Shown here: piece after piece, positions 1 through 57,730 of the stretch
How positions within the stretch are numbered: position 1 is the first letter of the stretch
How the letters are laid out: every line of letters begins with the position of its first letter
From: a virus
Taxonomy: Duplodnaviria; Caudoviricetes
IMG/VR virus record: IMGVR_UViG_3300037755_000790
Location: 1 to 57,730 of that record
Direction: 5' to 3' (one strand)
DNA length: 57,730 nucleotides
Program-made: the position numbers and the translations under genes
The notes under the pieces: generated by a model
The model's input: the letters and a program-made list of their open reading frames with translations, nothing else
The model's database searches: none
What the model was told of the DNA's origin: nothing

Positions 1-37
1 CGGCCGAGCGCGCGCAGCAGCTGGCGCCAGAAGATCT

Positions 38-559
38 TCACGCGAAGGCTCCTATCCGCTGGCTGTCCACGAGAGAGTCGATCGCGGCGTTCATCCGCCG
101 GTCCCGTCGCCGCTGCTCCTCGCTGACGGCATCGGCGAGGTAGACGCCCCACTCCCCGGTCGGCATGGCCCACGACGGCAGCGTCTCGGCGCGGTGTCGG
201 GTGCGTGGCGGTAGGTCGTGGTCGGTCCACCCCGGCGCCTCGAACCGGCCCAGCCACACAGCGGCGCGGTCGAGACGCTGGCCGGGCCACGTGTCCCAGA
301 ACCCACCCGACGCGACATCGCAGGCGAAGACCAGCACCGGGAACAGCGACCGCTGCCAGTACGGCCACAGGTCCTCCGGCGACTCCTCCACGGGCACGGC
401 GGGACGGACGAGCTCCACGGCGTCGAGGGGCATGCGCTCCTCGTCCGCGTGGAACGTGTCCCACATGCGGTCTGAGGCGCGGAAGCCGGCACCGTAGGCG
501 AACACCCACGAGGTACCGAAGCCAGCGGCGAAGACGATTCCCAACACGATGGCGGTCAT
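38..559 (-). CDS. hypothetical membrane-anchored phage protein
   Basis: ATG at 559 overlaps the upstream stop (ATGA); hydrophobic N-terminus MTAIVLGIVFAAGFG. Confidence 0.6.
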   Translation of the reverse strand: MTAIVLGIVFAAGFGTSWVFAYGAGFRASDRMWDTFHADEERMPLDAVELVRPAVPVEESPEDLWPYWQRSLFPVLVFACDVASGGFWDTWPGQRLDRAAVWLGRFEAPGWTDHDLPPRTRHRAETLPSWAMPTGEWGVYLADAVSEEQRRRDRRMNAAIDSLVDSQRIGAFA

Positions 560-831
560 GACTTGCTCGCTGGAGCCGGCGAGCGGGAGAAGACGCCACG
601 CAGCAGAGCCACCGCGACGACCGACCACCAGTAGCCGATCGTCGGCAGTGCGGACCACCAGTGCGCGGACAGGACAGCGACGCCGAGCATGAACATCCAG
701 CCGCTGAAGAACGCGGCGATGATCGACGTGAGCAGTGCCGTGATGCAGCCCTGGATCGCCTTGCCGCGCTGCTCAGCCCTACGGCCGAGCTTCACCAGCC
801 GAACTACTTCGCTGTAGTTGCCGTTGCTCAT
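556..831 (-). CDS. small membrane protein
   Basis: ATGA-coupled; two hydrophobic segments (LLTSIIAAFFSGWMFMLGVAVL, IGYWWSVVAVALL). Confidence 0.65.
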   Translation of the reverse strand: MSNGNYSEVVRLVKLGRRAEQRGKAIQGCITALLTSIIAAFFSGWMFMLGVAVLSAHWWSALPTIGYWWSVVAVALLRGVFSRSPAPASKS

Positions 832-938
832 TTCTGTCCAATCCAGAGTCGGGCGCCACCGATGAACGCCAAGGCACAGGCACCGGATGCGACGAACCAG
901 AGGGCGGGATCCCACATCAGGTCAGAGAGCCAGTTCAC
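828..938 (-). CDS. 36-aa membrane peptide
   Basis: GTGA overlap with the upstream gene; single hydrophobic helix. Confidence 0.45.
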   Translation of the reverse strand: MNWLSDLMWDPALWFVASGACALAFIGGARLWIGQK

Positions 939-1117
939 GCCGCTCTCGCCGCCGTCCACACGTGGTGGTGCGGGAAGCACACGCCGCAGGCGGCGAGGTT
1001 GTAGACGCGGGCCTGCAACGGTGTCACCGGCACCCGGACGGGCTGGTCGCGAACGTTGGCGCAAGCGTGGTCGGCGTCGTGGACAACGCCGAGCGAGGCG
1101 ATGATGACGAGGGTCAT
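935..1117 (-). CDS. small Cys/His protein
   Basis: ATGA-coupled; VH..C and ACGVCF motifs. Confidence 0.5.
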   Translation of the reverse strand: MTLVIIASLGVVHDADHACANVRDQPVRVPVTPLQARVYNLAACGVCFPHHHVWTAARAA

Positions 1118-1389
1118 GAACCCTCCACGGGAGCGAGCGGGAGAGCGGCGGAGTCGGGCGACAACATGGCGAGCACGACCTCGATGTCGGACGGGAAGCG
1201 GTGGCCGCACTGCGGGCACTTCTCGCCGGCCCAGATCTCCCGCTGCCGCTCCGCGGTGAACCGGCGCCGGATGATGTCCTCCGAGCCGTGCCAAGATCGC
1301 GAGCAGTCGGAAGGGTTCCGGCACACGGCCTGCTCCGCCATACGTGGAGTCATGCGTCCGAGGATCACGTCAGCGGTGAGGTAGGTCAT
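1114..1389 (-). CDS. small zinc-ribbon protein
   Basis: CRNPSDC and CPQCGH; coupled at both ends. Confidence 0.6.
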   Translation of the reverse strand: MTYLTADVILGRMTPRMAEQAVCRNPSDCSRSWHGSEDIIRRRFTAERQREIWAGEKCPQCGHRFPSDIEVVLAMLSPDSAALPLAPVEGS

Positions 1390-1730
1390 GACGGAACCTC
1401 GATCTCCGACAGGTCGTCGCCAGCCTCAAGCGCTGCGACCACCTGGGCATGACCGGCCTCGGCCGCCGCCTTCGTGGCGTACCGGGCGCAGAACAGATCA
1501 GCGAACGAGTCGCCGTCCGACTTGTCGAACACCATGGTTTCGAACAGGATCGGCGGGCCCTCCCCGTACTGATGATTGATGATCAGGAAGACCGTCGACA
1601 CCTCGAAGGTGCCGACCTGCGTCAGCCCGATTCGGCGCGCATCGGGCTCCCAGTTGGCCGCCCGAATGTCCGGTGTCGGCTCGGTAGATCCGTCGGCGTT
1701 GAGTCGCCAGTACATGCCGCGAGATCTCAT
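1386..1730 (-). CDS. conserved hypothetical phage protein
   Basis: VSTVFL..H...PILFETMVF...RY....A..GH pattern; coupled overlaps. Confidence 0.7.
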   Translation of the reverse strand: MRSRGMYWRLNADGSTEPTPDIRAANWEPDARRIGLTQVGTFEVSTVFLIINHQYGEGPPILFETMVFDKSDGDSFADLFCARYATKAAAEAGHAQVVAALEAGDDLSEIEVPS

Positions 1731-2035
1731 GACGTCCCGCCGATCGCGTCCAGCACCGCACGAGGCTCCGGCTCAACCGGTGCGAGAGCAGGTTCAGGCT
1801 TCGCGAGAGCGTCAGCGGCAAGCAGGTAGCGGCGGGCGTCGTACTGCTGGGCCGGGTGCCTCAGCAGCCGCTCTGACTCTTCGCGGAAGAGTTCGCGTAC
1901 CGCGACGATCGCGGCGTCTGTTGCCCTGTCGAGGTCGTCGGGCGGGATGCCGATGTTGTCGAGGGCGTACCCGATCGCGTCGTGGAAGTCCGCGTAGTTG
2001 ATCGGGCTTTCCCTTGGTGCGGTTACGATGTCCAT
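1727..2035 (-). CDS. hypothetical protein
   Basis: GAGGAG RBS upstream; coupled stop. Confidence 0.6.
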   Translation of the reverse strand: MDIVTAPRESPINYADFHDAIGYALDNIGIPPDDLDRATDAAIVAVRELFREESERLLRHPAQQYDARRYLLAADALAKPEPALAPVEPEPRAVLDAIGGTS

Positions 2036-2106
2036 GGACGATCACTCCTCGTCTCTCCCGGCCCGGCTGGTCACGCAGCGCGGGCCGGACCTGTGTCTGG
2101 GTGGGG

Positions 2107-2607
2107 TCAGTGGAAGCGGACGATGCCGCCGTCAGCGGCCAACTCGAATGCGCGCGTCCACTTCTGGTACGTGTCGGGGCTGTAGTACTCCGGCGGCACG
2201 TAGCGCTCGGCGTGCTCGGTGAAGTCGGCCAGCAGGTCGGCGGCAGCCTCCGGCCCGATCGAGCCCTCGTTGTCGGCGAACCAGATCAGCTCGTAGAACG
2301 GCCTGTCCGACTCGCGGGCATGGTTGAACTGCGCCTGCAGGTCGGCGCGCCAGCGGTTGTAGCCGGTGTACGAGCCAGCCCGGAAACCGATCGTCTCGGT
2401 CTCGTCGGTCTCCTCGTAGCAGCCGCCTTCGAGGAACTTCTCACCGCTGCCGACCGTCCTTGTCTCCAGGACCGGGATGCCGCGGAACGACTGCGGGAAC
2501 GAGTCGTAGGCGAACACCTGAATGTGCTCCTCGTCCTCGCACCAGTCCGCGTCGGTGTGCTTGCCGAGAGCCTTCAGGTGGCTGTAGGCGGTGATGTCGA
2601 GTCCCAT
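2107..2607 (-). CDS. conserved hypothetical phage protein (MGLDI...F.D.EG.IG type)
   Basis: GGAGAGG RBS; MGLDI start, FRAGSY.GYN.WR and FADNEG.IG motifs. Confidence 0.75.
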   Translation of the reverse strand: MGLDITAYSHLKALGKHTDADWCEDEEHIQVFAYDSFPQSFRGIPVLETRTVGSGEKFLEGGCYEETDETETIGFRAGSYTGYNRWRADLQAQFNHARESDRPFYELIWFADNEGSIGPEAAADLLADFTEHAERYVPPEYYSPDTYQKWTRAFELAADGGIVRFH

Positions 2608-2681
2608 GTTCGGTAACCTCTCCGTGTCGGCCAGCCGCTTGGCGACGAACCTTCTGCGGCTGGCTGGCTCTATGTCTGGGT

Positions 2682-2870
2682 TCAGGCCTTCACGAGCGCG
2701 AGCACGACGGCCGGGTTGTCACGGATGGCGTGCGCGATCCTGATAGCGAGGTCGCAGGCTTCGAGGTGGTGGTCCGGCTCGATCTCGCCGTCCTCGTTGA
2801 GGTCGTCCTCGGCGTGCGACTCGGCGCCGTCAACGACGAGTGCGATCGCGTACTCCTCGATCGTCTTCAC
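2682..2870 (-). CDS. small acidic hypothetical protein
   Basis: AAGGAG RBS, GTG start. Confidence 0.6.
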   Translation of the reverse strand: MKTIEEYAIALVVDGAESHAEDDLNEDGEIEPDHHLEACDLAIRIAHAIRDNPAVVLALVKA

Positions 2871-2954
2871 TGCGTTCTCCTTCAGGTCGGTACCGACGGG
2901 GTGGGGTCAAACAGCCGAGGCGTCGAATGGAGGACACCCAGCCCCGCCGGAGAT

Positions 2955-3593
2955 TCAGTCGTCCTCGCCGAGTCCGACCGTGGCGGCGGCGACAGCGGCA
3001 CCCACGTCACGGGCGACACCCGTCTCGGCGTACACGACGGTCGCCATGCTCAGACCGGAGTACGACGAGGCCGTTCCCTTCGACGTCCCGGCGACGCCGA
3101 CAACCTGCGTCGAGGCGCCGAAGCGGGAACCCTGCTCCCACGCCGTCACTCCCTGACCGAGGTAGACGATCGACCACTTGCCGGTCCTCTCCCGCTCGTC
3201 GAGGAGGGTGCGGATCTTCTCCCACGTCCACTCCCGCGACGAGTTCTCCCCACCGTCGGTCTGGATGACCAACAGGACCCGGTCGTCGTCGCCGAGGGTG
3301 GTGGCGGTGTCGAACTCGCCGACCGTCCGGCCGACCGCGTCGAGCAGCGCCGTCATGCCGGTGGGCGCGTAGTTGGCTTGGGTGAAATCGGGAACATCGG
3401 CCAACTCCGCGGCGACGCACAGCGGCATGAACCGGGTATCGAACACCGTCACCGACATGCGGTAGTCGGTGCCGTTCGCCTCAACGTCCTTGCGAAGGTC
3501 GGCGAGGTAGGTGTTGAACCCGCCCCGCACATCCTCGGCGAGGTCGTGCATCGAGCCGCTCATATCGGTGACGAACAAGACGTGCGTGGTCAC
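2955..3593 (-). CDS. vWA (MIDAS) domain protein
   Basis: DMSGSM, GMTALLDA and IQTDGGEN motifs. Confidence 0.85.
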   Translation of the reverse strand: MTTHVLFVTDMSGSMHDLAEDVRGGFNTYLADLRKDVEANGTDYRMSVTVFDTRFMPLCVAAELADVPDFTQANYAPTGMTALLDAVGRTVGEFDTATTLGDDDRVLLVIQTDGGENSSREWTWEKIRTLLDERERTGKWSIVYLGQGVTAWEQGSRFGASTQVVGVAGTSKGTASSYSGLSMATVVYAETGVARDVGAAVAAATVGLGEDD

Positions 3594-3607
3594 GACGCTC
3601 CTTCAGG

Positions 3608-3877
3608 TCAGGTGGGTCGTTGCTCGATGAGGTGCCAGACCAGAAACCCGCCGGGAGCCACGGCCGTACCGTGGTACCGGACACGACCGGCGGGCATCGG
3701 GTGGCCAGTCCCGACGGCGATGAACCGGTAGGCGGGACCGGGGGATTCGTCGTGGTGCCAAGCCCAGAACTCGACGACGCCGGTGTCGCGGCAGCCGACA
3801 GCGAGCGGGTCTGAGTGCAGCGTGAACTCGTGCGACTGGCCGTCGACGGGCACCTCGTAGCGGTAGATGGCGCTCAC
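3608..3877 (-). CDS. conserved small phage protein
   Basis: IYRY.VP...GTGH.....Y.GT......VWHL pattern. Confidence 0.7.
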   Translation of the reverse strand: MSAIYRYEVPVDGQSHEFTLHSDPLAVGCRDTGVVEFWAWHHDESPGPAYRFIAVGTGHPMPAGRVRYHGTAVAPGGFLVWHLIEQRPT

Positions 3878-4632
3878 GTCACACCACCCAGGGGCACGGC
3901 TCCCGGGCTGGCCGTCCCCAACCAGCCCGGGGCCGCCGGCGGGACGGTGTTCGGACCGTCCGCGCCAACCGCCGAGACGTCGCGAAACTCCACGGCGGGC
4001 ATCTGTTGGGCCACGGCCTCCGAGCCTCGGGGAAGAAGACTCGGGGCCGCGACCGTCTTGGGTGGGCGAAAGTCGCGGCGCTTGGCCTTCGCCCTACGTC
4101 CGTCGGGGTGGTGCCAGACGACGCCCTCCCACGCCTCGTGCCCGTGCAGCCATTCGCCGAGATCGTCGAAGCCCATCGGGATCTGATTGGCCACGCGTGA
4201 GTCGGTGGCGGACATGTATCCGTGGCGGATGAGCATGTGCTCGACCAGCTTCTCCGGATTGCCGTTGATCTTCGGTCCACACAGTTCATACGTGGCGCCG
4301 AGCACGGGGCCCGGGTAGGTGTCGACGACGCGCTTCAACGCCTCGTCGTGGAACTTGGCGAACGGCGACGACGTCATCGGCTCCCAACCGACGGTCTTGC
4401 CCGTCACGGAGTCGAGTTCGACGATGAGGTAGCCGGGCGGCTGGAGCTTGCCGGGCTTCACTTCGCGCCGAGCCCACCACTGCTGACCGTCGTACGACAC
4501 GCACGTCCCGTCGTACTTCCGCGTCGCTACGCCCTCGCCGGCGAACACCCACGCGCAGCCTGGGTGCCGCTTGCGGGTGACGTACTTCGGGTCCGCCTCG
4601 TCGCGGAGGTAGATGGTCGGGATCTTCCTCAT
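3874..4632 (-). CDS. RNA ligase-like nucleotidyltransferase (DUF5565-like)
   Basis: motif I TRKYDGT, YELCGPKINGNP, motif IV EGVVW, terminal KAK. Confidence 0.75.
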   Translation of the reverse strand: MRKIPTIYLRDEADPKYVTRKRHPGCAWVFAGEGVATRKYDGTCVSYDGQQWWARREVKPGKLQPPGYLIVELDSVTGKTVGWEPMTSSPFAKFHDEALKRVVDTYPGPVLGATYELCGPKINGNPEKLVEHMLIRHGYMSATDSRVANQIPMGFDDLGEWLHGHEAWEGVVWHHPDGRRAKAKRRDFRPPKTVAAPSLLPRGSEAVAQQMPAVEFRDVSAVGADGPNTVPPAAPGWLGTASPGAVPLGGVT

Positions 4633-4754
4633 GACTTCGTCACCCGCTTCCACGCACCTCGAGCGACAGCGGCGAGGACATATAGCGGCAGGAACATGGC
4701 CGTCACGGCGCAGACCGACCGCAGTCGGCGGCCGAGGGACTCTTCGGGCCTCAT
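4629..4754 (-). CDS. small membrane peptide
   Basis: ATGA overlaps at both ends; hydrophobic core. Confidence 0.45.
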   Translation of the reverse strand: MRPEESLGRRLRSVCAVTAMFLPLYVLAAVARGAWKRVTKS

Positions 4755-5041
4755 CGGGTCACCTCGACGTTCATGCGCTCGACGAGGGCGGCGATGCCGT
4801 ACATGAGGCATGCCTGCTGGTGGCCGTTGCGGCTCGACTGCGCGCGCTTGTACCAGAAGTCACCGTCAAGATCGCGGGTCACGAAGTACTCATCAGAGGT
4901 CTGCGCGAACTGGGCTGAGGCGGGACGGCCGGCGTGCTGCCGACGAACGCGTACGCGCGCCTCGGCTTCGATCTCGGCGCACTTCTTCTGCCACGTCTCG
5001 TACGCGGCGAGGTGTTCGGCCATCTTGTCGACGTGGCTCAT
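4751..5041 (-). CDS. hypothetical protein
   Basis: AGGAGG RBS, coupled. Confidence 0.6.
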   Translation of the reverse strand: MSHVDKMAEHLAAYETWQKKCAEIEAEARVRVRRQHAGRPASAQFAQTSDEYFVTRDLDGDFWYKRAQSSRNGHQQACLMYGIAALVERMNVEVTR

Positions 5042-5202
5042 CGGGACCTCCTCAGCACGCGGGTCTGCTCGCCACGGCGGATGTAGACGTCACCGCGATG
5101 AGGTAGGTCTTCCCGCATGCACCAGACCGAGGCGCCGGAGTGTCCGGCGTAGGCGTTCACGGACAGGCCGTAGGCGTGGATCGTCAGCCGGTCGACGTTC
5201 AC
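5038..5202 (-). CDS. 54-aa hypothetical protein
   Basis: fills the gap exactly with GTGA/ATGA overlaps (translated by hand; below the ORF-track cutoff). Confidence 0.45.
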   Translation of the reverse strand: MNVDRLTIHAYGLSVNAYAGHSGASVWCMREDLPHRGDVYIRRGEQTRVLRRSR

Positions 5203-5681
5203 GCGGCACCGTCGTTGTCACGGCGCCACGCTTCGAAGGCGGTCGGAACCGTGACGGTCTCGTCGATCATGTATGGCAGCAGGCGCGCCATCTTCTCCTG
5301 TTCGCGAGCGAACGCGTCGGCGGCGAGGGAGAGGTTTGTGGCACGAAGGCCAAGGCGCGCGTAGACGTCGGGCTTCGTCGCGTGGCGGGCCTGAACCCGC
5401 TCGCCCCCGCCGAGCGCCCACACGGCATCGAAGGCCGCGTCCTCGCCGGAGAAGAGGTCAAGCTGGCGGGAATCTCCCGCCCTCGTGCGCTTCTTGTCCT
5501 CGGCCGCCAGCAGCCCGTCAACGAAGTCATCCACGATGTCGTCGGTGACACCCTGCGAGAGGATCTCCTCGACCAGCACGTCCCGGACGTCCTCGACATC
5601 GAACCGGCCGCCGACCTCCTGCATCACGCGCTCGTAGCACTCGGCCGCGATCTTGCGGTAGCGCGACTCCTTGTCGCTCAT
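5199..5681 (-). CDS. hypothetical protein coupled to the ParB-like gene
   Basis: ATGA coupling; helical acidic protein. Confidence 0.65.
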   Translation of the reverse strand: MSDKESRYRKIAAECYERVMQEVGGRFDVEDVRDVLVEEILSQGVTDDIVDDFVDGLLAAEDKKRTRAGDSRQLDLFSGEDAAFDAVWALGGGERVQARHATKPDVYARLGLRATNLSLAADAFAREQEKMARLLPYMIDETVTVPTAFEAWRRDNDGAA

Positions 5682-6622
5682 AGGAGGTCGCTCCCCTCTT
5701 CGTCGAGATGGTCCGCGAGGGCGGACAGATGGTCGGACAGCCGCCGAACGGCCTTGGCGCTGAAGAAGTCGCGGACGTTGGGCAACTCGCGGTGCGGGTT
5801 GGCGTAGGGGTCCCACGTCCGGGAGAGGAAGCCGACCGGGTCGGGGTCGAGGACCGACATGAGGCCGACGAGGTTCGTGCCGAAGCCGGACGACAGACGC
5901 CGCCGCCTGTCCTGCTCGATCTCGGCCTGCCGCTCCTGCTCGCTGGCGAGGGCGGCGGCCTGTTGACGTGCCGCCTCATCGCGCTCAGCTTCGTCTTGGC
6001 GGACCTTCGCCTCGCGGGCATCGAGCGCGGCGACCGCGTCATCGGCGTTCATGCGCTCCTCATCGACCAAGGTCGCGAGGTCGAGTGCGTCGGCACGCAG
6101 TCGGTCCATCTTGGACTTAAGCGCCTCGGCCTCGGCCTTGCGCTCCCGCGCCGTCTCCAGCGCCCGACTCAGCGGTTGGGCGCCAGCAATCACTGCATCG
6201 GCCAAATCCGGCGCCCAGTCGAGGACGATCTTCGCCTCGGAGATCCGGGGGCGGTTGTACAAATTTGTACAACCGGCGATCTTCTCTTGCGTGCCGGCGC
6301 CCGCTCGGTACGCTTTCGCCGCGATTACCGCGCGGGCTCCTGTGGTCAGATGCCGACGGGCGATGTTGACGGCGAGCGCGTAGCCGTCCGGGTCGTCGCC
6401 GTCGTACGTGACGAACGCCGGCTCGACCCCAGCGATCTCGCACGCAGCGAGGCGGTTCCGGCCGTCGAGGATCGCGCCGGACGGGTCGAGGACGATCGGC
6501 TGGAGCAGTCCGCGTTGCCGAATGTCTTCGGCGAGTTCGGCGAGTTCGTCGTCGGCGAGCATCGGGAAAAGATCGGCGACGGGATGGACGGCGCGCACGA
6601 TTGGCGCCTTGGTCCGGCTCAT
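5678..6622 (-). CDS. ParB/Srx N-terminal domain protein
   Basis: HPVADLFP, LAEDIRQRGLLQPI, ILDGRNRL, N..RRHLT. Confidence 0.85.
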   Translation of the reverse strand: MSRTKAPIVRAVHPVADLFPMLADDELAELAEDIRQRGLLQPIVLDPSGAILDGRNRLAACEIAGVEPAFVTYDGDDPDGYALAVNIARRHLTTGARAVIAAKAYRAGAGTQEKIAGCTNLYNRPRISEAKIVLDWAPDLADAVIAGAQPLSRALETARERKAEAEALKSKMDRLRADALDLATLVDEERMNADDAVAALDAREAKVRQDEAERDEAARQQAAALASEQERQAEIEQDRRRRLSSGFGTNLVGLMSVLDPDPVGFLSRTWDPYANPHRELPNVRDFFSAKAVRRLSDHLSALADHLDEEGSDLL

Positions 6623-6804
6623 CGGGCACCGACCAGTGCGAGCGTCAGCGGCATGCCGACGAGGACGACGGAGGCCGGGGCTAGGACGACGACGGAGCAG
6701 ATGCCGCCGCCCTTCTTGCCGCCGCCACCGGAGGAGCGGGAGGGCTTGCGGGCCTTCGGCCGGGGCCGGCGGGCGTGGGGACGGCGGGTGCCTCGGGCGT
6801 TCAC
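6619..6804 (-). CDS. small basic protein with C-terminal hydrophobic segment
   Basis: GTGA/ATGA coupling. Confidence 0.45.
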   Translation of the reverse strand: MNARGTRRPHARRPRPKARKPSRSSGGGGKKGGGICSVVVLAPASVVLVGMPLTLALVGAR

Positions 6805-6992
6805 GCGGCACCCGACTCGGCGCGAGTCCCCGTCACGAGGCCCTCGATGTAGGAACGGTGGAACCGCTTCACGCCGAGCACGTCGACGAAGTCGAGGCGG
6901 CCTTCGCGGCACCAGCGATGGATGGTCTCGTCGGTGAGCCGCAGTGCCTCGGCTACCTCGGCAACTGTCAGAAGTGCGGGAAGCTGTCCCAT
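6801..6992 (-). CDS. excisionase/Cro-like HTH_17 DNA-binding protein
   Basis: LLTVAEVAEALRLTDETIHRW..EGRL; leaderless ATG 7 nt after the -10 box. Confidence 0.85.
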   Translation of the reverse strand: MGQLPALLTVAEVAEALRLTDETIHRWCREGRLDFVDVLGVKRFHRSYIEGLVTGTRAESGAA

Positions 6993-6999
6993 GGGCAGG

Positions 7000-7028
7000 A
7001 ACATAGCCAGAGTTTAGGCATGTGTCAA
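7000..7028 (-). promoter_or_regulatory. strong housekeeping-sigma promoter for the early leftward operon
   Basis: TTGACA-17 nt-TATGTT on the minus strand; adjacent palindrome GGACA-n6-TGTCC at 7029-7044 (candidate operator). Confidence 0.8.
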
Positions 7029-7051
7029 GGACAGCTATATGTCCAGACCTC

Positions 7052-7079
7052 TTGCGTTCCGTGTCATTGTCGGTAGTCT
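7052..7079 (+). promoter_or_regulatory. divergent promoter for the repressor (leaderless)
   Basis: TTGCGT-16 nt-TAGTCT, ATG 7 nt downstream. Confidence 0.55.
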
Positions 7080-7086
7080 GTGGCTC

Positions 7087-7536
7087 ATGACGATCGAGAC
7101 GACCGGAACCAAAGTCCCGTCCTGGATACCCTCGGACACCGACTTCGGCTCGCGGCTGGCGCTCGTCCGCCACCGCATGGGCTGGAACATCAAAGAGGCC
7201 GCTCGGGAGTGCGGCGTGGCCGCGGCAACGTGGCGACTATGGGAGGTCGACGGCGCCCGGCCACGCAGCCTCATCACGATCGCGCTGACCATCGCCACCC
7301 GAACCGGCTGCGACTACCTGTGGCTCGTCCACGGACCTGATCGTGGGGGGGCGGTACGTACAACTTCGTACGGCACGGGAGAGCGCCTCATCGGCGCGAT
7401 CGGGAAGCCCGGAACGACATCCACCAGACCGGGCACCCGCCCCACTGATCGAGGACGGTCACACACCCGACCGGTGCGGCAGACCCGCCCTGTCGCCGGA
7501 GTGTCGACCCGGCCGCGCACACCACTCACCGTCTAG
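7087..7536 (+). CDS. XRE-family HTH immunity repressor
   Basis: FGSRLALVRHRMGWNIKEAARECGVAAATWRLWE; divergent from the cro/xis gene; low-complexity C-terminal tail. Confidence 0.85.
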   Translation: MTIETTGTKVPSWIPSDTDFGSRLALVRHRMGWNIKEAARECGVAAATWRLWEVDGARPRSLITIALTIATRTGCDYLWLVHGPDRGGAVRTTSYGTGERLIGAIGKPGTTSTRPGTRPTDRGRSHTRPVRQTRPVAGVSTRPRTPLTV

Positions 7537-7546
7537 GGGATTGCGC

Positions 7547-8401
7547 ATGTTAACGGCAAGTAACGACGATCTCCGAATGAGTTACCTCATCGAGCTCCAC
7601 CTCGACGACCTCAGGGCGGCGGGGAAGTCCCCCGCGACGATCGCGGCGAGAAGCAACGTCATCCGCCGCCTCCACGACGCGTTGCCGTTCGGCATCGCCT
7701 ACGGAGCCACCGAACTCATCCAGCAGTGGATGGCCAACCCCGCGTGGGGCCGCTGGTGCCGCGCCACCTACGACTACCACGTCCGCGGCTTTTACCGGTG
7801 GGCCACCGAGTCCGGGATTCTCGACGGCGACCCCACGAAGGCGATGGGGCGCCCAAAACCACCGAGGCTCATCCCCCGGCCCGCGAGCGAAGACGACCTC
7901 GAGCTCCTGCTCGCCCAGGCCGGGGAACCCCTGTTCACCATCGCGGTCCTGGGCGGCTTCGCCGGCATGCGCGTCGGTGAGATGTCCCGCTGCCGGCGGG
8001 AGCACATCACCGAGGAGCGGATCTACATCCCACTGGGCAAGGGCGGCGACCCCGGTACGGTCCCAACCCACCCGTTCCTATGGGAGTCGCTCCGCGACCG
8101 CCCGCCGGGGCTCCTCATCGTCGACCGCCACGGAGAGCCAGTGATCGGCCACTGGATCTCCCAGACGGCGCGGCGTCACCTCGACAAGCTCGGCCTGCCG
8201 GACCTGCACAGCCATCTGCTGCGCCATCGATACGGAACTACCATCCAACGGACATTCGGGAACATCAGGATCACCCAGCAGTGCCTACGTCACGTGCGGG
8301 TGAGCAGCACCGAGGGCTACACGCTCGTCACCAGCGAAGAGTGCGAGACGGCCGTCGCCGCGCTGCCCGTACCAGGAAGGACAGGACCCGCCAGCGCGTA
8401 A
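7547..8401 (+). CDS. int: tyrosine integrase/recombinase (short, 284 aa)
   Basis: GMRVGE (R), GKGG (K), HLLRH (HxxR), LRH, TEGY (Y); AGGGGA RBS. Confidence 0.9.
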   Translation: MLTASNDDLRMSYLIELHLDDLRAAGKSPATIAARSNVIRRLHDALPFGIAYGATELIQQWMANPAWGRWCRATYDYHVRGFYRWATESGILDGDPTKAMGRPKPPRLIPRPASEDDLELLLAQAGEPLFTIAVLGGFAGMRVGEMSRCRREHITEERIYIPLGKGGDPGTVPTHPFLWESLRDRPPGLLIVDRHGEPVIGHWISQTARRHLDKLGLPDLHSHLLRHRYGTTIQRTFGNIRITQQCLRHVRVSSTEGYTLVTSEECETAVAALPVPGRTGPASA

Positions 8402-8433
8402 CTGGCAGGTCCCGTCTATAGACAGCATTGCAT

Positions 8434-8477
8434 GCCCACCACCTCCCTGGACCCCGGAGGTTGGTGGGCTTGTCTGT
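8434..8477 (+). terminator. hairpin terminator between convergent int and GntR genes
   Basis: GCCCACCA-CCTCC ... GGAGG-T-TGGTGGGC followed by TTGTCTGT. Confidence 0.6.
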
Positions 8478-8510
8478 GCCGGAACGGGTCTTGACGTCCG
8501 GCGACCACAC

Positions 8511-8747
8511 TTAGGTGGCTACCTCCGGCGGGTACACCACGAAGTTCCCCACGCCCAGTTGGCCACGGATCAGACCCCGCTCACGGAGGATCCGCAGTGC
8601 CGACTGTGCCGTGGTCACCGACACGGAGTAGATCTCGGCGATGGCACGGTATGAGGGCAGCATGACGCCCGCCGGGTACTCCCCGGAACGGATCCGGGCG
8701 TCGAGGTCGGCGGCGATGTCCTTGTACGTGAGGCGTGCGGGCGGCAT
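8511..8747 (-). CDS. GntR-family winged-HTH regulator (KorSA-like, DNA-binding domain only)
   Basis: YKDIAADL..RI.SGEY.AG..LPS...IA..Y.VS..T...AL..L...GL. Confidence 0.9.
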   Translation of the reverse strand: MPPARLTYKDIAADLDARIRSGEYPAGVMLPSYRAIAEIYSVSVTTAQSALRILRERGLIRGQLGVGNFVVYPPEVAT

Positions 8748-9064
8748 GACGGCGGTACTCCCAGGTCGACCCTCAGAGTCGATCACAGCCTCACCTACTC
8801 ACTCAAGTACCTATTCCACCTAGGCACTTAGGTACGGTACTCTCTCTTCAGACCGGCCCCAGGTCGACACTGCGGGACGGTTCGGGGCGGCTGGCCTTTA
8901 CGTAGCCCGTCGGGGCCGGCCCCCTCTCCGCCCCTCGTGGAGACCGGGGGTCCGTGACACAGCTCCGGGCCCTCGGGAGGAGACCAAGTGCTACCTCACG
9001 ACCTCGACGACTGGATCGAGGCCTGGATCGAACGGCGCCACGCCACCCGCACCGAGGAGGAGCC

Positions 9065-9205
9065 ATGCGACTGCCCCGACGTTCCACCCTCGTCGAGCGC
9101 CTCGCCCGCAGGATCGTCGGACTCCGAGGCAACCTCGTCGACGAGCTCGCCGGTTGGGTAGCGCGCGAGGAGTCCCGGCTGATGTGGCGCTGGCTGGAGA
9201 ACTAG
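9065..9205 (+). CDS. 46-aa hypothetical protein
   Basis: GGAGGAG RBS before the ATG. Confidence 0.5.
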   Translation: MRLPRRSTLVERLARRIVGLRGNLVDELAGWVAREESRLMWRWLEN

Positions 9206-9705
9206 TAACCTCGCCTCGCGCACTGGGTCAGCATCTCCGTGACCGCGTTCATCACGCCGAGGTTCAGTTCGAACTCCATGCTTGTCCCCTTGCCCGCCTC
9301 GGCCAGCTCGGCGAGGTCAAGGGCCATGTTCGCGGCGAACGCGAACTCAAAGATCCCCGACCGGTAGGCGGGGTCGACGGCCTTGGTCAGGGTGGCGCTG
9401 CTGTAGTCGCTCGCGTCGTCGGCCGCCCGCGTGGTGTCGCACGCCTTCGTGGCGTCCGGGTTGGCGTAGTGCGTCGCGGTCGGGGACGTGGTCGTGGATG
9501 GCTGAGCGGGCGTGTCGTCCGGCGAGAAGAGATCAAGCCCGACGGCCACGCCAGCCCCGACGACGCCGACGGCGGCGAGCGTGGCCACCACCACCTTCCA
9601 GGTCGCCACGCCTCGCTTCGGTGCCTGCTGCCACGGTGGTACTCCGGGTACGTGCTGAGGGTTGGGCATGTCACCGGGTACGACGGGGATCGACGGATCG
9701 GTCAT
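9202..9705 (-). CDS. single-pass membrane protein (possible superinfection exclusion)
   Basis: Pro-rich N-terminus, one TM helix, Thr/Pro linker, two Cys. Confidence 0.6.
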   Translation of the reverse strand: MTDPSIPVVPGDMPNPQHVPGVPPWQQAPKRGVATWKVVVATLAAVGVVGAGVAVGLDLFSPDDTPAQPSTTTSPTATHYANPDATKACDTTRAADDASDYSSATLTKAVDPAYRSGIFEFAFAANMALDLAELAEAGKGTSMEFELNLGVMNAVTEMLTQCARRGY

Positions 9706-9762
9706 GTCGTGGAGTGTGGGACCCGGGACACATGATCGCCACGGGACGAACGGCCAGCGCCG

Positions 9763-9792
9763 TGGACACACCCCCGGCATGGAGGGTAGGAT
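9763..9792 (+). promoter_or_regulatory. promoter for a leaderless HTH gene
   Basis: TGGACA-18 nt-TAGGAT, ATG 6 nt downstream. Confidence 0.65.
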
Positions 9793-9798
9793 GTGCGC

Positions 9799-10044
9799 AT
9801 GGGTTGGCGCTCACTCGATGAGTTGCTGGCGTGGCTGGCTGAACGGCCGCCAGCCGAGGCGGTGCGCCTGTCCCGACTTCTCGCCGACACGAAGACCGCT
9901 GGTGCGCTGCGTGAGTACGCGGACCGGATCGTCTACGACATGACGCGTGAGGCGACGTACAAGCGGGTCGGCGAAGAGTTGGCTCTGGGCCGCAAGCAGG
10001 TCATGAGCGCGGTTGAGCGGGAGAGCGCACGCCGTTCCGCCTGA
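9799..10044 (+). CDS. small HTH regulator
   Basis: C-terminal ATYKRVGEELALGRKQVMSAV HTH-like segment. Confidence 0.65.
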   Translation: MGWRSLDELLAWLAERPPAEAVRLSRLLADTKTAGALREYADRIVYDMTREATYKRVGEELALGRKQVMSAVERESARRSA

Positions 10045-10092
10045 TCTGTCAGGTACCCGACATGCGAGGTTGCACGTCCCCTTGTCTTACCC

Positions 10093-10122
10093 TTGCATCC
10101 CACCCCCCATGGGGGGTATAGT
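10093..10122 (+). promoter_or_regulatory. strong promoter with palindromic spacer
   Basis: TTGCAT-18 nt-TATAGT; spacer contains CCCCCCATGGGGGG. Confidence 0.8.
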
Positions 10123-10165
10123 AAGAGGTGTCAGGGGGAAGCGCCCCCGGCAGGAAGGCACCGAG

Positions 10166-10390
10166 ATGAGCACTGTTCAGGCTTGCCACGACAACGGCGA
10201 CTGGTCCTGCTCCGAGCACGGTGGCTGGATCTGCGACCTCGACCACGGGCACGACGGCGACCACCGTTGCGTCCGCTGCCCCAAGCCGATGAAGCCGGGC
10301 TGGTCGAACGCGGCGAAGGCCCGCGCCGGACAGATCGACGCCAGCGAGGCGGCAATGCGGGCCGAGGTCGAGACCTCGCCCGACATCTAG
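10166..10390 (+). CDS. Cys/His-rich small metal-binding protein
   Basis: AGGAAGG RBS; CDLDHGHDGDHRCVRC. Confidence 0.65.
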   Translation: MSTVQACHDNGDWSCSEHGGWICDLDHGHDGDHRCVRCPKPMKPGWSNAAKARAGQIDASEAAMRAEVETSPDI

Positions 10391-10455
10391 TCCTGACCCA
10401 TCCGGGAGGTGCTCGGCCCGCAAGGTCCGAGCATCCCCGAAGCCGTCAGGCCACA

Positions 10456-10474
10456 CCTTGAAAACTCAACAGCG
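10456..10474 (+). promoter_or_regulatory. boxA-like antitermination motif
   Basis: CCTTGAAAACTCAACAGCG resembles the actinobacterial rRNA-leader motif TTGAGAACTCAACAG. Confidence 0.6.
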
Positions 10475-10597
10475 GCAAGGGACGACCGCGGCGAGACGCC
10501 GAGCCCCGGAACCGCCGGGGTAGGGGCAGGTGAGGCAGCGAGAGCGCCCCTGTCCACTACCGCCGCCATCCGAGCGGCCAAGGCCGAGGAGGCCACC

Positions 10598-10768
10598 ATG
10601 ACCGAACAGCTCACCGAACAGCAGGCCCTCGCCAGGGCCGACCACCTCATCGCGGACATCGACTACGCGGAGCGGGCCGGCCTGAGCAGGGACATGGTCG
10701 ACCGGTTGTACCGGATGTTCGACCGGCTGGACGCGAAGGCGATCGCGGCGGGCTTCGGCCCACTGTGA
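10598..10768 (+). CDS. 56-aa hypothetical protein
   Basis: GAGGAGG RBS. Confidence 0.7.
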   Translation: MTEQLTEQQALARADHLIADIDYAERAGLSRDMVDRLYRMFDRLDAKAIAAGFGPL

Positions 10769-10775
10769 CGGTCGA

Positions 10776-10828
10776 GGAGCGAGCACCGGGACCGGCCGGC
10801 GCACCCAGGTTCAAGCCCTGGCGCTCCA
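10776..10828 (+). ncRNA. tRNA-like element 1
   Basis: GGAGCG/CGCTCC-A acceptor-like stem plus T-arm CCAGG-TTCAAGC-CCTGG. Confidence 0.55.
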
Positions 10829-11008
10829 CGCAGCAACGCAGTTAGCCCGGTTAGATGCGTAGAACGGAAACCGGGATGGCCTAGCAGCTGAGCCACGATC
10901 AGCGCGGACGCCCATCACGTGACGAGGGCTAGGGATTCCGCTGAATCTGGAGTAGCCGAGTCGGAGCGACATCCGTGATCGCCGGCCGGGAGCGCATCCC
11001 GGCACCCC

Positions 11009-11096
11009 GTCCCCCACTCACAAGGTGTGAGGTCCGCGAGCAGATGGCGCCGAGCGCGTACTGACACGGACGACGGTTCGATCCCGTTGGGGGACA
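11009..11096 (+). ncRNA. tRNA-like element 2
   Basis: 7-bp GTCCCCC/GGGGGAC stem, CTCAC/GTGAG arm, GTCCG/CGGAC arm with long loop, T-arm GACGG-TTCGATC-CCGTT. Confidence 0.6.
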
Positions 11097-11099
11097 CAA

Positions 11100-11182
11100 G
11101 GGCGGCAGAGGCACTGTCGGGCTCCCGAAGCGCAGAGGCGCGGAGGTCCCCGGCTGGCGGTGTTCGACTCACCGGCCGCCCA
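11100..11182 (+). ncRNA. tRNA-like element 3
   Basis: 7-bp GGGCGGC/GCCGCCC-A stem plus T-arm CGGTG-TTCGACT-CACCG. Confidence 0.6.
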
Positions 11183-11211
11183 CGTAGCAACCCCCGATGA
11201 AGGGAGCACCG

Positions 11212-11457
11212 ATGGACAGTGACTGGAGCCAGCAGTACGACAAGATCTTCGCCAGTGGTCGCCATAGCGGCTACAGCGACGCGGTCACCGAGCTTTGGCG
11301 AATCGCGCATGAGGCGATCGAAGCGGACGACCGGGACCGATACGCGCTGCTTGCCGATCTCGCCCGCGAGATCAGTGGCCGGCGCGCGGCGGTAGAGGCG
11401 AGATTCCTGCACTTCCAGGCCGAGGCGCGCGTCGCGCGGCCGGCCGACGAGTCCTGA
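11212..11457 (+). CDS. hypothetical protein
   Basis: AAGGGAG RBS. Confidence 0.65.
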   Translation: MDSDWSQQYDKIFASGRHSGYSDAVTELWRIAHEAIEADDRDRYALLADLAREISGRRAAVEARFLHFQAEARVARPADES

Positions 11458-11534
11458 CCACTACCGGTGGGGCTCGAGAGCTACCACAGTCCCGAGCCCG
11501 CGCCGTGGCCGTCAGGCCAGGAAGGGAGGCCATC

Positions 11535-11759
11535 GTGGCCACCATCAACAGCAGGTGCTGCGTTCAGTGCGACAACGGCGGGGCCGTAGCGCTGGATGAG
11601 CACGGCGGCGAAGTCGAGACCGTGGCCATGGCGATCGCCGAGGCTGCCGGCTCGCAGGTCTTCAAGCCCCTGCGCGACAACGCCGACGACGCGTCGATCC
11701 GCAACCTGTACCGCGAACTCGCGCAGACCGCGATCGCGCTCACCCTCGACGAGTCCTGA
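11535..11759 (+). CDS. small Cys-containing hypothetical protein
   Basis: AAGGGAGG RBS, GTG start; CCVQC. Confidence 0.6.
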   Translation: MATINSRCCVQCDNGGAVALDEHGGEVETVAMAIAEAAGSQVFKPLRDNADDASIRNLYRELAQTAIALTLDES

Positions 11760-11766
11760 ACCACCC

Positions 11767-11811
11767 GCCCTGACTGGCAGGCACCCGGGTTCAAGCCCCG
11801 GCAGGGCACCA
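11767..11811 (+). ncRNA. tRNA-like element 4 (minihelix ending ACCA)
   Basis: GCCCTG/CAGGGC-ACCA plus T-arm CCGGG-TTCAAGC-CCCGG. Confidence 0.55.
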
Positions 11812-11909
11812 CTCCACAGCCCGTGCGGCAGCCGCGAGAGCGAGCAGCGCCGGGCCGGCAAGTCGCCGCGGGGGCGACTTGCCCCCTACATGGAAGGAGG
11901 TGTCCAGAG

Positions 11910-12485
11910 ATGGATACCGCCAAGATTCGCGCTTTTGTCTCGTCCCGTCGCTTCGCCACCGCATCGTCGGTCGGCATGGTGGCGCTCGTAGCGGGTTACA
12001 ACTCCTACGGGCACCAGTACGACGTGGCGATCATGGCGCACCAGCCGTCGCACTTCGCGGCGGCACTCCCGTTCTCCGTGGACGGGATGCTCCTCGCCGC
12101 CTCGGTCGCCATGGCCGAGGACAAGTCCGAGGGGCGCAGGCCCAGGCTCTGGGCCGTGATCGCGTTCTGGCTGGGTGCCGCTGTGTCGGTGTCCGCCAAC
12201 GTGGCGAGCGTGATCGTGCACTACGGGTTCGACTGGTTGGCGATCGGTGTGTCGGCGTGGCCGCCGATCGCGCTGCTGATCACCGTCGAAGTCTTGTCCC
12301 GCAAGGGCAAGCCGGTGAAGAACCCGAACCGCGTCGAGGGTGGCCGCCGGGCCGCCGCGGCGAGGGCCACGAAGAAGCGGCCGGCCACGCGTCGGCGTAA
12401 GCCGGTGGCCGCGCCGGTCAGCCCCGCCGGGCCGACCAGCAAGCCCGTCCCGACCCTGGAAGAGGTCGAGGCTGCGGTAGCGTGA
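11910..12485 (+). CDS. DUF2637-like four-TM membrane protein
   Basis: SY.H......., LP.SVDG, S..ANV, AWPP.ALL...E motifs; AAGGAGG RBS. Confidence 0.8.
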   Translation: MDTAKIRAFVSSRRFATASSVGMVALVAGYNSYGHQYDVAIMAHQPSHFAAALPFSVDGMLLAASVAMAEDKSEGRRPRLWAVIAFWLGAAVSVSANVASVIVHYGFDWLAIGVSAWPPIALLITVEVLSRKGKPVKNPNRVEGGRRAAAARATKKRPATRRRKPVAAPVSPAGPTSKPVPTLEEVEAAVA

Positions 12486-12525
12486 CGTCAGATGGCACTC
12501 CGGCCGGGTGCCACCCGACAGCGAG

Positions 12526-12579
12526 AAGGGCGCTGGCCCGAGGAAGTGATTCCTCGTGGCCAGCGCCCTTTTTGCGTTT
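12526..12579 (+). terminator. intrinsic terminator
   Basis: AAGGGCGCTGGCC...GGCCAGCGCCCTT followed by TTTGCGTTT. Confidence 0.8.
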
Positions 12580-12709
12580 GTGGCTTACCTCTGCCCGCCG
12601 ACAGTTCCCGGTAGCCATTCGGGTGACCCACCGCGCCGAATGCTTGCCCGTGTATGCTTCTGCGAGGTTGCTTGCTCGTGCAGGTAATCAAGCATGAGAG
12701 GAGATCGGT

Positions 12710-13768
12710 ATGACGAGGAAGGACACCGATGCGGCCGCATCGGAGGCCGCGAAGACGCTGTCACGGCTCGGCGCCAAGAAGGGCGGAACGGCGCGCGCCA
12801 ATGTCCTGACGTCGGACGAGCGGAGCTCCATCGCGAAACGGGCCGCACAGATCAGGTGGCAGAAGGAAGAGGATGACCCCGGCGCGAAGACCCCGGCGCC
12901 GAAACCACGCCGCTCCGACGACGATCCGACACCGTTCTCACTGTTCCGAGGGACGCTCACGGTGGGCGACGTCAGCTTCGAGTGCCACGTACTGAACGAC
13001 CATCGCCGCGTACTCACCCAGCGCGAGGTGGTTCGGATCGTTTCGGGCGGGCGTGAGAGCGGGAACCTAGCGCGGTACCTGCAGCGGAACCCGCTCTACA
13101 ACGGCGACCTCGAGGCCAGGACGATCCAGTTCCGCATACCCGGCGCCCCCAACACGCCGGCCCCCGCGGCGATCGGGTACGAGGCCACACTGCTCATCGA
13201 GATCTGTGACCTGTACCTGCGCGCGCGGGACGCAGACCTTCTCAAGCCGAGCCAACTCCGCCTCGCGCAAATGGCAGAGCTGGTTGTCCGGGCTTGCGCC
13301 AAGGTGGGGATCATCGCACTGGTCGACGAGGCCACCGGCTACCAGGAGGTACGGGCCAAGCAGGCTCTCCGGCTCAAGCTGCAGGCGTTCATCGCCGACG
13401 ACATGCAGGAGTGGGCGAAGATGTTCCCCGATGACTTCTGGTACGAGCTCGCCCGGCTGGAGGGCGTTCGGTACTCCGCTCGCAACCGCCCGCTGCGATG
13501 GGGCAGGTATGTCATGGCGTTCGTCTATGACGCGATCGACGGTGACGTGGGCAAGGAGCTCCGCTCGAAGAACCCGAACCCCCGCTACGGCAAGAACCAC
13601 CACCAGTGGCTGAAGGACTTCGGCCGGGAGCGCGTCAACAACCAGATCCAGCAGGTGATCGCGATCATGAAGCTCTGCGACGACATGCCCGAGTTCAGGC
13701 GCAAGTTCGACCGCGTCTTCAGCAAGTCCCCATACCGACAGTTAGAGTTCGGCCTGTTCGATGGCTGA
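12710..13768 (+). CDS. P63C domain protein
   Basis: KGG.ARA..LT..ER..IAK.AA..RW N-terminus; GIIALVDEATGYQ; W.K.FP..FW; K.HHQWL. Confidence 0.85.
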   Translation: MTRKDTDAAASEAAKTLSRLGAKKGGTARANVLTSDERSSIAKRAAQIRWQKEEDDPGAKTPAPKPRRSDDDPTPFSLFRGTLTVGDVSFECHVLNDHRRVLTQREVVRIVSGGRESGNLARYLQRNPLYNGDLEARTIQFRIPGAPNTPAPAAIGYEATLLIEICDLYLRARDADLLKPSQLRLAQMAELVVRACAKVGIIALVDEATGYQEVRAKQALRLKLQAFIADDMQEWAKMFPDDFWYELARLEGVRYSARNRPLRWGRYVMAFVYDAIDGDVGKELRSKNPNPRYGKNHHQWLKDFGRERVNNQIQQVIAIMKLCDDMPEFRRKFDRVFSKSPYRQLEFGLFDG

Positions 13769-14014
13769 GCAAGCATGGCACCCGGCGGGCCCGACCCACG
13801 CGCGGCGGCGGCGGGCGAGCCCTGTCTGACCCAGAGGTTTTCGCTGGTCAGCAAGCATTCGGGCGGCGGGCCCGAACTATCCAGGACGCAGCGACGCGCC
13901 CCGTTGACAGATGAGCGAATCATCTGTCAACGGGGCGTCTCTGTCTACTCAGCCGTTCGGTTAACCTTCGCTACATCGCGGAGTTGTCGCGCGTACGAAG
14001 CCCGCGCGCTGGCG

Positions 14015-14179
14015 TCAGACCGCGGAGTTGAACGCCGACACGGCACGCTGCGGCCTGCCCTCGGCCGCCTCGGTGACACGTCGGATCGCCTGCGACAGGA
14101 CGTCCCCGTCGAGGGTCCACAGGTCCTTCAGCGGTACGTGGGTGACGTCGATCAGACCGCGTGTGGTCGTCTCGGTCAT
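14015..14179 (-). CDS. fxsA: FxSxx-COOH RiPP precursor-like peptide (54 aa)
   Basis: GGAGG RBS, ATGA-coupled to the HNH gene; leader LIDVTHVPLKDL...VLSQAIRRV and C-terminus AFNSAV. Confidence 0.8.
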   Translation of the reverse strand: MTETTTRGLIDVTHVPLKDLWTLDGDVLSQAIRRVTEAAEGRPQRAVSAFNSAV

Positions 14180-14796
14180 GATGCCTCCCGTTCGATGGCC
14201 AGACTGGCTAGCCTCTCCGCTTTCTGGCGGTGGTACAGCGCTCGATTGGCGATGCGACCGCACTCGCGGCAGATCCGATGCGGGATCCCCCGACGGCTGA
14301 CCTTGATGATGGTATTTGGCTCATCGAAGGGGTGGCCCCGAACGCAGTGGGTGCGGCGGGCGTTGACCGCCGACGGATTGGTCCGCGAGCGCAGAACATT
14401 CTCGCGATGGGTGACCGGCTCTAGGTGCGAGGGGTTGACGCAGTTCCGAACGAAGCACAGGTGGTCAAGGTCCAGTCCCTGCGGGATGTACCCGCCGGCA
14501 TCGACATAGCCCCAGCGGTGCGCCTGGAAGCGACGACGACTCACGTCGAAGTAGCCGTACCCGGGTTTCCCGACGGTTCCCAGGAAAAGCCAGCATTGGC
14601 CAAGATGCGGGGCATCGGCCGGGATGGGTCCATCCCGGTCAACCTTGGACCAGAACCGCTCCGACTGGGATGGCCTTGGCGGCGCTAGCCCGAGCGGGTC
14701 GCCGTGAAGGCGCCAGCGCTGATAGTGAGCCGGACACCATCCGCGGGCGATCTCTTTCCTTACGCAGCCCTCGATCGTGCAGATACGCTTGCCCAT
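14176..14796 (-). CDS. HNH homing endonuclease
   Basis: C.IEGC...GWC..HY.RW, RFWSKV, AHR, DHLC..R.CVNP.HLE.VT..EN, THC..GH. Confidence 0.9.
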   Translation of the reverse strand: MGKRICTIEGCVRKEIARGWCPAHYQRWRLHGDPLGLAPPRPSQSERFWSKVDRDGPIPADAPHLGQCWLFLGTVGKPGYGYFDVSRRRFQAHRWGYVDAGGYIPQGLDLDHLCFVRNCVNPSHLEPVTHRENVLRSRTNPSAVNARRTHCVRGHPFDEPNTIIKVSRRGIPHRICRECGRIANRALYHRQKAERLASLAIEREAS

Positions 14797-14881
14797 GTGG
14801 GCACCTCCGAGATAGGTGGACACGAAAGAGCCCCGTCGGCGTTGGATGCCTACGGGGCTCTGCTGTGCGATATGGGTGGTG

Positions 14882-16213
14882 CTACGGGGTGACCTGCCGG
14901 CCGTCGGTGTAGACGTTGTCGGTTCCCCAGAAGTAGCCCGGGTTGCTGGGATACCAGCTGTGGACCGGGCCGGCCGCGCCGCAGTTGCGGTAGTACTTGG
15001 TCGAGAAGACGTTGCCCTCGTAACGGACGTTGCGCCCGGTCGGGCCACCGGTGTACGTGCAGTACTGGCCGGCGGTCGCGAGCTTGTTGTTCTTGATCAG
15101 CAGTCCGTCGAGGGTGCCCTCGTCGTAGATGCTGATCGCCGAAGAGCAGCCCTGCGGCCCGTCGATCGCGCCCGGTCCGGTGTACGGCGGGACGTTCCAG
15201 CGGGAGCAGTCGGCCGTGTTGTGCTCGATCCGGCCGGATCCGTGGTTCCAGCCGATCGCGGCCTGATGCGCCCCGGCGGTGTACGTCATGTCGTGGATGT
15301 AGGAGTCCAGGATCACGACGTTGAACCCGCCACCGATGCCCGTCGAGGTGTGGTGGACGTGGACGCGGATGGCGGTGTAGTTCGACCCGTCCGCGATCGG
15401 CGCCTGATCACCGGGGTTGCCGTTCGTCTCACCGTGCGTGAACTCGGTGTCGATGACCGTCAGGCCCAGGTAGGTGCCGGGCGTCATCCAGTGCGGCGCG
15501 ATGCTGCCGATGATCAGCGAGTTCTTGATGGTGATGTTCGCCGCGCGGATCCGCAGCAGACCGCCGAAGACGCAGCCGTCATAGACCGCGTTGGCCTTCT
15601 GCAGGTGGTTGTCCTGCTCGCCATCGCCCTCGTCGCAGACCTTCAGGTCGCTCATGGTCCGGCCCGTGTGCTTGTACCCGGTGCAGTGCTCGTCCGGGAA
15701 GGCCGGGAACGGCGCGCAGAACAGGGTGTCGCCTGGCGGAGGTGTCGGGTCCGGTGTCGGTGGAGGTGTCGTCACGGGCGGTGTAGTGGTCACTGGCGGC
15801 GTTGTGACCGGTGGTGTGGTCGTCACCGGCGGAGTCGTCGAGGGTGGCACGGTGGCTGTGGGGGTGGCCGTCGGGGTCACCGTGGGACCGACAGTGGGGG
15901 ATGGTGACCCCGACGGGGACGGTGTTGGCGACAGGTCCGCCACCTCGCGCTGCCACATGGCGCACAGGTCCGCGCGCAGCTGCCGCTGACGTGCGTTCGT
16001 GGCGTCGTCGACGAGGTCCGTGCAGTACAGCTGTACCTGCTGCTGCGCGTAGGCGAGACGCTGGTCGGCGACGTCGGCGGACGCGCCGGGAGTGCGGAAA
16101 GCGACCGCCCCGAGGGCGAGGACCGCGGCGAGGGACAGCACGGCGAAGACTCGACCACGCGTGATCCGGCTCGGCTGGTGCTCGGCTCTGTGGCCGCGTA
16201 TCTCGTGATCCAT
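14882..16213 (-). CDS. exported protein: Pro/Thr linker plus right-handed beta-helix-like domain
   Basis: hydrophobic signal/TM segment, (TTPPV)n linker, FPDE..TG, ANITIKNS, DSYIHD repeats. Confidence 0.7.
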   Translation of the reverse strand: MDHEIRGHRAEHQPSRITRGRVFAVLSLAAVLALGAVAFRTPGASADVADQRLAYAQQQVQLYCTDLVDDATNARQRQLRADLCAMWQREVADLSPTPSPSGSPSPTVGPTVTPTATPTATVPPSTTPPVTTTPPVTTPPVTTTPPVTTPPPTPDPTPPPGDTLFCAPFPAFPDEHCTGYKHTGRTMSDLKVCDEGDGEQDNHLQKANAVYDGCVFGGLLRIRAANITIKNSLIIGSIAPHWMTPGTYLGLTVIDTEFTHGETNGNPGDQAPIADGSNYTAIRVHVHHTSTGIGGGFNVVILDSYIHDMTYTAGAHQAAIGWNHGSGRIEHNTADCSRWNVPPYTGPGAIDGPQGCSSAISIYDEGTLDGLLIKNNKLATAGQYCTYTGGPTGRNVRYEGNVFSTKYYRNCGAAGPVHSWYPSNPGYFWGTDNVYTDGRQVTP

Positions 16214-16608
16214 CAGGACTCCACTCGCTCGGGCCAATGCCAAGTGCCACCGGCGTAGGACGCTTCACGCCATCCGCAGGCGCAGTATCGGAACGGGTTG
16301 CCGTGCGTCTGCGCGTCAACGCAGGACGGCGTGCCCGCGTGCTCGGTTCCCTCGTCGTACTTGCAGACGTTGAAGAACTCGCCGGTGGGGTTGAGTACCG
16401 CCAGGCTCACGGCGTCGTCGTAGAACCATTGCTCGGCGTTGCGAATCGGCCGTCCCTCGCTGGTGCTGTAGCTCTCCGCCGGCTTCGTTTCGACGGTGAT
16501 CCAGGCGCCCACCTCGGTCACCATGGCCGCGCGGCACTGCGCGGTGTACTCGCCACCCGGCGTGCCAAACGAGCGATAGTGCACGACCCGACCAACGCTC
16601 GGCTTCAT
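16213..16608 (-). CDS. conserved actinophage hypothetical protein
   Basis: MKPSVGRVVHY...RAA.VTEV...L.VLNP.G.FF...GTWHWP; GAGGAG RBS. Confidence 0.75.
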   Translation of the reverse strand: MKPSVGRVVHYRSFGTPGGEYTAQCRAAMVTEVGAWITVETKPAESYSTSEGRPIRNAEQWFYDDAVSLAVLNPTGEFFNVCKYDEGTEHAGTPSCVDAQTHGNPFRYCACGWREASYAGGTWHWPERVES

Positions 16609-16616
16609 GTCGCTCC

Positions 16617-17246
16617 TCACTTGATGATCCTTCGTGCGGTCAGGAAGGCATAGATGATCTGCTTCTTGACCCGCTGGCCCGACTGCGGCGCCACAACGAC
16701 CATGTTGTTGCCGATGTAGATGCCGACGTGCGAACGCGAGAGGAAGACAAGATCGCCTAGCCGCAGATTGGCTCTCGACACGCGGACGCCACGGCTGATC
16801 AGCGCGCCGGTCTGGTGCGGCAGCTTGATCCCGATGCGGGCGTAGGAGGCGACGACGAGGCCGGAGCAGTCGAAAGCGTTCGGGCCGGCGGCACCCCACC
16901 GGTACGGGTCGCCGACTTGCGCGAGGGCGTAGTTGACGACGGTCCGGATCCGCGACGTGGCGACCGGCTTGGTCGCTGGCTTCTTCGCCGCCGGTGCCGC
17001 TGTCGGACGGGCGCAGGTGAGGCGGAGTCGGTGGCCGGCGTAGATGCGTGAGGGATTCGAGATCCCGTTGCCGGTGGCGAGCGCGGTGTAGGCCTTGGCG
17101 GTGCCGCAGTGGCGGGCGGCGATACCGGTAAGGGTGTCACCGGAGTGGATGGTGATCGTCACGGTCTTGGTCTGGGCGGCTTGGGCGGGGGTGGCGACGG
17201 TCAGCGTCGCGGCGATCGCGACTACGGCGATCAAGGGTCGTAACAC
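16617..17246 (-). CDS. secreted LysM-NlpC/P60 peptidoglycan endopeptidase
   Basis: signal peptide ending AQA; IHSGDTL..IA LysM; PYRWG...FDCSGL and SHVGIY. Confidence 0.9.
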   Translation of the reverse strand: MLRPLIAVVAIAATLTVATPAQAAQTKTVTITIHSGDTLTGIAARHCGTAKAYTALATGNGISNPSRIYAGHRLRLTCARPTAAPAAKKPATKPVATSRIRTVVNYALAQVGDPYRWGAAGPNAFDCSGLVVASYARIGIKLPHQTGALISRGVRVSRANLRLGDLVFLSRSHVGIYIGNNMVVVAPQSGQRVKKQIIYAFLTARRIIK

Positions 17247-17407
17247 GGGTGCTCCCGGGGTCGGCCCGGGGCTCTCGTGCGCACATCACCCAGACTCAAC
17301 GACCGACGGGGATCCGACCCGGACATGTGAAGTTGAAGTGAAGTTGAAGTCTCGGAGTCTGCCACTCGCTGGCGATCGACTTCTGTTTGCGCTGCTCAGT
17401 CAGCGTG

Positions 17408-17548
17408 TCAGCCGCGTGCGGCTGTGGTGCGTAGGCAGTTACGGCACGTGACCACGGCGAGGCTTTTGCTGCTGGTGACCATCTGACTTCCCCAACGCCG
17501 GCCGCCACCGCAGGCGTAGCCGTGAGGCAGTCGCCAGTGCACCGCCAT
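17408..17548 (-). CDS. small Zn-binding peptide
   Basis: VH...ACG...VTC..C; TGATG coupling. Confidence 0.5.
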   Translation of the reverse strand: MAVHWRLPHGYACGGGRRWGSQMVTSSKSLAVVTCRNCLRTTAARG

Positions 17549-17742
17549 CAGTCGCCTACCGCGCCCATCACGTCGAACTCGCCGGCCTTGACGCCGGCCG
17601 CGAACGCCGACCACTCGGCCGGCGTCAACCGGACCACGGGGCCTTCCGGGTCGCGGGAGTTGCGGATCAGGACCTCGCCGCCGAAGTAGGCCACCTCACC
17701 GCACGCGCCGGTGTCACATGCCATGGAGCGGCGCCAGATCAC
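17548..17742 (-). CDS. DUF397 family protein
   Basis: WRRS..C..G.C.EVA.....IRNS.DP.GP.......W.AF..GVK.GEF. Confidence 0.85.
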   Translation of the reverse strand: MIWRRSMACDTGACGEVAYFGGEVLIRNSRDPEGPVVRLTPAEWSAFAAGVKAGEFDVMGAVGD

Positions 17743-17966
17743 CGGTCGGTCACCAGCGACGGGGACGATGAGTCCCCGACCCGCGACGAGACGACCGACG
17801 TCAGCACCGACAGGGCCGCGGCGCCGAGTGCGATCGAGCCCGCCGCGCCCCAGTTGGCGTGCCACGCGTCGAAGACCTGATCGCCTCCGAGATAGACGAG
17901 GAGACCCTGCGCGGCGGACTTGGCGGCGCGCTCGAGTGTTTCCGTCCAGAACTTCACGGTGAGCAT
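17739..17966 (-). CDS. holin (r1t-like)
   Basis: FW....ERA.K..AQ...SVLTS.VS....SPSL; AGGAGG RBS. Confidence 0.85.
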   Translation of the reverse strand: MLTVKFWTETLERAAKSAAQGLLVYLGGDQVFDAWHANWGAAGSIALGAAALSVLTSVVSSRVGDSSSPSLVTDR

Positions 17967-17989
17967 TACTACCTCCTAGTTGCCGGGGA

Positions 17990-18346
17990 TCACGCGTAGT
18001 CGACCCAGACGATGCGGCCGTTGAGCCAGCCGAGGTTGTCGCGCTTCCGGTCGCCGACATGCGTCAAGCCGATCGCGTCGAACTCCTCGGCGGTCAGATC
18101 CGTCGTGACCGGCTCGCAGCGCGGGTAGACGTTGACGACGCCGAGGAACGACCACAGCACCGGGCACGCGCCCGGCATACAGGACCACTCCAACTCGGTC
18201 AGGTTCGCCGCGATGCCCCAAGCGATCGACCGCATCCGGCCGTGTGGACTCTTCGCGTCGACCGAGCCACCGCGTAGCGATGGGACCTTGATCGCGTACC
18301 GGCGGGTCAGGAACACGGTCCTTGTGACACCTCGCCGGACATCCAC
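17990..18346 (-). CDS. minimal protein-kinase-like protein
   Basis: G..R.V, YAIK, N..E, DRKRDNLG, VDY motifs in 118 aa. Confidence 0.6.
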   Translation of the reverse strand: MDVRRGVTRTVFLTRRYAIKVPSLRGGSVDAKSPHGRMRSIAWGIAANLTELEWSCMPGACPVLWSFLGVVNVYPRCEPVTTDLTAEEFDAIGLTHVGDRKRDNLGWLNGRIVWVDYA

Positions 18347-18368
18347 AACCGCTCCTGTCGTAGTTGGC

Positions 18369-18650
18369 CTAGCGGCGGTGGCGGGGTGGAGGACGTCGAC
18401 CGGACGGCGGTATGCCGTTCGGCTGCGGCTGCACCCACGTCGGGATCGACGGTGGTGGAGGCTCGTGGTAGCCGGCCACGTGGTCTTCCACCTCGGCGCG
18501 GATGATGGCCGGCAGGTTGTCGAGTGCCTCATTGGCCCGGTCGAGTTTGCGTCCGATGTGCCATAGCCAACGCACAGCCGCTCCGATCAGCCCCAGCGCG
18601 ACAAGCACCACGCTGAGGTCGCCAGCGAAGTCGACTACCGCGTCAGGCAT
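18369..18650 (-). CDS. membrane protein of the lysis cassette
   Basis: N-terminal TM helix plus short coiled coil. Confidence 0.6.
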   Translation of the reverse strand: MPDAVVDFAGDLSVVLVALGLIGAAVRWLWHIGRKLDRANEALDNLPAIIRAEVEDHVAGYHEPPPPSIPTWVQPQPNGIPPSGRRPPPRHRR

Positions 18651-18710
18651 GTGGGGTCCACTTCGGTCCGTGCGTGCCGTCGGCGGGGGCTAGGCCGAGG
18701 CGGGATGTTG

Positions 18711-19226
18711 TCAGTTCGACGCGACGATGACGGCCACGACCACGCCGATCAGGGTCAGGATCAGGCCGCCGAGACCGAACATCATCGCCCAACTGGCGTT
18801 GACGCCCGCGCCCCGTTGGCGGAAGCCGAACAACTCCTCCTTGAGAGCGTTGACGACCTTCTCCAGCGCCTCGACCTGCTCCCGAGTGGCGACGCCCACC
18901 CGCAACTCATTGAGCAGCTCAAAGCGCTTGTCGTCCGCCACCCGCGCGGTGGACATGGCCTTGTCGGAGGCGGCCATGGCCTTCTCGCCAGCCCGCTCGG
19001 CGGCGTCCATGGCTGCCTTCATGGCGGTCTGGGATGCGGTCATGGCGGTTTTGACGGCCTCGGTCTGTGCGTCGTAGCGTTGCTGGTCGCGCTTGTCCTT
19101 CTCCGCGAGGAGTGCGTTGATGCGTCGGTCCTGCTCGTCGAGGAGCTTCTGGAAGTGTTCCGGCCACGACGGGCCGGACGCGTCGTAGCCAAGCGCGGCG
19201 GCGTCCAGGGTCCGCTTACGCCCCAC
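18711..19226 (-). CDS. coiled-coil protein with C-terminal TM helix (lysis accessory)
   Basis: Ala-rich coiled coil and hydrophobic C-terminus; position after the endolysin. Confidence 0.65.
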   Translation of the reverse strand: MGRKRTLDAAALGYDASGPSWPEHFQKLLDEQDRRINALLAEKDKRDQQRYDAQTEAVKTAMTASQTAMKAAMDAAERAGEKAMAASDKAMSTARVADDKRFELLNELRVGVATREQVEALEKVVNALKEELFGFRQRGAGVNASWAMMFGLGGLILTLIGVVVAVIVASN

Positions 19227-19250
19227 GGCTCGCCCCCGGTTTCCTCGGCG

Positions 19251-20129
19251 CTACGGGGCGTCAGCGCGTACAGCCGGGGCGCCACCCTCAAGGGCGTCCG
19301 CTACGGCGTCGCGGGTGTCGGTCTCGGTCGCGGCCCGCAGCGACGCGAGCCGGTTGTCGACTCCGGCGAGGATCGCCGCCGTGTCGACCGTTCCGCCACC
19401 GGCTGTGATCGCCGCGGCGAGCTGCTCGACGACGACGGACAGCGCCTTTACCGCGGCGACGGTCCCGTTGGCCGTCGTCAACGCCGGGAACTTGTCCCCG
19501 TTCGACGCGGTGAACGCCGGCACGGTCACCGACGCCTTGCCGGACAGGACCCCCTCAAGCCGGTAGTTGATGACATGGAGTACGTACTCCTGGCGCGGGG
19601 TCATGTCGTCGTCCTCTCCGGTGATGATGTCGCCGAGCAGGTCCATCTGTCCGGCGTCGTCGCAGAACGCCGTCCAGACACCCACGTGCAGGTGGTACAG
19701 GTGACTCGAGTCCGACGACGACACGTGCCCGTCGAACCAGCCGGTTACGTGTGTGCCGTCCTTGGTACCGAACCACTCCGCGACGGACGGCAGCCGGCCG
19801 GCCTTGACGGCGGCGTCGAGTTGGGCGGATGCGGCGCGGAGCTCGGCGCCGGAGATCCCGACGTCGGTGGCGCGGAGCCAGTTCGCGTCGCCGGCCTTGT
19901 CCCGGGCGTCGCGGTTGCCGTACGTCCGATCGGTGCAGTAGGCCGAGTTCGCCACCCAGGCGCGGGAGCGGTGCCGGCCGCGCAGGTGGTTTTGGTCCCC
20001 TTTAGACCCGGTTTCGGCGCGAGTATGGCCATAGTGCTCGCGCAACCGGGCGTTGAACGCGGCGTGCGCCGGTGCCTCGCGCTCGGCGCCCCACCACGGT
20101 TCTTGCTCGAGTTGGAGTCTCGTCGGCAC
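19251..20129 (-). CDS. putative endolysin (His-rich Zn peptidase, M15-like)
   Basis: GD..H..G.H, A.D and SDSSHLYHLH motifs; first gene of the lysis cassette. Confidence 0.7.
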   Translation of the reverse strand: MPTRLQLEQEPWWGAEREAPAHAAFNARLREHYGHTRAETGSKGDQNHLRGRHRSRAWVANSAYCTDRTYGNRDARDKAGDANWLRATDVGISGAELRAASAQLDAAVKAGRLPSVAEWFGTKDGTHVTGWFDGHVSSSDSSHLYHLHVGVWTAFCDDAGQMDLLGDIITGEDDDMTPRQEYVLHVINYRLEGVLSGKASVTVPAFTASNGDKFPALTTANGTVAAVKALSVVVEQLAAAITAGGGTVDTAAILAGVDNRLASLRAATETDTRDAVADALEGGAPAVRADAP

Positions 20130-20141
20130 GGTTTTGCCTCC

Positions 20142-20402
20142 TCAGCAGACCTGGGCGTTGTGGGAGGCGTAGTAGGCGGACTGGGCGATCTGAACGTGGG
20201 TCGCGCTGGTGAGGAACGTGTCGAACTCGGTCAGCCACTGGTCGCCGAGGACACACCACTGGGTCGTACCGGGTTCGGTCTCGAACTGGGCCACGGCGGT
20301 TCCAGCGCGTGTGTGCCACTCGTCGGCCCGTGCGGCCGAGGCGGGAGACGCGACGAGCAGTGACGCGAGGACGACGACGAGGCACGCCCAGACGCGCCTC
20401 AT
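20142..20402 (-). CDS. small secreted protein
   Basis: signal peptide ending ASA/ARA; two Cys in the mature part; ATGA-coupled. Confidence 0.55.
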   Translation of the reverse strand: MRRVWACLVVVLASLLVASPASAARADEWHTRAGTAVAQFETEPGTTQWCVLGDQWLTEFDTFLTSATHVQIAQSAYYASHNAQVC

Positions 20403-20935
20403 GCCACTTGGTCGAGTCGCAGTTTCGAACTGGCCTTGACGGTGGTCACGTTGCCCCCGGATGTGTTCTGCGCCGCCATGACCTGGAGGCTGCCGGCCGC
20501 GGAACCGACAGTCAGGCGGAACGGGATGATGATGTTGGAGTTGCTGGTGCCCAGGCCGAACGGTCGGGCGGTGGAAGCGGACGTCGCCGCAGGCGTCGCG
20601 ACCCAGGTGCCCTGCGCGTTGGTGCCCGTCGCCGCCGTCTCCGGGCCGATGTTGAAGAAGTCGAAGGTGGCGTCGGTCGGGAACGAGAACGCGATCTTGA
20701 TGTCTTCGGTGGTGCCGGCCGCGTTGACGGCGACGATGATCAGCTCGCCGTCGTAGGACCGGTTCGCCTCGACCGGTGCGACCAGGTCGTCGACGTCGAC
20801 GAGCGTCGTCGACGACGCGGCGAGGGCCTGGTCGGACGCCATCCGCGCCACGATCGGCCGGACCTCGACGATCAGCCGCCCAAAGACGGAGGCGCGGATC
20901 TTCGCCCCGGCGGGTGGGATCGCGGTCAGCGCCAC
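20399..20935 (-). CDS. minor tail protein
   Basis: PAGAKIRAS N-terminus, beta-rich body; follows the large tail gene. Confidence 0.7.
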   Translation of the reverse strand: MALTAIPPAGAKIRASVFGRLIVEVRPIVARMASDQALAASSTTLVDVDDLVAPVEANRSYDGELIIVAVNAAGTTEDIKIAFSFPTDATFDFFNIGPETAATGTNAQGTWVATPAATSASTARPFGLGTSNSNIIIPFRLTVGSAAGSLQVMAAQNTSGGNVTTVKASSKLRLDQVA

Positions 20936-20941
20936 GACGAC

Positions 20942-23900
20942 TCACAAGGCCTGGACATAAGACTGCACCTCGATTTTCGTTCCAGCCGAATGCGCTTTGG
21001 TGACGCCGTTCGTAGCGCGGGTGGTGACGGTCAGGGTCTGGTAGCCGGCGGCCAACGCGACGACGGCGCCACGGGAGATCGCCGTCCCACCACCGGTGGT
21101 GACGACAAGGCTTCCCTCGTTGATCACGAGGGGTGTCGTGTCAATCCGGTAGGCCAGATACAGGCCTTGGTCGTTCGCCGTGGTGGACGACGCCTCCAGC
21201 GCCTCGGTCCAACCCGACGGGACGGCGATGGACGTGTAGTCGTCCTGCCGCCACCCGACCAGCAGGTTGATACAGCCCTCCACGAGGCGGGTGTACAGGC
21301 CGGGGTAGGCGATGTTCGTCGCCGCGGCGTTGAGCAGTGTCAGTGAGTCGACGACGATATCGGCGAGGTTGGTCAGTGTGGACGGTGTGCCACGGAACCC
21401 GGCGGTGAACGCGGTCACGGTGTCGCCGGCGGCACCGCCGGACGGTGTGACGGTCGGGTTTGACTCCGATCCCGTGTGGACCTTCGCGAACAGTTGGACG
21501 TTGTCGACGGCGTTGAACACCGGCAGGCGGGTGTAGCCGGTCGGGGTGGCCAGGGTTCCGGTGCCGGAGGAACGGATCGCGGCCACGATCACGATCAGGT
21601 CCCGTGTCGATCCGCCCGCGTACAGGGCCGGGGTGACGGCGGCGTTGTCGGCGCTGGAGGCCGCGCCGACGGCGACGAACGTGCCGGGGGTGGTCGTGAT
21701 CGCCGACACGGTGGCCGTCTCACCGCCGCCGGCGATGGTCGGTCCGCCGGACACGAGACGGATGTTGAGGGGGAAGTCGTCCGGATCGCCACCGGCCCCG
21801 TCGGAGACACCGACGTTGTCCCACGACATCGTGATCGGGACGTTGGTGTTGCCGGCCTCGGCCCGGCTCCCGACGGCGATGAGCGTGCCCGACGTCAGGT
21901 CGGGGGTGGTGTCCTCGTAGGACGCCATCCACGACACCGGGTCGTCCTCGGACGCCGGGATCCACGCGCGGGCGCCCATGACGAGTTTGCCGCTGGCCTC
22001 GGTGCGGCCGGCGAACCGCACCCGGTAGATCGTGTCCGCGACGTATGAGCTGTCCACGGTGAACGTGGTGACGAGCGTCGTCAGGACGGTCGCGACACGC
22101 TGGTTGAGACTCATCACCACGACGCCGGCGGTGTTCAGGTCCAGCCGGCAGACGTAGTAGTTGGCGGTGTCGGTGTACCGGCCGCAGATCCACCGGGTCA
22201 GTGACGCCGTCGTGGCCGAGTTCACCGGCCACGACAAGTCGACGGTGATGTCCCAGTTGATCGACGAAATGTCGAGGGTCGACTCGCGCAGTACGTTCGC
22301 CACGGCGTGGACGTGCTGGCCCTGGGTGCCGCTGACGGTGAACGTGGACGCGACACCACCGGCGGCGCCCCACACCTGCCCGCCGTCGCTCGTTCCCCAC
22401 GCGGACGACGAGGAGCGGGTGAACGTGTCCCAGCCGAGGCGGGTCGTCCACCGTTGCCGGTTCGGGTCGATCTCGACACTCAGGCCGGAGTCGGTGATCG
22501 CCTGCCGGATGGCGGCCGGCTCGTCCTCGGCGTACCGGCCGATCCACTCATTCGCGTCACCGTTCTCGCCCGCGTACTCGCCGACCTTGTACGGGGCGAA
22601 CGGGGCGCAGTTGAGGGTGGCACTCCACCCGAACGGGCCGAACGTTTCCGCCCAGCCTTCGACGATGACGTCGATCGGCTCGCGCGACAGGCCGGTGGGG
22701 GGGTTGGCGACAGTGATCCGGGAACCGACCTCTATGCCGATCCAGTCGGGGATCAGCGACGGGTTGCGGGCGAAGTCGAGCGTCAACCGCGGGAACCGCA
22801 ACCCCTCAACAGTGCCGAGGTTCACCCGCCAGCCGGCTTGGTGGATGAGGTCGGAGTCGAGTTCGACGTTGACGGTGACCGAGTCGTCGTAGGTGCCGAT
22901 CAGGGCGGGGGTGAGTCTGCCGTAGTCCTTGACGTACCGGGCCGACGAACCTGACGGTGTTGTCGGGTTGGACGACCCACCCGACCTGCTGGCTGTGACG
23001 TCGTTGCGGATCCACTGGTCGTCGTCCTGCGGATCGAACGGCGGGTTCAGGTGTTTGAGGTCGTGGTCGAGTGCCATGTCGACGGCGCGGTTCTCGATGT
23101 CGGTGTGATAGAAGATCCGCAGTTGTGAGCCGAAGGCCGTTGGGTCGCGGTTGTCGAGCAGTCGGCCGTCGGTCACTGCTTCCGCCTCGCGGAGAATCTG
23201 CATGAGGGTCGCGACCGGCTGCGGACCCATGGTGTCCACGGTGATCGAGTCGGGCTCGACGCTTATGCCCTCTTCGTCGGTAAGCCGCAGTACCCGAGCG
23301 AAGGCTAGCTCTCCGTCATACCCGTTGAGCGACGTCGAGTCGAGGTCTGCGAAGTTGAACGGATCCAGTGACACGTCCCACGCCGCCCAGTGGCCCACGT
23401 GGATTCCGTTGAGTTTGTCGCTGGCGGGCAGACCCACCCGCAGCACAGTGCCCGTGATCCCGGATGTCGATGCGATCACGCCGCTACCGCTGCCGTCGTC
23501 GAGGTTCCACGATGCCGTGTAGTCGATGTTGGTACCGTTTTGCACCGCGCTGGCCGCGTAGAGGATCCAGAGGCCGTACGGTTCGGTAACGGTGTTGATG
23601 ACGAACTGGTTGACGTCGTTCAGCTGCCGAACGCCGCTGGAGTCGTAGGCCTCCAGTGAGATCGTGTCCGGCGAACCCGGGGCCAACACCAACTGCCACA
23701 TCGGCAGGGACCCGCTGGTGTACCAGCGCAGAATCGCCGTCTCGGCGGTGACGGCGGCCGGGAAGTTAAGGACGTTGGCGACCATCCACTCGCCGGTGGC
23801 GGTGTGGGTGGGGACCACACCGTTGAGGGTGGGGTGCGTGACGAACACCGGAAGCGGCGCCGACCCGTCGGGGCCGTCGTCGGCGAGCGTGATCCCGTCG

Positions 23901-24454
23901 CCGAACTCCATCGGTTTACCGCCGAAGAACTCGGCGAACGACGTGGAACCCGACGGGTCCTCGCACGGCCAGTACGCCTTTGGCGGTGTCGACGTGCCGG
24001 AGATCGATCGTGTCAACGCCGACCGCAGTGGCGACTTGTTCCGCCCCAACCGGCGGGTGACCCCGGCCGCCGTTACCCGCACGTACCGGTCGGTTTCCTT
24101 GTCGTTCCACGACGGCGGTAGTGCGGCGACGAAGGCCGTGATGCGGATGGACGGCGTTCCCTCGGACACCGTGAACCGGACCGGCGTCCCCAACCCGATC
24201 TGCCCGTACCAGGCGCCGATCGGATTGTGGGCACACCACCGGCCGTCACGGTTGTCGACGGTGAAATTGAGTTGATCCGGCGCGGCCTGGAGTACGCCAC
24301 CCAAACGGCCGTGGGTGAACATGACCGGGTTTGCTTCCACGATCCGCACGTAGTCGGTGACGTCCGTCCACGCCCAGTCCGACGGGTCGGCGGTCAGGTC
24401 GGCGCCGAGCGCCGCCTCGGCCAGGATCGGCAGGCGCGTACCGGGGAACGCCAT
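20942..24454 (-). CDS. large minor tail / tail-tip protein
   Basis: follows the tape measure gene; WTDVT.YV, LDNRDGR, AYWPCED (LamG-like), R..NGV.KAH..G end. Confidence 0.85.
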   Translation of the reverse strand: MAFPGTRLPILAEAALGADLTADPSDWAWTDVTDYVRIVEANPVMFTHGRLGGVLQAAPDQLNFTVDNRDGRWCAHNPIGAWYGQIGLGTPVRFTVSEGTPSIRITAFVAALPPSWNDKETDRYVRVTAAGVTRRLGRNKSPLRSALTRSISGTSTPPKAYWPCEDPSGSTSFAEFFGGKPMEFGDGITLADDGPDGSAPLPVFVTHPTLNGVVPTHTATGEWMVANVLNFPAAVTAETAILRWYTSGSLPMWQLVLAPGSPDTISLEAYDSSGVRQLNDVNQFVINTVTEPYGLWILYAASAVQNGTNIDYTASWNLDDGSGSGVIASTSGITGTVLRVGLPASDKLNGIHVGHWAAWDVSLDPFNFADLDSTSLNGYDGELAFARVLRLTDEEGISVEPDSITVDTMGPQPVATLMQILREAEAVTDGRLLDNRDPTAFGSQLRIFYHTDIENRAVDMALDHDLKHLNPPFDPQDDDQWIRNDVTASRSGGSSNPTTPSGSSARYVKDYGRLTPALIGTYDDSVTVNVELDSDLIHQAGWRVNLGTVEGLRFPRLTLDFARNPSLIPDWIGIEVGSRITVANPPTGLSREPIDVIVEGWAETFGPFGWSATLNCAPFAPYKVGEYAGENGDANEWIGRYAEDEPAAIRQAITDSGLSVEIDPNRQRWTTRLGWDTFTRSSSSAWGTSDGGQVWGAAGGVASTFTVSGTQGQHVHAVANVLRESTLDISSINWDITVDLSWPVNSATTASLTRWICGRYTDTANYYVCRLDLNTAGVVVMSLNQRVATVLTTLVTTFTVDSSYVADTIYRVRFAGRTEASGKLVMGARAWIPASEDDPVSWMASYEDTTPDLTSGTLIAVGSRAEAGNTNVPITMSWDNVGVSDGAGGDPDDFPLNIRLVSGGPTIAGGGETATVSAITTTPGTFVAVGAASSADNAAVTPALYAGGSTRDLIVIVAAIRSSGTGTLATPTGYTRLPVFNAVDNVQLFAKVHTGSESNPTVTPSGGAAGDTVTAFTAGFRGTPSTLTNLADIVVDSLTLLNAAATNIAYPGLYTRLVEGCINLLVGWRQDDYTSIAVPSGWTEALEASSTTANDQGLYLAYRIDTTPLVINEGSLVVTTGGGTAISRGAVVALAAGYQTLTVTTRATNGVTKAHSAGTKIEVQSYVQAL

Positions 24455-26431
24455 CTAGTCCCGGATCCCCAACACGGCCAGCGTTCCACCGCGCGCCTGA
24501 ACCTGCTCAGAGAACCACGAGAAGAACAGGTGCTCCATGCTCCCGGTGAAGTAGGCCGGACGGGCGGACATCTGACTCCCACCGCTCACCGGGGACAGGT
24601 TCGCCGGATGGACCATCCCGTTGGCGGGGAACGTCACCCGCTCCTTCGCGTTCTCGTTGATGTCATAACTCACGCCCGCCATGACCGTACCGCCGGCCGC
24701 CTTCCCGCCACCGTAGATCGTCACCGGGACCGTCACCGGGACCTCGCTCTGACGTTCCTGGTTGCGGAGCGTCGACCACGCCATGACCTGCTTGCCGACA
24801 GCGGTCTGACGGAAGATGAACTCCACCTTGTACGTACCGGCGAGGTCGGCGATGACGTCCGCGGACGCGCCCGCGGCGTCGGCCATCTCCTCGAGTTTCT
24901 TGATTCCCTTGTCGTAGGCGGCGTTGGCCTTCTTGATCGACGCCTCGGAGCCGTCGCCCGCCGCGATGTCCGCGTCTCGCTTGTCCTTCAACGCCTGCAC
25001 CTGGTCGAGGAGCATCTGCCGGTGCTTCAGACCTTCATCCGTGCTTTCCCGCCAGTCGACCTTGCCCTTCTTGAACTCTTCCTTGAGTTCCATCAGGCCC
25101 CGCTTCAACGCGAGGTTCGCCTCGTCGACGCTCATCGCGATGCCGAACATCTTGTCGAATTCCTTGTTGGACGCCGCCAGGGCGTCGGCGAGGCGCTCGG
25201 CGTCCTTGGACGTGTCGAGCGTCGCCGCGCCGAACTCGAGGACGGTCACCATCGCGCTCGGCATGCGGTCCTTGAAGTCGGTCACCATCTGGCTGAGGCC
25301 GTGGAAGATCCCGCCAAGTCCACCCTCGCCGAGAGCATCGGCCGCGTCGCCGATGAACCGCGTCGTGTCCTCGATCATGTTGAGCATGTCCATGTAGCGG
25401 TCCGAGAACCACTCCAGAACCGTGCCCGTCGTCGTGATCGTCGCCGCGAGGAAGTCGAATAGCGCTTGCAGCCCAGCTAGCGCGCCCTCCGACCGCGACG
25501 ACTTGTCGAAGAAGTTCCCCAGTGCCGTGCCGATGTCCCCCATGCCGGCGGCGAAGACCACGGCGAACGGCGTCGCGCGTTCCAGCATCTTGTTGAAGCC
25601 GGGCATGAAGTTGCGGGCCAGGTCCGCGATACCCTCGGCAACGAGTTCGATCGACGGCGCCGCCAACTCGAACGAGTGCGCCAAGTTCAGGTCCGAGAAC
25701 GCGGCTCTGAGGATCGACAGCGACTTAATGACCTCGGGAACCAGCCCAGCCCCGGCGGCGACGAACACGTCCCCGATAGCCGAGCCCATCTCCGCCGCGG
25801 CCTCTTTGACACCCGGCGACTGGAACGCGGCGATGACACCGCCGGCCACACCCAGTGTTCCACCGAGACCGGCGACCGAACCGGCGAGCATGGCACCGAT
25901 GGCCGGGCCGGCTATGACGGCCGCCTCGACCAGACCCACGATCAGACCGGCCATCACCGCCTGCCCGATGGCGCCGGTCGAACTAGCCAGATCGCCCAAC
26001 CCGGCGGCGACTCCTGAGCCGAGTCTGGCCGCGGCGGCGCCGGTCGTGGCCATGTCGGACCCCAGGTCGACGATCTCGCGTCGGACCCGGCGGACACTGT
26101 CGCCACCCTCGTCGCCGAGCTCCGCCAAGCCTTTGGTGATCCGGCCCGGGATGATGGGCACGTCGTCGCCGAGGTCGCGGAGACTCTTCGCGGCCTTGTC
26201 GGTCTTGGCGGCGGTCCGGTCGAACTCGATGCCCAACTCGTGGATGTGATCCGTGAGTTCCTCGGTCTGGGCGTCGAGGGCCTTCGACTCCTTGCCCGTC
26301 GCCTTGAACGAAGCGCCGAGATCGTCGGAGGATTCGGTGGTGTCGTCGAGCTGGTCGGCGGCCTTCGTCAGCCCCTTACCGTCCGCCGTCGTGGCGACGT
26401 GGAGCTCCAGGTCACTCCGCCCAGCTACCAT
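24455..26431 (-). CDS. tape measure protein
   Basis: Ala/Gly-rich helical protein after the tail chaperone; C-terminal A.GG.V..G..Y.INE...E. Confidence 0.85.
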   Translation of the reverse strand: MVAGRSDLELHVATTADGKGLTKAADQLDDTTESSDDLGASFKATGKESKALDAQTEELTDHIHELGIEFDRTAAKTDKAAKSLRDLGDDVPIIPGRITKGLAELGDEGGDSVRRVRREIVDLGSDMATTGAAAARLGSGVAAGLGDLASSTGAIGQAVMAGLIVGLVEAAVIAGPAIGAMLAGSVAGLGGTLGVAGGVIAAFQSPGVKEAAAEMGSAIGDVFVAAGAGLVPEVIKSLSILRAAFSDLNLAHSFELAAPSIELVAEGIADLARNFMPGFNKMLERATPFAVVFAAGMGDIGTALGNFFDKSSRSEGALAGLQALFDFLAATITTTGTVLEWFSDRYMDMLNMIEDTTRFIGDAADALGEGGLGGIFHGLSQMVTDFKDRMPSAMVTVLEFGAATLDTSKDAERLADALAASNKEFDKMFGIAMSVDEANLALKRGLMELKEEFKKGKVDWRESTDEGLKHRQMLLDQVQALKDKRDADIAAGDGSEASIKKANAAYDKGIKKLEEMADAAGASADVIADLAGTYKVEFIFRQTAVGKQVMAWSTLRNQERQSEVPVTVPVTIYGGGKAAGGTVMAGVSYDINENAKERVTFPANGMVHPANLSPVSGGSQMSARPAYFTGSMEHLFFSWFSEQVQARGGTLAVLGIRD

Positions 26432-26630
26432 CCTCGTCCCCCCAGTCCTCGCCTACGTCGGGGGTTTTCAGGCCCAACTTCCAATCGACGAAGCGGCGGC
26501 GTTCCCACCACTCCGACCACGGCATTCGGTCTACGACTTCGCGCGTGACCTGCGGCCAGATGTGCTCGAAGGCGTAGTCGTAGAGCTGGCGCGTGGTCTG
26601 GAGACTTTCGCCGGGATGGAGTCTTTTCCC
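26412..26630 (-). other. programmed -1 frameshift (GGGAAAA at 26624-26630) and GT extension
   Basis: in-frame G GGA AAA; the -1 frame is open for 70 codons (RLHPGESLQ...SWAE) to a TGA at 26412-26414. Confidence 0.85.
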
Positions 26631-26980
26631 GGACTCTCGGGTGGCTCTTCGCCCGGCTTGTACTTACGCCAACCCACGTGGAGCATCCGGGCTGTCCCGG
26701 CCTCGTCCCACGGCACCGGGGTTCCGTTCTGCCGCAACGTCAGCCACACCATGGCCTGGACCTGCCACCTCGGCGCCACCCGCTGCGCGTCCGGGCTACC
26801 GGCCTGCTCGAACGGGATCGCGCCGAAGAACGGCTCCGGCCACTCCATGTAGTCGAACCCGTGCCGCTCCGACAACTCCTGCAAATCCACGATGGAGATG
26901 TCGGCGAGGTCGAACTCCAGCCACTCCTCGGTCAGGCCCCAACGGGCCCGGTCCTTGTCCCCGAACGAGATGTACGGCAA
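26531..26980 (-). CDS. tail assembly chaperone (G product)
   Basis: position before the tape measure gene; contains CCG GGA AAA. Confidence 0.8.
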   Translation of the reverse strand: MPYISFGDKDRARWGLTEEWLEFDLADISIVDLQELSERHGFDYMEWPEPFFGAIPFEQAGSPDAQRVAPRWQVQAMVWLTLRQNGTPVPWDEAGTARMLHVGWRKYKPGEEPPESPGKDSIPAKVSRPRASSTTTPSSTSGRRSRAKS

Positions 26981-26984
26981 ATCC

Positions 26985-27449
26985 TCAGCCCCTCACTATG
27001 TCCGCTGCGATCTTGCCGATTTCACGGTCGAGCCCGTCGACGATCTGGCCCTTGACCAACTTCAGCGCGCCCTTCGCCAACCCCGCCTTGGTCCGGGTGA
27101 CGAACCAGTGGGACCGGTTGCCGAACAGCGGATGTCTTACGACGCCGCGTTCCAGCGCCGGCAGCTGCCGGCCCTTCGGCCCACCCGTAGGCGCCGACAG
27201 ATGGGCTGTGACACCCGGGTTACCGGCGAACGACACCGACGTGCGGACCTCAAGGTCTTTCACCAGTACCGGCGCGTAGCCGCTGGGCATGTACACCGGG
27301 GCCAGTTCTTTGACCTTCGGCAGGTAGACCTTCGTCACCACCCGGCCGGCGGCTGACACGATCCGACGCTGGATCCTCGCACCCTCGCGGCGTAGCGCCA
27401 TGGCTGTCTCGGAGACGTTCGCGACGCGAATGTCCAACGTGACAGCCAT
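26985..27449 (-). CDS. neck/tail-completion protein (HK97 gp10-like position)
   Basis: basic; G.VRHPLFGNR..W motif; synteny. Confidence 0.65.
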   Translation of the reverse strand: MAVTLDIRVANVSETAMALRREGARIQRRIVSAAGRVVTKVYLPKVKELAPVYMPSGYAPVLVKDLEVRTSVSFAGNPGVTAHLSAPTGGPKGRQLPALERGVVRHPLFGNRSHWFVTRTKAGLAKGALKLVKGQIVDGLDREIGKIAADIVRG

Positions 27450-27452
27450 GCG

Positions 27453-27854
27453 CTATCCGACCTTGGCGACGTCGCTCGCGGCGCTCCAGGACGCGTCGAA
27501 TGTGACGGGGCCATCGACGCCGCCAGCGACCGTGATGTCGAAGATGGCCGTGCCGAACCAGTACTGAGTGTTGGTCAGGATGCTCGGGTACAGGTAGAAC
27601 TTTCTCGCCAAGCCGTCGATGGCGGCCGTGTAGGTCTGCGCGGTCGAGTCGTCGTAGAAGCCCGACACGGATCCCGATGCATCGGGCATGCCGGAGACGT
27701 AGATCTTGTTGGTGTCACCCATCGCGGTGACCTCGGCTTTGTCGGTCGCCTGCTGTAAAGTCCACTTGGCGACGAAGGGCAGAGGAGACGCGGCCCCACC
27801 GCCCGCAGGGTCGAAGTAGAACCTGCCCTTGCGTCCATGCAAACGGCCGCTCAT
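27453..27854 (-). CDS. major tail (tube) protein
   Basis: HG.KG, W.L, EVT..GD....Y..G..DASG..SG.YD, YLYP, Y..G.A. Confidence 0.8.
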
Positions 27855-28480
27855 GATTTGTCTCCCTCGTCTGGCCAGAGCGACGGTTGCTCTGTCGGTG
27901 GCTTCATGGTGATAAGGCGTCGGGCACGCAGGATCGCGGCCATCTCGCGCGGATAGTGATCGGCGATGAACTGGAGCAGATCGGCGACCCGCTGCCCCTT
28001 CGGCTGCCTCGCGGATACGCCTCGCGTCACGGACGGCGCGGCCCACAACTCGAGGTTCTCGGGCCGGTTGTCCTCACGGAGGCCGTTCTTGTGATGGACG
28101 TGTTCGAACTCCATCAGCGGACGACCAAGGGTCGCCTCCATGACGACTCGATGCTCGGGCCGTCGCGGCTGGCCGTAATCGCCGACGCGCATGTATCCGC
28201 TGCCGTCCAGATGGCGCGAACCGGCCCCCGTTGGCCGTCGCTTCGTGACCTCAGCCGAGCCGTGTCGGTACCAACGCAGGTAGTGCATCTGGCACCAGCC
28301 GCGAGCCCATCGCACCCGTCCACAGGCCGCGATGACGCAGATACCGGTCTGACGCGTCCGATATTCCTTGCCGCCGAGCGGGTCGCCGTAGCGCTGAAAT
28401 CGATGGAGGTGCGAGTTGCAGAAACCCTTGGCGTGAGCGGCTTTGACGCAGCCGTCAGCGGCGCAGATAGTCTTGGCCAT
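27851..28480 (-). CDS. HNH homing endonuclease
   Basis: two C...C....G.C..H..R repeats; EHR.VME..LGR.L...E.VHHKNG.R.DNR.ENLELW. Confidence 0.9.
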
Positions 28481-28550
28481 GTCGGCACCCTCCACGGTGT
28501 CCGTCCGGGCCCTCGGCTGTTACAGGCAGCGCGAGGGCCAACTAATTCGT

Positions 28551-29577
28551 TCAGGGGTCGAGCAGTCGCAGAAGTCCGGCGGCATTGTTTCGAAATGTCC
28601 GATCCGCGACCGCTGCCCGCGCCTTCGCGGCGATGCGCGCCCGTTCGTCCTCATGGGACAGTAGCCACCGAAGCACGTCGGTCGCGGCCTCGGGCGAGTC
28701 GAAGGTTGGCAGCATGTCTAGTATCTCATCGCCCTCACCGCGCGGGTCGCGGAGGAACGGCAGCCCACAGGCCGCCATCTCAACCTCACGCGGACCCATC
28801 GACCAACCCGCCGACAGTTCGGGACGTTCGGCCTCGCGCCGGTAAAGGTTGATCCCGAGCTTCGCCGAGCGGTACACATCCGCGGCGTCGGCGTTGTCGA
28901 CGCACTCGTCCAGGTCGTGACCGATGAACGGGTACAGCGGCGATTCCTCGCTAAGGAGGTTCCAGTTGCCGCCGAGCGTCACGTCGACGTCGGACAGATC
29001 CATCCGCTCGAAGAAGTCGATCCGTGACGGGAACCCGGTGCCGACGAACGCGAGGTCGGTCGCCAACTCCGGCTTGCCGGGACCGGGGTGGTGCACCGAC
29101 GGCCGGTAGGCGTGCGGCACGTACCGGGTCGTGGCCAGCGCGGCGAACCGTTCCAGGTTGATCGGATCGTTGATCAGGTTGACGTCCGCGAACGGCGCCA
29201 GTTTCAGCTGTCGGTCGTCCTCGTACGGCGACTCGGTGTGGACGATCACCACACGCGTGCGGGTACGGCGGGCGCGCACAAGCAGGTCGGCGGGGATGAA
29301 GAACCCCGAGATGACGAGCAGGACATCAGGCCACGCCTTGTAGAGGGTGCTGTGCAGCCCGTCGGCCGCGAGTTCGTAGGCCTGCTCAGCGGTCAACGCC
29401 CGCCGGAACACACCCTCCCGATCGGACTCCCGAAGCATCGCCGAGAAGAACGTCAACCTGTCGTCGAGGTTGTACTCGATGACGTGCTGCCCCAGTTCGC
29501 GCAACGCCTCGCACCAGCCGGTGTGAATGTCTTGCACCGAGAAACGAAGGTCCCGGGTGGGCTACGACTACCCGCAT
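28551..29577 (-). pseudogene. glycosyltransferase (CgeB/GT-B-like), frameshifted near the 5' end
   Basis: MRVVVAHPGPSF and SVQDIHTGW lie in different frames (extra T at 29542-29544); TESPYED, FVGT, R..E.AACG motifs. Confidence 0.7.
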
Positions 29578-29716
29578 GTACCCTTCCTCGTTTTGTCGAT
29601 GCAGTAGTGTCGGCGCCATCGGATGGCAGCGCCGCCTAGTCGCGGCCGGACCGGAAGCTCGCCAACCCGGACCCGATGTTGAAGCGCGGGCGTGATGAGG
29701 CGTCCGCGCTTCGTCG

Positions 29717-30127
29717 TCAGGACACGCCGACGGTGACGGGCAGGGTGAAGCCGAGATACACCTGAGCCCCGTCACCGGCGCCGAACGTGTAGTCGCCGTA
29801 GTCGGTGGGGTTGCCGGCCATGCAGAAGTCCCAGTCGGCGGTGGCTCCCGTGTCCACGGCGTCGCGGACGGTCCACGCGTAGGCGTCGAGCGCGTCCTGT
29901 GCGACCGCGACGGCGCCGGTGGACCTCGTCACCAGCACGACGACGTTGTAGCTGAAGTCGTGGCAGTCGTCCATGGTGACCTGCGCGTCGAACGGCGAAC
30001 CGGGGACCACCATGGCCAGTGGTGTGACGATGGAGTCCGGGACGGTGTCCGACGCGCGTAACCCGTCAACGGTCTCAAGGAGTGTCTTGAGCCTGTCCCG
30101 GACGGCGCTGATGGTGGTGGCGTCCAC
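29717..30127 (-). CDS. tail terminator-like protein
   Basis: I..VRD.L...L..V.GL; acidic; synteny. Confidence 0.65.
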   Translation of the reverse strand: MDATTISAVRDRLKTLLETVDGLRASDTVPDSIVTPLAMVVPGSPFDAQVTMDDCHDFSYNVVVLVTRSTGAVAVAQDALDAYAWTVRDAVDTGATADWDFCMAGNPTDYGDYTFGAGDGAQVYLGFTLPVTVGVS

Positions 30128-31024
30128 TCAGGCCACCATCACCGGGTGGCGCTGGTAGCGCTGGAGGAGCCTCGCGGCCATCGGGTTGTCACGGACGCGA
30201 ATCACACCAAACGGGCCGTAGCCACCGACCCCGAACGGCGAGTCTTTCAGGGCGAACGCCTCGTTGGCGAGGATCAGCGCCGCCTCGTGGACGGGGTCGG
30301 GAACGCGGTCCCAACCCCACCGGGCGGTCACCTGGACGGTCGGCCGGGTCATCGGTAGCGGCCACACGGACTGGACGGCGCGGATCTTCCGGTACGGCCA
30401 GCCGGTCTCACCGTCGACGATGCCGTTCAACGGTTCCAGCTGGTAGAAGGTCGACGTGATCGTGGTGGGGTAGGTTCCCGTGTCCCCGGAGTCGGTGGCG
30501 ATCGCCAGGTCGGTGGTGGTGTAGAAGTCGTCGACCTCGACCAGGCACGCGTCACGTGGGTAGTACTGCCGTGCGGTCGCGGTTACTTGGCGGGTGAACA
30601 CCCGGCCGCAGAACCCGTTGATACCGCGGGTCACCGAGCCTAGTTTTGTCAGGATCTCGAAGTCGTACGCCGTCTCCGTCTGCGCGATCCCGACCCTCGA
30701 CTTGACCTCTTCGAGGGTGCAGTAGCCCTGCTCCCCAACGGGTTGAACAGTCCACGTCCCGGCCACGGCGTCGGACGCTGTCCCGGTGCCGACCCACAGG
30801 TACAGCCACACCCCGGAGATCGAGCAGGGAATGTCCTTGGTGTAGATCCCGGCGGAGGTGCGGGTGATCGTCGCAGCCGCGTAGGTGTACGTCGTCGCGG
30901 TCCCGTCGGGGTCGGTGACGGTGAGGCTGACGGTAGTGGGATCGGTCGCGACGGAGCTGACCGAGAACGTATTGGTCAACGTCGCCAGCTCGGACGCGGA
31001 CTTGTAGAAGACGGTCGACGCCAC
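30128..31024 (-). CDS. head-tail adaptor fused to an N-terminal Ig-like domain
   Basis: DPT.V.L.V.DPDG...GIY..DI; YCTLEE.K, CGR.F, WGW..VP.PV.EA. Confidence 0.8.
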   Translation of the reverse strand: MASTVFYKSASELATLTNTFSVSSVATDPTTVSLTVTDPDGTATTYTYAAATITRTSAGIYTKDIPCSISGVWLYLWVGTGTASDAVAGTWTVQPVGEQGYCTLEEVKSRVGIAQTETAYDFEILTKLGSVTRGINGFCGRVFTRQVTATARQYYPRDACLVEVDDFYTTTDLAIATDSGDTGTYPTTITSTFYQLEPLNGIVDGETGWPYRKIRAVQSVWPLPMTRPTVQVTARWGWDRVPDPVHEAALILANEAFALKDSPFGVGGYGPFGVIRVRDNPMAARLLQRYQRHPVMVA

Positions 31025-31025
31025 G

Positions 31026-32546
31026 TCAGCCTCCCGTCACGGTTGGGGTGGAGGTGCGGGTAGCGCTCGTCGTGGCGGTCGAGGTGCGCTTCGCCGTCGC
31101 CGTCGGCGCGGAAGTGCGCGTCGCCGTCACGGTGGTGACCGACGTAGCGCGCGCCGTTCCCGTGTCTGCGGTCACGCCGATCGTGGCGAGAGCCGACAGG
31201 CTCGCGGCGACGGCGAAGTCGGCCAGTGCCCCGGCGGCGACGGCCGCGGTGCATGTGAGCGAGGCCGACGCCGCGCGGTCCACGGCGCAAGTCGCCGTAA
31301 TCAAACCGGTGACCGTCAGGGTCGTGTCGACGTCGACGCGACCGACGATCTCCGCCTCGGCGCCGAGCGTGGCCGTGATCGTGATCGTGGTGTTGGCCGA
31401 CCGGTCGACGTTGGCCGAGGCGGATAGGGACGCCGTCACCGTTGTGGCATTCTGCGCCGCGCGGTCCACGGATGCGGTGGATGTAACCGTTCCAGTCGCG
31501 GTGAGGTCAGCGGCCACGACGCGGGCCACGGTGGCGGTGGCCGCGAGTGTCGCCGTCGCGGTCAGTGTTCCGCTGGCGGGTAGGTCAATAGCGGCCGTAG
31601 GTGTGACGGTGGCGGTGGCCGCCATCGACGCGTCGGCTGGTCGGTCGACCGCGGCCGTCCCCGAGACGGTTCCGGTGGTCGTGACGCTCGACGTCGCGGC
31701 GCGATCCACCGCGGCGGTCGGCGTGACCGTTCCCGTCGCGGTCAACGTGGTCGAAGCGGCGCGGTCAACAGCCGCGGTACCGGTGATCGTCGCCGTGACG
31801 GTGAGGCTGGCGTCGGCATCGACCGTCGCGCCACCCGCGGCGGCGGCTGACGACGAGAGGACGATGACGTCGTGGCCGTAGCCGAATACCGGCACCGAGT
31901 TGGCGGAGACCGTCGTGCCGGTCAACGCGGACTGATTGGCCCCGTTGCCGGTCAGGTCACCGACGCTCTGCGTGGTCAGGGACTGGTCGAGCAACCACAA
32001 CGCGTCCGGGGCGGTGGCGTACCAGCCCGTCAACGAGAACGGCAGTAGTTCGATCTCAGCGTCGGAGAGACTCCGGCTCAACCACGCGCCGGCGACGGCG
32101 ATGTCGCCGTTGAAGTCGTCGGTGCCTTCCCACAGCCCGATGCGCATCGTGCTCGACGCACCCGGGGCGGTGGAGTTCGTGGCCGTACCGGAGGTGTCCT
32201 CGTGCGTCCACGTGTTCGTCGAGTACACGTACTTGTGACACCGCACGTTCGCCGTACCCGTGGCCTTGCCCATGGCGACGAAGACCCAGCCGTCGGCGTT
32301 GACCACCGTGAGGGTAGAGCTGACGAACATGCCGTCGTACTGCCATTGCAGGTGGTTGCCGTCGCCGTTGGACTGGAGCTCGATGCCCGCCCGGCTGGTA
32401 CCGCCGGACGTGTGCAACGTCATCAGGTTGCCGTACGTGGTTTGATTCCGTTTGCAGATGGCGGCCATGGTCCCGAACGTCCACGTACTCAGCGTCCCGC
32501 TGGACGTTGTGAGGATGTCCCCGGCGCCGTCGAAGTTACGGGCTAT
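31026..32546 (-). CDS. LamG-like domain plus Ala/Thr-rich repeat virion protein
   Basis: F.GDIA...W...LS.AEI; about 23-aa T/A repeats ending AAVDR; probable ATA start (first ATG at 32468). Confidence 0.75.
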   Translation of the reverse strand: MARNFDGAGDILTTSSGTLSTWTFGTMAAICKRNQTTYGNLMTLHTSGGTSRAGIELQSNGDGNHLQWQYDGMFVSSTLTVVNADGWVFVAMGKATGTANVRCHKYVYSTNTWTHEDTSGTATNSTAPGASSTMRIGLWEGTDDFNGDIAVAGAWLSRSLSDAEIELLPFSLTGWYATAPDALWLLDQSLTTQSVGDLTGNGANQSALTGTTVSANSVPVFGYGHDVIVLSSSAAAAGGATVDADASLTVTATITGTAAVDRAASTTLTATGTVTPTAAVDRAATSSVTTTGTVSGTAAVDRPADASMAATATVTPTAAIDLPASGTLTATATLAATATVARVVAADLTATGTVTSTASVDRAAQNATTVTASLSASANVDRSANTTITITATLGAEAEIVGRVDVDTTLTVTGLITATCAVDRAASASLTCTAAVAAGALADFAVAASLSALATIGVTADTGTARATSVTTVTATRTSAPTATAKRTSTATTSATRTSTPTVTGG

Positions 32547-32575
32547 GACGCACCCCCATCAGCCCGTGCGGGCGG

Positions 32576-32857
32576 TCAGTCGCCCTGAGGGAAGGGCATC
32601 CCGGCCCGCACCCAGGCCACCAACCCGAGCAGCAACGTCTTCTGCTCGGTCGTCGCGTTGGTGCGGAACGTCACGTTCAAGGCCGTGTTGTAGGACGTCG
32701 CCGGGATCGACCCACCGGCCGACTCGGCCCAGTCGTCGGCGTTGTCCACCGCGGTCCGCAGGATCGTCTTCACGAACGCGGACGGCTGGCCGGAAATCCC
32801 GATGCGCATGAAGCCCCGGTAGACCTGATCGCGCTGGTTGGTCGTCAGTACAGCCAT
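32576..32857 (-). CDS. hypothetical virion-associated protein
   Basis: in the structural operon. Confidence 0.6.
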   Translation of the reverse strand: MAVLTTNQRDQVYRGFMRIGISGQPSAFVKTILRTAVDNADDWAESAGGSIPATSYNTALNVTFRTNATTEQKTLLLGLVAWVRAGMPFPQGD

Positions 32858-32870
32858 CGACCCATCTCAA

Positions 32871-33401
32871 TCATGCGGTAGTGTAGACGAGGGCGCACGC
32901 GATGACCTCCATGTCACCGGTGGCGTTGTCAGTCGCGTTCGTGGAGTCCGCGTCCCGCCTGAGGCTGACCACCACGAAGTCCCCGGCCGCGACTGAGTCC
33001 GCGTTAGTCAACGTCACCGAGATCTCGTCGAGGAACCCCGCCGTGCCCGGCACGGTGATCGCGCTGGACGCGTTCGTCGTCGCGAGCGCCTTGGCGTCGA
33101 CGTCCGTCGAGTCACCGTCGGACACCGCCGCCACCCGCGCCTCGATGACAACCGTCCCCGACGTCGCCGAGGCCATCTTGTACTGGCACTTGAACACCGG
33201 CGCCGACGCGTAGTCCGCCGGCATACGGAACTGCCAATAGCACATCTCATCCGTCGCCGCGTCAAACGCCATCTGGGTGAAGTGGATCGACGGGGCCGCC
33301 GCGGAGGACTTGACCCGCTGCATCGCCGGAAAGGCGTTCGACGCCGAACCGTCGGGCATGATCGCCGAACTGGGATTGAGCAGGATCGAGCCGGTGGCCA
33401 C
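32871..33401 (-). CDS. beta-rich structural protein
   Basis: FD....E...WQF.MP.DY, AGD.V...L.RDA...D. Confidence 0.65.
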   Translation of the reverse strand: MATGSILLNPSSAIMPDGSASNAFPAMQRVKSSAAAPSIHFTQMAFDAATDEMCYWQFRMPADYASAPVFKCQYKMASATSGTVVIEARVAAVSDGDSTDVDAKALATTNASSAITVPGTAGFLDEISVTLTNADSVAAGDFVVVSLRRDADSTNATDNATGDMEVIACALVYTTA

Positions 33402-33402
33402 G

Positions 33403-33795
33403 TTATGCCGCCAGTGGCGTCAGCGCGAACGTCAACGCCGTCAGGTTCAGGGTGTCGCCGTTGGTGATGGCCTTCGATACGGTCAACGCGGCGGAGAACA
33501 GGAAGTTGCCGGCGGTCAGGTTGTCCCACACCGAGATGTGCGAGATCGTCTCCGACCCGGCCGCCCACGTCGCCCACTGCGGCAGGGTCGCCGTGATGGC
33601 CTTCGACCCGGACGCGGCGACCGCCCACGCCAGGATCACGCGAGTCGTGTTCGCCGACGCGGCCGTCGCGCCCGCCGAGCCCGGATCCGCGGTGTGGAGT
33701 TTGACGTACGTGTTCGCCGGGGCCGTGAACGCGCTGGCGCCCAGCATGTCGAGCCATTCGTTCGCCAGGTTTACGGTTGACATGCCTACGGTCAC
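33403..33795 (-). CDS. small virion structural protein (fibre/decoration type)
   Basis: YVKLHTADPG..G, ISH.SVWD....GNFL, GDTL. Confidence 0.75.
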   Translation of the reverse strand: MTVGMSTVNLANEWLDMLGASAFTAPANTYVKLHTADPGSAGATAASANTTRVILAWAVAASGSKAITATLPQWATWAAGSETISHISVWDNLTAGNFLFSAALTVSKAITNGDTLNLTALTFALTPLAA

Positions 33796-33893
33796 GACTG
33801 GTCCTCGTCTTCGCTCGAGTTTTCAGGGTCCGGTGGTGGGTCGCCGGGAATCACTTCGGCCTCGGCGGTGATGACGATTTCCCAGCGCGTCAC
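33792..33893 (-). CDS. 33-aa acidic peptide
   Basis: GTGA overlaps at both ends; AEAEVI motif. Confidence 0.5.
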   Translation of the reverse strand: MTRWEIVITAEAEVIPGDPPPDPENSSEDEDQS

Positions 33894-34501
33894 GGCGTAC
33901 CCCACTTCTCCCGGAACCGGGTCACGTTGTCGGCCCACCCAGCCAGTTGGGTGACGTCGGCTGAGCCACGGGTGTTGTGCCGCACCAGTTCGTGGCCGCG
34001 GTCCAGGCACCAGTTCGGCAGGCCCTTGTCCGTCATCTGGCGGCAGATGTCGTGGTCGTAGAGGTGGAAGCCCCGGTACGTCTCGTCCCACACCAGCGTC
34101 TGCGCGGTGGCGAGAAGTAGCCCGTCGAGGTGGGCGCATTCACCGCCGGGGCCGAAGTCGAGCAGCCCCATGCGGGCGTCGACGACAGAGCCGCAGGTGT
34201 CGCCCTCCCACCACGGGAGGATCGGGGTGCGGGAGCCAACGACCCCGACGATCCCGACGGCCGAGGTGCAGTGCTCGATCAGCTCGGCCCGCAGCCGGAC
34301 CGGGTCGACGATCGCGACGTCGGAGTGGACGTAGCAGCGGATCGGGTTCCTGGCCCTGGCTTGGCCCTCGTTGTAGGCCTCGGCTATCGAGGCGGGATGC
34401 TCGACGAGGACGATCTCGTCGTCGTCGACACCACGAACTGTCGCGGCGAGGTTGGCCATCAGCACGTCGGGCTGGTTCGACGCGACGATGTAGGAGATCA
34501 C
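33890..34501 (-). CDS. glycosyltransferase-like protein (GT-A)
   Basis: SIAEAYN.G, YVHSDV, G.VG..G, LDGLLL, FH.YD.D.C. Confidence 0.8.
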   Translation of the reverse strand: MISYIVASNQPDVLMANLAATVRGVDDDEIVLVEHPASIAEAYNEGQARARNPIRCYVHSDVAIVDPVRLRAELIEHCTSAVGIVGVVGSRTPILPWWEGDTCGSVVDARMGLLDFGPGGECAHLDGLLLATAQTLVWDETYRGFHLYDHDICRQMTDKGLPNWCLDRGHELVRHNTRGSADVTQLAGWADNVTRFREKWGTP

Positions 34502-34634
34502 TCCGGGCGGTCCGTGACAGTTGCGCGGGCCGCCTTGTTGTCACGGTCTAGGCCGCGCCAACCAGACGGACGCGCGCCTACGCTATCGACATGATTACCG
34601 CCCACAGCACGGGCCGATCCGCACGGATCGCACC

Positions 34635-34838
34635 GTGACGCCTGACGAGATTCGCGCATGGCCGGCAACGGTGGACCTCGTGACCGGACTCGCTCCATGG
34701 GGTGTGGGCCGTGACGCGGCGTACCGCCTCGCCGCCGCCGATGAGGCGCCGGTCCCAATCCTTCGCATCGGCCGTCGACTCCGAATATCCCGCGCCGCGG
34801 TCATGGCCGCACTCGGCATCGCCGACGAGCCGACGTAG
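34635..34838 (+). CDS. excisionase-like HTH protein, antisense within the late operon
   Basis: PATVDL.....GVGR..AY.L......PVP.LRIGRR.R. Confidence 0.7.
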   Translation: MTPDEIRAWPATVDLVTGLAPWGVGRDAAYRLAAADEAPVPILRIGRRLRISRAAVMAALGIADEPT

Positions 34839-34842
34839 GAGA

Positions 34843-35412
34843 TCACCGGTTGAAGTTCCGCCGATGCCGCCAGCGGTAGAACAGCAGCGTGTCCGACAGG
34901 TTGGCGAAGGACGCGCCCGCGCCACGCATGCGGCCGAACATGACGGAGTCTTCCTCCGTGTTCGTGTTGCCGCTGGCCTCGTAGCACCCCACCGCTCGGG
35001 CCTTGGCGACGTTGTACAGGGAACTGCCGTGAGGCACGTCCACCACCCAACGCACGGGTACGCCACTCTGCACCAACCAAGCCGCGTACGACACGATGTC
35101 CGCGTCAACAGCGGACGTCACCTCGAGCGCGGTGTGGTCCAGCCAGTTGTCCGCACCGAGGAACATGCACCGGTCGGTTTCGACCCGGGCGAGCATGTCG
35201 TTGAAGTTCGCGACGATGCCCATCCGTGCGGGTCGCAGGACGAACTCGACCTCCGGGTAGATGTCAGGCAGGTGGCCGCAGTCGCCCACGCCGTCGTCGA
35301 CGAACAGGACCCGGTCGAAGCCGCGGGTCTGGTGCAGCACGCTTTCGATGGCCTGCGCCGCCAGATGGCCGTACCTGTAGCTCGCGATCACGCACGTGAC
35401 ACCCATCAGCAC
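34843..35412 (-). CDS. glycosyltransferase family 2
   Basis: VI.SY.YG..A.QAIESV..QT, FVDDG, FLGADN, ED. Confidence 0.85.
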   Translation of the reverse strand: MLMGVTCVIASYRYGHLAAQAIESVLHQTRGFDRVLFVDDGVGDCGHLPDIYPEVEFVLRPARMGIVANFNDMLARVETDRCMFLGADNWLDHTALEVTSAVDADIVSYAAWLVQSGVPVRWVVDVPHGSSLYNVAKARAVGCYEASGNTNTEEDSVMFGRMRGAGASFANLSDTLLFYRWRHRRNFNR

Positions 35413-36047
35413 CCCGCCACCGTCCCGGCCCGGAATCCGTTCATGTAGTACTGCCTCGGACAGTTGGACTGGTTACGTTCGCTGCCGTGGACGACCGTGT
35501 TCGACCACGTCAACACGTCGCCCGCCGAACCGAACAACTTGACGCCCCGCCGGCCGCCCCGGATGAAGGCCCTCAGGTCACCCGAGTTCACGAACGCCTG
35601 CTCGTGGGAGCCGGGGATGAACTCGACGGCGCTGTTCGCCGCCGTCCAGTCGTCCACGAGGACGGCGGTCTGTAGGTACAGGTTCCCGACGCCCGGCCGG
35701 AACCGTTCGTCGCTGTGCCAGGCGAACTCGTCAGGGTCGCCCGGCAGGTGGAAGTAGTACTGCTGGGTCTCCAGCTCGTAGCGTTCGTGGCCGTAGTAGG
35801 CGGACACGATGTCCAGCAACCGCCGATCCGCCGACAGGGCCCGCATGTACGGACTGCTCGGCCGGAACAGGATCGTGGGGTAGCCGCCCAGTATCTCCAC
35901 GTTGGAGTCGCCGCGGCAGGACAGGACCGCCTCGGCCCGGAGGCGGTTGACCTCGTCGGTACGGAAGACCCCGGGGATCCTCGCGAAGCCGTCACGCCGG
36001 CAGGCGGCGACGTGCTCAGATGTAGGCGCGGTAGATGGCGAACGCAT
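35406..36047 (-). CDS. PhyH-family 2OG-Fe(II) dioxygenase
   Basis: RDGF, WHSD, IPGSH, AGDV, HGS..N....R. Confidence 0.85.
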   Translation of the reverse strand: MRSPSTAPTSEHVAACRRDGFARIPGVFRTDEVNRLRAEAVLSCRGDSNVEILGGYPTILFRPSSPYMRALSADRRLLDIVSAYYGHERYELETQQYYFHLPGDPDEFAWHSDERFRPGVGNLYLQTAVLVDDWTAANSAVEFIPGSHEQAFVNSGDLRAFIRGGRRGVKLFGSAGDVLTWSNTVVHGSERNQSNCPRQYYMNGFRAGTVAGC

Positions 36048-36492
36048 CGCCGTTGCCCTGCGTCGTCGAGTAGGCCTTGCCGTAGCCGGCGGCCTTCACC
36101 AGGCCGATCACGCGCTCGGTGAAGTCGCCGTACGGATACGCGAACGCGTCCCGAGGCATCCAGTCGGGACACTCCAACTCCCGCAGGACCTCACTATCGC
36201 TGAGCCTCGTCATGTCCGGATGCGACCACGTATGCCAACCCAACCGGCAGCCGTACTCGTCCACCAGAGTCCGCAGCTGCGACAGGTCGACGAAGCCTTC
36301 CTTGCCGATGGTGTCGCCGGCGGGGAACAGCCACACCCCGCCGATCTCGCCGATCTCGGCCCGGTGATCCCAGACGCTGGTGTAGATGCCGTCGAACGTC
36401 ACCTCGCCGACGAACGAGCGGATCTGCTCCATCGAGTTGGTGAACGTCGCCGGGTCCGGGGTTCCGATCCGGTGGAACACGCCTACCGCCAC
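36016..36492 (-). CDS. polysaccharide deacetylase (CE4/NodB-like)
   Basis: VTFDG, HTWSHPDM, FAYPYG. Confidence 0.85.
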   Translation of the reverse strand: MAVGVFHRIGTPDPATFTNSMEQIRSFVGEVTFDGIYTSVWDHRAEIGEIGGVWLFPAGDTIGKEGFVDLSQLRTLVDEYGCRLGWHTWSHPDMTRLSDSEVLRELECPDWMPRDAFAYPYGDFTERVIGLVKAAGYGKAYSTTQGNGDAFAIYRAYI

Positions 36493-36962
36493 CGGAACCT
36501 CCGCAGCACCTGGACGTACTCCCGGTACGGGAACTCCTCGACCAGCTCGGCCTCGCCGGGCAGTGGCCGCTCCAGGTCCTTGATGTGGCAGGTGAGCACC
36601 ACCGCGCCCTTGGCCGCGTGCTTACGCACCAGGTCGACGAGCGCCCCATGGTCGTACTGGTCGTACAGGACGCCCGTCAAGAGCACCAGGTCGTACCTCT
36701 GCGTCGGTGCGTCCACCGCGACCACGGGCTTGGGGATCCTGGCCCGAGCCGCCTCGCTCAGCTCGAATCCGTGGATGACGCCGGCGGGCAGGTCCTTGGT
36801 GATCCACCCCTCGCCGCAGCCGATGTCCAGCGCCCGCTTGAACCTGCCGGGGATGGCGGCGAGAATGCGGCGCTTACGATCCTGGTCATCCGGGTGGGTT
36901 TCGAAACCCCACGGATCCGGGACGTTGTACCACCGCTCAAGATCGTCCCTGCTCTGCGTCAC
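36483..36962 (-). CDS. SAM-dependent methyltransferase (NodS-like)
   Basis: Y...DPW.F, ALDIGCGEG, YDLV...GVLY. Confidence 0.8.
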   Translation of the reverse strand: MTQSRDDLERWYNVPDPWGFETHPDDQDRKRRILAAIPGRFKRALDIGCGEGWITKDLPAGVIHGFELSEAARARIPKPVVAVDAPTQRYDLVLLTGVLYDQYDHGALVDLVRKHAAKGAVVLTCHIKDLERPLPGEAELVEEFPYREYVQVLRRFRWR

Positions 36963-37285
36963 TCCGCCACCTCGGGATGCGTCGTCGGCTCCAGCCGACG
37001 GCTGCCTTTGCCGCCACCCGGGCGACCATCGGCGATCTGCTGGACCCGGTTACGGTGCAAGCCGAGACTCGCGCCGATCTGGCCGTACGTCATCCCGGCC
37101 GCCCGCATCTCCAGGACGGCGCCTTGCCGGATCCGTCGCAGCTCGGCGGCGAGCGGCGGCAACGCGTTAAGCCGCAGCCCGACATCGAGGGCCCGCTCGA
37201 CCGGATCGGGGATCTCAGCGACGCCGCCGAGAAGCTCTCGGCTGATCGCGGCCACGATGTCGTCACGCAAGTCCGGGTCGGTCAT
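36959..37285 (-). CDS. small HTH protein
   Basis: GMTYGQIGASLGLHRNRVQQI. Confidence 0.7.
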   Translation of the reverse strand: MTDPDLRDDIVAAISRELLGGVAEIPDPVERALDVGLRLNALPPLAAELRRIRQGAVLEMRAAGMTYGQIGASLGLHRNRVQQIADGRPGGGKGSRRLEPTTHPEVAE

Positions 37286-37560
37286 CGCACACGCTCACAG
37301 ACGACGACGCGGGCACCCTCAACGGGCAGCTTGGACGTCAGGCCCAGCGCTGGCGCCACGAAACGCGTCGGCCGGTACCTGTACGCGGGATCCCCGCCGA
37401 GCCACAACAGCCCGTCATCACCGACCAGCAGCCCGAAACCAAGCGCCTCGGCGAGCAGCTCGACGCTGATCCCGATGACCTCATCGGCGCGCACTACCTT
37501 GAGCGTGCCGTCTTCGCGGCGAACGACCTCCGCGGCGCCGTAGCTGTCCTGGCCGATCAC
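37282..37560 (-). CDS. hypothetical protein
   Basis: coupled overlaps. Confidence 0.55.
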   Translation of the reverse strand: MIGQDSYGAAEVVRREDGTLKVVRADEVIGISVELLAEALGFGLLVGDDGLLWLGGDPAYRYRPTRFVAPALGLTSKLPVEGARVVVCERVR

Positions 37561-37778
37561 GTGGACACCTTGGGTGGTCCGAGAAGGAAGTCAGCCCGGT
37601 CGGCGTCGAGCCTGTCCGTCAATAGTTCCCGAGCACGCTCCACGTCGCACTCAACGCTACCGAGCGTGCAGAACGGCCCGGTCACCATCGACAGCCCGAC
37701 GGCGGAGTCGCCGAGTGGCACCGACCGGTACTCCACCACCAGTTCGCCGGCTGGGGTCCTGAACCGCATGGTGCTCAC
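37557..37778 (-). CDS. hypothetical protein
   Basis: GTGA-coupled. Confidence 0.45.
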   Translation of the reverse strand: MSTMRFRTPAGELVVEYRSVPLGDSAVGLSMVTGPFCTLGSVECDVERARELLTDRLDADRADFLLGPPKVST

Positions 37779-37972
37779 GAGGCCACCGCCGCTTCGTCGC
37801 CCTCGCGGGCCGTGACGACGCGCCCGTAGGCTCCGCACGTACAGGTCAGGTGATGGGTGGTCACAAGCGCACAGTCGGGCTCATGTCTCGGTATCTGCCG
37901 GATGGACTCTTCGGACAGTCCGTAGTAGTCGGCCGCCGCACGAATCTGGTCTTCGGTGAGATCGGTTGTCAT
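37775..37972 (-). CDS. small His/Cys protein
   Basis: H..DC.......CTC; coupled. Confidence 0.55.
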   Translation of the reverse strand: MTTDLTEDQIRAAADYYGLSEESIRQIPRHEPDCALVTTHHLTCTCGAYGRVVTAREGDEAAVAS

Positions 37973-38691
37973 CGGGCGTTCGCCACCATCCGGGACTGGA
38001 ACAGGTCTCGGTCCGCGTCACCGGACGCCCAGCCGAGTCGGTACGTGTCGTCTAGTTCGGCCTTGTGGACGATCGGGTTCAGATGCTCCACGACCGAGTC
38101 CAACGCCATGGCGAAAACGCCCAACTGCTTGGCTTTCGTGACCACCTCGTCGTCACTGAACATGTGGCCGTAGCACTCCGGCCACGCCCAGCCCGGACCG
38201 TCCCACGACGCGCCCACGTCGGCGATGTACTGCCGGTCGATGAGCATGTGCGTCGCGTGCTCCCCCCGCATCACCCTCGGGTTGGCGAGATCGTTGGTCC
38301 CGATCACCGACGGACGGCGGCCGGCCTTCTCCGCCGCCACACCCACGACCCGGATCAACTCATCAGCCCAGCCGGCGTGGAAACGCACGTCGTCGCCGGT
38401 GACGAACAGCCACGACTCGCCCGTGCTGCGGTAGGCGTGATTCACTTTCGGGCCGAACGGGTGATCCCACGTCGTCAAGACGTTGGCGCCCGCCGCGGTC
38501 CACGCCGAGACGCATTCCGCCTCGTCCGCGTGACACACCGCGTACGCCCGGCACCGATCCGTCGACTCCCGCAGCGAATCCATGAACGGGCCGGCGTGAC
38601 CCGGCCGGCCGCGCGTCGGCACCACCACCGCGATGTCGATCGGCTGCGGAGACAGACGCAGCCCAGGACCCTTGAAACCCTTCCACGCCAT
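37969..38691 (-). CDS. glycosyltransferase family 2
   Basis: VVVPTRGRP, FVTGDD..F..GW, Y.H.F.D.E, VEH. Confidence 0.85.
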   Translation of the reverse strand: MAWKGFKGPGLRLSPQPIDIAVVVPTRGRPGHAGPFMDSLRESTDRCRAYAVCHADEAECVSAWTAAGANVLTTWDHPFGPKVNHAYRSTGESWLFVTGDDVRFHAGWADELIRVVGVAAEKAGRRPSVIGTNDLANPRVMRGEHATHMLIDRQYIADVGASWDGPGWAWPECYGHMFSDDEVVTKAKQLGVFAMALDSVVEHLNPIVHKAELDDTYRLGWASGDADRDLFQSRMVANAR

Positions 38692-38957
38692 CAGGCACCG
38701 TCCGGGCGGCCAGCGAAGGCGGCAACGTAGTCCGGCGTGAAGTCGCCGCCGCGCACGATCTCGTCCGGGTCGAGGCCGCGACGTACGAGCATCTCATCGG
38801 CTTGGACGAAGACGACGCTGACGCCGGGCAGCTTCTCCGCGAACGTCGCCCTCGCCGCGTCCGCCTCGTCCGCACTGAACGGGCGGGCCACGCGGACCAC
38901 GAGTGTGTCGCCCTGCCGCAGGACGGTCGCCTCGGCGAACTCCGGTAGGTCAGCCAC
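38691..38957 (-). CDS. hypothetical protein
   Basis: L..GD.LVVR motif; coupled. Confidence 0.55.
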   Translation of the reverse strand: MADLPEFAEATVLRQGDTLVVRVARPFSADEADAARATFAEKLPGVSVVFVQADEMLVRRGLDPDEIVRGGDFTPDYVAAFAGRPDGA

Positions 38958-39195
38958 GGCGACCACGGGTCCCACGTCGGTCCTTCACCACGAGCGCCTC
39001 GTCCGCCGGCGGTTCCTCCGGTGACGCGACAGGCTCCGGCTCAACGACCGGCGGCGTTGGATCCCCACCGGCCGGGTAGAACATGCCCGGCGCCGCCAGC
39101 ACCACCGGGTCGTCGTCGGCGTAGTCGTGGTTCCTCTGCACCAACACCGGCACACCGTCGACGGCCACGAAGCCCCGGTCCCGTGAGCGCATCAT
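38950..39195 (-). CDS. small head-associated protein
   Basis: DPVV...P..F followed by a Pro/Glu linker and basic tail, typical of genes after the MCP. Confidence 0.55.
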   Translation of the reverse strand: MMRSRDRGFVAVDGVPVLVQRNHDYADDDPVVLAAPGMFYPAGGDPTPPVVEPEPVASPEEPPADEALVVKDRRGTRGRRG

Positions 39196-39512
39196 CGGAC
39201 CGCCCCGTTCTCGACACCGGCGAGGATCGCGGTGATCGACGAGATGCACCCGTGCGTCCACTCCACCGACTCCGGCGGCGGTGGAGCCTGGTACAGCATC
39301 GCGTCCACGTTCTTCGACGTTTCCTCGAAGCCCAACTCAAGGTGGTGGTAGCACAGGGAGTTGACGAGCGTCCCGCCAAGGCTGTGACGGCTCTGCGTGG
39401 CCATGCCCTCGCCGGTGTTGACGTAGATCAGCATCAGCAGAAGCCGGCGGGTCTCGTCGAGGTCCCGACGTACAGCCTCGGACAGCGTCGGCTTGCGGCG
39501 GAAGAGGCTCAT
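39192..39512 (-). CDS. hypothetical protein
   Basis: ATGA-coupled. Confidence 0.55.
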   Translation of the reverse strand: MSLFRRKPTLSEAVRRDLDETRRLLLMLIYVNTGEGMATQSRHSLGGTLVNSLCYHHLELGFEETSKNVDAMLYQAPPPPESVEWTHGCISSITAILAGVENGAVR

Positions 39513-40348
39513 GACGCCACCCGCTCGTCCTCGTCGGCGCTGCGCCGCTCGGCTTCACGTTGCGCTTCGATGATCGCCTGCTGCGCCATGTACCGGTCAT
39601 ACGTCAACGAGAACGTCTTGATGTGACCGAGCTTCACGGCCGTGTTCACCCATATGGGGATACCGGCGAAGCCAGCCCGGAAGCAGAACGTGATGTCCTC
39701 GGACATGCGCCGGCCGTAGAAGTCCGTCTCCTGGAACCAGGGGTACGCGTCAGAGAACCCCACCATCCCCGGCCGCTTCGGGGTTCGGAAGTCCCGCACC
39801 CTCGCCAGCACCGACCGGTGGATCAGCAGGCAAGCCGCGCCGGTGGCGTGCACCTCGAACATGGAGTCCAGCGGAAAACGCTTGTAGCGGATGAACTCCG
39901 GCCGCTCCAGCGTACCGACCACGTCATAGAGCGTTGGCTCCAGTTCCGCCGTCTCCGACAGGGTGAAACAAAGGCCGCCGATGATCGGGGCCTTGTCCTC
40001 GTCGGCGAACTCGAGGAGCTTCTCCACGGTGTCCGGCTCGAACGTCATGTCCGAGTCCAGGAACAGCAGCCACGGCGCCGAGGAGTACTTCAGGAACTTC
40101 TCGCACACCTCGTTACGGGCCGCGCTGACGTTCGCTGAGGACACCTGCGACACGAACCCGCCTCGGCCACCGGTCACGTGCTTAGGGCCACGCGTCGACT
40201 CGTAGTCCACGAGGCCCAGGACGGACTCCATGAACTCACCGTTCACGTGACTCGGGCGCACCCAGGCCACGACGACTCCCTCAGCCTCCGCCTCGGCCGG
40301 CTCGTCGCACGCGGACGCGTCGGTGGGACTTACTTCCACTTCGGACAT
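39509..40348 (-). CDS. glycosyltransferase (GT-A, DxD)
   Basis: ARN....FL, LFLDSDM, G..CLLIHR.V, SEDI.FC, GHIK. Confidence 0.85.
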   Translation of the reverse strand: MSEVEVSPTDASACDEPAEAEAEGVVVAWVRPSHVNGEFMESVLGLVDYESTRGPKHVTGGRGGFVSQVSSANVSAARNEVCEKFLKYSSAPWLLFLDSDMTFEPDTVEKLLEFADEDKAPIIGGLCFTLSETAELEPTLYDVVGTLERPEFIRYKRFPLDSMFEVHATGAACLLIHRSVLARVRDFRTPKRPGMVGFSDAYPWFQETDFYGRRMSEDITFCFRAGFAGIPIWVNTAVKLGHIKTFSLTYDRYMAQQAIIEAQREAERRSADEDERVAS

Positions 40349-40457
40349 TAGGGACCTCCAGGTAGGCGGGGTTCCCGGACTCCTGGCGTCCGGGAACCCC
40401 TTCCCACAGGGGCGACCTGTGGGGCACGTCTCGCTCGCTCGGATGAGAAAAGCGAAG

Positions 40458-40463
40458 TACTAT
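40458..40463 (+). promoter_or_regulatory. -10 box for the pentamer-array cassette
   Basis: TACTAT in an AT-rich patch 11 nt before the first GGC unit; -35 weak (TCGCTC). Confidence 0.5.
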
Positions 40464-40474
40464 GAAGCGACGGG

Positions 40475-40587
40475 GGCGTGGCATGGCAAGGATGGCTGGG
40501 CCGGGCGCGGCATGGCAGGGCGTGGCAGGCGCGGCTGGGCGTGGGTTGGCGGGGCAGGGATAGGCGAGGCGTGGCCTGGCGCGGCCC
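40475..40587 (+). repeat. GGY-NN pentamer array A (putative guide RNA)
   Basis: 23 units, mostly GGC+NN: GT AT AA (A)T TG CG GC AT AG GT [A] GC TG GT TT GG AG TA GA GT CT GC CC. Confidence 0.9.
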
Positions 40588-40632
40588 ACAAAAGAAACAC
40601 TTCGAACCGAACGGACCCAGGGAGGGCTAGCA

Positions 40633-41181
40633 GTGAGCACAGATCAGCAGGTCTCCGACGACGAGACAGCCGTCGAGACCGAACAGGTCGCCGAGACGCA
40701 GCACCAGCAGAAGGAGCGACTCTCGGCCGAGGAACACGACGCGCTCGAACGAGTCGCGAAGGACGACGTTGACGGGCTCATCCAGCCCGAGATGGTGGTG
40801 GAGATGGCATCGGACCCGGCGTCGCCGCTGCACAAACACTTCGAGTGGGACGACGGCAAGGCCGCACACGCCCACCGGATCGCTCAGGCCCGGTACCTCA
40901 TCGCCCGTTACACGATCACCCGCATCGACGAGGGGCCGAAGTACGTCAACATCACGATCCGCAAGGACGACGGATCGTCGCGCCGCGGCTACGTCGCCGT
41001 GGAACGGGCCGTCGCGGACCCCGACCTCTGCGGCCAGATCATGGCCGACGCGAAGCGAGGGATCGTCGCCTACCGCAACCGGCTCTCGGCCTTCGAACGG
41101 TCACGAGCGGTCGTCGGAGCGCTGGATGAGGCCATCGGTCGCATCGACGAGGTCGTCCAGGACCTGAGCGAGGCGGCTTAG
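40633..41181 (+). CDS. partner protein of the RAMP-like cassette
   Basis: GGGAGG RBS; P..VV..A.DP.SPLH..FEWDD..AA..HR..QAR.LI motif. Confidence 0.8.
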   Translation: MSTDQQVSDDETAVETEQVAETQHQQKERLSAEEHDALERVAKDDVDGLIQPEMVVEMASDPASPLHKHFEWDDGKAAHAHRIAQARYLIARYTITRIDEGPKYVNITIRKDDGSSRRGYVAVERAVADPDLCGQIMADAKRGIVAYRNRLSAFERSRAVVGALDEAIGRIDEVVQDLSEAA

Positions 41182-41183
41182 CC

Positions 41184-41786
41184 ATGCCCGAGATCAGGCT
41201 GGAAGTCGTTCAGCGGGAGGTAATCGACGTCGAGATCATCGGCGTGAGTCCGCTGATCCCGCACAAGTGGTCGGAGAAGTCGCTCCGCATGATGCGCGAG
41301 TCGCAATCCGGCAGCAAGGCCCGCAAGAAGCACGACCCGAAGGTGCCGGTCGACGAGGCCGAAGGGGCGCTGTACCGGCTCGCCGATGGTCGCCCGGCGA
41401 TGCCGGCGACGGCCTTCAAGGCGGCCATGGTCGGCGCGGCCCGACTGTTCCAAGGCGTCACGATGACCGCGCTCAAGGCGGCGGTGTTCGTGCACGGCGA
41501 AGGATCGGACCAACTCGTCCCGATCGAGGGCGAGATGACGCTGCGGGAGGACACGCCGCGCAACGCGACCGGGGTGGCGGACCTGCGGTACCGGTACGCG
41601 TTCTGGCCGTGGCAGACCACGCTCCAGATCGAGTACCTGACCGCGATGGTCGACAAGGACTCGGTCGTCGCGCTCGTCGACGCGGCCGGCAACGGCGGAG
41701 TCGGTGACTGGCGGCCGTCGGCCCCCAAGTCGCTCACGGGGACGTTTGGAAGGTTCCGGGTGGCATCACTCGGCGCTGTGGGATGA
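41184..41786 (+). CDS. RAMP/Cas7-like protein
   Basis: first strand I.G.SPL, P..AFK.A...AA helix, R.R..F..W, and C-terminal Gly-rich loop AG.GGVGDWRP.....G.FGRF.V. Confidence 0.7.
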   Translation: MPEIRLEVVQREVIDVEIIGVSPLIPHKWSEKSLRMMRESQSGSKARKKHDPKVPVDEAEGALYRLADGRPAMPATAFKAAMVGAARLFQGVTMTALKAAVFVHGEGSDQLVPIEGEMTLREDTPRNATGVADLRYRYAFWPWQTTLQIEYLTAMVDKDSVVALVDAAGNGGVGDWRPSAPKSLTGTFGRFRVASLGAVG

Positions 41787-41793
41787 TCGCCCG

Positions 41794-41975
41794 GACGAGG
41801 CGTGGCCTGGCTGGGTAGGGCGAGGCTTGGCAAGGCCGTCAAGGCCAGGAATGGCGCGGCGGGCTTGGCGTGGTAAGGCATGGCACGGCGAGGCGGGGCT
41901 CGGTAGGGCGTGGCAGGCTAGGCGAGGCTGGACTCGGCACGGCATGGCGGGTCAGGGCGTGGAATGGCACGGTGC
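41794..41975 (+). repeat. GGY-NN pentamer array B (putative guide RNA)
   Basis: 37 units: GA GT CT TG AG GA TT AA [C] AA CA AT GC [G] TT GT AA AT AC GA GG TC AG GT [A] TA GA TG TC AC AT GG AG GT AT AC GC. Confidence 0.9.
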
Positions 41976-42009
41976 AGGCCCCGGAGTTTCGGCTCCGGGG
42001 CCTGCTTCG
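41974..42009. terminator. hairpin between array B and the convergent MCP stop
   Basis: GCAGGCCCCGGAG-TTTCGG-CTCCGGGGCCTGC, perfect 13-bp stem. Confidence 0.8.
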
Positions 42010-42012
42010 TCG

Positions 42013-43720
42013 TTATGCCAAGGCCGTGAAGGCCGGAGTGGTGTGCAAGGTCAACATTCTGAAAGCCGCTGGGTCGACCGTGTCTGCCCCCACGCGCCAG
42101 AAGCCATACCACCCGGCCTGGCCGGTCGGCCGCTGGTTCGAGCCCTTGACCATCGGCTCGTACATCATCGAGAACCCGATACGATCGACGATGACGTATC
42201 TCTCGAAGTTGCCAGCAAGCAAAATGTTGGCCGACGTGGTGACCACCGAACCCATGGTGCTGCACTCGTACTGCGGCTGGCCGAGAAGCAGCGACGGGAC
42301 GCCCATGCCCATCGACGCCCAGAACGCGCTGCCGCCACTGGTATCGAACTGGCGGACCAGATTGTAAATCGTTTTGTTCGCAATCCACGACGCCTTGCTC
42401 GCGTCACGAGGACGGAGAGCGTTGGCGACCCGGTACACGTCGCCGGACACGAACGCCGTGATAGTGGCGGACGACACCAGGGACGCGGTGACGGCCGCGA
42501 CAGCGGCGACGATGCCGCGGGGGATGGTCGCGCCGGTGTTCCCGGTCGCGAAGGCGGCCGCTTCCAGGTTGGCCTTAGCGTCGGCCATGAGCATCGACAG
42601 CTCCGACGCGAAGCCCGAATCGGCGAGAACCTCGTAGGAGCCGACAACCCAAGCGTCGGCCTTCTTGGGTGTGATCGTGGGCTGCGTGAAGGTCGGGGAC
42701 GCGTCGGCGGCCTCGGTTCCTTCACCGGTCCATTCCGCCGTGACGCCGGCGCTCGTGACGCCGTTCCAGTCATCGGTGACGATCTGCTTGACCGTCGAGA
42801 TGGACCGGATCGGGTCCTGTGTACCGGCGTTCGTGAGGATGATCGTCGGGTCGAGCGTAAACGGGACGAGATACATTGTTGTTACTCGATACCTTGCGGT
42901 ACCGGGCCCGGTCATTTCTGCCGGGCTCTGCATCTTTTCCATCGATGCAGATCGGACTATATCTTCAGCTCCAGTCCCGACCAGCTATACCGGCTGGGCG
43001 GACCTCTCGGAGTTGCCACGCGTGTAGTCTCTACGGACTCCCCGGTACGGGTTGCCTCGGTATTCCCCTGCTTTGGTGGGGTTCACCGATACAGCGCGGT
43101 TTATTACCTCCGGGTCACCCGCAGAGGACGGCCACTCGACCGCCGTTGGCGCCGGTGAGGGACAGGGCGGCACGCATGAGCTGCCCCGGGTACGTCCCCA
43201 TCGACTGCCAGTACTCCTCGAACTCGCGGTGGTACTCGTCCGAGCCCGTCATCAGCAGGTGGCGGGCGATGCCCGACGTCTGCGGTGACGGCTTGTCGAG
43301 CAGCCGCATGACGTGCTCACGACCCGCGTCGTCCATGTGGCCGGGTGCGATCTCGACGGCCTTCTTCGCCCGCGAGATCATGTCGGCTTTCGGTGCGAGT
43401 TCGGCCCGGACGACCTCGTAGTTGTCGTACGGGTCGACGGTCCGCATGATCTCCGGTCCCTTGCGGGCCAGAGCGGTAGCTCCGTCGCCGGACTCGCGGT
43501 GTGGGCTGGCGAGGACGGCGCTGCGGACAGCCTCCGCCTTCGTCTCCCACGCCTCGGCCTTGGTCCGCTCGGCCTCGAGCTGAGCGAACTCGTCGGGGAT
43601 CTCCTCGGAGCGGGCGATGTCGTCGTCTTCCCAGTCCTGCTTGTCGGTCAGCTCCGCCAGTTCGGCGCGGAGCACCTCCATGTCGGCGGCGTACTCCGCT
43701 GACGTCTTTCGCTTAGCCAC
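42013..43720 (-). CDS. HK97-fold major capsid protein (exons 43139-43720 and 42013-42873; 480 aa spliced)
   Basis: splicing restores NGG|YLVP; W.GE, LLG.P, GNF..Y.IVDRIG, R.G....DP.AF; N-terminal delta domain. Confidence 0.92.
42874..43138 (-). mobile_element. group I intron (265 nt, no ORF)
   Basis: P1 GGCGGU/GCCGUC with U.G at the 5' splice site; core elements GUAUCGGUGAA, AAUACCGAG, GUAGAGACUA, AAGAUAUAGUCC; terminal G. Confidence 0.92.
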
Positions 43721-44453
43721 GGGGGGCTTCCTTTCGGGCCAGCCACATGCGCGCTTGCGCACGGGCGAGGTAGTAGTCCCGGTCGGAGTGCCCGTTGGGC
43801 GGCTCTTCGGCGTCGGCGTCCATGGTGGACGTGACGGGATACGTCTCCGGCTCCTGTGGAGTGGTGGACGGTCTGAGCGCGGCGAACAGGTCCGTCACGC
43901 GTGAGCGGACGGCGAGGATCGCCGCGGCGGCGTTGACCGGTACGGGGGTGGGGCCGTAGTCGGACAGGCCGAGTTCGTGGCGGGTGACGGTCGGTAGGTT
44001 CCCGGTACGTCCCCGTGGTATCTGCGTCGGGGTCGAACGGACGATCTTGCCCCGGAAGGACTGGGACCGGATGGCGCCGTTGTCGATCGCCTCGAGGATC
44101 CGGTCGATCTCCGGGCCCCGGTTGTAGCGGGTGATCGTCTTGAGGCCCTTGGAGTCGGGGGTGATCTCCAGTGGTGTGCCGATCGGCACCGACCACGTGT
44201 CAGATGGCGATCCGTGGACCGTGAGTCCGTGGTTGTACAAGCACATGACCCTGGAGATCCCGCCGTCTTTCAGCGTCTTGTTGAACGCGGACCGTTCGAC
44301 GACCTCCATGTAGTGCCCGTGCTGGTCTTTGACCTCGTACGGGTGGTTGAAGACGGCGGCGTACGCCTCGACGGTGCGGCCGTCGGTGTGGGCGCGGGAG
44401 ATCTCGATGTCCTCCAGGGGCCACCAACGTTCGTAGCGAAGGATTTCAGCCAC
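43713..44453 (-). CDS. HK97-family prohead protease
   Basis: AYAAVFN, E.....AF.KT, LYNHG, QSFRG, L..YGP...P. Confidence 0.9.
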   Translation of the reverse strand: MAEILRYERWWPLEDIEISRAHTDGRTVEAYAAVFNHPYEVKDQHGHYMEVVERSAFNKTLKDGGISRVMCLYNHGLTVHGSPSDTWSVPIGTPLEITPDSKGLKTITRYNRGPEIDRILEAIDNGAIRSQSFRGKIVRSTPTQIPRGRTGNLPTVTRHELGLSDYGPTPVPVNAAAAILAVRSRVTDLFAALRPSTTPQEPETYPVTSTMDADAEEPPNGHSDRDYYLARAQARMWLARKEAPRG

Positions 44454-44474
44454 GGTCGCCCCTTTCCGGGCTGT

Positions 44475-47400
44475 TCATGATGCGAAGACGTCGATGACGC
44501 AGCGGGTGGCCACTTCGGCGGACAGCAGCTCCCCGAGGTCGGGTGCTAGGCGGTCCTGGAGTACGGCCCACGGGGTGGGGGAGGTGGCCCACAGGTTCAG
44601 GCCGTCGCCCTCCGTCCAGAAGGTGAGGTCGGACCGGTAGGTCATCCGCCGCCGATGGGTGCGCCGAGCCGGGGTCGTGGGCGTCTTGGCGCGGGTCATG
44701 GCGGCCATGGACATCAGCGAGTCGGGTGGGTCCTCGTCCATCTCGCGATAGAGGGACACGATCTTGCGTGCCGCTGACCGCTTCTGATCAGCCGACGCGT
44801 CGACGGCGGACAGTCGGCCGGCGGCGGCGTGGACGCCGTTGCGGTTCAGCGTCCCGTCGGGCTCACGGACGGGTAGCTTGCACAGTTCCTTGCTGTACTC
44901 GTCCTGGCCTTCCGCCGGCTCATCGTGGATCAGGCACGCGGCTCGCCACTGCTCGTCGTCGTAGTCGGCCTGCGTGAACTGCGACCACGGGGTGTCCGAG
45001 AACGACCGGGACCGGTACTCCTCGTCGGGTTCCTCGCCCATCTCGGCCGCGTCCTCGACGTCCGTTTCGTCTTCTTCGCCGAGGGGGATGTCGGTCACCT
45101 CGTCGCCGAACGCGACCCGGATGTGGGTCAACGTCACCGGGCCGGCGAGGTCGACGAGGTCCTCGAGCTCGGCCGGGTCGTCGGTGTACAGCAGCGTGAT
45201 GTGCGGATGCCAGGGCGTGTGCTGGTCGGGGAGGTCGAAGTCCAGGTCGTCGATCTCGTCCTCGACGAGGGCATGGGCGGATGCCAGATCCTCACCGGAG
45301 ATGAGGAGGACGTCGCACGGCTCGTCGCCGTTGGGGTTGAACATGGCCAGCGAGAAACCGTCGACCTCGAGCACGTCTTCGAGGTCGTCGGCGACCGTCC
45401 GCGCGGCGTCGATGATGGCGGCACGCTGGTCCTCGTCGTAGTCGTCCGCCTTGCCGAGGAACAGGAGCGTGACGTGGAGCTGGTCGGCGTCCTCCCCACC
45501 TTCGACGGCGAGGCGTTCGAGGTCCGCCGGGGACGGGACGAGGGCGATCATCGCGCCGGTGTTCTCATCCGGGTACTCGGCGCGGGTGATGTCGACGTCG
45601 TCCGGATCGGTGATGGAGCGCTTCGCGTCGCGCTTGAGGAACTCATCGAGCGGAAGGGTGGAGACCAGATACCGGGATGCCGCCTGATGGCCGAGCCCGG
45701 CCGCGATGGCCTCACGGTACTTGTTCGGCCGGCCGTCGTTCGGGTCGGGCAGTTCGACAACCGCTCGGTGCAGAATCTCCTCTAGCCGTTTGGACGTCGG
45801 CGAGGCGACCCCGCGATTCCGGCTGGTCTCCTCATCGATGGCGCGCCCTAGTGCGGCGATGCCGGCCTCCGACCCGACGCCCTGCTGTAGCGCGTGGCGC
45901 AGGTCGAGTTGTGTCGGTTTGGTCAGGCCGTCTCCGCCGGAGAACGCCTTCACGCTGACGCCGAGCTCGCCGGACGTCGCCACCGTAGACGGAGCGGGCG
46001 AGTCGTTGTCGAGGATGGACTGGATGTCCGCCTCAAGTTGGCGGGTGACCGCCCAGTGCGCTGGTTCCTCCCACTCCTCCGGCGACGGCGCGTCGCCGGT
46101 TGTCTCCCGTGCTACCTGGAGTACCCGGTCCCGGTCGGTGCCGCCACCCGTCCGGGCCTGGTAGGCGTCCATCGACTGGAGGATGTGACGGATCCGCGCC
46201 TCGCGTGACCGTGCCGACGACGGGATCGGGGGGAGGTTCAGCGCGACGTTGATGCGCTTCAACTCGGCCGCGGACTTGGTGTGCAGGACCGTTTCGGCTT
46301 CGTCCATCGGGCCGCCGAGAACAGACTCGCGGGCCTTCGGGGCCGCCTTCGCCGGGGATGCCTTGGTGGGCGGGCCGCCCACGGCGTCGAGGCGGTCCGC
46401 GAGTTCGACGTACCTGTCGGCGCGGCCGAGAGCGCCCTGCCGGGTGCCCTGCCGGGGGCTGATCGACGCGACGGGCAGCCTGGCCGCGCCTTCGCGCATC
46501 CCGGCGGCTTCCTCGCGCAACGCGGCGGCAATGGACTTGGGGCTGTCGCCGTCGTCGAGTCGGGCCTGCACCTCGTCGAGTACGCCACGGTCGATGTCCA
46601 TGTCCTTGGCGATCTCGCGGGCGTTCAGACGCGGAGTGGAGTCCGATGGCGTCGTGGTGGTCTTCGGGGCGACCGCCTTGGTGGCAGCCTTCGCGACCTT
46701 CTTTGGCGCGGCCGGCTTGGCCGCGTCGGAAGCGAGGGCCCGCATGGCGACCTTGATCTGGTCGGTGTCTTTGTCCTGCTCGTCCTTCGGCAGCTCGGCG
46801 AAGGGGACGTCCAGATCCCCGCCGGCAGCCCAGTCGTTGCGTGACAGCCACGCCTTGTGGATCTCTTCGCCAACCTCCAGGCGTGTCTTCTCGTCGCTCA
46901 GGTCTACGGTGCCGCCGCGCTGCTTGAGGATGCGCTGGACGACTTCGCCGGCGGCCTTGTTCTCGGCCTGCCAGTCGCCGGGCAGATCGTCGTAGCTGGT
47001 GTTGGCGATGTCCACTTCATCGGAGTCGTGCGCGTCGATCCACTTCTGGTCCTTGGTCTTCTTGACGCGTGGCTCGAATGTCCCGTCCGCCTGCTTGCGG
47101 GTCTTGCGCCAGTCCTCATGCAACGCGTTGGCGATCTTGGCGGACTCGACCTGATCCGCACTCCCAGTCGACTTCTTGGCGGGCGTCGCCTTCTCCGCGG
47201 CGGGCCGCACCGTGTCGTGCGTCGCCGGAACGTTGCCGATGAACGTCTGATCCGGACGGTGTAAAGAGGGGCCGTCGATGTCCCATCCGCCGGGCAGACC
47301 ACGATCGCGGGCGAAGTGCTCCGCGATGTGGAGCTGCAGCGCGCTCTTGGCTTGCAAAATGCCCGGCGGGACGTCGATGCCCAGTCCGTCGGCGACCTTG

Positions 47401-47903
47401 CGGAGCTTCGCTGACGTGAGGCGCGTGTCGCCGCTCAGTAGCGCGATGACCTCGGCCTCGGACTGGGCCGCGGACACCTTGGCCACCGCGTCGGCCACCT
47501 CTACGGCGGCGGCCTGCTGGGCCTTCGTCTTCGCCGCCGGCTTGGCTTCTACCGCGGCCTTCTCCACCGACTTCTTCGCGGGCGCCTTCTTCGCCCCGGC
47601 GGCCTTCATCGCGGCCGGATGTGTGGCGCCCTTCACGCGCTCGGCCTGATACCGCTTCCGGTCATCTGGCGACAGGGCGTCGTACTGCTCCCGCTGCGGC
47701 ACGGTGAGCTTTCGCATGCCCGACGGGATGGTCACGCCGATCGCCAGCCCGTAGTGTGCCGCGCCCTCGGCGCTGATCACCTGCCGGCCGGGGGCCGGGT
47801 TGCTCCTCCCGCCACGGGCGCGCGCGATCTCGCCATCCATCCGCATCCGCACCAGCGCCATCCGCGCCACCGCGCGTGCCCGAGGAACCGTGGACGTGGT
47901 CAT
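44475..47903 (-). CDS. polyvalent head-associated protein with 2H phosphoesterase and RyR-repeat-like domains
   Basis: LHVTL and PHITL (2H); H..W...Y..LP / H..W...VPF.EL...EQ.KD repeats; CKLPV.EP.G.LNRNGVHAAA domain. Confidence 0.8.
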   Translation of the reverse strand: MTTSTVPRARAVARMALVRMRMDGEIARARGGRSNPAPGRQVISAEGAAHYGLAIGVTIPSGMRKLTVPQREQYDALSPDDRKRYQAERVKGATHPAAMKAAGAKKAPAKKSVEKAAVEAKPAAKTKAQQAAAVEVADAVAKVSAAQSEAEVIALLSGDTRLTSAKLRKVADGLGIDVPPGILQAKSALQLHIAEHFARDRGLPGGWDIDGPSLHRPDQTFIGNVPATHDTVRPAAEKATPAKKSTGSADQVESAKIANALHEDWRKTRKQADGTFEPRVKKTKDQKWIDAHDSDEVDIANTSYDDLPGDWQAENKAAGEVVQRILKQRGGTVDLSDEKTRLEVGEEIHKAWLSRNDWAAGGDLDVPFAELPKDEQDKDTDQIKVAMRALASDAAKPAAPKKVAKAATKAVAPKTTTTPSDSTPRLNAREIAKDMDIDRGVLDEVQARLDDGDSPKSIAAALREEAAGMREGAARLPVASISPRQGTRQGALGRADRYVELADRLDAVGGPPTKASPAKAAPKARESVLGGPMDEAETVLHTKSAAELKRINVALNLPPIPSSARSREARIRHILQSMDAYQARTGGGTDRDRVLQVARETTGDAPSPEEWEEPAHWAVTRQLEADIQSILDNDSPAPSTVATSGELGVSVKAFSGGDGLTKPTQLDLRHALQQGVGSEAGIAALGRAIDEETSRNRGVASPTSKRLEEILHRAVVELPDPNDGRPNKYREAIAAGLGHQAASRYLVSTLPLDEFLKRDAKRSITDPDDVDITRAEYPDENTGAMIALVPSPADLERLAVEGGEDADQLHVTLLFLGKADDYDEDQRAAIIDAARTVADDLEDVLEVDGFSLAMFNPNGDEPCDVLLISGEDLASAHALVEDEIDDLDFDLPDQHTPWHPHITLLYTDDPAELEDLVDLAGPVTLTHIRVAFGDEVTDIPLGEEDETDVEDAAEMGEEPDEEYRSRSFSDTPWSQFTQADYDDEQWRAACLIHDEPAEGQDEYSKELCKLPVREPDGTLNRNGVHAAAGRLSAVDASADQKRSAARKIVSLYREMDEDPPDSLMSMAAMTRAKTPTTPARRTHRRRMTYRSDLTFWTEGDGLNLWATSPTPWAVLQDRLAPDLGELLSAEVATRCVIDVFAS

Positions 47904-47956
47904 GCCACCCCCGAACATGGTTGAGCCCCGTTGGAGGCTGAGGAACGGAGGAAGGG

Positions 47957-48241
47957 TCAGTTGTCGAGTAGCTGGGTGACGCGGTCGATCTGCGCCCGGA
48001 CCCACGCGTCCGGGGCGTTGAGCCACGGACCCTCGACGAGTTCCAGCAGGATCGGGCCGCTCGCGTCCGGGTCGAGGCCCGCGCCGTGGTGGGCGAGTGC
48101 GTTGATCAGCGTCCCGATCAACTCGTACCGCTTGGTGCGGCCGGCGTACAGCGCGCCGTACAGCAGCCGGCGGGTCTCGTCGAGGTCCTTCGACTTCGAC
48201 GCGTCACGCGTCGTCAGCGTGTAGTCATCCCACGCGGCCAT
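47957..48241 (-). CDS. hypothetical protein
   Basis: GGGAG RBS. Confidence 0.6.
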   Translation of the reverse strand: MAAWDDYTLTTRDASKSKDLDETRRLLYGALYAGRTKRYELIGTLINALAHHGAGLDPDASGPILLELVEGPWLNAPDAWVRAQIDRVTQLLDN

Positions 48242-48267
48242 GCGGTTCTCCCTCTATCGTCGTAGGC

Positions 48268-48510
48268 ATGAGACTGTTCGAGTGGATCCGCGCGAGGTGG
48301 GGCGTCAAGTGCCCGAAGTGCTCCGGCTCGGGAACTTGGTCGGGCTTCTCGCCGAGCGCGCGGCTATCGACGGTGCGGCCGTGGGTGAGCATGCGGTGCC
48401 CCAGTTGCGATGGCTCGGGCCGCATGAGCCTTGAGCGGAAGTCGGAGTGGGATCGCGCTGAGGACTTCTGGCGGTCCGGCCGGTGGAGAGACGCCCTACA
48501 ACGCGATTGA
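48268..48510 (+). CDS. small DnaJ-type zinc-finger protein, antisense within the head operon
   Basis: CPKCSGSG and CPSCDGSG; TATCGT -10 box 7 nt before the ATG. Confidence 0.6.
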   Translation: MRLFEWIRARWGVKCPKCSGSGTWSGFSPSARLSTVRPWVSMRCPSCDGSGRMSLERKSEWDRAEDFWRSGRWRDALQRD

Positions 48511-48541
48511 TGGCCCCCGCTCCTTGCTCGAATAGGAAGGT

Positions 48542-49057
48542 CTAGCCGGGGCCGATGAGTTTGCCGCGGGGTTTGCCGCCCTGGGCCACCCGATGGGCGT
48601 CGGATCCGGCCCACAAGCCAGTCACGCTGTGCAGCCACTGGGATGCCATGCGTTTAGCCCTGGCCGAGCCGACATGCCGACGCAGCAATCTATAGAGGGT
48701 TGTCCATTGGTGGCGGGACTTGATCCACCGTTTTAGTCCGGCCCCGTGGGTCCAGTACTCGCGGAGCTTGTACCGGTTCCCACCCATGGCCCGCAGGATC
48801 TCGTCGTCCTCGTCGAGACCTTCAGCCCGCGACAGTTCGTCGAGTAGCGCCTCATCCAACTCCGCCGCGAAGCCGTCGGCCGTCCAGCCGGAGGCGAGCG
48901 CGTCGAAGGTCCGGTCGTCGTCCCAGCCGTTCGCCGACTGCGCTGACCGGAACAGGTCCCAGCCGGGAGCGTCGAAGAACTCAACACCATCGTCGGTGGC
49001 CGCGATCGTGCCAACCGTGGCGCCGGTCGATGTCTCAACGATGGCGAGCCGGATCAT
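48542..49057 (-). CDS. head-associated protein (acidic N-half, basic LREYWT.G.G...W domain)
   Basis: ATGA-coupled to the portal gene. Confidence 0.7.
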   Translation of the reverse strand: MIRLAIVETSTGATVGTIAATDDGVEFFDAPGWDLFRSAQSANGWDDDRTFDALASGWTADGFAAELDEALLDELSRAEGLDEDDEILRAMGGNRYKLREYWTHGAGLKRWIKSRHQWTTLYRLLRRHVGSARAKRMASQWLHSVTGLWAGSDAHRVAQGGKPRGKLIGPG

Positions 49058-52000
49058 GGTCTACCCACCGTCCACTGGATGATCAAGTCGACCAGTTGGG
49101 CCTTCGTCGACTTCGACCCGTAGGCGATCTCCGCCGAGTCGGCTATGGCCTTGAGTTGGTCACGGGTCCCGGTGAGCATGGCGCGGGCGTCGTTGCGGCT
49201 CGTCGCAGTGCGGAGTTTCGCCACCGTGTCCGCTGGTGACTCGGTGGCCTTCGCGGCCTTGGTGGTAGCCACTGTGAACTGATCGCGGGACAGGTACTCG
49301 GTCGTACGACGCCCGTCCTGCGCGACCGCGTCCACCTCGTAGATGGCCTCGGCGCCTTCGCCGGTCACCGACCTGACCGTGCCCGAAGTGGCGTAGCTCC
49401 CGGCGTTCGGCTTGAGCGCCACACGGCTACCGACCAATGCGCTGGCTCCGGTGGCCTTTGCTGCTCGGGGTGCTCTCTTCGTAGTGGGGGGCGCGGGGGA
49501 CGCCTTGGTGGGTGCGGCCATGGACCGGAACTCGGCGACGAGTCGAGCCGCCGCGTCGGCGCCTACCTGTTCGCTGACACGGACGACCTCTTCGCTCTGG
49601 TCGCCGGGGAGGTCGGCCCACTCCTGCCGGTCGATGAGCCTCTTCGGCCCCGGTTCGCCGCCACTCACGGCTCGCCACACCGCCAACGCCACGTCCCGCT
49701 GACGGTCGAAGGCGATCACCGACTCCGGGCCGGCGGAGGTAGGGCCCTCGACGCGTTTAAGTGCCGCCTCGACATTGCGGCGGGTGAAGGCGCTCAGGTC
49801 CGGATTGGCCAGTTCGGCGCGCGCCACCTCGGCTTGCAGTGCGTTGTTCCTCGCCGCCGCCCGCGCTCTGGCGGCCGTCTCGATGGCCCATACCGCGGAC
49901 CGTGCGGCGTACTGCTGGGACTCGGGTAGCCGCTTGATCGCCGCGTCACCCGGAATACCGTTGGCCTTCTTCAGCTCCGCGCGCTCAGCCCGGATGGCCT
50001 CGTCCTGGCTCACGAGTCCGCCCGCCGCTTCGATGGCCGCGCGCATACGCGCCAACGACGCCGCGTGGCCGGCCCGGTCGAGTTCGGTTCCGTGGCTGTA
50101 CTCAGACTGCGACGGGAGCGCTTCCGCCGTGCGTCGTGCCGTGGCGGCGCGTTCGGCCAACGCGTTGAACGCCTCGGCCTCGTCGCGGTCGTCGGCGTTG
50201 GAGTCCGCCCACTGTCGCAGGTCCCGTTCAAGCCTCGTGAGGCCGGCCACGGTCGAGTCCTTGTTGTGAATCCACCCGGTAGCGGACGCGCGGTCAAGGT
50301 CTCGTTCGTGGCTGGTGAGGGCGCCGCCGAGTTGGGTCCGGGCCTGGGTGTTCATCTCGCGCAGCGGGTTGGCCGGCGTAGTGGGCGCCGCCTTCGCTGC
50401 TTTCGGGGCTCGTCCTGCGGCTACCTTCTTCACCGCGGGAGATGGAGAGGATGGCTCGAAGGTGAGTTCGCTGACGTCGGTCGGGTCGAGCTGTTGGCGT
50501 CGGCCGCCTTCCCAGTCGACGAAGATCTTCGTGCCGGTCCGTGTCACCTTGCCCCGGACGGGTTCCTCGCCGCGGGGCGCCCACACCGCCGTGTCCCCCG
50601 TCTTAACGTCCGGCAGCAGCCCCTTCGCCGAAGGGATCACCCTACGCGGTGGTGGGGGTAGCTTCGGTGCCGCCACGTAGCCCGACAGACGATCAGCGGA
50701 CACCATGCCGCCAGTGCCGTCCGCGAACTCGACCCACTGAGCACTGCCGCCGCCCGCCGTTCCGGACGGGTCACGGTCGTCGGGGCCAAGGTAGGTGACC
50801 TCACCCTTGGTGTCGTGGATCAGCTTGTCGCCCGGCTTCCAGCCCGACAGGATCTGAACATCCTTCGCGACGTGGCCGGTCAGCGCCTGCTTGGCTTCTC
50901 CTCCGTCTGGGGTACCGGGGACAGCGGGGAGTGGTGTCGGGGTACCGGGGAGTGGGCGAGGAGATGGGTCGTCGATCCAGAGCCAGTTCTTGTCCTGGCC
51001 ACCGATCCGAGCCGACGCGGCGCTCTGCTGTTCGTCGGGCATGCCGACCACCCGGTCCGGGGTCAGGTTCACGCCCGGCTGGACCATCATGCGCTTCAGC
51101 GCGGCATCTACCTCAGCCCTCGGCAGGTCCCTCAGTCCAGGCTCCGCACGGAGATCGGAAAGCAACACCGCGCCGGTGTCCCGAAGGTCGACGTTGGACA
51201 GCGGAGTGTGGGGTCGCGCCTTCAGCGCGGCGGCCGCCTCTCGGATACGGTTCTCTACCTGCACCTGACGTACGGCTGGATCACTCGACAGGGGCTCGTG
51301 GGCACCCTTCGGTGCTGGGTCGGCGTTCTCGATCGCGTCAGCCAAGCGCCGCAGCGTCTTGACGTCGTCGTCGCGGATCGCGTCAAGGTGCCGCTGTCCC
51401 GGCTCAACGTTGACCTGAGCCTCACCGGGCAGGATCGGGCGGCCTTCCAGCGCGTCCGCGGCTTGGCGCAGTCGCGCGGCGACGTCGCGCGGGTCCTTGC
51501 CGGTGCTGTATCCCCTACGCGCATCCCCGACCGCTTCTTGGCCGGGTCTGGTGAAGCCGTCGCTTTCCTGGCCGAGGAGCGCCCTGAACGCCTTCCGGCG
51601 CTGCGCCTGAACTGTCGGGTCAGCGGATACCTCTCCCGGCGTCGCGGTCTGCACGACGGCCTTCGCTACTGAGACCCGTTCCCCGTCGAGGTCTACGTCA
51701 TACCCTGGCCGCACCACCGTGACCTGCGTGCCGGACGGGATGTCCTTGCCGATGGGCTTGTGCCTGCCACGGTCGAACGGCTCCACGGCGCCCGCTGGGC
51801 CGGTGACGCGGTGCAGGCCATGCGCAGCTGCGATCCGGTCGATGGCCGCGTCTACCCGGGTACGGTCACCGGACGTGCCCGCCTGGACCAGGTCGTCGAT
51901 CAGCGCCGGGTCGAGGTTGTTGAGCTTCCCGCGGGTGCGGATACGGGACTCCATGGCCCTCGCGGAGGCGCCGTTGGAGGACAGTTCGTCGAGTTCGGAC

Positions 52001-55000
52001 AGTGTCTCGGCGACGCCACGGGCCTTGTCCGCTCGGACTTGACGCTCCCGTGCGGCGTCCTCCAACGGGTTGACGTCAACGTCCGCTACGGTTCCCGGTC
52101 CGACACCCGGCGTACCAAGATCAGCGTCGGTGTCGGGCTTGTCCGGGACGCCGCCCTTGCTCTTCAGCTCCGGGTGACGTTCGCCGTAGCGTCGCGCCCA
52201 GTCGGCCAGCTGCGTCTCGCCACGGTTCCTGGCCCATGCCTCAAGGTCGTCGAAGTCGTCGACGGTGACGACCCGCTTGTCCCGCGTCGCTGTCTTCGGC
52301 CCCGCCGAGCCGGTACGTAGCGTGGTGACCGCCACCTTGCCGTCGCGGGTGCCGTGGACGAGGACGTCCCGACGTGTTCCGTCCTCGTCGCGGATCGTCA
52401 GCAGCGGAATCGGCGCCTTGTCCGGGTCGGTCTTGTCGACCTTGCGGTACGACTCCCGCGCGTCGGCGAGCAACGCGTCTTTGATGTCGTCGATCGTCGC
52501 GCCCCGCCGGAGCTTGATTCCCGGCCGGCCCTGGGCGACCTTGCGCAGCGACTCGCGGTTCGTGAACTCGCGTAGCGGATCGTCGTCGCCTTCACCGCGC
52601 AGCCACCCGGCGAGGGCTGTCGCGACCCGTTCGGCGACGGTTCGGAACTTCCCCTCCCGGCCACGTGGGTGCATGGCCTCCTGCGCCGGCGTCCAACCAC
52701 GTGTCGCGTCGGGGATCGGGGTCTCGTCGCCGTCAACCTCGTCGAGGCTCTCGTCGGCGGGGACCGACTTGTGATCTTCGGTGATGTACGCCATGTCCCG
52801 CAGCGCCTGCGCCACATCCCGCGCGTCGGCGTCGGCGAGCTCTACCTCGTGGTCGCCGAAGCGGACCGCCACTCCACCCTCGTACGGTTCGCTGGCGAAG
52901 GAGTGGCGGGTGTACGGCTGACCGGACTCGATCGCGTCAGCCCAACGCCGCGCCTCAACAGCGGACGGGACAGCGTGGATCGCGACGTCGGAACCCGAGT
53001 CCGACTCGACGGTGACGTCCCGCTCCCGGGCCACGATCCGGGCCCGGTCGCCGAACTCGACCGAGTCGACCTCCCGGCCGTACTCATCGTCAACCGACTC
53101 CGCCGGCAGCAGCGCCAACGGTGTGGTCGGGATCCAACCATGGCGGTAGCGGTACCCGCGGGTGATCTCTTCGACGTGGTCCCACACCCACGCCAACGCC
53201 CGCGTGGACACGTCGTCCTCGACGGGCTCCGCGTCCGTCGGCTCTTCGTGGGCTGGTGTGCCGTCGGAGTAGACAGGCCCATCGATGACAGGCTCACCAC
53301 CCTCAGCGGGTGGGGTCAGCTGCACCGACGTCAGGCCGGTGTGGACGAGGACCGTGATGTCGTCGTTGTGGACCATGTCCACCGAAGACGCCGGCGTGAA
53401 CCCCTCACGGGTGAGCGACGCGATAACCGACGCCCGCGTCTGCTGGATCTCGGCGAGGTCCTTGGCGTCCTCGTGCAGGAACGGGATGTCACGGGCGTCG
53501 TACCAGAGCCGGTGCTTCGGCTCCGGCGGCGGGAACAGGACCTGAATCGACCCGCACCAGTTCTGCCACAAATCCCGCATCGTGGTGTCGACGAAGTTGC
53601 GCTTCGCCGACACGTAGTTGCCGGCGTTCAGGCTGGAGCCCTGCATGCCCTCGGAGAACGACAGCAGCGTCGGGGGAACCCCGCCGCGATTCGCGATGCG
53701 TGTGTTGTGCGTGGGTACGAGGCCCTCGCCCGCGAGGAAGAGGTGGTCGGCGGTATCAACCGCGATACAGCGAACCGGGACGGACGCGACGGGCTCGATC
53801 GAGACCACCGACCGGGACCACGTGGATGGGTCGCCCGCCATTTCGCAGCGATCAACCTTGCGCGGGAGCAGGAACGGGATCCGGTCCATCTCCACGCGGA
53901 ACGTGACGAGCCAGTGCTCGCCCGTACGGGACCTGGCGTCCGGCTTGCGACGTAGCGAGGCGCGGTAGCCGAGCGAGCGAACGAGTTCCGCCACCTGCCG
54001 GCCCAGTGCCTCAAGTTTGCTGCTGAACTGGCACTGCCCCTGCACGCCGACAGTGCCATCCGTGTCCATGAGACCGCGTAGAAGTTCCAGGCGCTGCGCG
54101 GCAGATCCGCGCAGATACCGGCCGGGGACGTGCTTGTTCCCCAGTACGCCCTCCGCGCGGAGGGCGTGGAGCAGGCCGCCGGGGACGCCGATCACGTCGA
54201 CCTTGTCGGCAGCCGTCGACCATGATGTCGTCGTGTAGCCGCGGGCTTCCAACTCGCAGGCGATGAACTTCAGATCATCGCGGGCGCCGCAGATCGCGGC
54301 TCCCGCGGTCTGGCCATCGCCCAGCCAAGCACCCAATACATACGGATCTATCAGCAAGTCGGCGTCCGGCAGTTCCAATACCGGCGTACGTGGCAGCGAG
54401 AAGCGGTGACCACCGACACCGTTGGGGTACGGAGCGCCGAGGATATCGAACATCTCCTGCGTGGAGTACACCCGCTCGGCACGGCTCGCGGTACCCCTGT
54501 CGGTCGCAACCCACAGGTGTGTGGCGTCAGCAACGATCGACGTACGGTCCTTGAGCATCACCCGGTAGCAGGCTCGGCCCTCATGGATCGGACCGACCTG
54601 AAGCACCGTCCCCGGCCGCCCATCGCGGCCCATGACCTGATCGCCAACACGGACCTCGCCCATCGTGGTCCAGCCGGTCGGAGTCGGAATCGGCGTGTTA
54701 AGCGCCAGAGGTTCGCCCTTGCCCTGGACCGCGGCGAAGTCCATCTGCCGCATGTCGCCGCCGATGACCGTCACGTCCGCCCCGCCGGCCGTGTACAGGG
54801 TCTTGCCCACGTTCGCCGGGCCTTTGTGGGCGGCGTCCATCGCGTCGACGAACTCTTTGAACTGGTCCGGGGTCATCTGCTGCGGCACCGAAACGGCGAG
54901 GTTAGGCGATGCTGAGTTCTCAAAATAGGTGACTTTGTGCTCGCTGGCCTGCCTGTCGGCCTGGACCTCGCGGACGATCGGCGTGAGCCACGACATGCCC

Positions 55001-55665
55001 CGGTACGTCGCGAGCGGGTCGGGGAGGTCGGAAATGAAGTGCGCGTACTCGCCGCGCAGGAACGGCACCGGGATACCCGAACCCGGCCCGCCTTCGGTGT
55101 AGGAGATCGCGACCTGCCGCCAGCCGACCTGAGCCGACCCCACCATCCGCGGCTCAAGGATGATCTCCACCCAGTCGGGGCGGAGGACAACCACCTCATC
55201 GTCGAGGACGACGAGGTAGGCGTTGCCGCCGAAGTCGGAGTACAGCAGGGAACGTTTCAGCAGGTCAGAGGTGGTGCCGCCCGGCCACGGGGTCCGTAGC
55301 AGGTCGAGCGACTCGTCGTCGTACAGGTCACCGGGCCGGCCGTTCTCCCGCATCTGGAACAACAACGGCGCCTGGCCGAACACCCGCAGCCGGTACGCCT
55401 CCACCGACGCGACCGGGCCGTCGCGGTACAGCATGCCCTCGACGTAGCCCTGGAAGCTGTTGCCGACCGGTTCGGCGGTCTGGCCGTTCTGGGTTGTGGT
55501 GACACCCTGCGCCCCGGTCGGGTACAGGTTCCCGCCGAAGCTCCAGGCGTCCTGCCGCCACGACAGGTAGTCCGACAGCGAGTAGGCCCGCTCAGCTGTT
55601 TTCCCGTTGGTGCCGAGGATCGGGACGTTATCCCCACGCCACGGTGCGAGTTGGAGGGTCATCAC
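49054..55665 (-). CDS. portal protein with intein and about 1400-aa C-terminal extension
   Basis: GNAY, LRPDW, RGMSW, YFEN.A.P, GE|TRIA...GVP portal motifs; follows terL. Confidence 0.88.
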   Translation of the reverse strand: MMTLQLAPWRGDNVPILGTNGKTAERAYSLSDYLSWRQDAWSFGGNLYPTGAQGVTTTQNGQTAEPVGNSFQGYVEGMLYRDGPVASVEAYRLRVFGQAPLLFQMRENGRPGDLYDDESLDLLRTPWPGGTTSDLLKRSLLYSDFGGNAYLVVLDDEVVVLRPDWVEIILEPRMVGSAQVGWRQVAISYTEGGPGSGIPVPFLRGEYAHFISDLPDPLATYRGMSWLTPIVREVQADRQASEHKVTYFENSASPNLAVSVPQQMTPDQFKEFVDAMDAAHKGPANVGKTLYTAGGADVTVIGGDMRQMDFAAVQGKGEPLALNTPIPTPTGWTTMGEVRVGDQVMGRDGRPGTVLQVGPIHEGRACYRVMLKDRTSIVADATHLWVATDRGTASRAERVYSTQEMFDILGAPYPNGVGGHRFSLPRTPVLELPDADLLIDPYVLGAWLGDGQTAGAAICGARDDLKFIACELEARGYTTTSWSTAADKVDVIGVPGGLLHALRAEGVLGNKHVPGRYLRGSAAQRLELLRGLMDTDGTVGVQGQCQFSSKLEALGRQVAELVRSLGYRASLRRKPDARSRTGEHWLVTFRVEMDRIPFLLPRKVDRCEMAGDPSTWSRSVVSIEPVASVPVRCIAVDTADHLFLAGEGLVPTHNTRIANRGGVPPTLLSFSEGMQGSSLNAGNYVSAKRNFVDTTMRDLWQNWCGSIQVLFPPPEPKHRLWYDARDIPFLHEDAKDLAEIQQTRASVIASLTREGFTPASSVDMVHNDDITVLVHTGLTSVQLTPPAEGGEPVIDGPVYSDGTPAHEEPTDAEPVEDDVSTRALAWVWDHVEEITRGYRYRHGWIPTTPLALLPAESVDDEYGREVDSVEFGDRARIVARERDVTVESDSGSDVAIHAVPSAVEARRWADAIESGQPYTRHSFASEPYEGGVAVRFGDHEVELADADARDVAQALRDMAYITEDHKSVPADESLDEVDGDETPIPDATRGWTPAQEAMHPRGREGKFRTVAERVATALAGWLRGEGDDDPLREFTNRESLRKVAQGRPGIKLRRGATIDDIKDALLADARESYRKVDKTDPDKAPIPLLTIRDEDGTRRDVLVHGTRDGKVAVTTLRTGSAGPKTATRDKRVVTVDDFDDLEAWARNRGETQLADWARRYGERHPELKSKGGVPDKPDTDADLGTPGVGPGTVADVDVNPLEDAARERQVRADKARGVAETLSELDELSSNGASARAMESRIRTRGKLNNLDPALIDDLVQAGTSGDRTRVDAAIDRIAAAHGLHRVTGPAGAVEPFDRGRHKPIGKDIPSGTQVTVVRPGYDVDLDGERVSVAKAVVQTATPGEVSADPTVQAQRRKAFRALLGQESDGFTRPGQEAVGDARRGYSTGKDPRDVAARLRQAADALEGRPILPGEAQVNVEPGQRHLDAIRDDDVKTLRRLADAIENADPAPKGAHEPLSSDPAVRQVQVENRIREAAAALKARPHTPLSNVDLRDTGAVLLSDLRAEPGLRDLPRAEVDAALKRMMVQPGVNLTPDRVVGMPDEQQSAASARIGGQDKNWLWIDDPSPRPLPGTPTPLPAVPGTPDGGEAKQALTGHVAKDVQILSGWKPGDKLIHDTKGEVTYLGPDDRDPSGTAGGGSAQWVEFADGTGGMVSADRLSGYVAAPKLPPPPRRVIPSAKGLLPDVKTGDTAVWAPRGEEPVRGKVTRTGTKIFVDWEGGRRQQLDPTDVSELTFEPSSPSPAVKKVAAGRAPKAAKAAPTTPANPLREMNTQARTQLGGALTSHERDLDRASATGWIHNKDSTVAGLTRLERDLRQWADSNADDRDEAEAFNALAERAATARRTAEALPSQSEYSHGTELDRAGHAASLARMRAAIEAAGGLVSQDEAIRAERAELKKANGIPGDAAIKRLPESQQYAARSAVWAIETAARARAAARNNALQAEVARAELANPDLSAFTRRNVEAALKRVEGPTSAGPESVIAFDRQRDVALAVWRAVSGGEPGPKRLIDRQEWADLPGDQSEEVVRVSEQVGADAAARLVAEFRSMAAPTKASPAPPTTKRAPRAAKATGASALVGSRVALKPNAGSYATSGTVRSVTGEGAEAIYEVDAVAQDGRRTTEYLSRDQFTVATTKAAKATESPADTVAKLRTATSRNDARAMLTGTRDQLKAIADSAEIAYGSKSTKAQLVDLIIQWTVGRP
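53704..54711 (-). mobile_element. class 3-type intein with LAGLIDADG endonuclease (336 aa)
   Basis: PLALNTPIPTPTGW start, HLW, LGAWLGDG, LRGLMDTDG, VRCIAV, PTHN|T. Confidence 0.9.
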
Positions 55666-55675
55666 ACCCCCGGCC

Positions 55676-57277
55676 TTAGCGCCACGCGACGAGAGGAACG
55701 GAACTGTTGGGCGGGGGTTCGGGTGCGGTCACGAACCCGTAGACGGCGTTCGTCGCGGCCACCAAGGGGCTGATGTCGACGGACTGATGGCGGCGGTCCC
55801 ACGACGTCCCGTCACCCACACGTCGCTTCGCCGCCCCGGCGACGGCGAGAGTCAACGCCGGATGCGGACGGACCTTGACGTCACGGACCACGACGGGCTC
55901 AACGTCCCCGGACGCGGGTTCCGGATCCGAGTCGATCGACGGCTCATGGACTGGGTCGTCCTCGGCGTCCGGCTCGCTCGACACCCCGTCGCGGAACATT
56001 CCGTACGCCGCCGCGACCTGCCGGCCGGTGAGTTTCGTCAACTCGATCCCGAGCGGCTTCAAGCCCTCTTCGATGTCCGGGATCAACGACCCAGCCGCGC
56101 CCGCCGGGTCGACGACTACCGCGCACGGCTTCCACCGTCGGCACAACTCCACCAGCCGGCCGACGGCCCACGACGTCCCGGGCCGATGGTCGACGACCTC
56201 GGCGTGCAGATCCCCGTCCGCTCTCGAGCCGGCCACCGCGATGGACGAGGCGGAGCGTTCGGGATTCAGGTCCAGTGCGAACGCCACCCGACCGGCCGCC
56301 GAGGTTTGACCGTCCTTCGTCGCCTCGAGCCAGTCGGCTTCGGAGATGACCTTCCAGAACGTCGTCCCGACCGACGTCGCGACATTGCCGTACGCCCGCC
56401 GGAACTCCATCGGCTCCATCTCGGCGCGCTCCTGGCGGATCGCGTCCAAGGATGTGATCGTGTGCCGCCACGCCTCGCCCCTACCCGCACAGCGGCACGG
56501 AGGGCGCGGACACAGCGCCGGCATGAACGTGTAGTACGACTCCTCGTCGTCCGGATCCCAGTCCTTCGGCGCCGACCATTCGAAGTACGCCACCCCGACA
56601 CCGACGTCCGCCTCCACCGAAGCCCGCCCGGTGTCGACCTTGCGGTTCAGGATCAGCGACGCCTCAGTCCCGGCCGTGGAGCACACCAGCAGCTGCGCGT
56701 CCGGGATGGTGATCATCGCCGGGCGGAGGCCCTGCTCCCGGCGGTCGTCGGTGTCGTGCCAGACCTCGTCCATCACGGCCTGATGCAGCGTCTTGCTGTG
56801 ACCCGACGACGTGGACGTGGAGAGCAGCCGTATCAACGAGCCGGTCTTGAACCGGATCGACTCGTTACCCATCCCCTCGTTGATCACCAGACGGGACCCC
56901 GTCGTCGCGACGAGACTCTTCAGCTGCGAGTTACGGATCAGCGGGAACAGCTCGTCGATCCACTTGTCCCGCGCGTCCTTGCCGGTCTGCGCGGTGAACG
57001 CCGAACGCTGCGGATGCCGCCAGCGACGAGAAACACAGCGATTGATCTGCCACGACAAGAACAGCGAAGTCTTGCCACTCTGCCGCGGCACTGTGACCCG
57101 GACCTCGCGGTACGCCGGCAACCCCGTGACCGGATCGATCTCCCCGCCGACATCCGCCACCAGGTGCTGCCACGGCATGAACGGCTGGCCGAGCTTCTCG
57201 GCGACGACCGCCAGCTCCGGCCCGAACGTCTCCCGCTCAGGTCTACGGCGAGTCGCGTACCGGGGCGGACAACTCAT
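55676..57277 (-). CDS. terL: terminase large subunit
   Basis: MPWQ, Walker A VPRQSGKT, Walker B AVMDE, STAG, FALD, DISPL.A. Confidence 0.92.
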   Translation of the reverse strand: MSCPPRYATRRRPERETFGPELAVVAEKLGQPFMPWQHLVADVGGEIDPVTGLPAYREVRVTVPRQSGKTSLFLSWQINRCVSRRWRHPQRSAFTAQTGKDARDKWIDELFPLIRNSQLKSLVATTGSRLVINEGMGNESIRFKTGSLIRLLSTSTSSGHSKTLHQAVMDEVWHDTDDRREQGLRPAMITIPDAQLLVCSTAGTEASLILNRKVDTGRASVEADVGVGVAYFEWSAPKDWDPDDEESYYTFMPALCPRPPCRCAGRGEAWRHTITSLDAIRQERAEMEPMEFRRAYGNVATSVGTTFWKVISEADWLEATKDGQTSAAGRVAFALDLNPERSASSIAVAGSRADGDLHAEVVDHRPGTSWAVGRLVELCRRWKPCAVVVDPAGAAGSLIPDIEEGLKPLGIELTKLTGRQVAAAYGMFRDGVSSEPDAEDDPVHEPSIDSDPEPASGDVEPVVVRDVKVRPHPALTLAVAGAAKRRVGDGTSWDRRHQSVDISPLVAATNAVYGFVTAPEPPPNSSVPLVAWR

Positions 57278-57590
57278 CGATGAGATCGTCGATGGAACCA
57301 GAACCGCCGTCACTGGCCGTCAACCCCTCAATGGCCTCGCGGTACTCGCGCCACATCTGCGAGTTGAAGGGGTTCTGATCCAACGCCGACGCCATTGATC
57401 CGAGCGCCACAACCCGCGCCTCGTCGACCGTCTCCAACCGGCCCATGCGCCGCAGCTCCGAAAGGGTGACGGCGATCGCCTTCGCGTTGGGACCGAGAGC
57501 GGCCCCGGGTTCGGCCTGGTGCCGCCGGCGCCGGTGGGCGGCGAGACCCGCGGCTGTCTTCGCGTCGAACGGGCAGTCGGGGCACTTCAT
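57243..57590 (-). CDS. terS: terminase small subunit with N-terminal C2H2 finger
   Basis: upstream of terL; A..LD....REYR..I..L, IDDL; CPDC-x12-H-x4-H. Confidence 0.7.
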   Translation of the reverse strand: MKCPDCPFDAKTAAGLAAHRRRRHQAEPGAALGPNAKAIAVTLSELRRMGRLETVDEARVVALGSMASALDQNPFNSQMWREYREAIEGLTASDGGSGSIDDLIDELSAPVRDSP

Positions 57591-57730
57591 GGACTGATGT
57601 CACGTTCTGTGCACACTTGACGCTCCGTAACCGTCCCTAGTGGACGCTCTACTTAGGACTGATCGCGACGTTTCCGCAGGTCAGAGCCCTACGCATGCAC
57701 AAGGGCGGGCCGTGTAAAAAACGGAGCCAC

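What the first reader, a model, noticed from the sequence alone, without database searches (positions are those of the whole stretch)
14015..14179. Phage-encoded orphan FxSxx-COOH RiPP precursor
The 54-aa peptide has the leader pattern and AFNSAV end of actinobacterial FxsA precursors, which are normally encoded beside the radical-SAM maturase FxsB (cyclophane-forming) and TIR/NTPase-TPR genes. No radical SAM gene is in this window. It is the last, translationally coupled gene of the late region. Inference: a decoy or hijacked substrate for a host Fxs conflict or signalling system.
Basis: partly seen in the sequence, partly recalled or inferred. Interest (0 to 1): 0.75.

Follow-up and report, generated by a model that had tools for sequence, protein, structure and literature searches.

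The report
Phage-borne orphan FxsA peptide precursor
A temperate actinobacterial phage carries a well-conserved copy of a small bacterial peptide precursor (FxsA) without the enzyme that normally modifies it, which suggests the phage exploits or interferes with a host immune-like system that uses this peptide.

Summary
Window 14015-14179 (-) encodes a 54-aa peptide that matches NCBIfam TIGR04268 (FxSxx-COOH) at 42.4 bits (cut-off 28) over the whole profile. It keeps every invariant family position, has the phage's codon bias, has a Shine-Dalgarno site, and overlaps the upstream gene by ATGA.

The window is a temperate actinophage record. It has no radical SAM gene, HExxH peptidase or FxSxx-TPR gene. 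In a Streptomyces reference genome these lie directly beside fxsA, followed by TIR-NB-ARC-TPR, MoxR and CHAT genes.

A related metagenome contig keeps the gene (65% identity, dN/dS about 0.39) directly behind the same beta-helix gene. The HNH gene in the window is therefore an insertion. Three further unrelated phage or phage-like contigs carry FxsA-like genes, also without FxsB.

A complex model places the phage peptide on a cellular FxsB like a substrate (0.84 against a best control of 0.00).

My best reading is that the peptide is a substrate mimic that works through the host Fxs machinery, most likely as counter-defence. The direction of the effect is untested and the host is unknown. I found no report of this in print. 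Interest 0.68.

The parts
14015..14179 (-). fxsA-like gene: a 54-aa FxSxx-COOH precursor. The leader is roughly residues 1-45. The core ends in AFNSAV at the C-terminus.
   Evidence: TIGR04268 scores 42.4 bits against a cut-off of 28. The alignment with 30 relatives is. Codon-position GC is 0.65/0.51/0.87.
14184..14189 (-). Shine-Dalgarno site GGGAGG, 4 nt upstream of the fxsA ATG and inside the 3' end of the HNH gene.
   Evidence: Read directly from the sequence.
14176..14796 (-). HNH_3 homing-endonuclease gene (206 aa). Its TGA overlaps the fxsA ATG as ATGA. It is an insertion relative to the related contig L072.
   Evidence: Pfam PF13392 scores 38.3 bits. The start is an ATG with GGAGG upstream. 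GC3 is 0.76 against 0.87 for its neighbours. The gene is absent from L072.
14882..16243 (-). Gene for a 453-aa protein with an N-terminal hydrophobic segment, a Pro/Thr-rich linker and a right-handed beta-helix. It is the ancestral upstream neighbour of fxsA.
   Evidence: L072 encodes a homolog (47% identity over 361 aa, E 4e-61) whose stop overlaps the fxsA start. The beta-helix assignment comes from the protein atlas. There is no Pfam or PHROG hit.
13897..13937 (.). Perfect 18-bp inverted repeat with a 5-nt loop. It is a probable bidirectional terminator between fxsA and the convergent P63C gene.
   Evidence: The RNA fold of 13870-14020 gives -74.4 kcal/mol, z -4.11. It has no T tract, so the consensus terminator scan does not list it.
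12710..13768 (+). Convergent P63C-domain gene, the last gene of the + strand block. It is context only.
   Evidence: Pfam PF10546 scores 67.2 bits.

Best explanation
The gene encodes a functional FxsA-type RiPP precursor that the phage lineage captured from an actinomycete host and keeps without any maturase. It is made late in infection, coupled to the last late genes.

Because it retains the leader and core positions that the family conserves, the host's own FxsB radical-SAM/SPASM enzyme should recognise it, and then the host's HExxH peptidase. It therefore acts through the host Fxs machinery. In cells, that machinery is wired to a TIR-NB-ARC-TPR / MoxR / CHAT conflict system.

I favour an antagonistic role. 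By supplying precursor or mature peptide when host expression fails, or by competing for FxsB, the peptidase or the TPR sensor, the phage keeps the TIR-STAND effector from firing. This would be analogous to a phage-encoded antitoxin mimic.

Shown here: family membership, the phage context, absence of partner genes from the record, conservation in a related phage, recurrence in other phages, and a predicted substrate-like fit to FxsB.

Inferred: that host FxsB really modifies the peptide, that the Fxs-linked system is antiviral, and the direction of the effect (block rather than trigger).
For: Membership is shown.

The window is a phage:
- It encodes TerL, a portal fusion, a head-tail adaptor, tail proteins and a lysin-domain tail protein, plus an integrase at 7343-8401.
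- The tail protein at 20942-24454 matches 37 phage records, 36 from Streptomyces and 1 from Thermobifida.

Partner genes are missing from the window: FxsB, HExxH, FxSxx_TPR and any radical SAM each gave 0 matches.

The canonical cellular locus was verified in G003. All on one strand lie fxsA, FxsB (438.8 bits), HExxH (172 bits), a 1007-aa TIR+NB-ARC+TPR protein, a MoxR-like AAA protein, a CHAT protein and a second TIR-NB-ARC-TPR protein.

The gene is conserved. L072 has the beta-helix homolog followed by fxsA (65% amino-acid identity, dN 0.23, dS 0.61, ratio 0.39), again with an ATGA overlap and no HNH gene.

FxsA-like genes recur on other phage DNA:
- G001/L004 is an unrelated phage with MCP, portal, TerL and primase. 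It carries an FxsA-like gene (24 bits, below the cut-off but alignable).
- G002/L005 is an actinophage with a second-type FxSxx peptide (24.4 bits; 45% identity over 42 aa to a Streptomyces FxsA that lies beside FxsB).
- L022 is a phage-like contig with a replication initiator, an HNH gene and families of unknown function (PHROGs). Its FxsA is the best hit to my family HMM (66.9 bits).
- None of the three records or the MAG holds FxsB.

Close cellular relatives sit beside FxsB: L073 and L074; in L075 the start of a radical-SAM ORF (CxxxCxxC) follows fxsA but was not scored against TIGR04269.

The complex model of L073 FxsB with the phage peptide scores 0.84 against a best control of 0.00. The three runs share at least 87% of contacts and the partner pLDDT is at least 64. 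In the tool's calibration, 58 of 80 solved complexes and 2 of 110 mismatched pairs reached the mark. Leader residues 7-39 lie on FxsB 241-278 and 373-391. Core residues 48-54 lie near residues 17-19, 75-79 and 111-113, next to the CxxxCxxC cluster.

Literature:
- Kaur et al. 2020 (PMC7159879, section 24 read) link FxSxx peptides, a metallopeptidase and a radical-SAM/SPASM enzyme to VMAP conflict systems with a TIR-AP-ATPase-TPR effector. They propose that the processed peptide is a toxin or signal.
- HXS, another system built on an rSAM-matured protein, was shown to be antiphage (PMC13128918, abstract read).
Against: - The host is unknown, so I could not show that it has an Fxs system.
- The record is rated 76% complete, so a maturase could lie in missing DNA.
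- Late, operon-end expression is unusual for anti-defence genes, which are often early.
- No promoter of its own was found. The sigma-70 scan is unreliable in actinomycetes.
- No RNA data exist.
- The core is canonical, not an obviously dead variant, so it could just as well be an agonist.
- The Fxs-linked system is not in PADLOC v2 and has no published phage phenotype that I could find.
- The complex score may partly reflect memory of solved rSAM-peptide complexes. It also used a FxsB from an unknown organism, not the host's.
- The phage copies other than the window's score below the TIGR04268 cut-off.
Confidence: 0.5

Rival explanations
1. The peptide is an agonist, or a lysogenic-conversion or kin signal. 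The host matures it into the same signal as the host's own FxsA. In lysogens or in lysates it primes or triggers the Fxs-linked system. That would exclude superinfecting phages or inform neighbouring cells, like a phage communication peptide that borrows host processing.
For: The phage is temperate, with an integrase. The gene sits in a moron-like place, at the operon end before a strong terminator. In G002 the peptide lies next to an XRE-like repressor region. The core is fully canonical. Kaur et al. propose that the peptide amplifies the system (PMC7159879, section 24).
Against: The gene is translationally coupled to late genes in both related phages, with no promoter of its own detected. 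Triggering a TIR effector late in one's own lytic cycle would be costly. In G001 and L022 the gene lies inside lytic or replication modules.
Confidence: 0.2
2. The peptide works independently of FxsB. It might act unmodified, for example as a C-terminal ligand of a TPR protein. Or phage enzymes such as glycosyltransferases might modify it, so that it plays a role unrelated to host Fxs.
For: In G001 the FxsA-like gene lies within a cluster of glycosyltransferase, methyltransferase and epimerase genes, and overlaps the methyltransferase start. The window also encodes two glycosyltransferase-like proteins, at 37969-38691 and 39509-40348.
Against: The window's glycosyltransferase genes are about 24 kb away. 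The leader positions that the model places on FxsB are conserved in the phage copies, which is hard to explain without FxsB recognition. Sugar clusters of this kind in actinophages are known to glycosylate virion proteins (recalled, not checked here).
Confidence: 0.1
3. The gene is a passenger with no function. It would be a recently captured host fragment, possibly moved along with the HNH homing endonuclease.
For: Small accessory genes at operon ends are often neutral. A mobile HNH gene abuts it. Each phage copy is a singleton in IMG/VR at the sensitivity used.
Against: The gene is present without HNH in the related contig L072, at the same place. The two copies have diverged (dS 0.61) but dN/dS is 0.39 and all invariant residues are kept. 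GC3 is 0.87, matching the phage, whereas HNH is at 0.76. At least three other unrelated phage contexts have acquired such a gene independently.
Confidence: 0.1
4. The gene is not an orphan. The maturase and other Fxs genes lie in the missing part of the phage genome, making a complete phage-borne RiPP cluster.
For: CheckV rates the record 76% complete and it is linear. Complete RiPP clusters do occur on phages (bioRxiv 10.1101/2020.10.01.322628, search listing and abstract only).
Against: In cells, FxsB lies directly beside fxsA in 25 of 30 Streptomyces loci and in the metagenome contigs L073 and L074. Here both flanks of fxsA are read and hold other genes. Three further phage or phage-like records also lack FxsB. 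The contig begins beside TerL at one end, as a virion-end genome would.
Confidence: 0.07

Closest known systems
Cellular FxsA precursors of the FxSxx-COOH / FxsB system (NCBIfam TIGR04268 and TIGR04269; FxsB is reported to form cyclophanes, PMC10114670 passage read)
   Same: The length is the same (54 aa, against 49-91 aa). The conserved leader positions are kept (G8, D11, L17, L20, L28). The exact C-terminal F-N-S-A-V fits F-x-S-x-x-COOH. The HMM score is above the cut-off. Identity is 63% to a relative (P0006) whose 907,717-bp contig appears to hold an FxsB too; this rests on equal contig length and source and is an inference.
   Different: It is encoded on a phage. It has no FxsB, HExxH peptidase or TIR-NB-ARC-TPR gene nearby, or anywhere in the 57.7-kb record. 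It is embedded in a late structural operon behind a beta-helix gene and an HNH gene.
VMAP ternary conflict systems with a peptide-processing module (Kaur, Burroughs, Iyer, Aravind 2020, PMC7159879)
   Same: This is the peptide type that those systems process. The linked genes were verified here in one Streptomyces genome: TIR-NB-ARC-TPR, MoxR-like AAA and CHAT.
   Different: The paper describes cellular loci only, in the passages I read.
HXS antiphage system (HxsA matured by the rSAM enzymes HxsB and HxsC; PMC13128918, abstract read)
   Same: A short-motif substrate (HxS there, FxS here) is matured by a radical-SAM/SPASM enzyme and tied to phage defence.
   Different: HxsA is a host periplasmic effector. 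No phage-encoded copy is described there. The enzyme family and the motif differ.
Phage-encoded mimics of labile host immunity components (T4 Dmd, phage pseudo-ToxI RNA).
   Same: The proposed logic is the same: the phage supplies the neutralising or 'all is well' component of an abortive-infection module.
   Different: Those are antitoxin mimics of toxin-antitoxin pairs. Here the mimic would be a RiPP precursor that needs host enzymes, and the target would be a STAND/TIR sensor. Nothing has been shown.
Phage communication peptides (arbitrium AimP). Recalled from memory.
   Same: A small phage-encoded precursor is processed to a short C-terminal peptide.
   Different: Arbitrium phages encode their own receptor, and the peptide has no radical-SAM modification. 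No receptor candidate was found here.

Membership tests
FxsA / FxSxx-COOH precursor (TIGR04268) | The profile HMM score is at or above the curated cut-off of 28 bits. | tested here: met
   The score is 42.4 bits, E 5.9e-11, over profile positions 1-44 of 44. The six-frame search gives 41.3 bits.
FxsA / FxSxx-COOH precursor (TIGR04268) | The F-x-S-x-x motif lies at the exact C-terminus. | tested here: met
   The peptide ends in F50-N-S52-A-V54 followed by a stop. F50 and S52 are invariant in 31 of 31 aligned sequences.
FxsA / FxSxx-COOH precursor (TIGR04268) | It is a small precursor with the conserved leader pattern. | tested here: met
   It is 54 aa. D11, L20 and L28 are invariant, and G8 and L17 are at least 90% conserved; all are present.
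FxsA / FxSxx-COOH precursor (TIGR04268) | FxsB cross-links it into a cyclophane. | not testable with these tools
   Only a model is available. The complex with a cellular FxsB scores 0.84 against a best control of 0.00, with the core at the radical-SAM site.
Complete Fxs system (fxsA + FxsB + HExxH + FxSxx TPR/TIR-NTPase) | An FxsB radical-SAM/SPASM gene lies beside fxsA. | tested here: not met
   TIGR04269 gave 0 matches. PF04055 gave 0 matches, with the control positive in 14 of 14 genomes. tblastn gave a best E of 1.2. In cells, 25 of 30 Streptomyces loci have FxsB within 1.5 kb.
Complete Fxs system (fxsA + FxsB + HExxH + FxSxx TPR/TIR-NTPase) | An HExxH-motif maturation protein (TIGR04267) is present. 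| tested here: not met
   There were 0 matches at E <= 1 in the window. The gene is present beside FxsB in G003.
Complete Fxs system (fxsA + FxsB + HExxH + FxSxx TPR/TIR-NTPase) | An FxSxx-system TPR protein (NF040586), with TIR and NB-ARC domains, is present. | tested here: not met
   There were 0 matches at E <= 1 in the window. G003 has two in the locus, both TIR+NB-ARC+TPR.
Phage anti-defence protein (functional class) | It relieves a defined host defence system when expressed. | not testable with these tools
   There are no experimental data. There is no PADLOC match for the peptide or for the host system's proteins, apart from a generic radical-SAM hit.

The most novel reading that the evidence does not exclude
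Orphan fxsA genes on actinophages are a new class of counter-defence: precursor mimics. On this reading the Fxs module is a guard circuit. A short-lived, FxsB-cyclised C-terminal peptide is the 'host translation is intact' ligand that holds a TIR-NB-ARC-TPR immune sensor off. Phages that shut down host expression then supply their own precursor, matured by pre-existing host FxsB and peptidase, to keep the sensor silent. If so, phage genomes give the first functional handle on the FxSxx-COOH system, whose role remains unknown, and on how STAND/TIR sensors can be controlled by RiPP ligands.
Probability: 0.2. Interest if true: 0.85.

Novelty: new variant of a known kind. Interest (0 to 1): 0.68.

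Why it matters
The FxSxx-COOH/FxsB module is widespread in actinomycetes. It is over the cut-off in 86 of 201 sampled genomes of one Streptomyces-titled genus, and FxsB relatives number in the thousands. Its enzyme chemistry is known, but its biology is only predicted: a link to TIR-STAND conflict systems.

Phages that repeatedly pick up only the precursor are independent evidence that the module matters during infection. They also provide a simple reagent, one 54-aa gene, to test the idea. Express it in an Fxs+ host and see whether FxsB modifies it and whether phage sensitivity changes.

It would also be the first case I know of where a virus carries a RiPP precursor that depends on host maturases. 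I found none in print. The library lacks most subscription journals, and supplements were closed.

Tried and rejected
Searches for close phage relatives:
- Megablast of window 1-25000 against 50,697 GenBank phages found no match.
- tblastn of the peptide against the same phages gave only E 2 and E 4, which is chance.
- The word-index protein search returned only the window's own protein.
- The search for related loci with the peptide or alignment A2 in IMG/VR matched 58 and 107 pattern stretches; none was confirmed.
- The same with the peptide in genome contigs matched 600 stretches; none was confirmed.

Degenerate DNA patterns for the C-terminal core:
- The TGA version in IMG/VR gave 4 stretches: 1 clear FxsA, 1 second-type candidate and 2 chance hits.
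- The TAG version gave 4 stretches, all chance.
- A Streptomyces-type LNAFDS.V pattern gave 2 stretches, both chance.
- The TGA version in genome contigs gave 29 stretches, of which only L022 is a clear FxsA.
- These patterns are narrow, so the phage survey gives a lower bound, not a frequency.

Other phage-side searches:
- The L004 and L005 peptides found only themselves in IMG/VR.
- The 453-aa protein has no relative in IMG/VR by pattern or in GenBank phages.

Host inference was weak:
- TerL is at most 32% identical to actinophage terminases.
- Only one genome relative was found, a Streptomyces sp. at 34%.
- The window has no tRNA genes.
- The nearest named cellular FxsA and FxsB are from Micromonosporaceae: Luedemannella, Plantactinospora and Actinoplanes.

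Expression and occurrence:
- No RNA holder was listed.
- Laid contigs only showed the source run, plus a 191-nt near-identical piece of 13818-14008 in a second study.

Literature: the triceptide papers PMC12912966 and PMC11499958 hold nothing on Fxs. PMC11118758 holds nothing on phage-encoded precursors in the passages found.

The contexts of the closest metagenomic relatives (P0003, P0005, P0007, P0010) could therefore not be read.

Rejected reading: the 82-aa extension from GTG 14263. It overlaps HNH in another frame, has a GC3 of 0.54, and homologs start at the ATG.
Full report
**What is there.** The minus strand of window 14015-14179 holds an ATG-to-TGA ORF of 54 codons.
- Its product matches NCBIfam TIGR04268.1, 'FxSxx-COOH cyclophane-containing RiPP peptide'. 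The score is E 5.9e-11 and 42.4 bits against a curated cut-off of 28, over the full profile. A six-frame search of the record finds the same place at 41.3 bits.
- The local Pfam copy has no model for it. The protein collection carries a precomputed PF27839 label for it.
- GC by codon position is 0.65/0.51/0.87, the signature of the phage's genes (overall GC 67.5%). No other frame shows it.
- GGGAGG lies 4 nt before the ATG, and the ATG overlaps the stop of the upstream gene as ATGA.
- A longer 82-aa reading from an upstream GTG is rejected. That extension has a GC3 of 0.54 and overlaps the HNH gene, and homologs begin at the ATG.

**Family.** phmmer against 1.84 billion representative proteins gave 30 hits at E <= 1e-3 (2 at <= 1e-10; the best is 65% identical). 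All are 49-91 aa.
- In the 31-row alignment the invariant columns are D11, L20, L28, F50 and S52. The nearly invariant columns are G8, L17, A49, N51 and A53. The phage peptide has all ten and ends in AFNSAV at the C-terminus.
- Four of the ten best hits are named 'FXSXX-COOH protein' by their source.

**The replicon is a phage.** The window is a whole IMG/VR record, linear, rated 76% complete by CheckV.
- It encodes a large terminase (55676-57313), a 2203-aa portal fusion with a LAGLIDADG domain, a head-tail adaptor, a tape-measure-like protein, and a 1170-aa tail protein.
- It also encodes a tail protein with lysin domains (16617-17246), two glycosyltransferase-like proteins, RNA-ligase-like proteins, a ParB-like protein, DUF2637 and P63C proteins, and a tyrosine integrase at 7343-8401. 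It is therefore temperate.
- It has no close relative among 50,697 GenBank phages.
- Its terminase is at most 32% identical to actinophage terminases: 728 records, led by Mycobacterium, Arthrobacter, Gordonia and Microbacterium phages.
- Its 1170-aa tail protein matches only Streptomyces phages (36 records) and one Thermobifida phage.
- The only genome relative of the terminase is in a Streptomyces sp. at 34% identity.
- The host is thus some actinomycete and is not identified further.

**Local anatomy.** Nearly all late genes are on the minus strand. The end of that operon reads as follows:
- lysin-domain tail protein;
- a small protein;
- a 453-aa protein (14882-16243) with a hydrophobic N-terminus, a Pro/Thr linker and a right-handed beta-helix (atlas leads only; no Pfam or PHROG hit);
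- an 85-nt spacer;
- an HNH_3 endonuclease gene (14176-14796; ATG with GGAGG upstream);
- fxsA;
- about 77 nt further on, a perfect 18-bp hairpin at 13897-13937 (fold of 13870-14020, -74.4 kcal/mol, z -4.1);
- the convergent P63C gene.

The HNH gene has a GC3 of 0.76, against 0.87 for fxsA and 0.88 for the beta-helix gene.

**It is an orphan.** In the window I found:
- no FxsB (TIGR04269);
- no radical SAM domain at all (PF04055; the control was positive in 14 of 14 genomes);
- no HExxH maturation protein (TIGR04267);
- no FxSxx-system TPR protein (NF040586);
- nothing by tblastn with a real FxsB (best E 1.2).

For comparison I read one cellular locus, in genome G003. A locus from this genome bears the title Streptomyces hyderabadensis. 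On one strand lie, in order:
- fxsA (47.1 bits);
- FxsB (438.8 bits);
- an HExxH protein (172 bits);
- a 1007-aa TIR + NB-ARC + TPR protein (836 bits to NF040586);
- a MoxR-like AAA protein;
- a 768-aa protein without Pfam hits;
- a CHAT-domain protein;
- a second TIR + NB-ARC + TPR protein.

This is the arrangement that Kaur et al. 2020 describe as a peptide-processing module attached to VMAP ternary conflict systems (PMC7159879; section 24 read in full, other passages by search).

In a sample of 201 genomes of that genus, 86 have a TIGR04268 match over the cut-off. Of the 30 best Streptomyces loci, 25 have an FxsB match within the 1.5-kb flanks (the call examined 32 loci, two of them from other genomes).

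**Conservation in a related phage.** The one metagenome scan (pattern [AS]VSAFNSA[IV]; 178 stretches, 4 confirmed) gave L072, a 1305-bp contig.
- L072 encodes a homolog of the 453-aa beta-helix protein (47% identity over 361 aa, E 4e-61).
- That gene's stop overlaps, again as ATGA, the start of an fxsA that is 65% identical to the window's.
- No HNH gene lies between them. The HNH gene in the window is therefore an insertion, and the coupling of beta-helix gene to fxsA is ancestral.
- Between the two fxsA copies dS is 0.61 and dN is 0.23, a ratio of 0.39 (only 54 codons, so this is rough).
- The other three confirmed contigs, L073-L075, are 44-46% identical by the global matrix (41-47% by the best tblastn segment). 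They are of the cellular type. In L073 and L074, fxsA is followed at once by FxsB: TIGR04269 scores 478 bits in L073, and the partial L074 copy scores 145.5 bits. In L075 fxsA is followed by the truncated start of a radical-SAM ORF with the CxxxCxxC motif, which I did not score.
- Two of those cellular peptides fall below E 0.001 for TIGR04268, and L072's copy scores 19.9 bits. The curated model is therefore less sensitive than context. The window's copy is an unusually good match.

**Recurrence in unrelated phages.** A narrow DNA pattern for the core followed by TGA found 4 stretches in IMG/VR, of which two are relevant.
- L004, in record G001 (46 kb, 73% complete), is a true phage. It has a major head protein, portal, TerL, adaptor, tail protein and primase.
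  - It shares only one weak protein match with the window.
  - Its FxsA-like gene scores 24 bits, below the cut-off, but has the family's leader and core. It lies between a glycosyltransferase gene and a methyltransferase gene whose start it overlaps.
  - That cluster also holds an epimerase/dehydratase gene, two more glycosyltransferase genes and a GH25 lysin gene.
- L005, in G002 (29.5 kb, 62% complete), is an actinophage whose tail protein is 30% identical to the window's.
  - It encodes a 59-aa peptide ending in an FNS-type C-terminus, with a different leader (24.4 bits).
  - The peptide is 45% identical over 42 aa to a Streptomyces FxsA variant that sits beside FxsB (L063).
  - Its codon-position GC is 0.65/0.75/0.92, so I treat it as a candidate.
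- L022 is the only clear FxsA among 29 pattern matches in the species-genome collection.
  - It is a 12.7-kb contig binned in a Chloroflexota MAG, but phage-like. It has a replication initiation protein, an HNH endonuclease, a MerR-like regulator and several phage families of unknown function, all on one strand.
  - Its FxsA is the best hit to an HMM built from alignment A1 (66.9 bits).
  - The 3-Mb MAG has no FxsB at E <= 1e-10.
- Neither G001 nor G002 has FxsB (tblastn).
- Further patterns found only chance matches: a TAG stop (4 stretches) and a Streptomyces-type core (2 stretches).
- These scans see only a small part of sequence space. The count is the window plus L072 plus three unrelated phage contexts, and that is a lower bound.

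**Origin.** By global alignment the window peptide is 65% identical to L072 and 67% to P0003, whose context is unknown.
- It is 63% identical to P0006. P0006's contig has the same length (907,717 bp) and the same source as that of the FxsB P0035. I infer that they share a contig; this is not shown.
- The nearest named relatives of that FxsB are Micromonosporaceae: Luedemannella flava at 66%, Plantactinospora endophytica at 64%, and Actinoplanes spp. at 64-65%.
- The Luedemannella FxsA is the best named match to the A1 HMM (57.6 bits).
- The top-scoring Streptomyces FxsA peptides belong to other subtypes.
- A host near these lineages is a lead and no more.

**Can a cellular FxsB take it?** I modelled the complete FxsB of L073 (with an alignment of 45 relatives) together with the phage peptide (alignment A1).
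- The score was 0.84, against 0.00 for the best of three controls.
- The three runs share at least 87% of contacts, and the partner pLDDT is at least 64.
- In the tool's calibration, 58 of 80 solved complexes and 2 of 110 mismatched pairs reached the mark. Those counts hold only roughly here, because I supplied my own alignments.
- Leader residues 7-39 pack on FxsB 241-278 and 373-391. Core residues 48-54 reach residues 17-19, 75-79, 111-113 and 135, next to the CxxxCxxC motif (C26, C30, C33).
- This supports a substrate-like fit but does not show it. It may partly reflect solved rSAM-peptide complexes, and the enzyme is not the host's.

**Mechanism.** The following are shown:
- a conserved, apparently translatable FxsA on phage DNA;
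- no maturase in the record;
- conservation under purifying selection;
- repeated capture by phages;
- a predicted fit to FxsB.

The rest is inferred. I infer that the peptide works through host FxsB and the peptidase and bears on the TIR-NB-ARC-TPR system. I favour antagonism (about 0.35 of the total probability). The phage would supply the ligand, or compete for the enzymes, so that the sensor stays off. This fits production late in infection, when host synthesis has failed, and resembles phage antitoxin mimics (recalled).

The agonist or lysogenic-conversion reading (0.2) fits the temperate lifestyle and the operon-end position. A role independent of FxsB (0.1), a neutral passenger (0.1) and a maturase in missing DNA (0.07) are less likely, for the reasons given under rival explanations.

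The HXS system shows that an rSAM-matured product can be an antiphage effector (PMC13128918, abstract read). PADLOC v2 has no model for the Fxs-linked proteins, apart from a generic radical-SAM hit.

**Novelty.** Four full-text searches found no report of phage-encoded FxsA or of orphan RiPP precursors on phages:
- 'FxSxx-COOH' (2 papers);
- triceptide/FxsA;
- phage-encoded/precursor peptide/RiPP/prophage;
- cyclophane/radical SAM/prophage/anti-phage.

Limits apply. The library lacks most subscription journals. Supplements were closed, and the source data of PMC7159879 may list such copies. The scan's own earlier findings could not be consulted.

The peptide is a new member of a known family. 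The phage-borne, maturase-less arrangement is a new variant.

**Verdict.** The finding is of real interest because a single 54-aa gene makes the function of a widespread but uncharacterised immune-like module testable.

Noticed in passing
window 14176-14796 (-): A free-standing HNH_3 homing-endonuclease gene is inserted between the beta-helix gene and fxsA. Its GC3 is lower (0.76). It is absent at the same junction in the related contig L072, yet the ATGA coupling to fxsA is kept.
   Followed up: yes
window 49054-55665 (-): A 2203-aa ORF combines a phage portal domain (residues 98-313) with a LAGLIDADG domain (residues 524-588). It may be an intein-bearing portal fused to further head-associated domains.
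   Followed up: no
window 44475-48026 (-) and 3874-4653 (-): An 1183-aa protein carries a 2'-5' RNA ligase / LigT phosphoesterase domain. A separate 259-aa protein is RNA-ligase-1-like. Both are RNA-repair-type functions, which can point to countering tRNA- or RNA-cleaving defences.
   Followed up: no
window 7343-8401 (+), 11823-12485 (+), 12710-13768 (+): These genes encode a tyrosine integrase, a DUF2637 protein and a P63C protein. The phage is therefore temperate. No tRNA gene was found in the window, and attP was not located.
   Followed up: partly
window 37969-38691 (-) and 39509-40348 (-); L004 2338-6976: Both FxsA-carrying phages encode glycosyltransferases. In G001 the FxsA-like gene lies inside a cluster of glycosyltransferase, methyltransferase and epimerase genes and overlaps the methyltransferase start. 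This may be coincidence (a virion glycosylation cluster) or a link to peptide modification.
   Followed up: partly
L022 (8 kb of a 12.7-kb contig): A contig binned in a Chloroflexota MAG looks like phage or prophage DNA of 67% GC. It carries a replication initiator, an HNH gene and phage families of unknown function, along with an FxsA gene. The binning may be wrong.
   Followed up: partly
L073 60-971 and L075 2-997: In two cellular-type metagenome contigs the gene upstream of fxsA is an AAC(3)-like acetyltransferase gene. It scores 189-193 bits, below the 270-bit cut-off, so it is not a confirmed aminoglycoside-resistance gene.
   Followed up: no
window 13818-14008: A 191-nt contig in a second study's soil run is near-identical to the terminator region just downstream of fxsA (2 substitutions and 2 indels). 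The phage or a close relative therefore occurs elsewhere.
   Followed up: partly
L167 (G003 contig C104, 162500-181500): The Streptomyces Fxs locus carries two TIR-NB-ARC-TPR genes that flank MoxR-like AAA and CHAT genes and a 768-aa gene without Pfam hits. G003 also has a second FxsB/HExxH/TPR set on contig C1.
   Followed up: partly

Follow-up and report, generated by a model that had tools for sequence, protein, structure and literature searches.

A VIPR cassette in an actinobacterial phage with guides that match the capsid gene of the phage's own family

VIPR systems and the present locus compared

Systems named VIPR, short for Viral Interference Programmable Repeat, have been described for phage SUSP1 and, as type II, for Pseudomonas fulva (10.64898/2026.04.26.720920; accessible part of 10.64898/2026.04.26.720927). 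They are phage loci with vipr and vap genes, and their guides are built of GGY/NN pentamers that read targets on both strands with a 1-nt skip aligned to the wobble position, leading to silencing; types I-VII are distinguished and each guide has 9-16 pentamers (10.64898/2026.04.26.720920). Where arrays are staggered, the guides overlap by one base, according to the legend of fig. S18 in the same paper. Targets given in the accessible portions of the two papers are satellites, prophage lysis-lysogeny regulators, vipr genes, vrRNAs and REP decoys. No self matches of 80% or more were reported in the clades checked (10.64898/2026.04.26.720920), and the accessible text of a further report has guides against the vipr genes and vrRNAs of kin that match self less well (10.64898/2026.10.15.759431).

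How does the present locus compare? The window referred to below is the whole stretch analysed, 57,730 nt of a viral record that is about 76% complete, with a GC content of 67.5%. As in VIPR, vipr and vap form a phage locus without Cas1, the Vipr protein has a RAMP fold, shares its PHROG family with SUSP1 Vipr and keeps the GGY-binding residues, and the GGY/NN arrays hold 10-12 units per guide, with a wobble-aligned 1-nt skip and targets on both strands. That the cassette belongs to VIPR is close to certain. The original prediction, made before any database search, had proposed a RAMP fold, a GGY/NN code with a 1-nt skip, dsDNA as the target and probable silencing, all of which agree with VIPR as published (10.64898/2026.04.26.720920). 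It had also named VIPR as a similar architecture, and the PHROG family shared with SUSP1 Vipr confirms the resemblance to a published system whose staggered array with 4-nt slips is in print too. The VIPR system and the staggered array are already known; the capsid target is the notable feature.

The locus differs from SUSP1 VIPR in its vap, which is of another family (phrog_15946 here, phrog_5926 there), and from the tailed vrRNAs of SUSP1 and P. fulva VIPR in that its guides are staggered and have no repeated structured tail. The guides abut with a one-base overlap, here at GGCA|G slips, as in the staggered vrRNA arrays of the accessible literature, but here a GGAT unit (40490) sits within a guide. 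Like the vrRNAs in the accessible part of 10.64898/2026.10.15.759431, they match self less well than kin and address conserved codons in wobble alignment; however, the targets described there are vipr and vrRNAs, mostly for orphan guides of SUSP1-family coliphages, whereas the cassette here is complete and directed against an essential structural gene. The capsid gene of the carrier's own family, with a residual self match of 75-86%, departs from the targets in the accessible VIPR texts. In the accessible VIPR literature, whose target tables, figures and supplements may list capsid targets, nothing was found on guides that converge on the capsid gene of their carrier's family, and 'capsid' has 0 occurrences in the supplement PDF of 10.64898/2026.04.26.720920, whose data S3 and S4 may list them.

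The best structural matches of the modelled Vipr are Cas7-group RAMPs of class 1 CRISPR systems (Csm3, Cmr4), with which it shares an RRM core, thumb and G-loop. In contrast to class 1 CRISPR-Cas, identity is 8-16% and pairing is gapped, not contiguous. Membership of class 1 was rejected, as there is no CRISPR array, no set of several cas genes and no Cas1. The predicted lack of cas1 and of a CRISPR array agrees with 0 Cas1 matches in the record (the control matched in 7/14 genomes) and with a tandem-repeat scan of the window that found no long-period array.

Proteins and setting of the cassette

The cassette lies on the plus strand in the order array A, 182-aa ORF, 200-aa ORF, array B and 13-bp hairpin (Table 1). 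The self-contained unit predicted to be inserted against the late operon is thus present with both ORFs, the arrays and the hairpin.

Table 1. Features of the cassette and of the neighbouring capsid gene
Feature	Position	Strand	Remarks
Candidate -10 hexamer TACTAT	40458..40463	+	upstream of array A; predicted from sequence
Array A	40475-40587	+	23 units, two of them 4-nt
Guide A12	40475..40527	+	10 NN units, one scaffold unit without Y, plus GGCA slip; target: antisense of capsid motif xLIARHMLMT
Guide A3	40528..40587	+	11 targeting units plus terminal GGCCC; target: sense capsid motif AWVFGSYEVLA
vap (accessory gene)	40633..41181	+	182 aa; phrog_15946
vipr	41184..41786	+	200-aa RAMP/Cas7-like protein; phrog_4652
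Array B start: guide B1 and remnant B2	41789..41861	+	9-10 units (B1), 4 units (B2); no target found
Array B	41799-41975	+	36 units; 37-38 with degenerate GCCCG/GACGA units at 41789-41798
Guide B3	41862..41915	+	10 units plus GGCA slip; target: antisense of capsid motif TLDPSVILTN
Guide B4	41916..41975	+	11 targeting units, the last within the hairpin; target: sense capsid motif YECSTMGSVIT
13-bp hairpin	41974..42005		between cassette and convergent capsid gene
Major capsid protein gene	42013..43720	-	Phage_capsid, phrog_10; split by group I intron
Imperfect self site of guide B4	42239..42270	-	capsid gene
Imperfect self site of guide A3	42623..42654	-	capsid gene
Imperfect self site of guide B3	42830..42858	+	capsid gene
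Imperfect self site of guide A12	43248..43276	+	capsid gene, 5' exon

The 200-aa protein is a Vipr. It was assigned to its PHROG family at E 6e-44, and the family's profile recovers SUSP1 vipr, which has GGY/NN arrays on its flanks, at 2e-98. A profile built from 82 relatives was matched to SUSP1 Vipr by hhalign at 97% (E 1e-10), and the sole hit under 0.9 in a PDB profile search was 36pp_D ('SUSP1 Vipr protein', E 1.2e-6); Pfam and NCBIfam gave no match for the vipr product. Identity to SUSP1 Vipr is about 25%. In the accessible part of 10.64898/2026.04.26.720927, GGY binding by SUSP1 Vipr is assigned to H17, R138, D177, W178 and R179, and the skipped base to K33. The first five align with H27, R137, D175, W176 and R177 here, while K33 falls opposite Q41, in a part where the alignment is weak, so that 5/6 of the listed residues are kept overall. 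For the fold, the alignment-based model was used (pLDDT 87; the single-sequence model reached 32). It shows a small RAMP with an RRM core, a thumb and a G-loop, and matches Csm3/Cmr4-type Cas7-group RAMPs (Foldseek E 4e-6; Z 10.3, rmsd 3.8, 151 aligned). Both the RAMP/Cas7-like assignment and the RAMP fold expected as its check have therefore been borne out, the former by the PHROG and PDB profile matches to SUSP1 Vipr and the latter by the model.

The vap product was placed in its family by the PHROG search (E 1e-27). A phrog_15946 gene follows vipr in mycobacteriophage Saal, and the family was found in 4/9 related records. The product showed no detectable homology to SUSP1 Vap1 in a single-sequence comparison, which remote homology could escape, and there was no significant match, and hence no fold or family, in PDB or Pfam.

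Do other phages carry the same arrangement? The original proposal that neighbourhoods of vipr homologues be checked for pentamer arrays was answered by an examination of 20 homologue loci, some 15 of which are independent: each of them has GGY/NN arrays beside vipr, and most of the loci listed share the 4-nt GGCA slips. VIPR cassettes with staggered arrays are also present, without annotation, in cultured actinophages (27 records from Mycobacterium and 5 from Gordonia, counting duplicates). Vipr identity is 68% in the Mycobacterium phages, for example Saal and its relatives (L001, L005, L007-L010), and 42% in the Gordonia phages, such as ODay and Pipp (L002, L003). Deposited gene calls overlap the arrays at the start of Saal gp51 and at Pipp gp43.

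At its 3' end, the cassette closes with the predicted 13-bp hairpin, which folds with stem 41974-41986/41993-42005 and a UUCG loop (z -6.9; 0/200 shuffles) and whose 3' edge is 8 bases away from the stop codon of the capsid gene, which is convergent with the cassette. It is probably a terminator or a 3' tail; a scan for U-tract terminators found none, and nothing in the window reached the Rfam gathering level. At the 5' end, the -10 box of the original prediction exists as a TACTAT hexamer, which stays a candidate as a consensus promoter scan returned 0 promoters, this hexamer included. The motif AGTACCA, which resembles the candidate -10 region, is found 3' of the capsid gene in 4/7 of the relatives listed.

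The slot between capsid and glycosyltransferase genes is variable, with a gap of 23-1885 nt, and the glycosyltransferase gene (39509-40348, Glycos_transf_2 match) lies downstream in 58/63 relatives. Neither vipr nor vap was found in any of the capsid loci searched, which for vipr include five close capsid relatives. Given this variable slot and the capsid loci without the two genes, the cassette is a moron. It is oriented against the late operon, and thus expression in a lysogen would be possible; a tyrosine integrase gene is present at 7343-8401.

Several side observations concern the same region. The slot 40349-42012, like its counterpart in L223, L072, L077 and L184, is a moron hot spot, with Cys-rich, HNH-like genes, judged by eye, in several relatives. 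Two strong adjacent hairpins at 40368-40427 (z -3.9) lie upstream of the glycosyltransferase gene, and similar hairpins also precede that gene in relatives without the cassette.

Guides and their matches in the capsid gene

The arrays stand out clearly in the window: every position with at least 6 in-phase GGY per 8 pentamers lies inside array A or B, and a score of at least 5 is reached at one position outside them (minus strand, score 5). The 23 units predicted for array A were recovered, while the 37 units predicted for array B are 36 regular ones, and 37-38 are reached only if the degenerate upstream units are counted. The predicted 4-nt units are there as well, with the context AG-GGCGT-GGCA-GGC at 40517-40530 and 41905-41918. 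The arrays divide into four guides of 10-12 units, one of 9-10 and a 4-unit remnant, with GGCA|G boundaries at 40524 and 41912 and variant forms of this boundary at 41834 and 41858; no repeated structured tail lies between guides in either array. The decoded target switches at the slips GGCA|G 40524, GGCA|G 41912 and GGCG|G 41858. By contrast, the 4-nt unit GGAT (40490) behaves as a scaffold deletion within a guide and not as a boundary, because the target match continues through it. The parse of A12 requires GGAT to be read as GG+AT and was chosen post hoc, after the hits had been seen; it is backed by the match in relatives, which runs through this unit at 18/20 in 6/69.

Which targets do the guides specify? 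With a skip of 1, guides A3, B3, B4 and A12 each have their single best match of the window in the capsid gene, and the four matches fall, two per strand, within one 1.7-kb gene of the 57.7 kb. The self match is 19/22 bases for A3, 17/20 for B3, 17/22 for B4 and 15/20 for A12, and the scores are reached by 0, 2, 9 and 85 of 1000 order-shuffles, respectively, the last not being significant alone. Skips of 0, 2 and 3 perform at chance level (46-200 of 200 shuffles reach the scores), which supports the predicted 1-nt-gapped NN-x code. All four guides are in codon phase on both strands, and the base skipped is the third (wobble) base. Under the NN-x code, the arrays encode four conserved capsid peptide motifs of this phage family. 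The prediction of four capsid matches, two per strand, therefore stands, with the qualification that all are imperfect and that A12 is both post hoc and non-significant. A3 and B4 have the sense of the capsid mRNA and cannot pair with it, and so DNA is suggested as the target; dsDNA rather than mRNA had been predicted, and the analogy with published VIPR points the same way.

The first part of array B is different. B1 and B2 had no target in the window, where 812 and 220 of 1000 shuffles reach their scores. None appeared in 2.0 Mb of loci of capsid relatives either, the best match being 14/18 with a null of 14-15, nor in five related records at up to 3 mismatches. The 42 IMG/VR matches from a 15-base B1/B2 scan were mostly to low-GC contigs and were judged to be chance; the best of them (L245), 19/20 in a phage gene of 53% GC, is at about chance level by a rough estimate.

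The capsid gene itself is interrupted at 42874-43138 (minus strand) by a group I intron, which lies between two guide sites. It matches RF00028 with 40 bits (E 9.5e-9), below the gathering score of 50, and its ends were placed from the sequence; it contains no long ORF, and in the relatives compared the capsid gene reads through in one frame.

Kin or self as the target

The original prediction had read the neighbouring capsid gene as the target, yet better matches, up to 22/22, are found in the capsid genes of relatives. For this comparison, capsid loci were collected by patterns outside the target sites, and 72 of 180 were kept after dropping those with less than 60% identity, fewer than 200 aligned residues or more than 95% redundancy; loci selected on guide-derived patterns were left out of the counts, as the guide patterns had been used for their selection. 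Relatives that beat self number 41/69 for A12, 14/72 for B3, 47/72 for A3 and 7/69 for B4. The best kin matches are 22/22 in 5/72 for A3, 19/20 in 4/72 for B3, 18/20 in 6/69 for A12 and 20/22 in 6/70 for B4. Summed over all four guides, the six highest totals are 33-35 of 44 units, compared with 30 for self, and belong to relatives with 75-81% identity; no sampled relative fits all four guides, the best having 35/44 units. Among genomes, the closest matches are in actinobacterial MAGs, the best being a Micromonosporaceae bin at 79%.

Since the capsid genes of relatives match better than self, kin are the likelier target. The self matches are most simply explained as a by-product of kinship, a 'shadow' cast by targeting the capsid genes of relatives, and the matches suggest that all readable guides are aimed at this phage's relatives, more precisely at their capsid gene, as a weapon against close kin. 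Silencing of kin capsid genes by a VIPR cassette in a temperate actinobacterial phage is probably the right account of the locus, and the following course can be proposed. The VIPR cassette (vap, vipr and two staggered vrRNA arrays) would have been inserted as an oppositely oriented moron into the capsid-glycosyltransferase slot, where its own promoter would drive it, also in a lysogen. Cleavage of the array RNAs at the GGCA|G slips would yield guides about 55-60 nt long. By analogy with the VIPR papers, Vipr would polymerise on the vrRNA with one protomer per pentamer, bind dsDNA without a PAM and block transcription, and the guides may in this way silence the late head operon in relatives that co-infect or superinfect. 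Each guide has 3-4 mismatched units, of which one or more is a Ser/Leu codon-family difference, and these mismatches would spare the phage's own capsid gene. On the other hand, the self match of B3 and A3 is 85-86% of bases, above the published cut-off of 80% if counted by bases, and so self may not be spared.

What distinguishes the guides from self? They differ at 12/42 targeting units, and 5 of these 12 are silent differences between Ser or Leu codon families, with at least one in each guide. At four mismatched units, the guide has the family consensus and self a rare state (1/69, 5/69, 0/72 and 3/69). Conversely, some guide states are nearly absent among relatives (terminal AC of A12, 0/69; TC of B3, 1/72), and rare or absent states imply that either the true target was not sampled or the guides have drifted. 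The guides carry the minor codon family at 4 of 9 Ser/Leu/Arg units where 0.74 are expected (P=0.003, in a test devised post hoc that treats sites as independent). This excess fits selection for guides that miss self, or equally an unsampled target with unusual codon usage. It is also conceivable, though we hold it only tentatively, that the cassette provides a family-wide RNA-encoded immunity, in which four capsid motifs would be read despite wobble changes, self and kin would be told apart mainly by the Ser (TCN/AGY) and Leu (CTN/TTR) codon families, and guides would be kept only where the carrier differs; among silent changes, the skip code would then see only those in two-family codons.

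Could the cassette instead be a captured weapon? It would have come from another element attacking this phage family, been taken up at the moron slot behind the capsid gene and by now be tolerated or in decay, after drift of the capsid gene or of the guides had put an end to self-harm. The slot after the capsid gene is a hot spot for insertions, vipr is lacking in the five close capsid relatives searched, the GGAT unit and the 4-unit B2 are damage to the arrays, and a guide match is broken by each of four self-private changes. There was nevertheless no support for escape of the capsid gene of this phage at the target sites: private changes are 5/38 inside and 28/256 outside the sites (Fisher P=0.78), and in a conservation-matched comparison they are not enriched (5 versus 3.4 expected, P=0.26). 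The 5 private changes inside the sites are a number reached by 0/52 relatives above 70% identity. Moreover, vipr and vap are intact and the catalogued RNA-binding residues are kept. This origin seems rather unlikely, and it is partly compatible with kin silencing, as it concerns where the cassette came from more than its present function.

Another possibility is self-regulation, with VIPR binding its carrier's capsid gene by way of tolerated mismatches and dampening the late operon, for example to stabilise lysogeny or to time capsid output. All four matches are in the adjacent own gene, B3 and A3 match it at 17/20 and 19/22 bases, the self match of B4 (8/12 units) is better than that of 61/69 relatives, and an integrase is present. 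However, a guide copied from self should match self, yet 12/42 units differ; four units have the family consensus in the guide and a rare state in self, A3 is perfect in five relatives, and the clades checked in 10.64898/2026.04.26.720920 had no self matches of 80% or more. Self-regulation, and any such purpose, is therefore unlikely. That the arrays are GC-rich satellites or coding leftovers, matching the capsid gene by chance or through local copying of the neighbour, is very improbable, because the shuffle results are specific to skip 1, the wobble phase holds on both strands, relatives match better than the neighbouring gene and arrays lie beside 20/20 homologue loci, even with a 67.5% GC background and an A12 match that is non-significant alone.

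Is such targeting general among related VIPR records? In nine of them, 0/62 guides beat all 30 shuffles against their own record, compared with 3/3 here; the 62 guides were parsed automatically from records of which several are incomplete, and the scan covered G001, G006 and G008 apart from their end pieces. The convergence of guides on the own capsid gene is particular to this phage. Neither array variants nor a perfect target were found in the contigs of the sequencing runs examined, and metagenome contigs gave 0 matches to the exact B4 pattern. Short contigs from a second, freshwater run are 95-99% alike to 40618-40942 (vap) and 42455-42817 (capsid), none of them spanning the arrays, and so a close strain with the cassette may exist.

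These observations extend VIPR to a temperate actinophage, and for a clade with only about 25% identity to SUSP1 Vipr they confirm the 1-nt skip code by sequence alone. With four guides on a single essential gene and a self match of 75-86%, the phage offers a natural test of self and kin that brackets the mismatch tolerance of VIPR, and if kin exclusion is true, VIPR would be a superinfection barrier independent of repressors. As cultured mycobacteriophages have a 68%-identical Vipr with staggered arrays, array processing is open to study in M. smegmatis.

Other genes on the minus strand deserve mention. Following the capsid gene, 33890-40348 holds what appear to be glycosyltransferase, methyltransferase and dioxygenase genes. 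In the head module, a 1183-aa ORF (44475-48026) has a 2H-phosphoesterase-like stretch (TIGR02258, E 1.6e-5, below the cut-off). The 2203-aa ORF at 49054-55665 starts with a weak portal match (TIGR01537, E 0.002) and presumably contains an intein-like insert and long extensions, as judged by eye.

Follow-up and report, generated by a model that had tools for sequence, protein, structure and literature searches.

A first guide RNA of a VIPR system in a temperate actinobacterial phage, with predicted targets in the major capsid gene of its lineage

The DNA stretch at 40475–40527 is the first guide RNA (vrRNA A1) of a VIPR (Viral Interference Programmable Repeat) system, and its carrier, assembled from a sediment metagenome, is a temperate actinobacterial phage. 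We consider it likely that this system, A1 included, is directed at the major capsid gene, probably that of the relatives of the phage. VIPR systems were described in three bioRxiv preprints (10.64898/2026.04.26.720920, 10.64898/2026.04.26.720927 and 10.64898/2026.10.15.759431) as being composed of a phage-borne RAMP protein, Vipr, an accessory component, vap, and vrRNAs of 9–16 GGY/NN units. According to the same preprints, the NN pairs recognise double-stranded DNA with one base, mostly the wobble base, being skipped per pair; the systems act on either strand and without a PAM, and their natural targets are located in competing phages and satellites. The examples studied there are those of Escherichia phage SUSP1 and of a Pseudomonas fulva prophage (type II), and 667 VIPR systems have been classified (10.64898/2026.04.26.720920).

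The cassette and its two genes

The window, meaning the whole stretch of 57,730 nucleotides that was analysed, encodes a terminase, a portal-like protein, a prohead protease, an HK97-type capsid, tail genes and an integrase. We identified on its plus strand, at approximately 40430–42012, a cassette composed of array A, a vap-like gene, the vipr gene, array B and a hairpin (Table 1). The two plus-strand genes between the arrays stand inside an otherwise minus-strand block, and array A sits where two diverging genes are 284 nt apart. When compared with L008, the single capsid relative that IMG/VR yielded, the cassette is an insertion of approximately 1.6 kb between the capsid stop codon and two hairpins that precede the glycosyltransferase gene. 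These two hairpins and gcctacctggagg, before the glycosyltransferase start codon (window 40349–40430; L008 2357–2444), are common to both genomes. Since the flanking hairpins are conserved in L008, the cassette seems to have been inserted as a discrete unit, together with a hairpin of its own (41977–42002). No GGNNN arrays were present within 2–3 kb downstream of the capsid gene in the capsid loci of 33 relatives.

Table 1. Features of the cassette, of the capsid gene and of the guide matches in the carrier genome (positions in the window)
Feature	Position	Strand	Description
vrRNA guide A1 (predicted)	40475–40527	+	10 GGYNN units + junction unit GGCA(G)
vrRNA guide A2 (predicted)	40528–40587	+	12 units
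vap-like accessory gene	40633–41181	+	182 aa, phrog_15946, SPLHxxFEWDD motif
vipr gene	41184–41786	+	200 aa, phrog_4652, single-RRM RAMP, G-loop GVGDWRP
vrRNA guide B1 (predicted)	41799–41861	+	13 units, two irregular (GGCC and GTCAA)
vrRNA guide B2 (predicted)	41862–41915	+	10 units + junction GGCA(G)
vrRNA guide B3 (predicted)	41916–41975	+	12 units
G+C-rich hairpin	41977–42002		between array B end and capsid stop codon; seen in sequence
Capsid exon 2	42013–42873	−	HK97-fold major capsid domain; Pfam Phage_capsid, E 7e-39
Own-genome B3 site	42236–42270	−	capsid exon 2, YECSTMGSVVTT
Own-genome A2 site	42620–42654	−	capsid exon 2, AWVVGSYEVLAD
Own-genome B2 site	42830–42861	−	capsid exon 2, FTLDPTIILTN, 12 nt past 3' splice site
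Group I intron	42874–43138	−	265 nt, without ORF
Capsid exon 1	43139–43762	−	N-terminal scaffold-like (delta) part, ends ...TGANGG; L008 residues 3–193
Own-genome A1 site	43248–43279	−	capsid exon 1, codons TSGIARHLLMT, 15/22

A profile constructed from 52 homologues of the vipr product matched PDB entry 36pp_D, 'SUSP1 Vipr protein', with an E value of 2.1e-12 and with the shared motif GVGDWRP...FGRF, in an alignment limited to the C-terminal 60–70 residues. The AF2 model of the product has a pLDDT of 92, and its top Foldseek matches are Csm3/Cas7 proteins, with 91 matches at E ≤ 1e-3. The family is large: in a library clustered at 50%, 2762 representatives were recovered at E ≤ 1e-3. Among GenBank phage records, 34 contain a homologue. 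The accessory protein (AF2 model with a pLDDT of 82) gave nothing in a PDB sequence search and no Foldseek match at E ≤ 1e-3, winged-helix proteins being observed only among the weak rows; VIA-align recovered only the C-terminal helical hairpin, with Z values as for unrelated helical proteins. Neither the PDB sequence searches nor the fold searches link it to any published Vap. No Pfam family was above cut-off for either the 182-aa or the 200-aa protein.

Homologues of the vipr gene were inspected in six phage loci, from Mycobacterium (Saal and Brocalys), Gordonia (ODay and Pipp) and Pseudomonas (LESphi2) phages and from the cyanophage Cy-LDV1, and GGCNN arrays adjoin the gene in all six. A phrog_15946 partner is present beside vipr in four of five other phages (Saal, ODay, Pipp and Cy-LDV1), being absent from LESphi2. 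Some of this array DNA has been annotated as coding: Pipp gene 43 (L003 3611–3880) is a GenBank protein-coding call wholly inside a GGCNN array, and Saal gene 51 (L001 2833–3000, 5' part) has an annotated start approximately 170 nt upstream of the Vipr-family homology and overlaps the array. In LESphi2 (L005 2030–2497), the GGCNN runs are parted by approximately 60–100 nt of non-repeat DNA, which recalls the published type II tailed guides and differs from the abutting guides at the actinophage and cyanophage loci.

Elsewhere in the window, a 1183-aa ORF (44475–48026, minus strand), located between a large ORF and the prohead protease gene, has a LigT/2'-5' RNA-ligase-like domain, and a second gene of an RNA-ligase family is present at 3874–4653 (minus strand). 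A 2203-aa ORF (49054–55665, minus strand) matches portal and terminase-family PHROGs. A search of the whole window against Rfam gave nothing at gathering level.

Guide arrays and their junctions

The two GGCNN arrays are both on the plus strand: array A (40475–40587) has 23 units, of which 20 start with GGY, and array B (41799–41975) has 36, of which 31 do so (51/59 in total). Units of 4 nt (GGCA, GGCG) split array A into two and array B into three, giving five guides of 11–13 units (Table 1), and the local matches of the arrays in the window respect these internal borders. The segment that the first-pass annotation had singled out in array A, and had suggested to be a possible discrete guide, corresponds exactly to guide A1; its 3' end coincides with the conserved 4-nt junction GGCA|GGC at 40524, which is consistent with a predicted guide of its own. 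The letters of A1 are GGCGT GGCAT GGCAA GGAT GGCTG GGCCG GGCGC GGCAT GGCAG GGCGT GGCA, and its NN string is GT AT AA AT TG CG GC AT AG GT (AG); that of A2 is GC TG GT TT GG AG TA GA GT CT GC CC.

There is no structured tail between the guides, which abut through the 4-nt junction GGCA|GGC, and a hairpin is present only after array B. Judging from its sequence, this hairpin (41977–42002) is probably a two-way terminator; a consensus promoter and terminator scan of 40200–42100 returned none of either and did not call it. A TACTAT motif was noticed by eye approximately 10 nt upstream of array A.

The junction GGCAGGC recurs, mostly at a spacing of 5n-1, in the arrays that adjoin homologous genes (59 and 59 nt in Saal; 54, 53, 54 and 54 nt in Pipp; 49 nt in ODay; 39–59 nt in Cy-LDV1), the exceptions being the one 53-nt interval of Pipp and spacings of 14 and 19 nt at close junction pairs in Brocalys and Cy-LDV1. 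This mostly 5n-1 spacing is consistent with the 'staggered arrays' with a 1-nt guide overlap that the legend of fig. S18 of one VIPR preprint (10.64898/2026.04.26.720920) mentions, with no experiments on them.

The capsid gene is split by a group I intron

The first-pass annotation had named the ORF in which it placed the A1 match 'capsid exon 1', and the alignment with L008 and Rfam show this label to be right, since ORF 43115–43762 is the N-terminal part of the capsid gene before a group I intron. L008 has an uninterrupted capsid ORF of 480 aa, whose capsid domain is 80% identical to that of the carrier; its residues 3–193 align to ORF 43115–43762 and its residues 195–479 to the capsid ORF 42013–42942. 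The intron borders were placed by comparison with L008, which lacks the intron, and by reading the sequence, and splicing is predicted: exon 1 ends at 43139 (...AAC GGC GGU), the intron, 43138–42874, ends in G, and exon 2 continues in frame from 42873. As read from the sequence, the GGCGGU at the end of exon 1 can pair with GCCGUC (P1 helix), with a U.G pair at the splice site. Rfam Intron_gpI matches 42928–43148 over the full model, with an E value of 7e-9; its score, 40 bits, does not reach the gathering threshold of 50. ORF 43115–43762 belongs to no family of its own and had no tblastn match in GenBank phages.

The A1 and B2 sites are separated by 418 nt in the carrier versus 153 nt in 29 of 30 relatives. 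In one relative, L040 (a Pseudonocardiaceae MAG, ~1040–2000), the same codon is interrupted by 967 nt of inserted DNA, which gives partial matches to Intron_gpI and contains an ORF of 247 aa, rich in cysteine and histidine, that may encode a homing endonuclease; no insertion is present at the intron site in the remaining 29 of the 30.

Guide matches in the carrier genome

Both arrays were scanned against both strands of the window, with the NN pairs laid on a 3-base period. Eight local matches scored at least 12, versus a shuffle mean of 2.28, and four of the eight fall in 42013–43762, which is 3% of the window; among 150 shuffles, this region received no match in 145 trials, one match in five and never two or more. 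The four capsid sites belong to A1, A2, B2 and B3, with two sites per strand, and at all four the skipped bases are codon position 3. It is the 1-base skip alone that lifts A2, B2 and B3 above background in the own genome (Table 2), and the same holds for A1 in the relatives. For guide B1, nothing above shuffles was observed in the window or in the capsid loci of the 33 relatives.

For A1, the first-pass annotation had reported 15 of 20 bases and 6 of 10 dinucleotides in agreement at 43248–43276 (plus strand) with one base skipped per pair, in a register that spares the wobble bases of the minus-strand capsid ORF and is shared with the sites of three further segments in the same gene. We recovered exactly these counts; the bases skipped by A1 are indeed codon position 3 of that ORF, and the A1, A2, B2 and B3 sites are all wobble-aligned in the capsid gene. 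The every-third-base skipping, which had been deduced from the sequence alone, is in fact the published VIPR code. Read on the sense strand, A1 gives L-T-L-I-A-R-H-(I/M)-(F/L)-(I/M)-T.

As evidence on its own, the match of A1 to the gene of the carrier did not stand, being at chance level and poorer than that of 29 of 30 relatives. It was said that better random matches elsewhere would count against it: the site is the best match of the 10 units in the window on both strands, but 23 of 300 unit-order shuffles reach a score of at least 15 at some position in the window. When A1 is read as 11 units, counting the junction unit, its own score of 15/22 is that of chance shuffles (Table 2), and a control skipping two bases gave 16/22 in the own genome, above the 15/22 of the 1-base skip. 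Despite this chance-level score, we take the A1 match as real on account of the sister guides, the VIPR cassette and the sites of the relatives.

Outside the capsid gene, a second 19/24 match of A2 was observed at 53698–53732 (plus strand), inside the 2203-aa ORF, with 7 of 12 units perfect. Its skipped bases are at codon position 1, outside the wobble register, and this match is probably due to chance. A G-quadruplex tract and a centromere of short repeats of the plasmid type were considered for the arrays, together with a TRAP-like docking platform, and were dropped, the NN strings being informative.

The capsid genes of relatives as targets

We gathered capsid loci from 33 relatives (one from IMG/VR, 27 from metagenomes and five from actinobacterial MAGs), whose capsid domains are 64–84% identical to that of the carrier. 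In all relatives in which the respective site is present, guides A1, A2, B2 and B3 match the homologous codons (Table 2).

Table 2. Guide scores in the capsid gene of the carrier and in those of the relatives
Guide	Own score	Shuffles reaching own score (of 500)	Best score in relatives	Shuffles reaching best score (of 500)	Relatives higher / equal / lower than own	Relatives with the site
A1	15/22	255	18/22 (L012, L035); range 15–18 of 22 in 30/30	2	29 / 1 / 0	30
A2	19/24	4	22/24 (L016, L017, L036; first 11 units perfect)	0	24 / 4 / 5	33
B2	18/22	0	20/22	0	8 / 17 / 6	31
B3	18/24	5	21/24	0	5 / 5 / 12	22

The gapped search in capsid homologues, which had been proposed as a check of the A1 match, recovered the predicted residues. 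Where the carrier has TSGIARHLLMT, most relatives have APLIARHMLLT and two of them, L012 and L035, have APLIARHMLMT; in these two, the A1 core has eight perfect units out of nine, the remaining one reading TT versus CT, both of which belong to leucine codon families. A perfect A1 target was found in none of the 33 loci, and exact-pattern scans of IMG/VR gave no matches for the 9-unit core of A1 and none for 11 units of B3.

Since the A1 site is matched better by 29 of 30 relatives, the likely targets are rival relatives, and the own capsid gene is less likely to be the true target of A1 than a homologue of it that is spared. The separation between self and non-self is not a clean one. One VIPR preprint (10.64898/2026.04.26.720920) uses a cut-off of 80% of NN bases for calling targets and reports no self matches at that level in the sets tested, and another (10.64898/2026.10.15.759431) describes that guides against the vrRNA loci of rivals score lower on their own locus. 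In the carrier, the own matches of A2 (19/22 over its first 11 units) and B2 (18/22) are above that 80%, and B2 and B3 match self like most relatives, which counts against a clean self/non-self split. The own gene matches 68–82% of the guide bases (86% for the first 11 units of A2), and the relatives up to 92% (100%); this spread offers a test case for mismatch tolerance.

An excess of recoding in the own lineage at the positions read by the guides was considered and rejected: approximately 3 of 35 capsid-domain codons differ from the closest relatives, which is not above the overall protein divergence of 20%, and therefore no such excess is claimed. As an anecdote, at 42259–42261 (minus strand), in the B3 site, the serine codon of the carrier is AGC, whereas TCN is used by 22 of 22 relatives; TC is also the reading of the guide.

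Proposed explanation and its alternatives

By analogy with the published VIPR work, Vipr protomers would align along the RNA, one per GGYNN unit, holding the GGY bases and exposing the NN pairs, which would bind double-stranded DNA with every third target base skipped, and transcription would be blocked. All steps, from guide transcription and processing to filament assembly, DNA binding and silencing, are modelled here on the VIPR preprints. Because the base skipped is the wobble base, the letters read by a guide are those that determine the protein, and A1, A2, B2 and B3 would thus spell conserved capsid stretches of this phage lineage. Since the agreement with A1 and A2 is closer in the relatives than in the carrier, we infer that it is the capsid gene of relatives that would be silenced: the system may act on co-infecting or superinfecting relatives and spare the own copy. 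To a more specific version of this proposal, a 'kin-directed' VIPR whose cassette was inserted beside the capsid gene and four of whose five guides read the version of the relatives, the own copy differing, we give even chances.

That the guides are instead meant for the own capsid gene, with the late structural operon being silenced in the lysogen, or timed, and mismatches being tolerated, seems unlikely. The cassette directly adjoins the capsid gene, and the presence of an integrase means that a lysogenic state exists; moreover, the own matches of A2 (over its first 11 units), B2 and B3 beat the shuffles and are near or above the cut-off used in print for targets. However, the relatives score above self for A1 (29/30) and for A2 (24/33), and over 11 units A2 has no mismatch in three relatives, versus three mismatched bases in self. 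Self-regulation also fits poorly with the other phages: the cassettes of Saal and others are far from their capsid genes, and the array of Saal, when compared with Saal bases 1–50000, reaches a top score of 12, within the shuffle range. The natural targets published are competitors, and the sets tested had no self matches (10.64898/2026.04.26.720920).

We consider it improbable that A1 is a genuine VIPR guide whose capsid match is a coincidence, its true target being another gene or element. The chance-level own score, a best score of 18/22 in relatives, the two units at the 3' end that are unmatched in 30 of 30 relatives and the lack of an exact match in IMG/VR would all be expected in that case. 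The coincidence would nevertheless have to involve the same homologous codons in all 30 relatives, with a best score that 2 of 500 shuffles reach, and L012 and L035, in which a single core unit departs from A1 by a swap between leucine codon families, and it would have to befall a guide with three sister guides aimed at the same gene. A capsid-directed A1, probably acting against relatives, thus remains the reading that we prefer.

Comparison with known systems

TRAP is an 11-mer ring, unrelated to RAMPs, that binds (G/U)AG repeats with spacers of 2–3 nt carrying no information. The arrays described here resemble its binding sites in having a fixed triplet followed by a short spacer, approximately 11 repeats, and one subunit for each; they differ in that the spacers (NN) carry information and in that the protein is a RAMP. 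A periodic docking platform or decoy of this kind, on which an oligomeric RNA- or DNA-binding protein would assemble with the NN pairs as free spacers, would account for the layout of fixed triplet and 2-base spacer, but it is very improbable given that three guides here, and four in the relatives, beat the shuffles under the 1-base-skip rule only, and that the protein is a Vipr homologue.

With class 1 CRISPR-Cas systems (Cas7/Csm3 filaments on crRNA), the cassette shares the RAMP fold and, by analogy with the published VIPR systems, protomers that would polymerise on a guide and a thumb that would withhold bases periodically; it differs from them in its 5-nt period, versus 6 nt, in the gapped reading of the target and in having guides hard-wired in the phage genome. 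The tandem-repeat scan gave no repeat-spacer array, the lone RAMP is vipr, with no other cas genes, and no acquisition module was seen in the phage genome.

The closest likeness is with VIPR itself: a phage two-gene cassette, a Vipr-family RAMP of approximately 200 aa and GGY/NN guides of 11–13 units flanking the genes, which, as far as their letters can tell, read two bases and skip one on the wobble, on both strands, in sequences of relatives. Unlike the type II VIPR guides, each of which is capped by an invariable structured 3' tail (in SUSP1, a pseudoknot), the guides here are tail-less and abutting. The Vipr of this phage is distant from that of SUSP1, and its accessory protein matches nothing solved. 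The targets also differ: satellite recombinases, prophage regulators and rival vipr genes are what the VIPR preprints give as natural targets, whereas those predicted here are in the major capsid gene of the lineage to which the carrier belongs, and two guides match the own gene at more than 80%. The word 'capsid' is absent from the main text of 10.64898/2026.04.26.720920; in the VIPR texts consulted, data tables aside, no natural guide set against a major capsid gene was found, 'major capsid' appearing in a methods sentence only. One supplement text file of 10.64898/2026.04.26.720920 names no Mycobacterium phage, Gordonia, Saal, LESphi2 or Cy-LDV1. Both this kind of system and its code have already been published, and the present case leaves the mechanism unchanged.

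Implications

The VIPR code can be read directly from a metagenomic phage genome, in which it singles out a definite gene, the major capsid gene of the lineage, as target; the natural targets of VIPR would thereby come to include an essential structural gene. The case also places tail-less, abutting guide arrays in actinobacterial phages, including sequenced Mycobacterium and Gordonia phages, in which the array DNA is partly annotated as protein-coding. If the kin-directed reading is true, capsid genes would be a class of natural VIPR targets not yet in print. If the mismatches of the own gene suffice for escape, the system would be a weapon against the nearest kin in mixed infection or in the superinfection of a lysogen; if they do not suffice, the phage would be dampening the expression of its own capsid gene, and VIPR would have a new use, in regulation.

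Follow-up and report, generated by a model that had tools for sequence, protein, structure and literature searches.

A probable VIPR system in a phage from an environmental sample, with repeat-array guides that match capsid genes of its own lineage

The window, that is, the whole stretch of 57,730 bases of viral DNA analysed here, very probably carries a VIPR system, made up of a Vipr protein, an accessory gene and two vrRNA arrays, which would act against kin that superinfect or are co-resident, silencing their capsid gene and sparing the allele of the phage itself. The arrays, the RAMP fold of the protein encoded between them, its link to the Vipr of phage SUSP1, the pairing of gene and array in other phages, the matches on both strands that skip the wobble base and the exact matches in other phages are observed; the ribonucleoprotein filament, the binding of double-stranded DNA and the repression are taken over from the accessible parts of recent preprints, and would apply here by analogy. 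The feature is real, and the kind of system is one that has already been published, in preprints of 2026.

VIPR (Viral Interference Programmable Repeat) is described in these preprints as a phage-versus-phage system (10.64898/2026.04.26.720920). As set out in the main text of that source, it consists of an ancestral RAMP protein of about 20 kDa (Vipr), an accessory gene (vap) and vrRNAs of 9–16 GGY/NN repeats; the target is double-stranded DNA, read on either strand and with no PAM, one base being skipped per repeat, mostly the wobble base; the effect is transcriptional repression, the natural targets lie in competing phages and satellites, and silencing was abolished when the NN pairing was disturbed (10.64898/2026.04.26.720920). 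The example studied is the type II system of Escherichia phage SUSP1 (10.64898/2026.04.26.720920; 10.64898/2026.04.26.720927; 10.64898/2026.10.15.759431), and the companion preprints, to judge from the parts available, deal with the filament and triplex structure and with the conflict with satellites (10.64898/2026.04.26.720927; 10.64898/2026.10.15.759431).

Layout of the arrays and of the genes between them

The stretch at 41794-41975 on the + strand is a run of five-base units, each with a constant triplet and two variable bases (NN), and a second run of the same kind lies at 40475-40587, also on the + strand; in both arrays the constant triplet is GGC, at times GGT and rarely a degenerate triplet. 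These runs, designated array B and array A, respectively, are the only period-5 GGC chains of the window, and a seven-unit GGC pattern with up to 2 mismatches found 21 matches, all within the two arrays, and 0 in 100 shuffles. At intervals the phase slips by one base, giving three segments in array A and four in array B, which range from 4 to 12 units; the coordinates of the segments were worked out by hand from the parsed repeat output. This slip at the junctions fits the 'staggered arrays', with neighbouring vrRNAs overlapping by 1 nt, that are named in the legend of fig. S18 of the main VIPR preprint (10.64898/2026.04.26.720920). The two arrays flank two genes on the same strand, 40633-41181 and 41184-41786, and the cassette directly adjoins the capsid gene, in convergent orientation. 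Its parts are the following.

40475-40587, + strand: vrRNA array A, 23 GGY/NN-type units, in segments A1 (40475-40494), A2 (40495-40528) and A3 (40529-40587)
40529-40587, + strand: guide A3, with NN equal to the sense codon positions 1-2 of the capsid motif AWVFGSYEVLA
40633-41181, + strand: candidate vap (VIPR accessory) gene, 182 aa, phrog_15946 (PHROG E 1.1e-27)
41184-41786, + strand: vipr gene, 200-aa RAMP (Cas7/Csm3-like) protein, phrog_4652
41794-41975, + strand: vrRNA array B, 37 units, in segments B1 (41794-41838), B2 (41839-41862), B3 (41863-41916) and B4 (41917-41975)
41863-41916, + strand: guide B3, with NN antisense to the capsid codons T-L-D-P-T-I-I-L-T-N
41917-41975, + strand: guide B4, with NN equal to the sense codon positions 1-2 of the capsid motif YECSTMGSV(I)T
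41974-42005, + strand: strong hairpin closing array B, 14-bp stem and tetraloop, present in the MFE and the centroid fold

The hairpin is probably a terminator shared by the convergent VIPR and capsid transcripts; a simple terminator scan and a promoter consensus scan found nothing. Two GC-rich hairpins at 40366-40421 stand between a glycosyltransferase gene (39509-40348, − strand) and array A, and a TANNNT-type, −10-like hexamer was seen by eye about 20 nt ahead of the first unit of array A, where the promoter consensus scan found none.

Several other readings of the repeats were considered and dropped. Binding by a TRAP-like ring protein that accommodates 11 triplets is out because the number of units per segment ranges from 4 to 12; G-quadruplex repeats, like a translated pentapeptide repeat, would leave the codon-register matches on both strands unexplained; and a pac or small-terminase site, an idea raised by a low-GC phage in which the cassette stands before the large terminase gene, fails because the cassette lies elsewhere in other phages.

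The 200-aa protein of about 20 kDa encoded between the arrays belongs to a PHROG of unknown function (phrog_4652) and has no Pfam family. Its AlphaFold (AF2) model, built from 23 homologues, reached a pLDDT of 82.5 and a pTM of 0.80, and the best PDB matches of this model in Foldseek are Csm3/Cas7 proteins of type III and type VII complexes (E 2e-6, probability 1.0, TM ~0.5). A profile of 23 members of the family found PDB entry 36pp_D, 'SUSP1 Vipr protein' (202 aa), as its sole PDB match at E<=1; this match is weak and local (E 3.3e-4, 23.6 bits), covering the C-terminal 46 residues, with the glycine-rich motif that is invariant in the family. The family is large: a word-indexed search gave 797 proteins, and 2,762 cluster representatives fall at E <= 1e-3. 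It takes in 'hypothetical proteins' from 27 Mycobacterium and 5 Gordonia phage records.

The upstream gene, 40633-41181, is a candidate accessory gene of the vap type. Homologues of its 182-aa product adjoin the RAMP gene in other loci, and no Pfam family was found over the cut-off. The AF2 model (pLDDT 83.5, pTM 0.47) gave no fold match in the PDB with Foldseek (best E 0.26), and no vap1-6 class can be assigned from it.

Guide matches in the capsid genes of the window and of its relatives

The capsid gene lies on the opposite strand just beyond array B and is interrupted by an intron; the gene and the guide sites in it are as follows.

42013-42873, − strand: exon 2 of the HK97-type capsid gene (Pfam Phage_capsid, E 5.7e-39), boundary set by alignment to uninterrupted homologues
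42874-43138, − strand: group I intron of the capsid gene, ~265 nt, with no ORF, Rfam RF00028
43139-43762, − strand: capsid exon 1 (N-terminal part), ORF aligned to homologues
42830-42858, + strand: guide B3 site, starting 15 nt into exon 2
42623-42654, − strand: guide A3 site, 19/22, sense, in codon frame
42236-42270, − strand: guide B4 site, 18/24
43260-43273, + strand: site of the first units of guide A2, at the exon 1 motif IARH, weak and not significant alone

The original prediction had been confined to the middle segment of array B, whose NN string it aligned to the capsid gene next to the intron. Parsing into GGC/GGT and NN units returns the same string, and the alignment to the + strand at 42830-42858, with two bases read and one skipped, holds with 7 of the 10 dinucleotides exact and 17/20 bases identical. 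This is the single best match in the window when both strands of all 57,730 bases are searched, nothing else exceeding 14 (the runners-up stay below 15 on the + strand and reach at most 13 on the − strand). The prediction had named failure against shuffled controls as what would refute it; none of 500 order-shuffles of the ten B3 dinucleotides reached 17/20, their best genome-wide scores being 13 (n=124), 14 (n=297), 15 (n=69) and 16 (n=10).

That a low-complexity repeat resembles GC-rich coding sequence by chance deserves consideration here since a single segment had been put forward, in a layout freely chosen, and since exact matches to a 20-base pattern do arise by chance in very large collections. 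Multiple testing was controlled by scanning every 10-unit window of arrays A and B (23 and 37 units). With one base skipped, 2 distinct loci score at least 17/20, against a mean of 0.083 in shuffles of the NN pool (none in 278 of 300 shuffles, one in 19 and two in 3), and both real loci fall within capsid exon 2, which measures 861 nt. In the same scan the other layouts stay at or below 16 (zero skip) and 15 (two skips), and so the layout of two bases read and one skipped, in which NN was proposed to be read against codon positions 1-2 of the opposite strand, is the only one that gives significant matches; the skip falls on the wobble base in every capsid match found, again as predicted. Together with the four exact 22-base matches of guide A3 described below, all at homologous capsid codons, the 0/500 shuffles and the mere 3 of 300 pool shuffles with at least two loci, here both in one short exon, make chance an exceedingly improbable explanation.

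The 22-base pattern of guide A3 occurs exactly (22/22) in 4 viral contigs, each time at the homologous capsid codons AWVFGSYEVLA; the gene of the window itself has V where the guide has F, and a serine TCC where the guide and the four contigs have AGC. The proposal that a guide may be aimed at a variant allele is thus borne out by a sister guide, which is exact in the capsid genes of four other phages and inexact in its own. For B3 itself, the allele of the type TLDPSVILTN that had been expected as its exact target was not found in any capsid gene in viral contigs, metagenomes or genomes: the exact pattern has 0 matches in the viral contig collection, and the 3 metagenome and 2 genome matches elsewhere lie in contexts unlike capsid flanks. 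The best natural match of B3 is 19/22, in contig L005, where the motif reads TLDPTVILTN.

Guide B4 had 0 exact targets and reaches 21/24 in two relatives (L010/G006 and L011/G007), where the shuffle maximum is 18. The first units of A2 are antisense to the IARH motif, with 4/5 units exact in the gene of the window and 5/5 in four relatives (L004 and L010-L012); genome-wide, A2 scores 11/14, no better than the shuffle mean of 11.3. For segments A1, B1 and B2, targets were sought in capsid genes and related genomes and none was found, B1 having 0 matches in 5 related records even when 3 mismatches were allowed. The guides A3, B3 and B4, of 11-12 units each, all map to one gene, the capsid gene, A3 and B4 in sense and B3 (as well as A2) in antisense, all in codon register.

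Three related phage records with no array of their own were searched whole: G006 (61.7 kb) and G007 (40 kb), which are complete or near-complete genomes, and G008. In G006 and G007 the capsid site is the genome-wide best match for each of A3, B3 and B4 and lies above all 100 shuffles, with scores of 20/24, 18/22 and 21/24 in G006 and 19/24, 18/22 and 21/24 in G007 (shuffle maxima 18, 17 and 18, respectively, in both); in G008, a more distant relative, no guide rose above the shuffles. The capsid family of the relatives has 65-80% protein identity to that of the window, and among 8 capsid genes that of the window is mid-range as a match to the guides, not the worst-matched, with 3-6 mismatched bases per guide for A3, B3 and B4.

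Since the fit of the guides to the capsid genes of close relatives equals or exceeds their fit to the own gene, the matches point to a temperate phage that would silence the capsid gene of its kin. The lifestyle is probable from a tyrosine integrase domain at 7961-8335 of the window (+ strand, PF00589, E 1.3e-10). Following the mechanism published for VIPR in the accessible text of the preprints, Vipr protomers would polymerise along the vrRNA, burying each GGY and presenting each NN, and double-stranded DNA would be read by the NN pairs, one target base in three being skipped. Guide B3 would then read the antisense strand of the capsid codons TLDPTIILTN, with the skip at the wobble base, and guides A3 and B4 would read two further capsid motifs on the sense strand; the guides being presumably expressed, the capsid gene of relatives would be repressed and the own gene would escape through its 3-6 mismatched bases per guide. 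The sparing of the own allele is suggested by one feature, the absence of a perfect self match; that no guide is perfect on the phage itself and one is perfect on other phages would fit kin-directed exclusion by a temperate phage.

A different use of the same guides would be self-regulation, in which they act on the capsid gene of the phage itself, for instance in silencing the late operon of a lysogen or in timing capsid synthesis, with 3-6 mismatches tolerated. Two guides do reach 85-86% NN identity on the own gene, above the 80% threshold of the preprint for calling targets, the phage appears to be temperate, and the cassette directly adjoins the capsid gene in convergent orientation. Against this stand the perfection of A3 in other phages and its imperfection at home, the scan of six other phage genomes with a Vipr gene, where self matches are not in excess (0, 0, 0, 1, 1 and 0 loci, with 0.1-1.5 expected), and the loss of silencing on disturbed NN pairing described in the main text of the preprint (10.64898/2026.04.26.720920), so that self-regulation as the role of the guides is improbable.

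The intron matches RF00028 over the full model, positions 1-253, with E 7.2e-9; its score of 40 bits is below the gathering score of 50, at which an Rfam search of the whole window found nothing. Assignment to group I, given this score, follows from the match to the core model and from the exons, which rejoin to an intact gene of homologue length; the last base of exon 1 is U and that of the intron G, and in 5 of the 5 relatives examined the capsid gene is uninterrupted at the intron codon. The first codon of the B3 site ends at 42858 and exon 2 starts, on the − strand, at 42873. The statement that the B3 site and the intron share a highly conserved stretch of the gene is upheld by the alignment of 8 capsid proteins, where the ten columns reach a conservation of 0.96 and rank at the 90th percentile of windows. 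A preference for conserved sequence is common to introns and to guides that skip the wobble base, and is enough to explain their nearness; no functional link between the two was found. The intron, lying 15 nt from the B3 site, may be tied to the conflict with kin, and may equally reflect this shared preference.

Codon families were compared in an alignment of the window with the capsid genes of L004-L007 and L010-L012. In the serine columns (TCN/AGY) the window differs from the majority in ~7 of 21 conserved positions over the whole gene, compared with 4/23 leucine and 1/17 arginine columns. Serine codon switching as a mark of self-avoidance was rejected, the two cases inside guide footprints being unremarkable given the gene-wide rate. 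In this capsid family, differences between TCN and AGY serine codons are unusually frequent.

Occurrence of the gene and array pair in other phages

A GGC period-5 array on the strand of the gene is present in 46 of 49 viral-contig loci that encode a Vipr relative. Among these 46 are loci whose proteins share only 23-26% identity, as well as a low-GC phage whose GGC units are conspicuous against an AT-rich background. The three exceptions are one locus with a GTC-based array (L028, 11199-11381) and two (L029 and L043) with none in the stretch examined. In the phages Saal (L001, 3588-3850), Pipp (L002, 4612-4840) and ODay (L003, 4626-4792) a GGCNN array directly adjoins the homologue. In the published records of these three phages the Vipr homologue is a 'hypothetical protein' and the cassette is unannotated; the array of Pipp is itself annotated as gene 43, and the call of gene 51 of Saal has a 5' extension into the array. 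A Vipr gene with adjoining GGCNN arrays is shown in cluster F mycobacteriophages and Gordonia phages.

In the actinophage clade guides are divided by the one-base slip, and in distant clades by a short constant delimiter. In three of the distant loci (L055, 6411-7107; L061, 10670-11113; L032, 10220-10507) the guides have 8-19 units, each closed by a degenerate unit and two bases, and some of the guides of distant clades recur across different contigs. In the low-GC phage L038 the region 9500-12249 holds, in order, a consensus-looking promoter and vipr, then one array, a 192-aa gene from a different family and another array; the large terminase gene follows directly. GGC units persist there although the genome is AT-rich.

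The position of the cassette varies, lying in the early region in Saal, in the tail region in ODay and before the terminase in L038, and near-identical cluster F mycobacteriophages (L014, L016-L019 and L001) differ by whole inner segments and by single NN changes. In these arrays the first two segments and the last are common to all, and the turnover of the inner ones resembles that of CRISPR spacers. Such mobility of the cassette, and the gain and loss of whole segments between near-identical phages, would be expected if the cassette of the window were relic cargo, acquired horizontally from a related phage, with guides that mirror the competitors of the donor and perhaps no current role. This origin is nonetheless unlikely, as the guides match precisely the capsid family to which this lineage belongs (protein identity 65-80%), while the guides of 161 chains from other loci match this family only at shuffle level, with 3 matches of at least 17/20 compared with 1-12 in ten shuffles. 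The lineage-specific capsid matches, with those of other loci at shuffle level, indicate that the content of the guides fits the ecological neighbours of their carrier.

Broader target searches gave no signal. The 14-base seeds of all 3,850 units, searched in 0.94 Mb of loci, found 22 matches, the chance level (mean of 19.6 in 20 shuffles); of two conserved cluster F guides, neither has an exact match in viral contigs, and one has only 8 matches in genome contigs, in unrelated taxa. The array of Saal matches its own genome at 1 locus of at least 16/20, with 1.1 expected. Megablast of the locus against the phage collection found no match.

Relation to known guide systems and implications

The cassette shares with the SUSP1-type VIPR system, as far as the accessible text describes it, a small protein of ~200 aa with a RAMP/RRM fold and a glycine-rich loop, a second small gene, co-directional GGY/NN repeats on either side of the genes, a skip of 1 nt that falls on the wobble base, matches on both strands, targets in competing mobile elements and a phage-borne locus; the sequence relation to SUSP1 Vipr adds to these, through the weak, local profile match. 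The original reading of the segment as a guide is strengthened by a Vipr-type RAMP as its 200-aa neighbour and by the same targeting rule in the main text of the preprint (10.64898/2026.04.26.720920).

The two systems also differ. The arrays of the window are continuous, with a one-base slip and no recognisable invariable structured 3' tail between segments, and their segments have 4-12 units compared with the 9-16 described; the missing tail counts against a type II system and not against VIPR, because the slip fits the 'staggered' arrays of the preprint. The target here is the major capsid gene of the own lineage, whereas the published targets, in the parts of the preprints seen, are a satellite recombinase, lysis-lysogeny regulators and other vipr genes. 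No self match at or above 80% NN, which is also the target-calling threshold, is reported for the sets of the preprint (10.64898/2026.04.26.720920, in its accessible parts), in contrast to the window, where two guides exceed this value on the genome of their carrier (A3 19/22 and B3 17/20). The main text of that preprint (10.64898/2026.04.26.720920) contains none of the words capsid, Mycobacter- and Actino-, and its supplements may cover the clade, the type and capsid targets.

With the backbone proteins of class 1 CRISPR-Cas complexes (Csm3, Cmr4 and Cas7 of types III, VII and I) the RAMP protein shares the RRM/RAMP fold with its glycine-rich loop, and the two kinds of system have in common one protomer per guide repeat and periodic breaks in the pairing of guide and target. 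The period is 5 nt with 2 read here and 6 nt with 5 read in CRISPR, and the guides of the window are hard-wired, not acquired. In tandem-repeat, ORF and family surveys the window has one RAMP gene and no repeat-spacer array, cas1/cas2, Cas5/Cas6/Cas10 or large subunit. Guides carried by a virus against essential genes of close relatives are also known from mini-CRISPR arrays and other virus-borne guides; these, unlike VIPR, rely on Cas proteins of the host and on contiguous spacers.

A kin-directed form of VIPR, in which an actinophage-like temperate virus holds at least 3 hard-wired guides against the most conserved capsid parts of its own lineage, each only 3-6 bases away from self, is a tentative proposal, less probable than its negation. 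If it were true, self and non-self in VIPR would be set by a few neutral or conservative amino-acid changes at codon positions 1-2, such as serine TCN/AGY and leucine CTN/TTR switches or V for F, and the guides would drive codon-family turnover of that kind in capsid genes. Under this proposal, partial repression of the own late gene in the lysogen is also conceivable. The window offers a natural case in which the targets of VIPR are a structural gene of close kin, near to self, and such capsid targets allow natural alleles to be used for testing how far VIPR tolerates mismatches and whether a target escapes by serine, leucine or arginine codon-family switches. It also places VIPR in a high-GC, integrase-bearing phage of an environmental sample, and gives an instance of its noncontiguous code that was found from the raw sequence and that ordinary shuffle controls can verify.

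Elsewhere in the window, just upstream of the prohead protease, a 1183-aa ORF (44475-48026, − strand) contains a 2H phosphoesterase or 2'-5' RNA ligase-like domain at residues ~846-961 (Pfam PF13563, E 2e-7).
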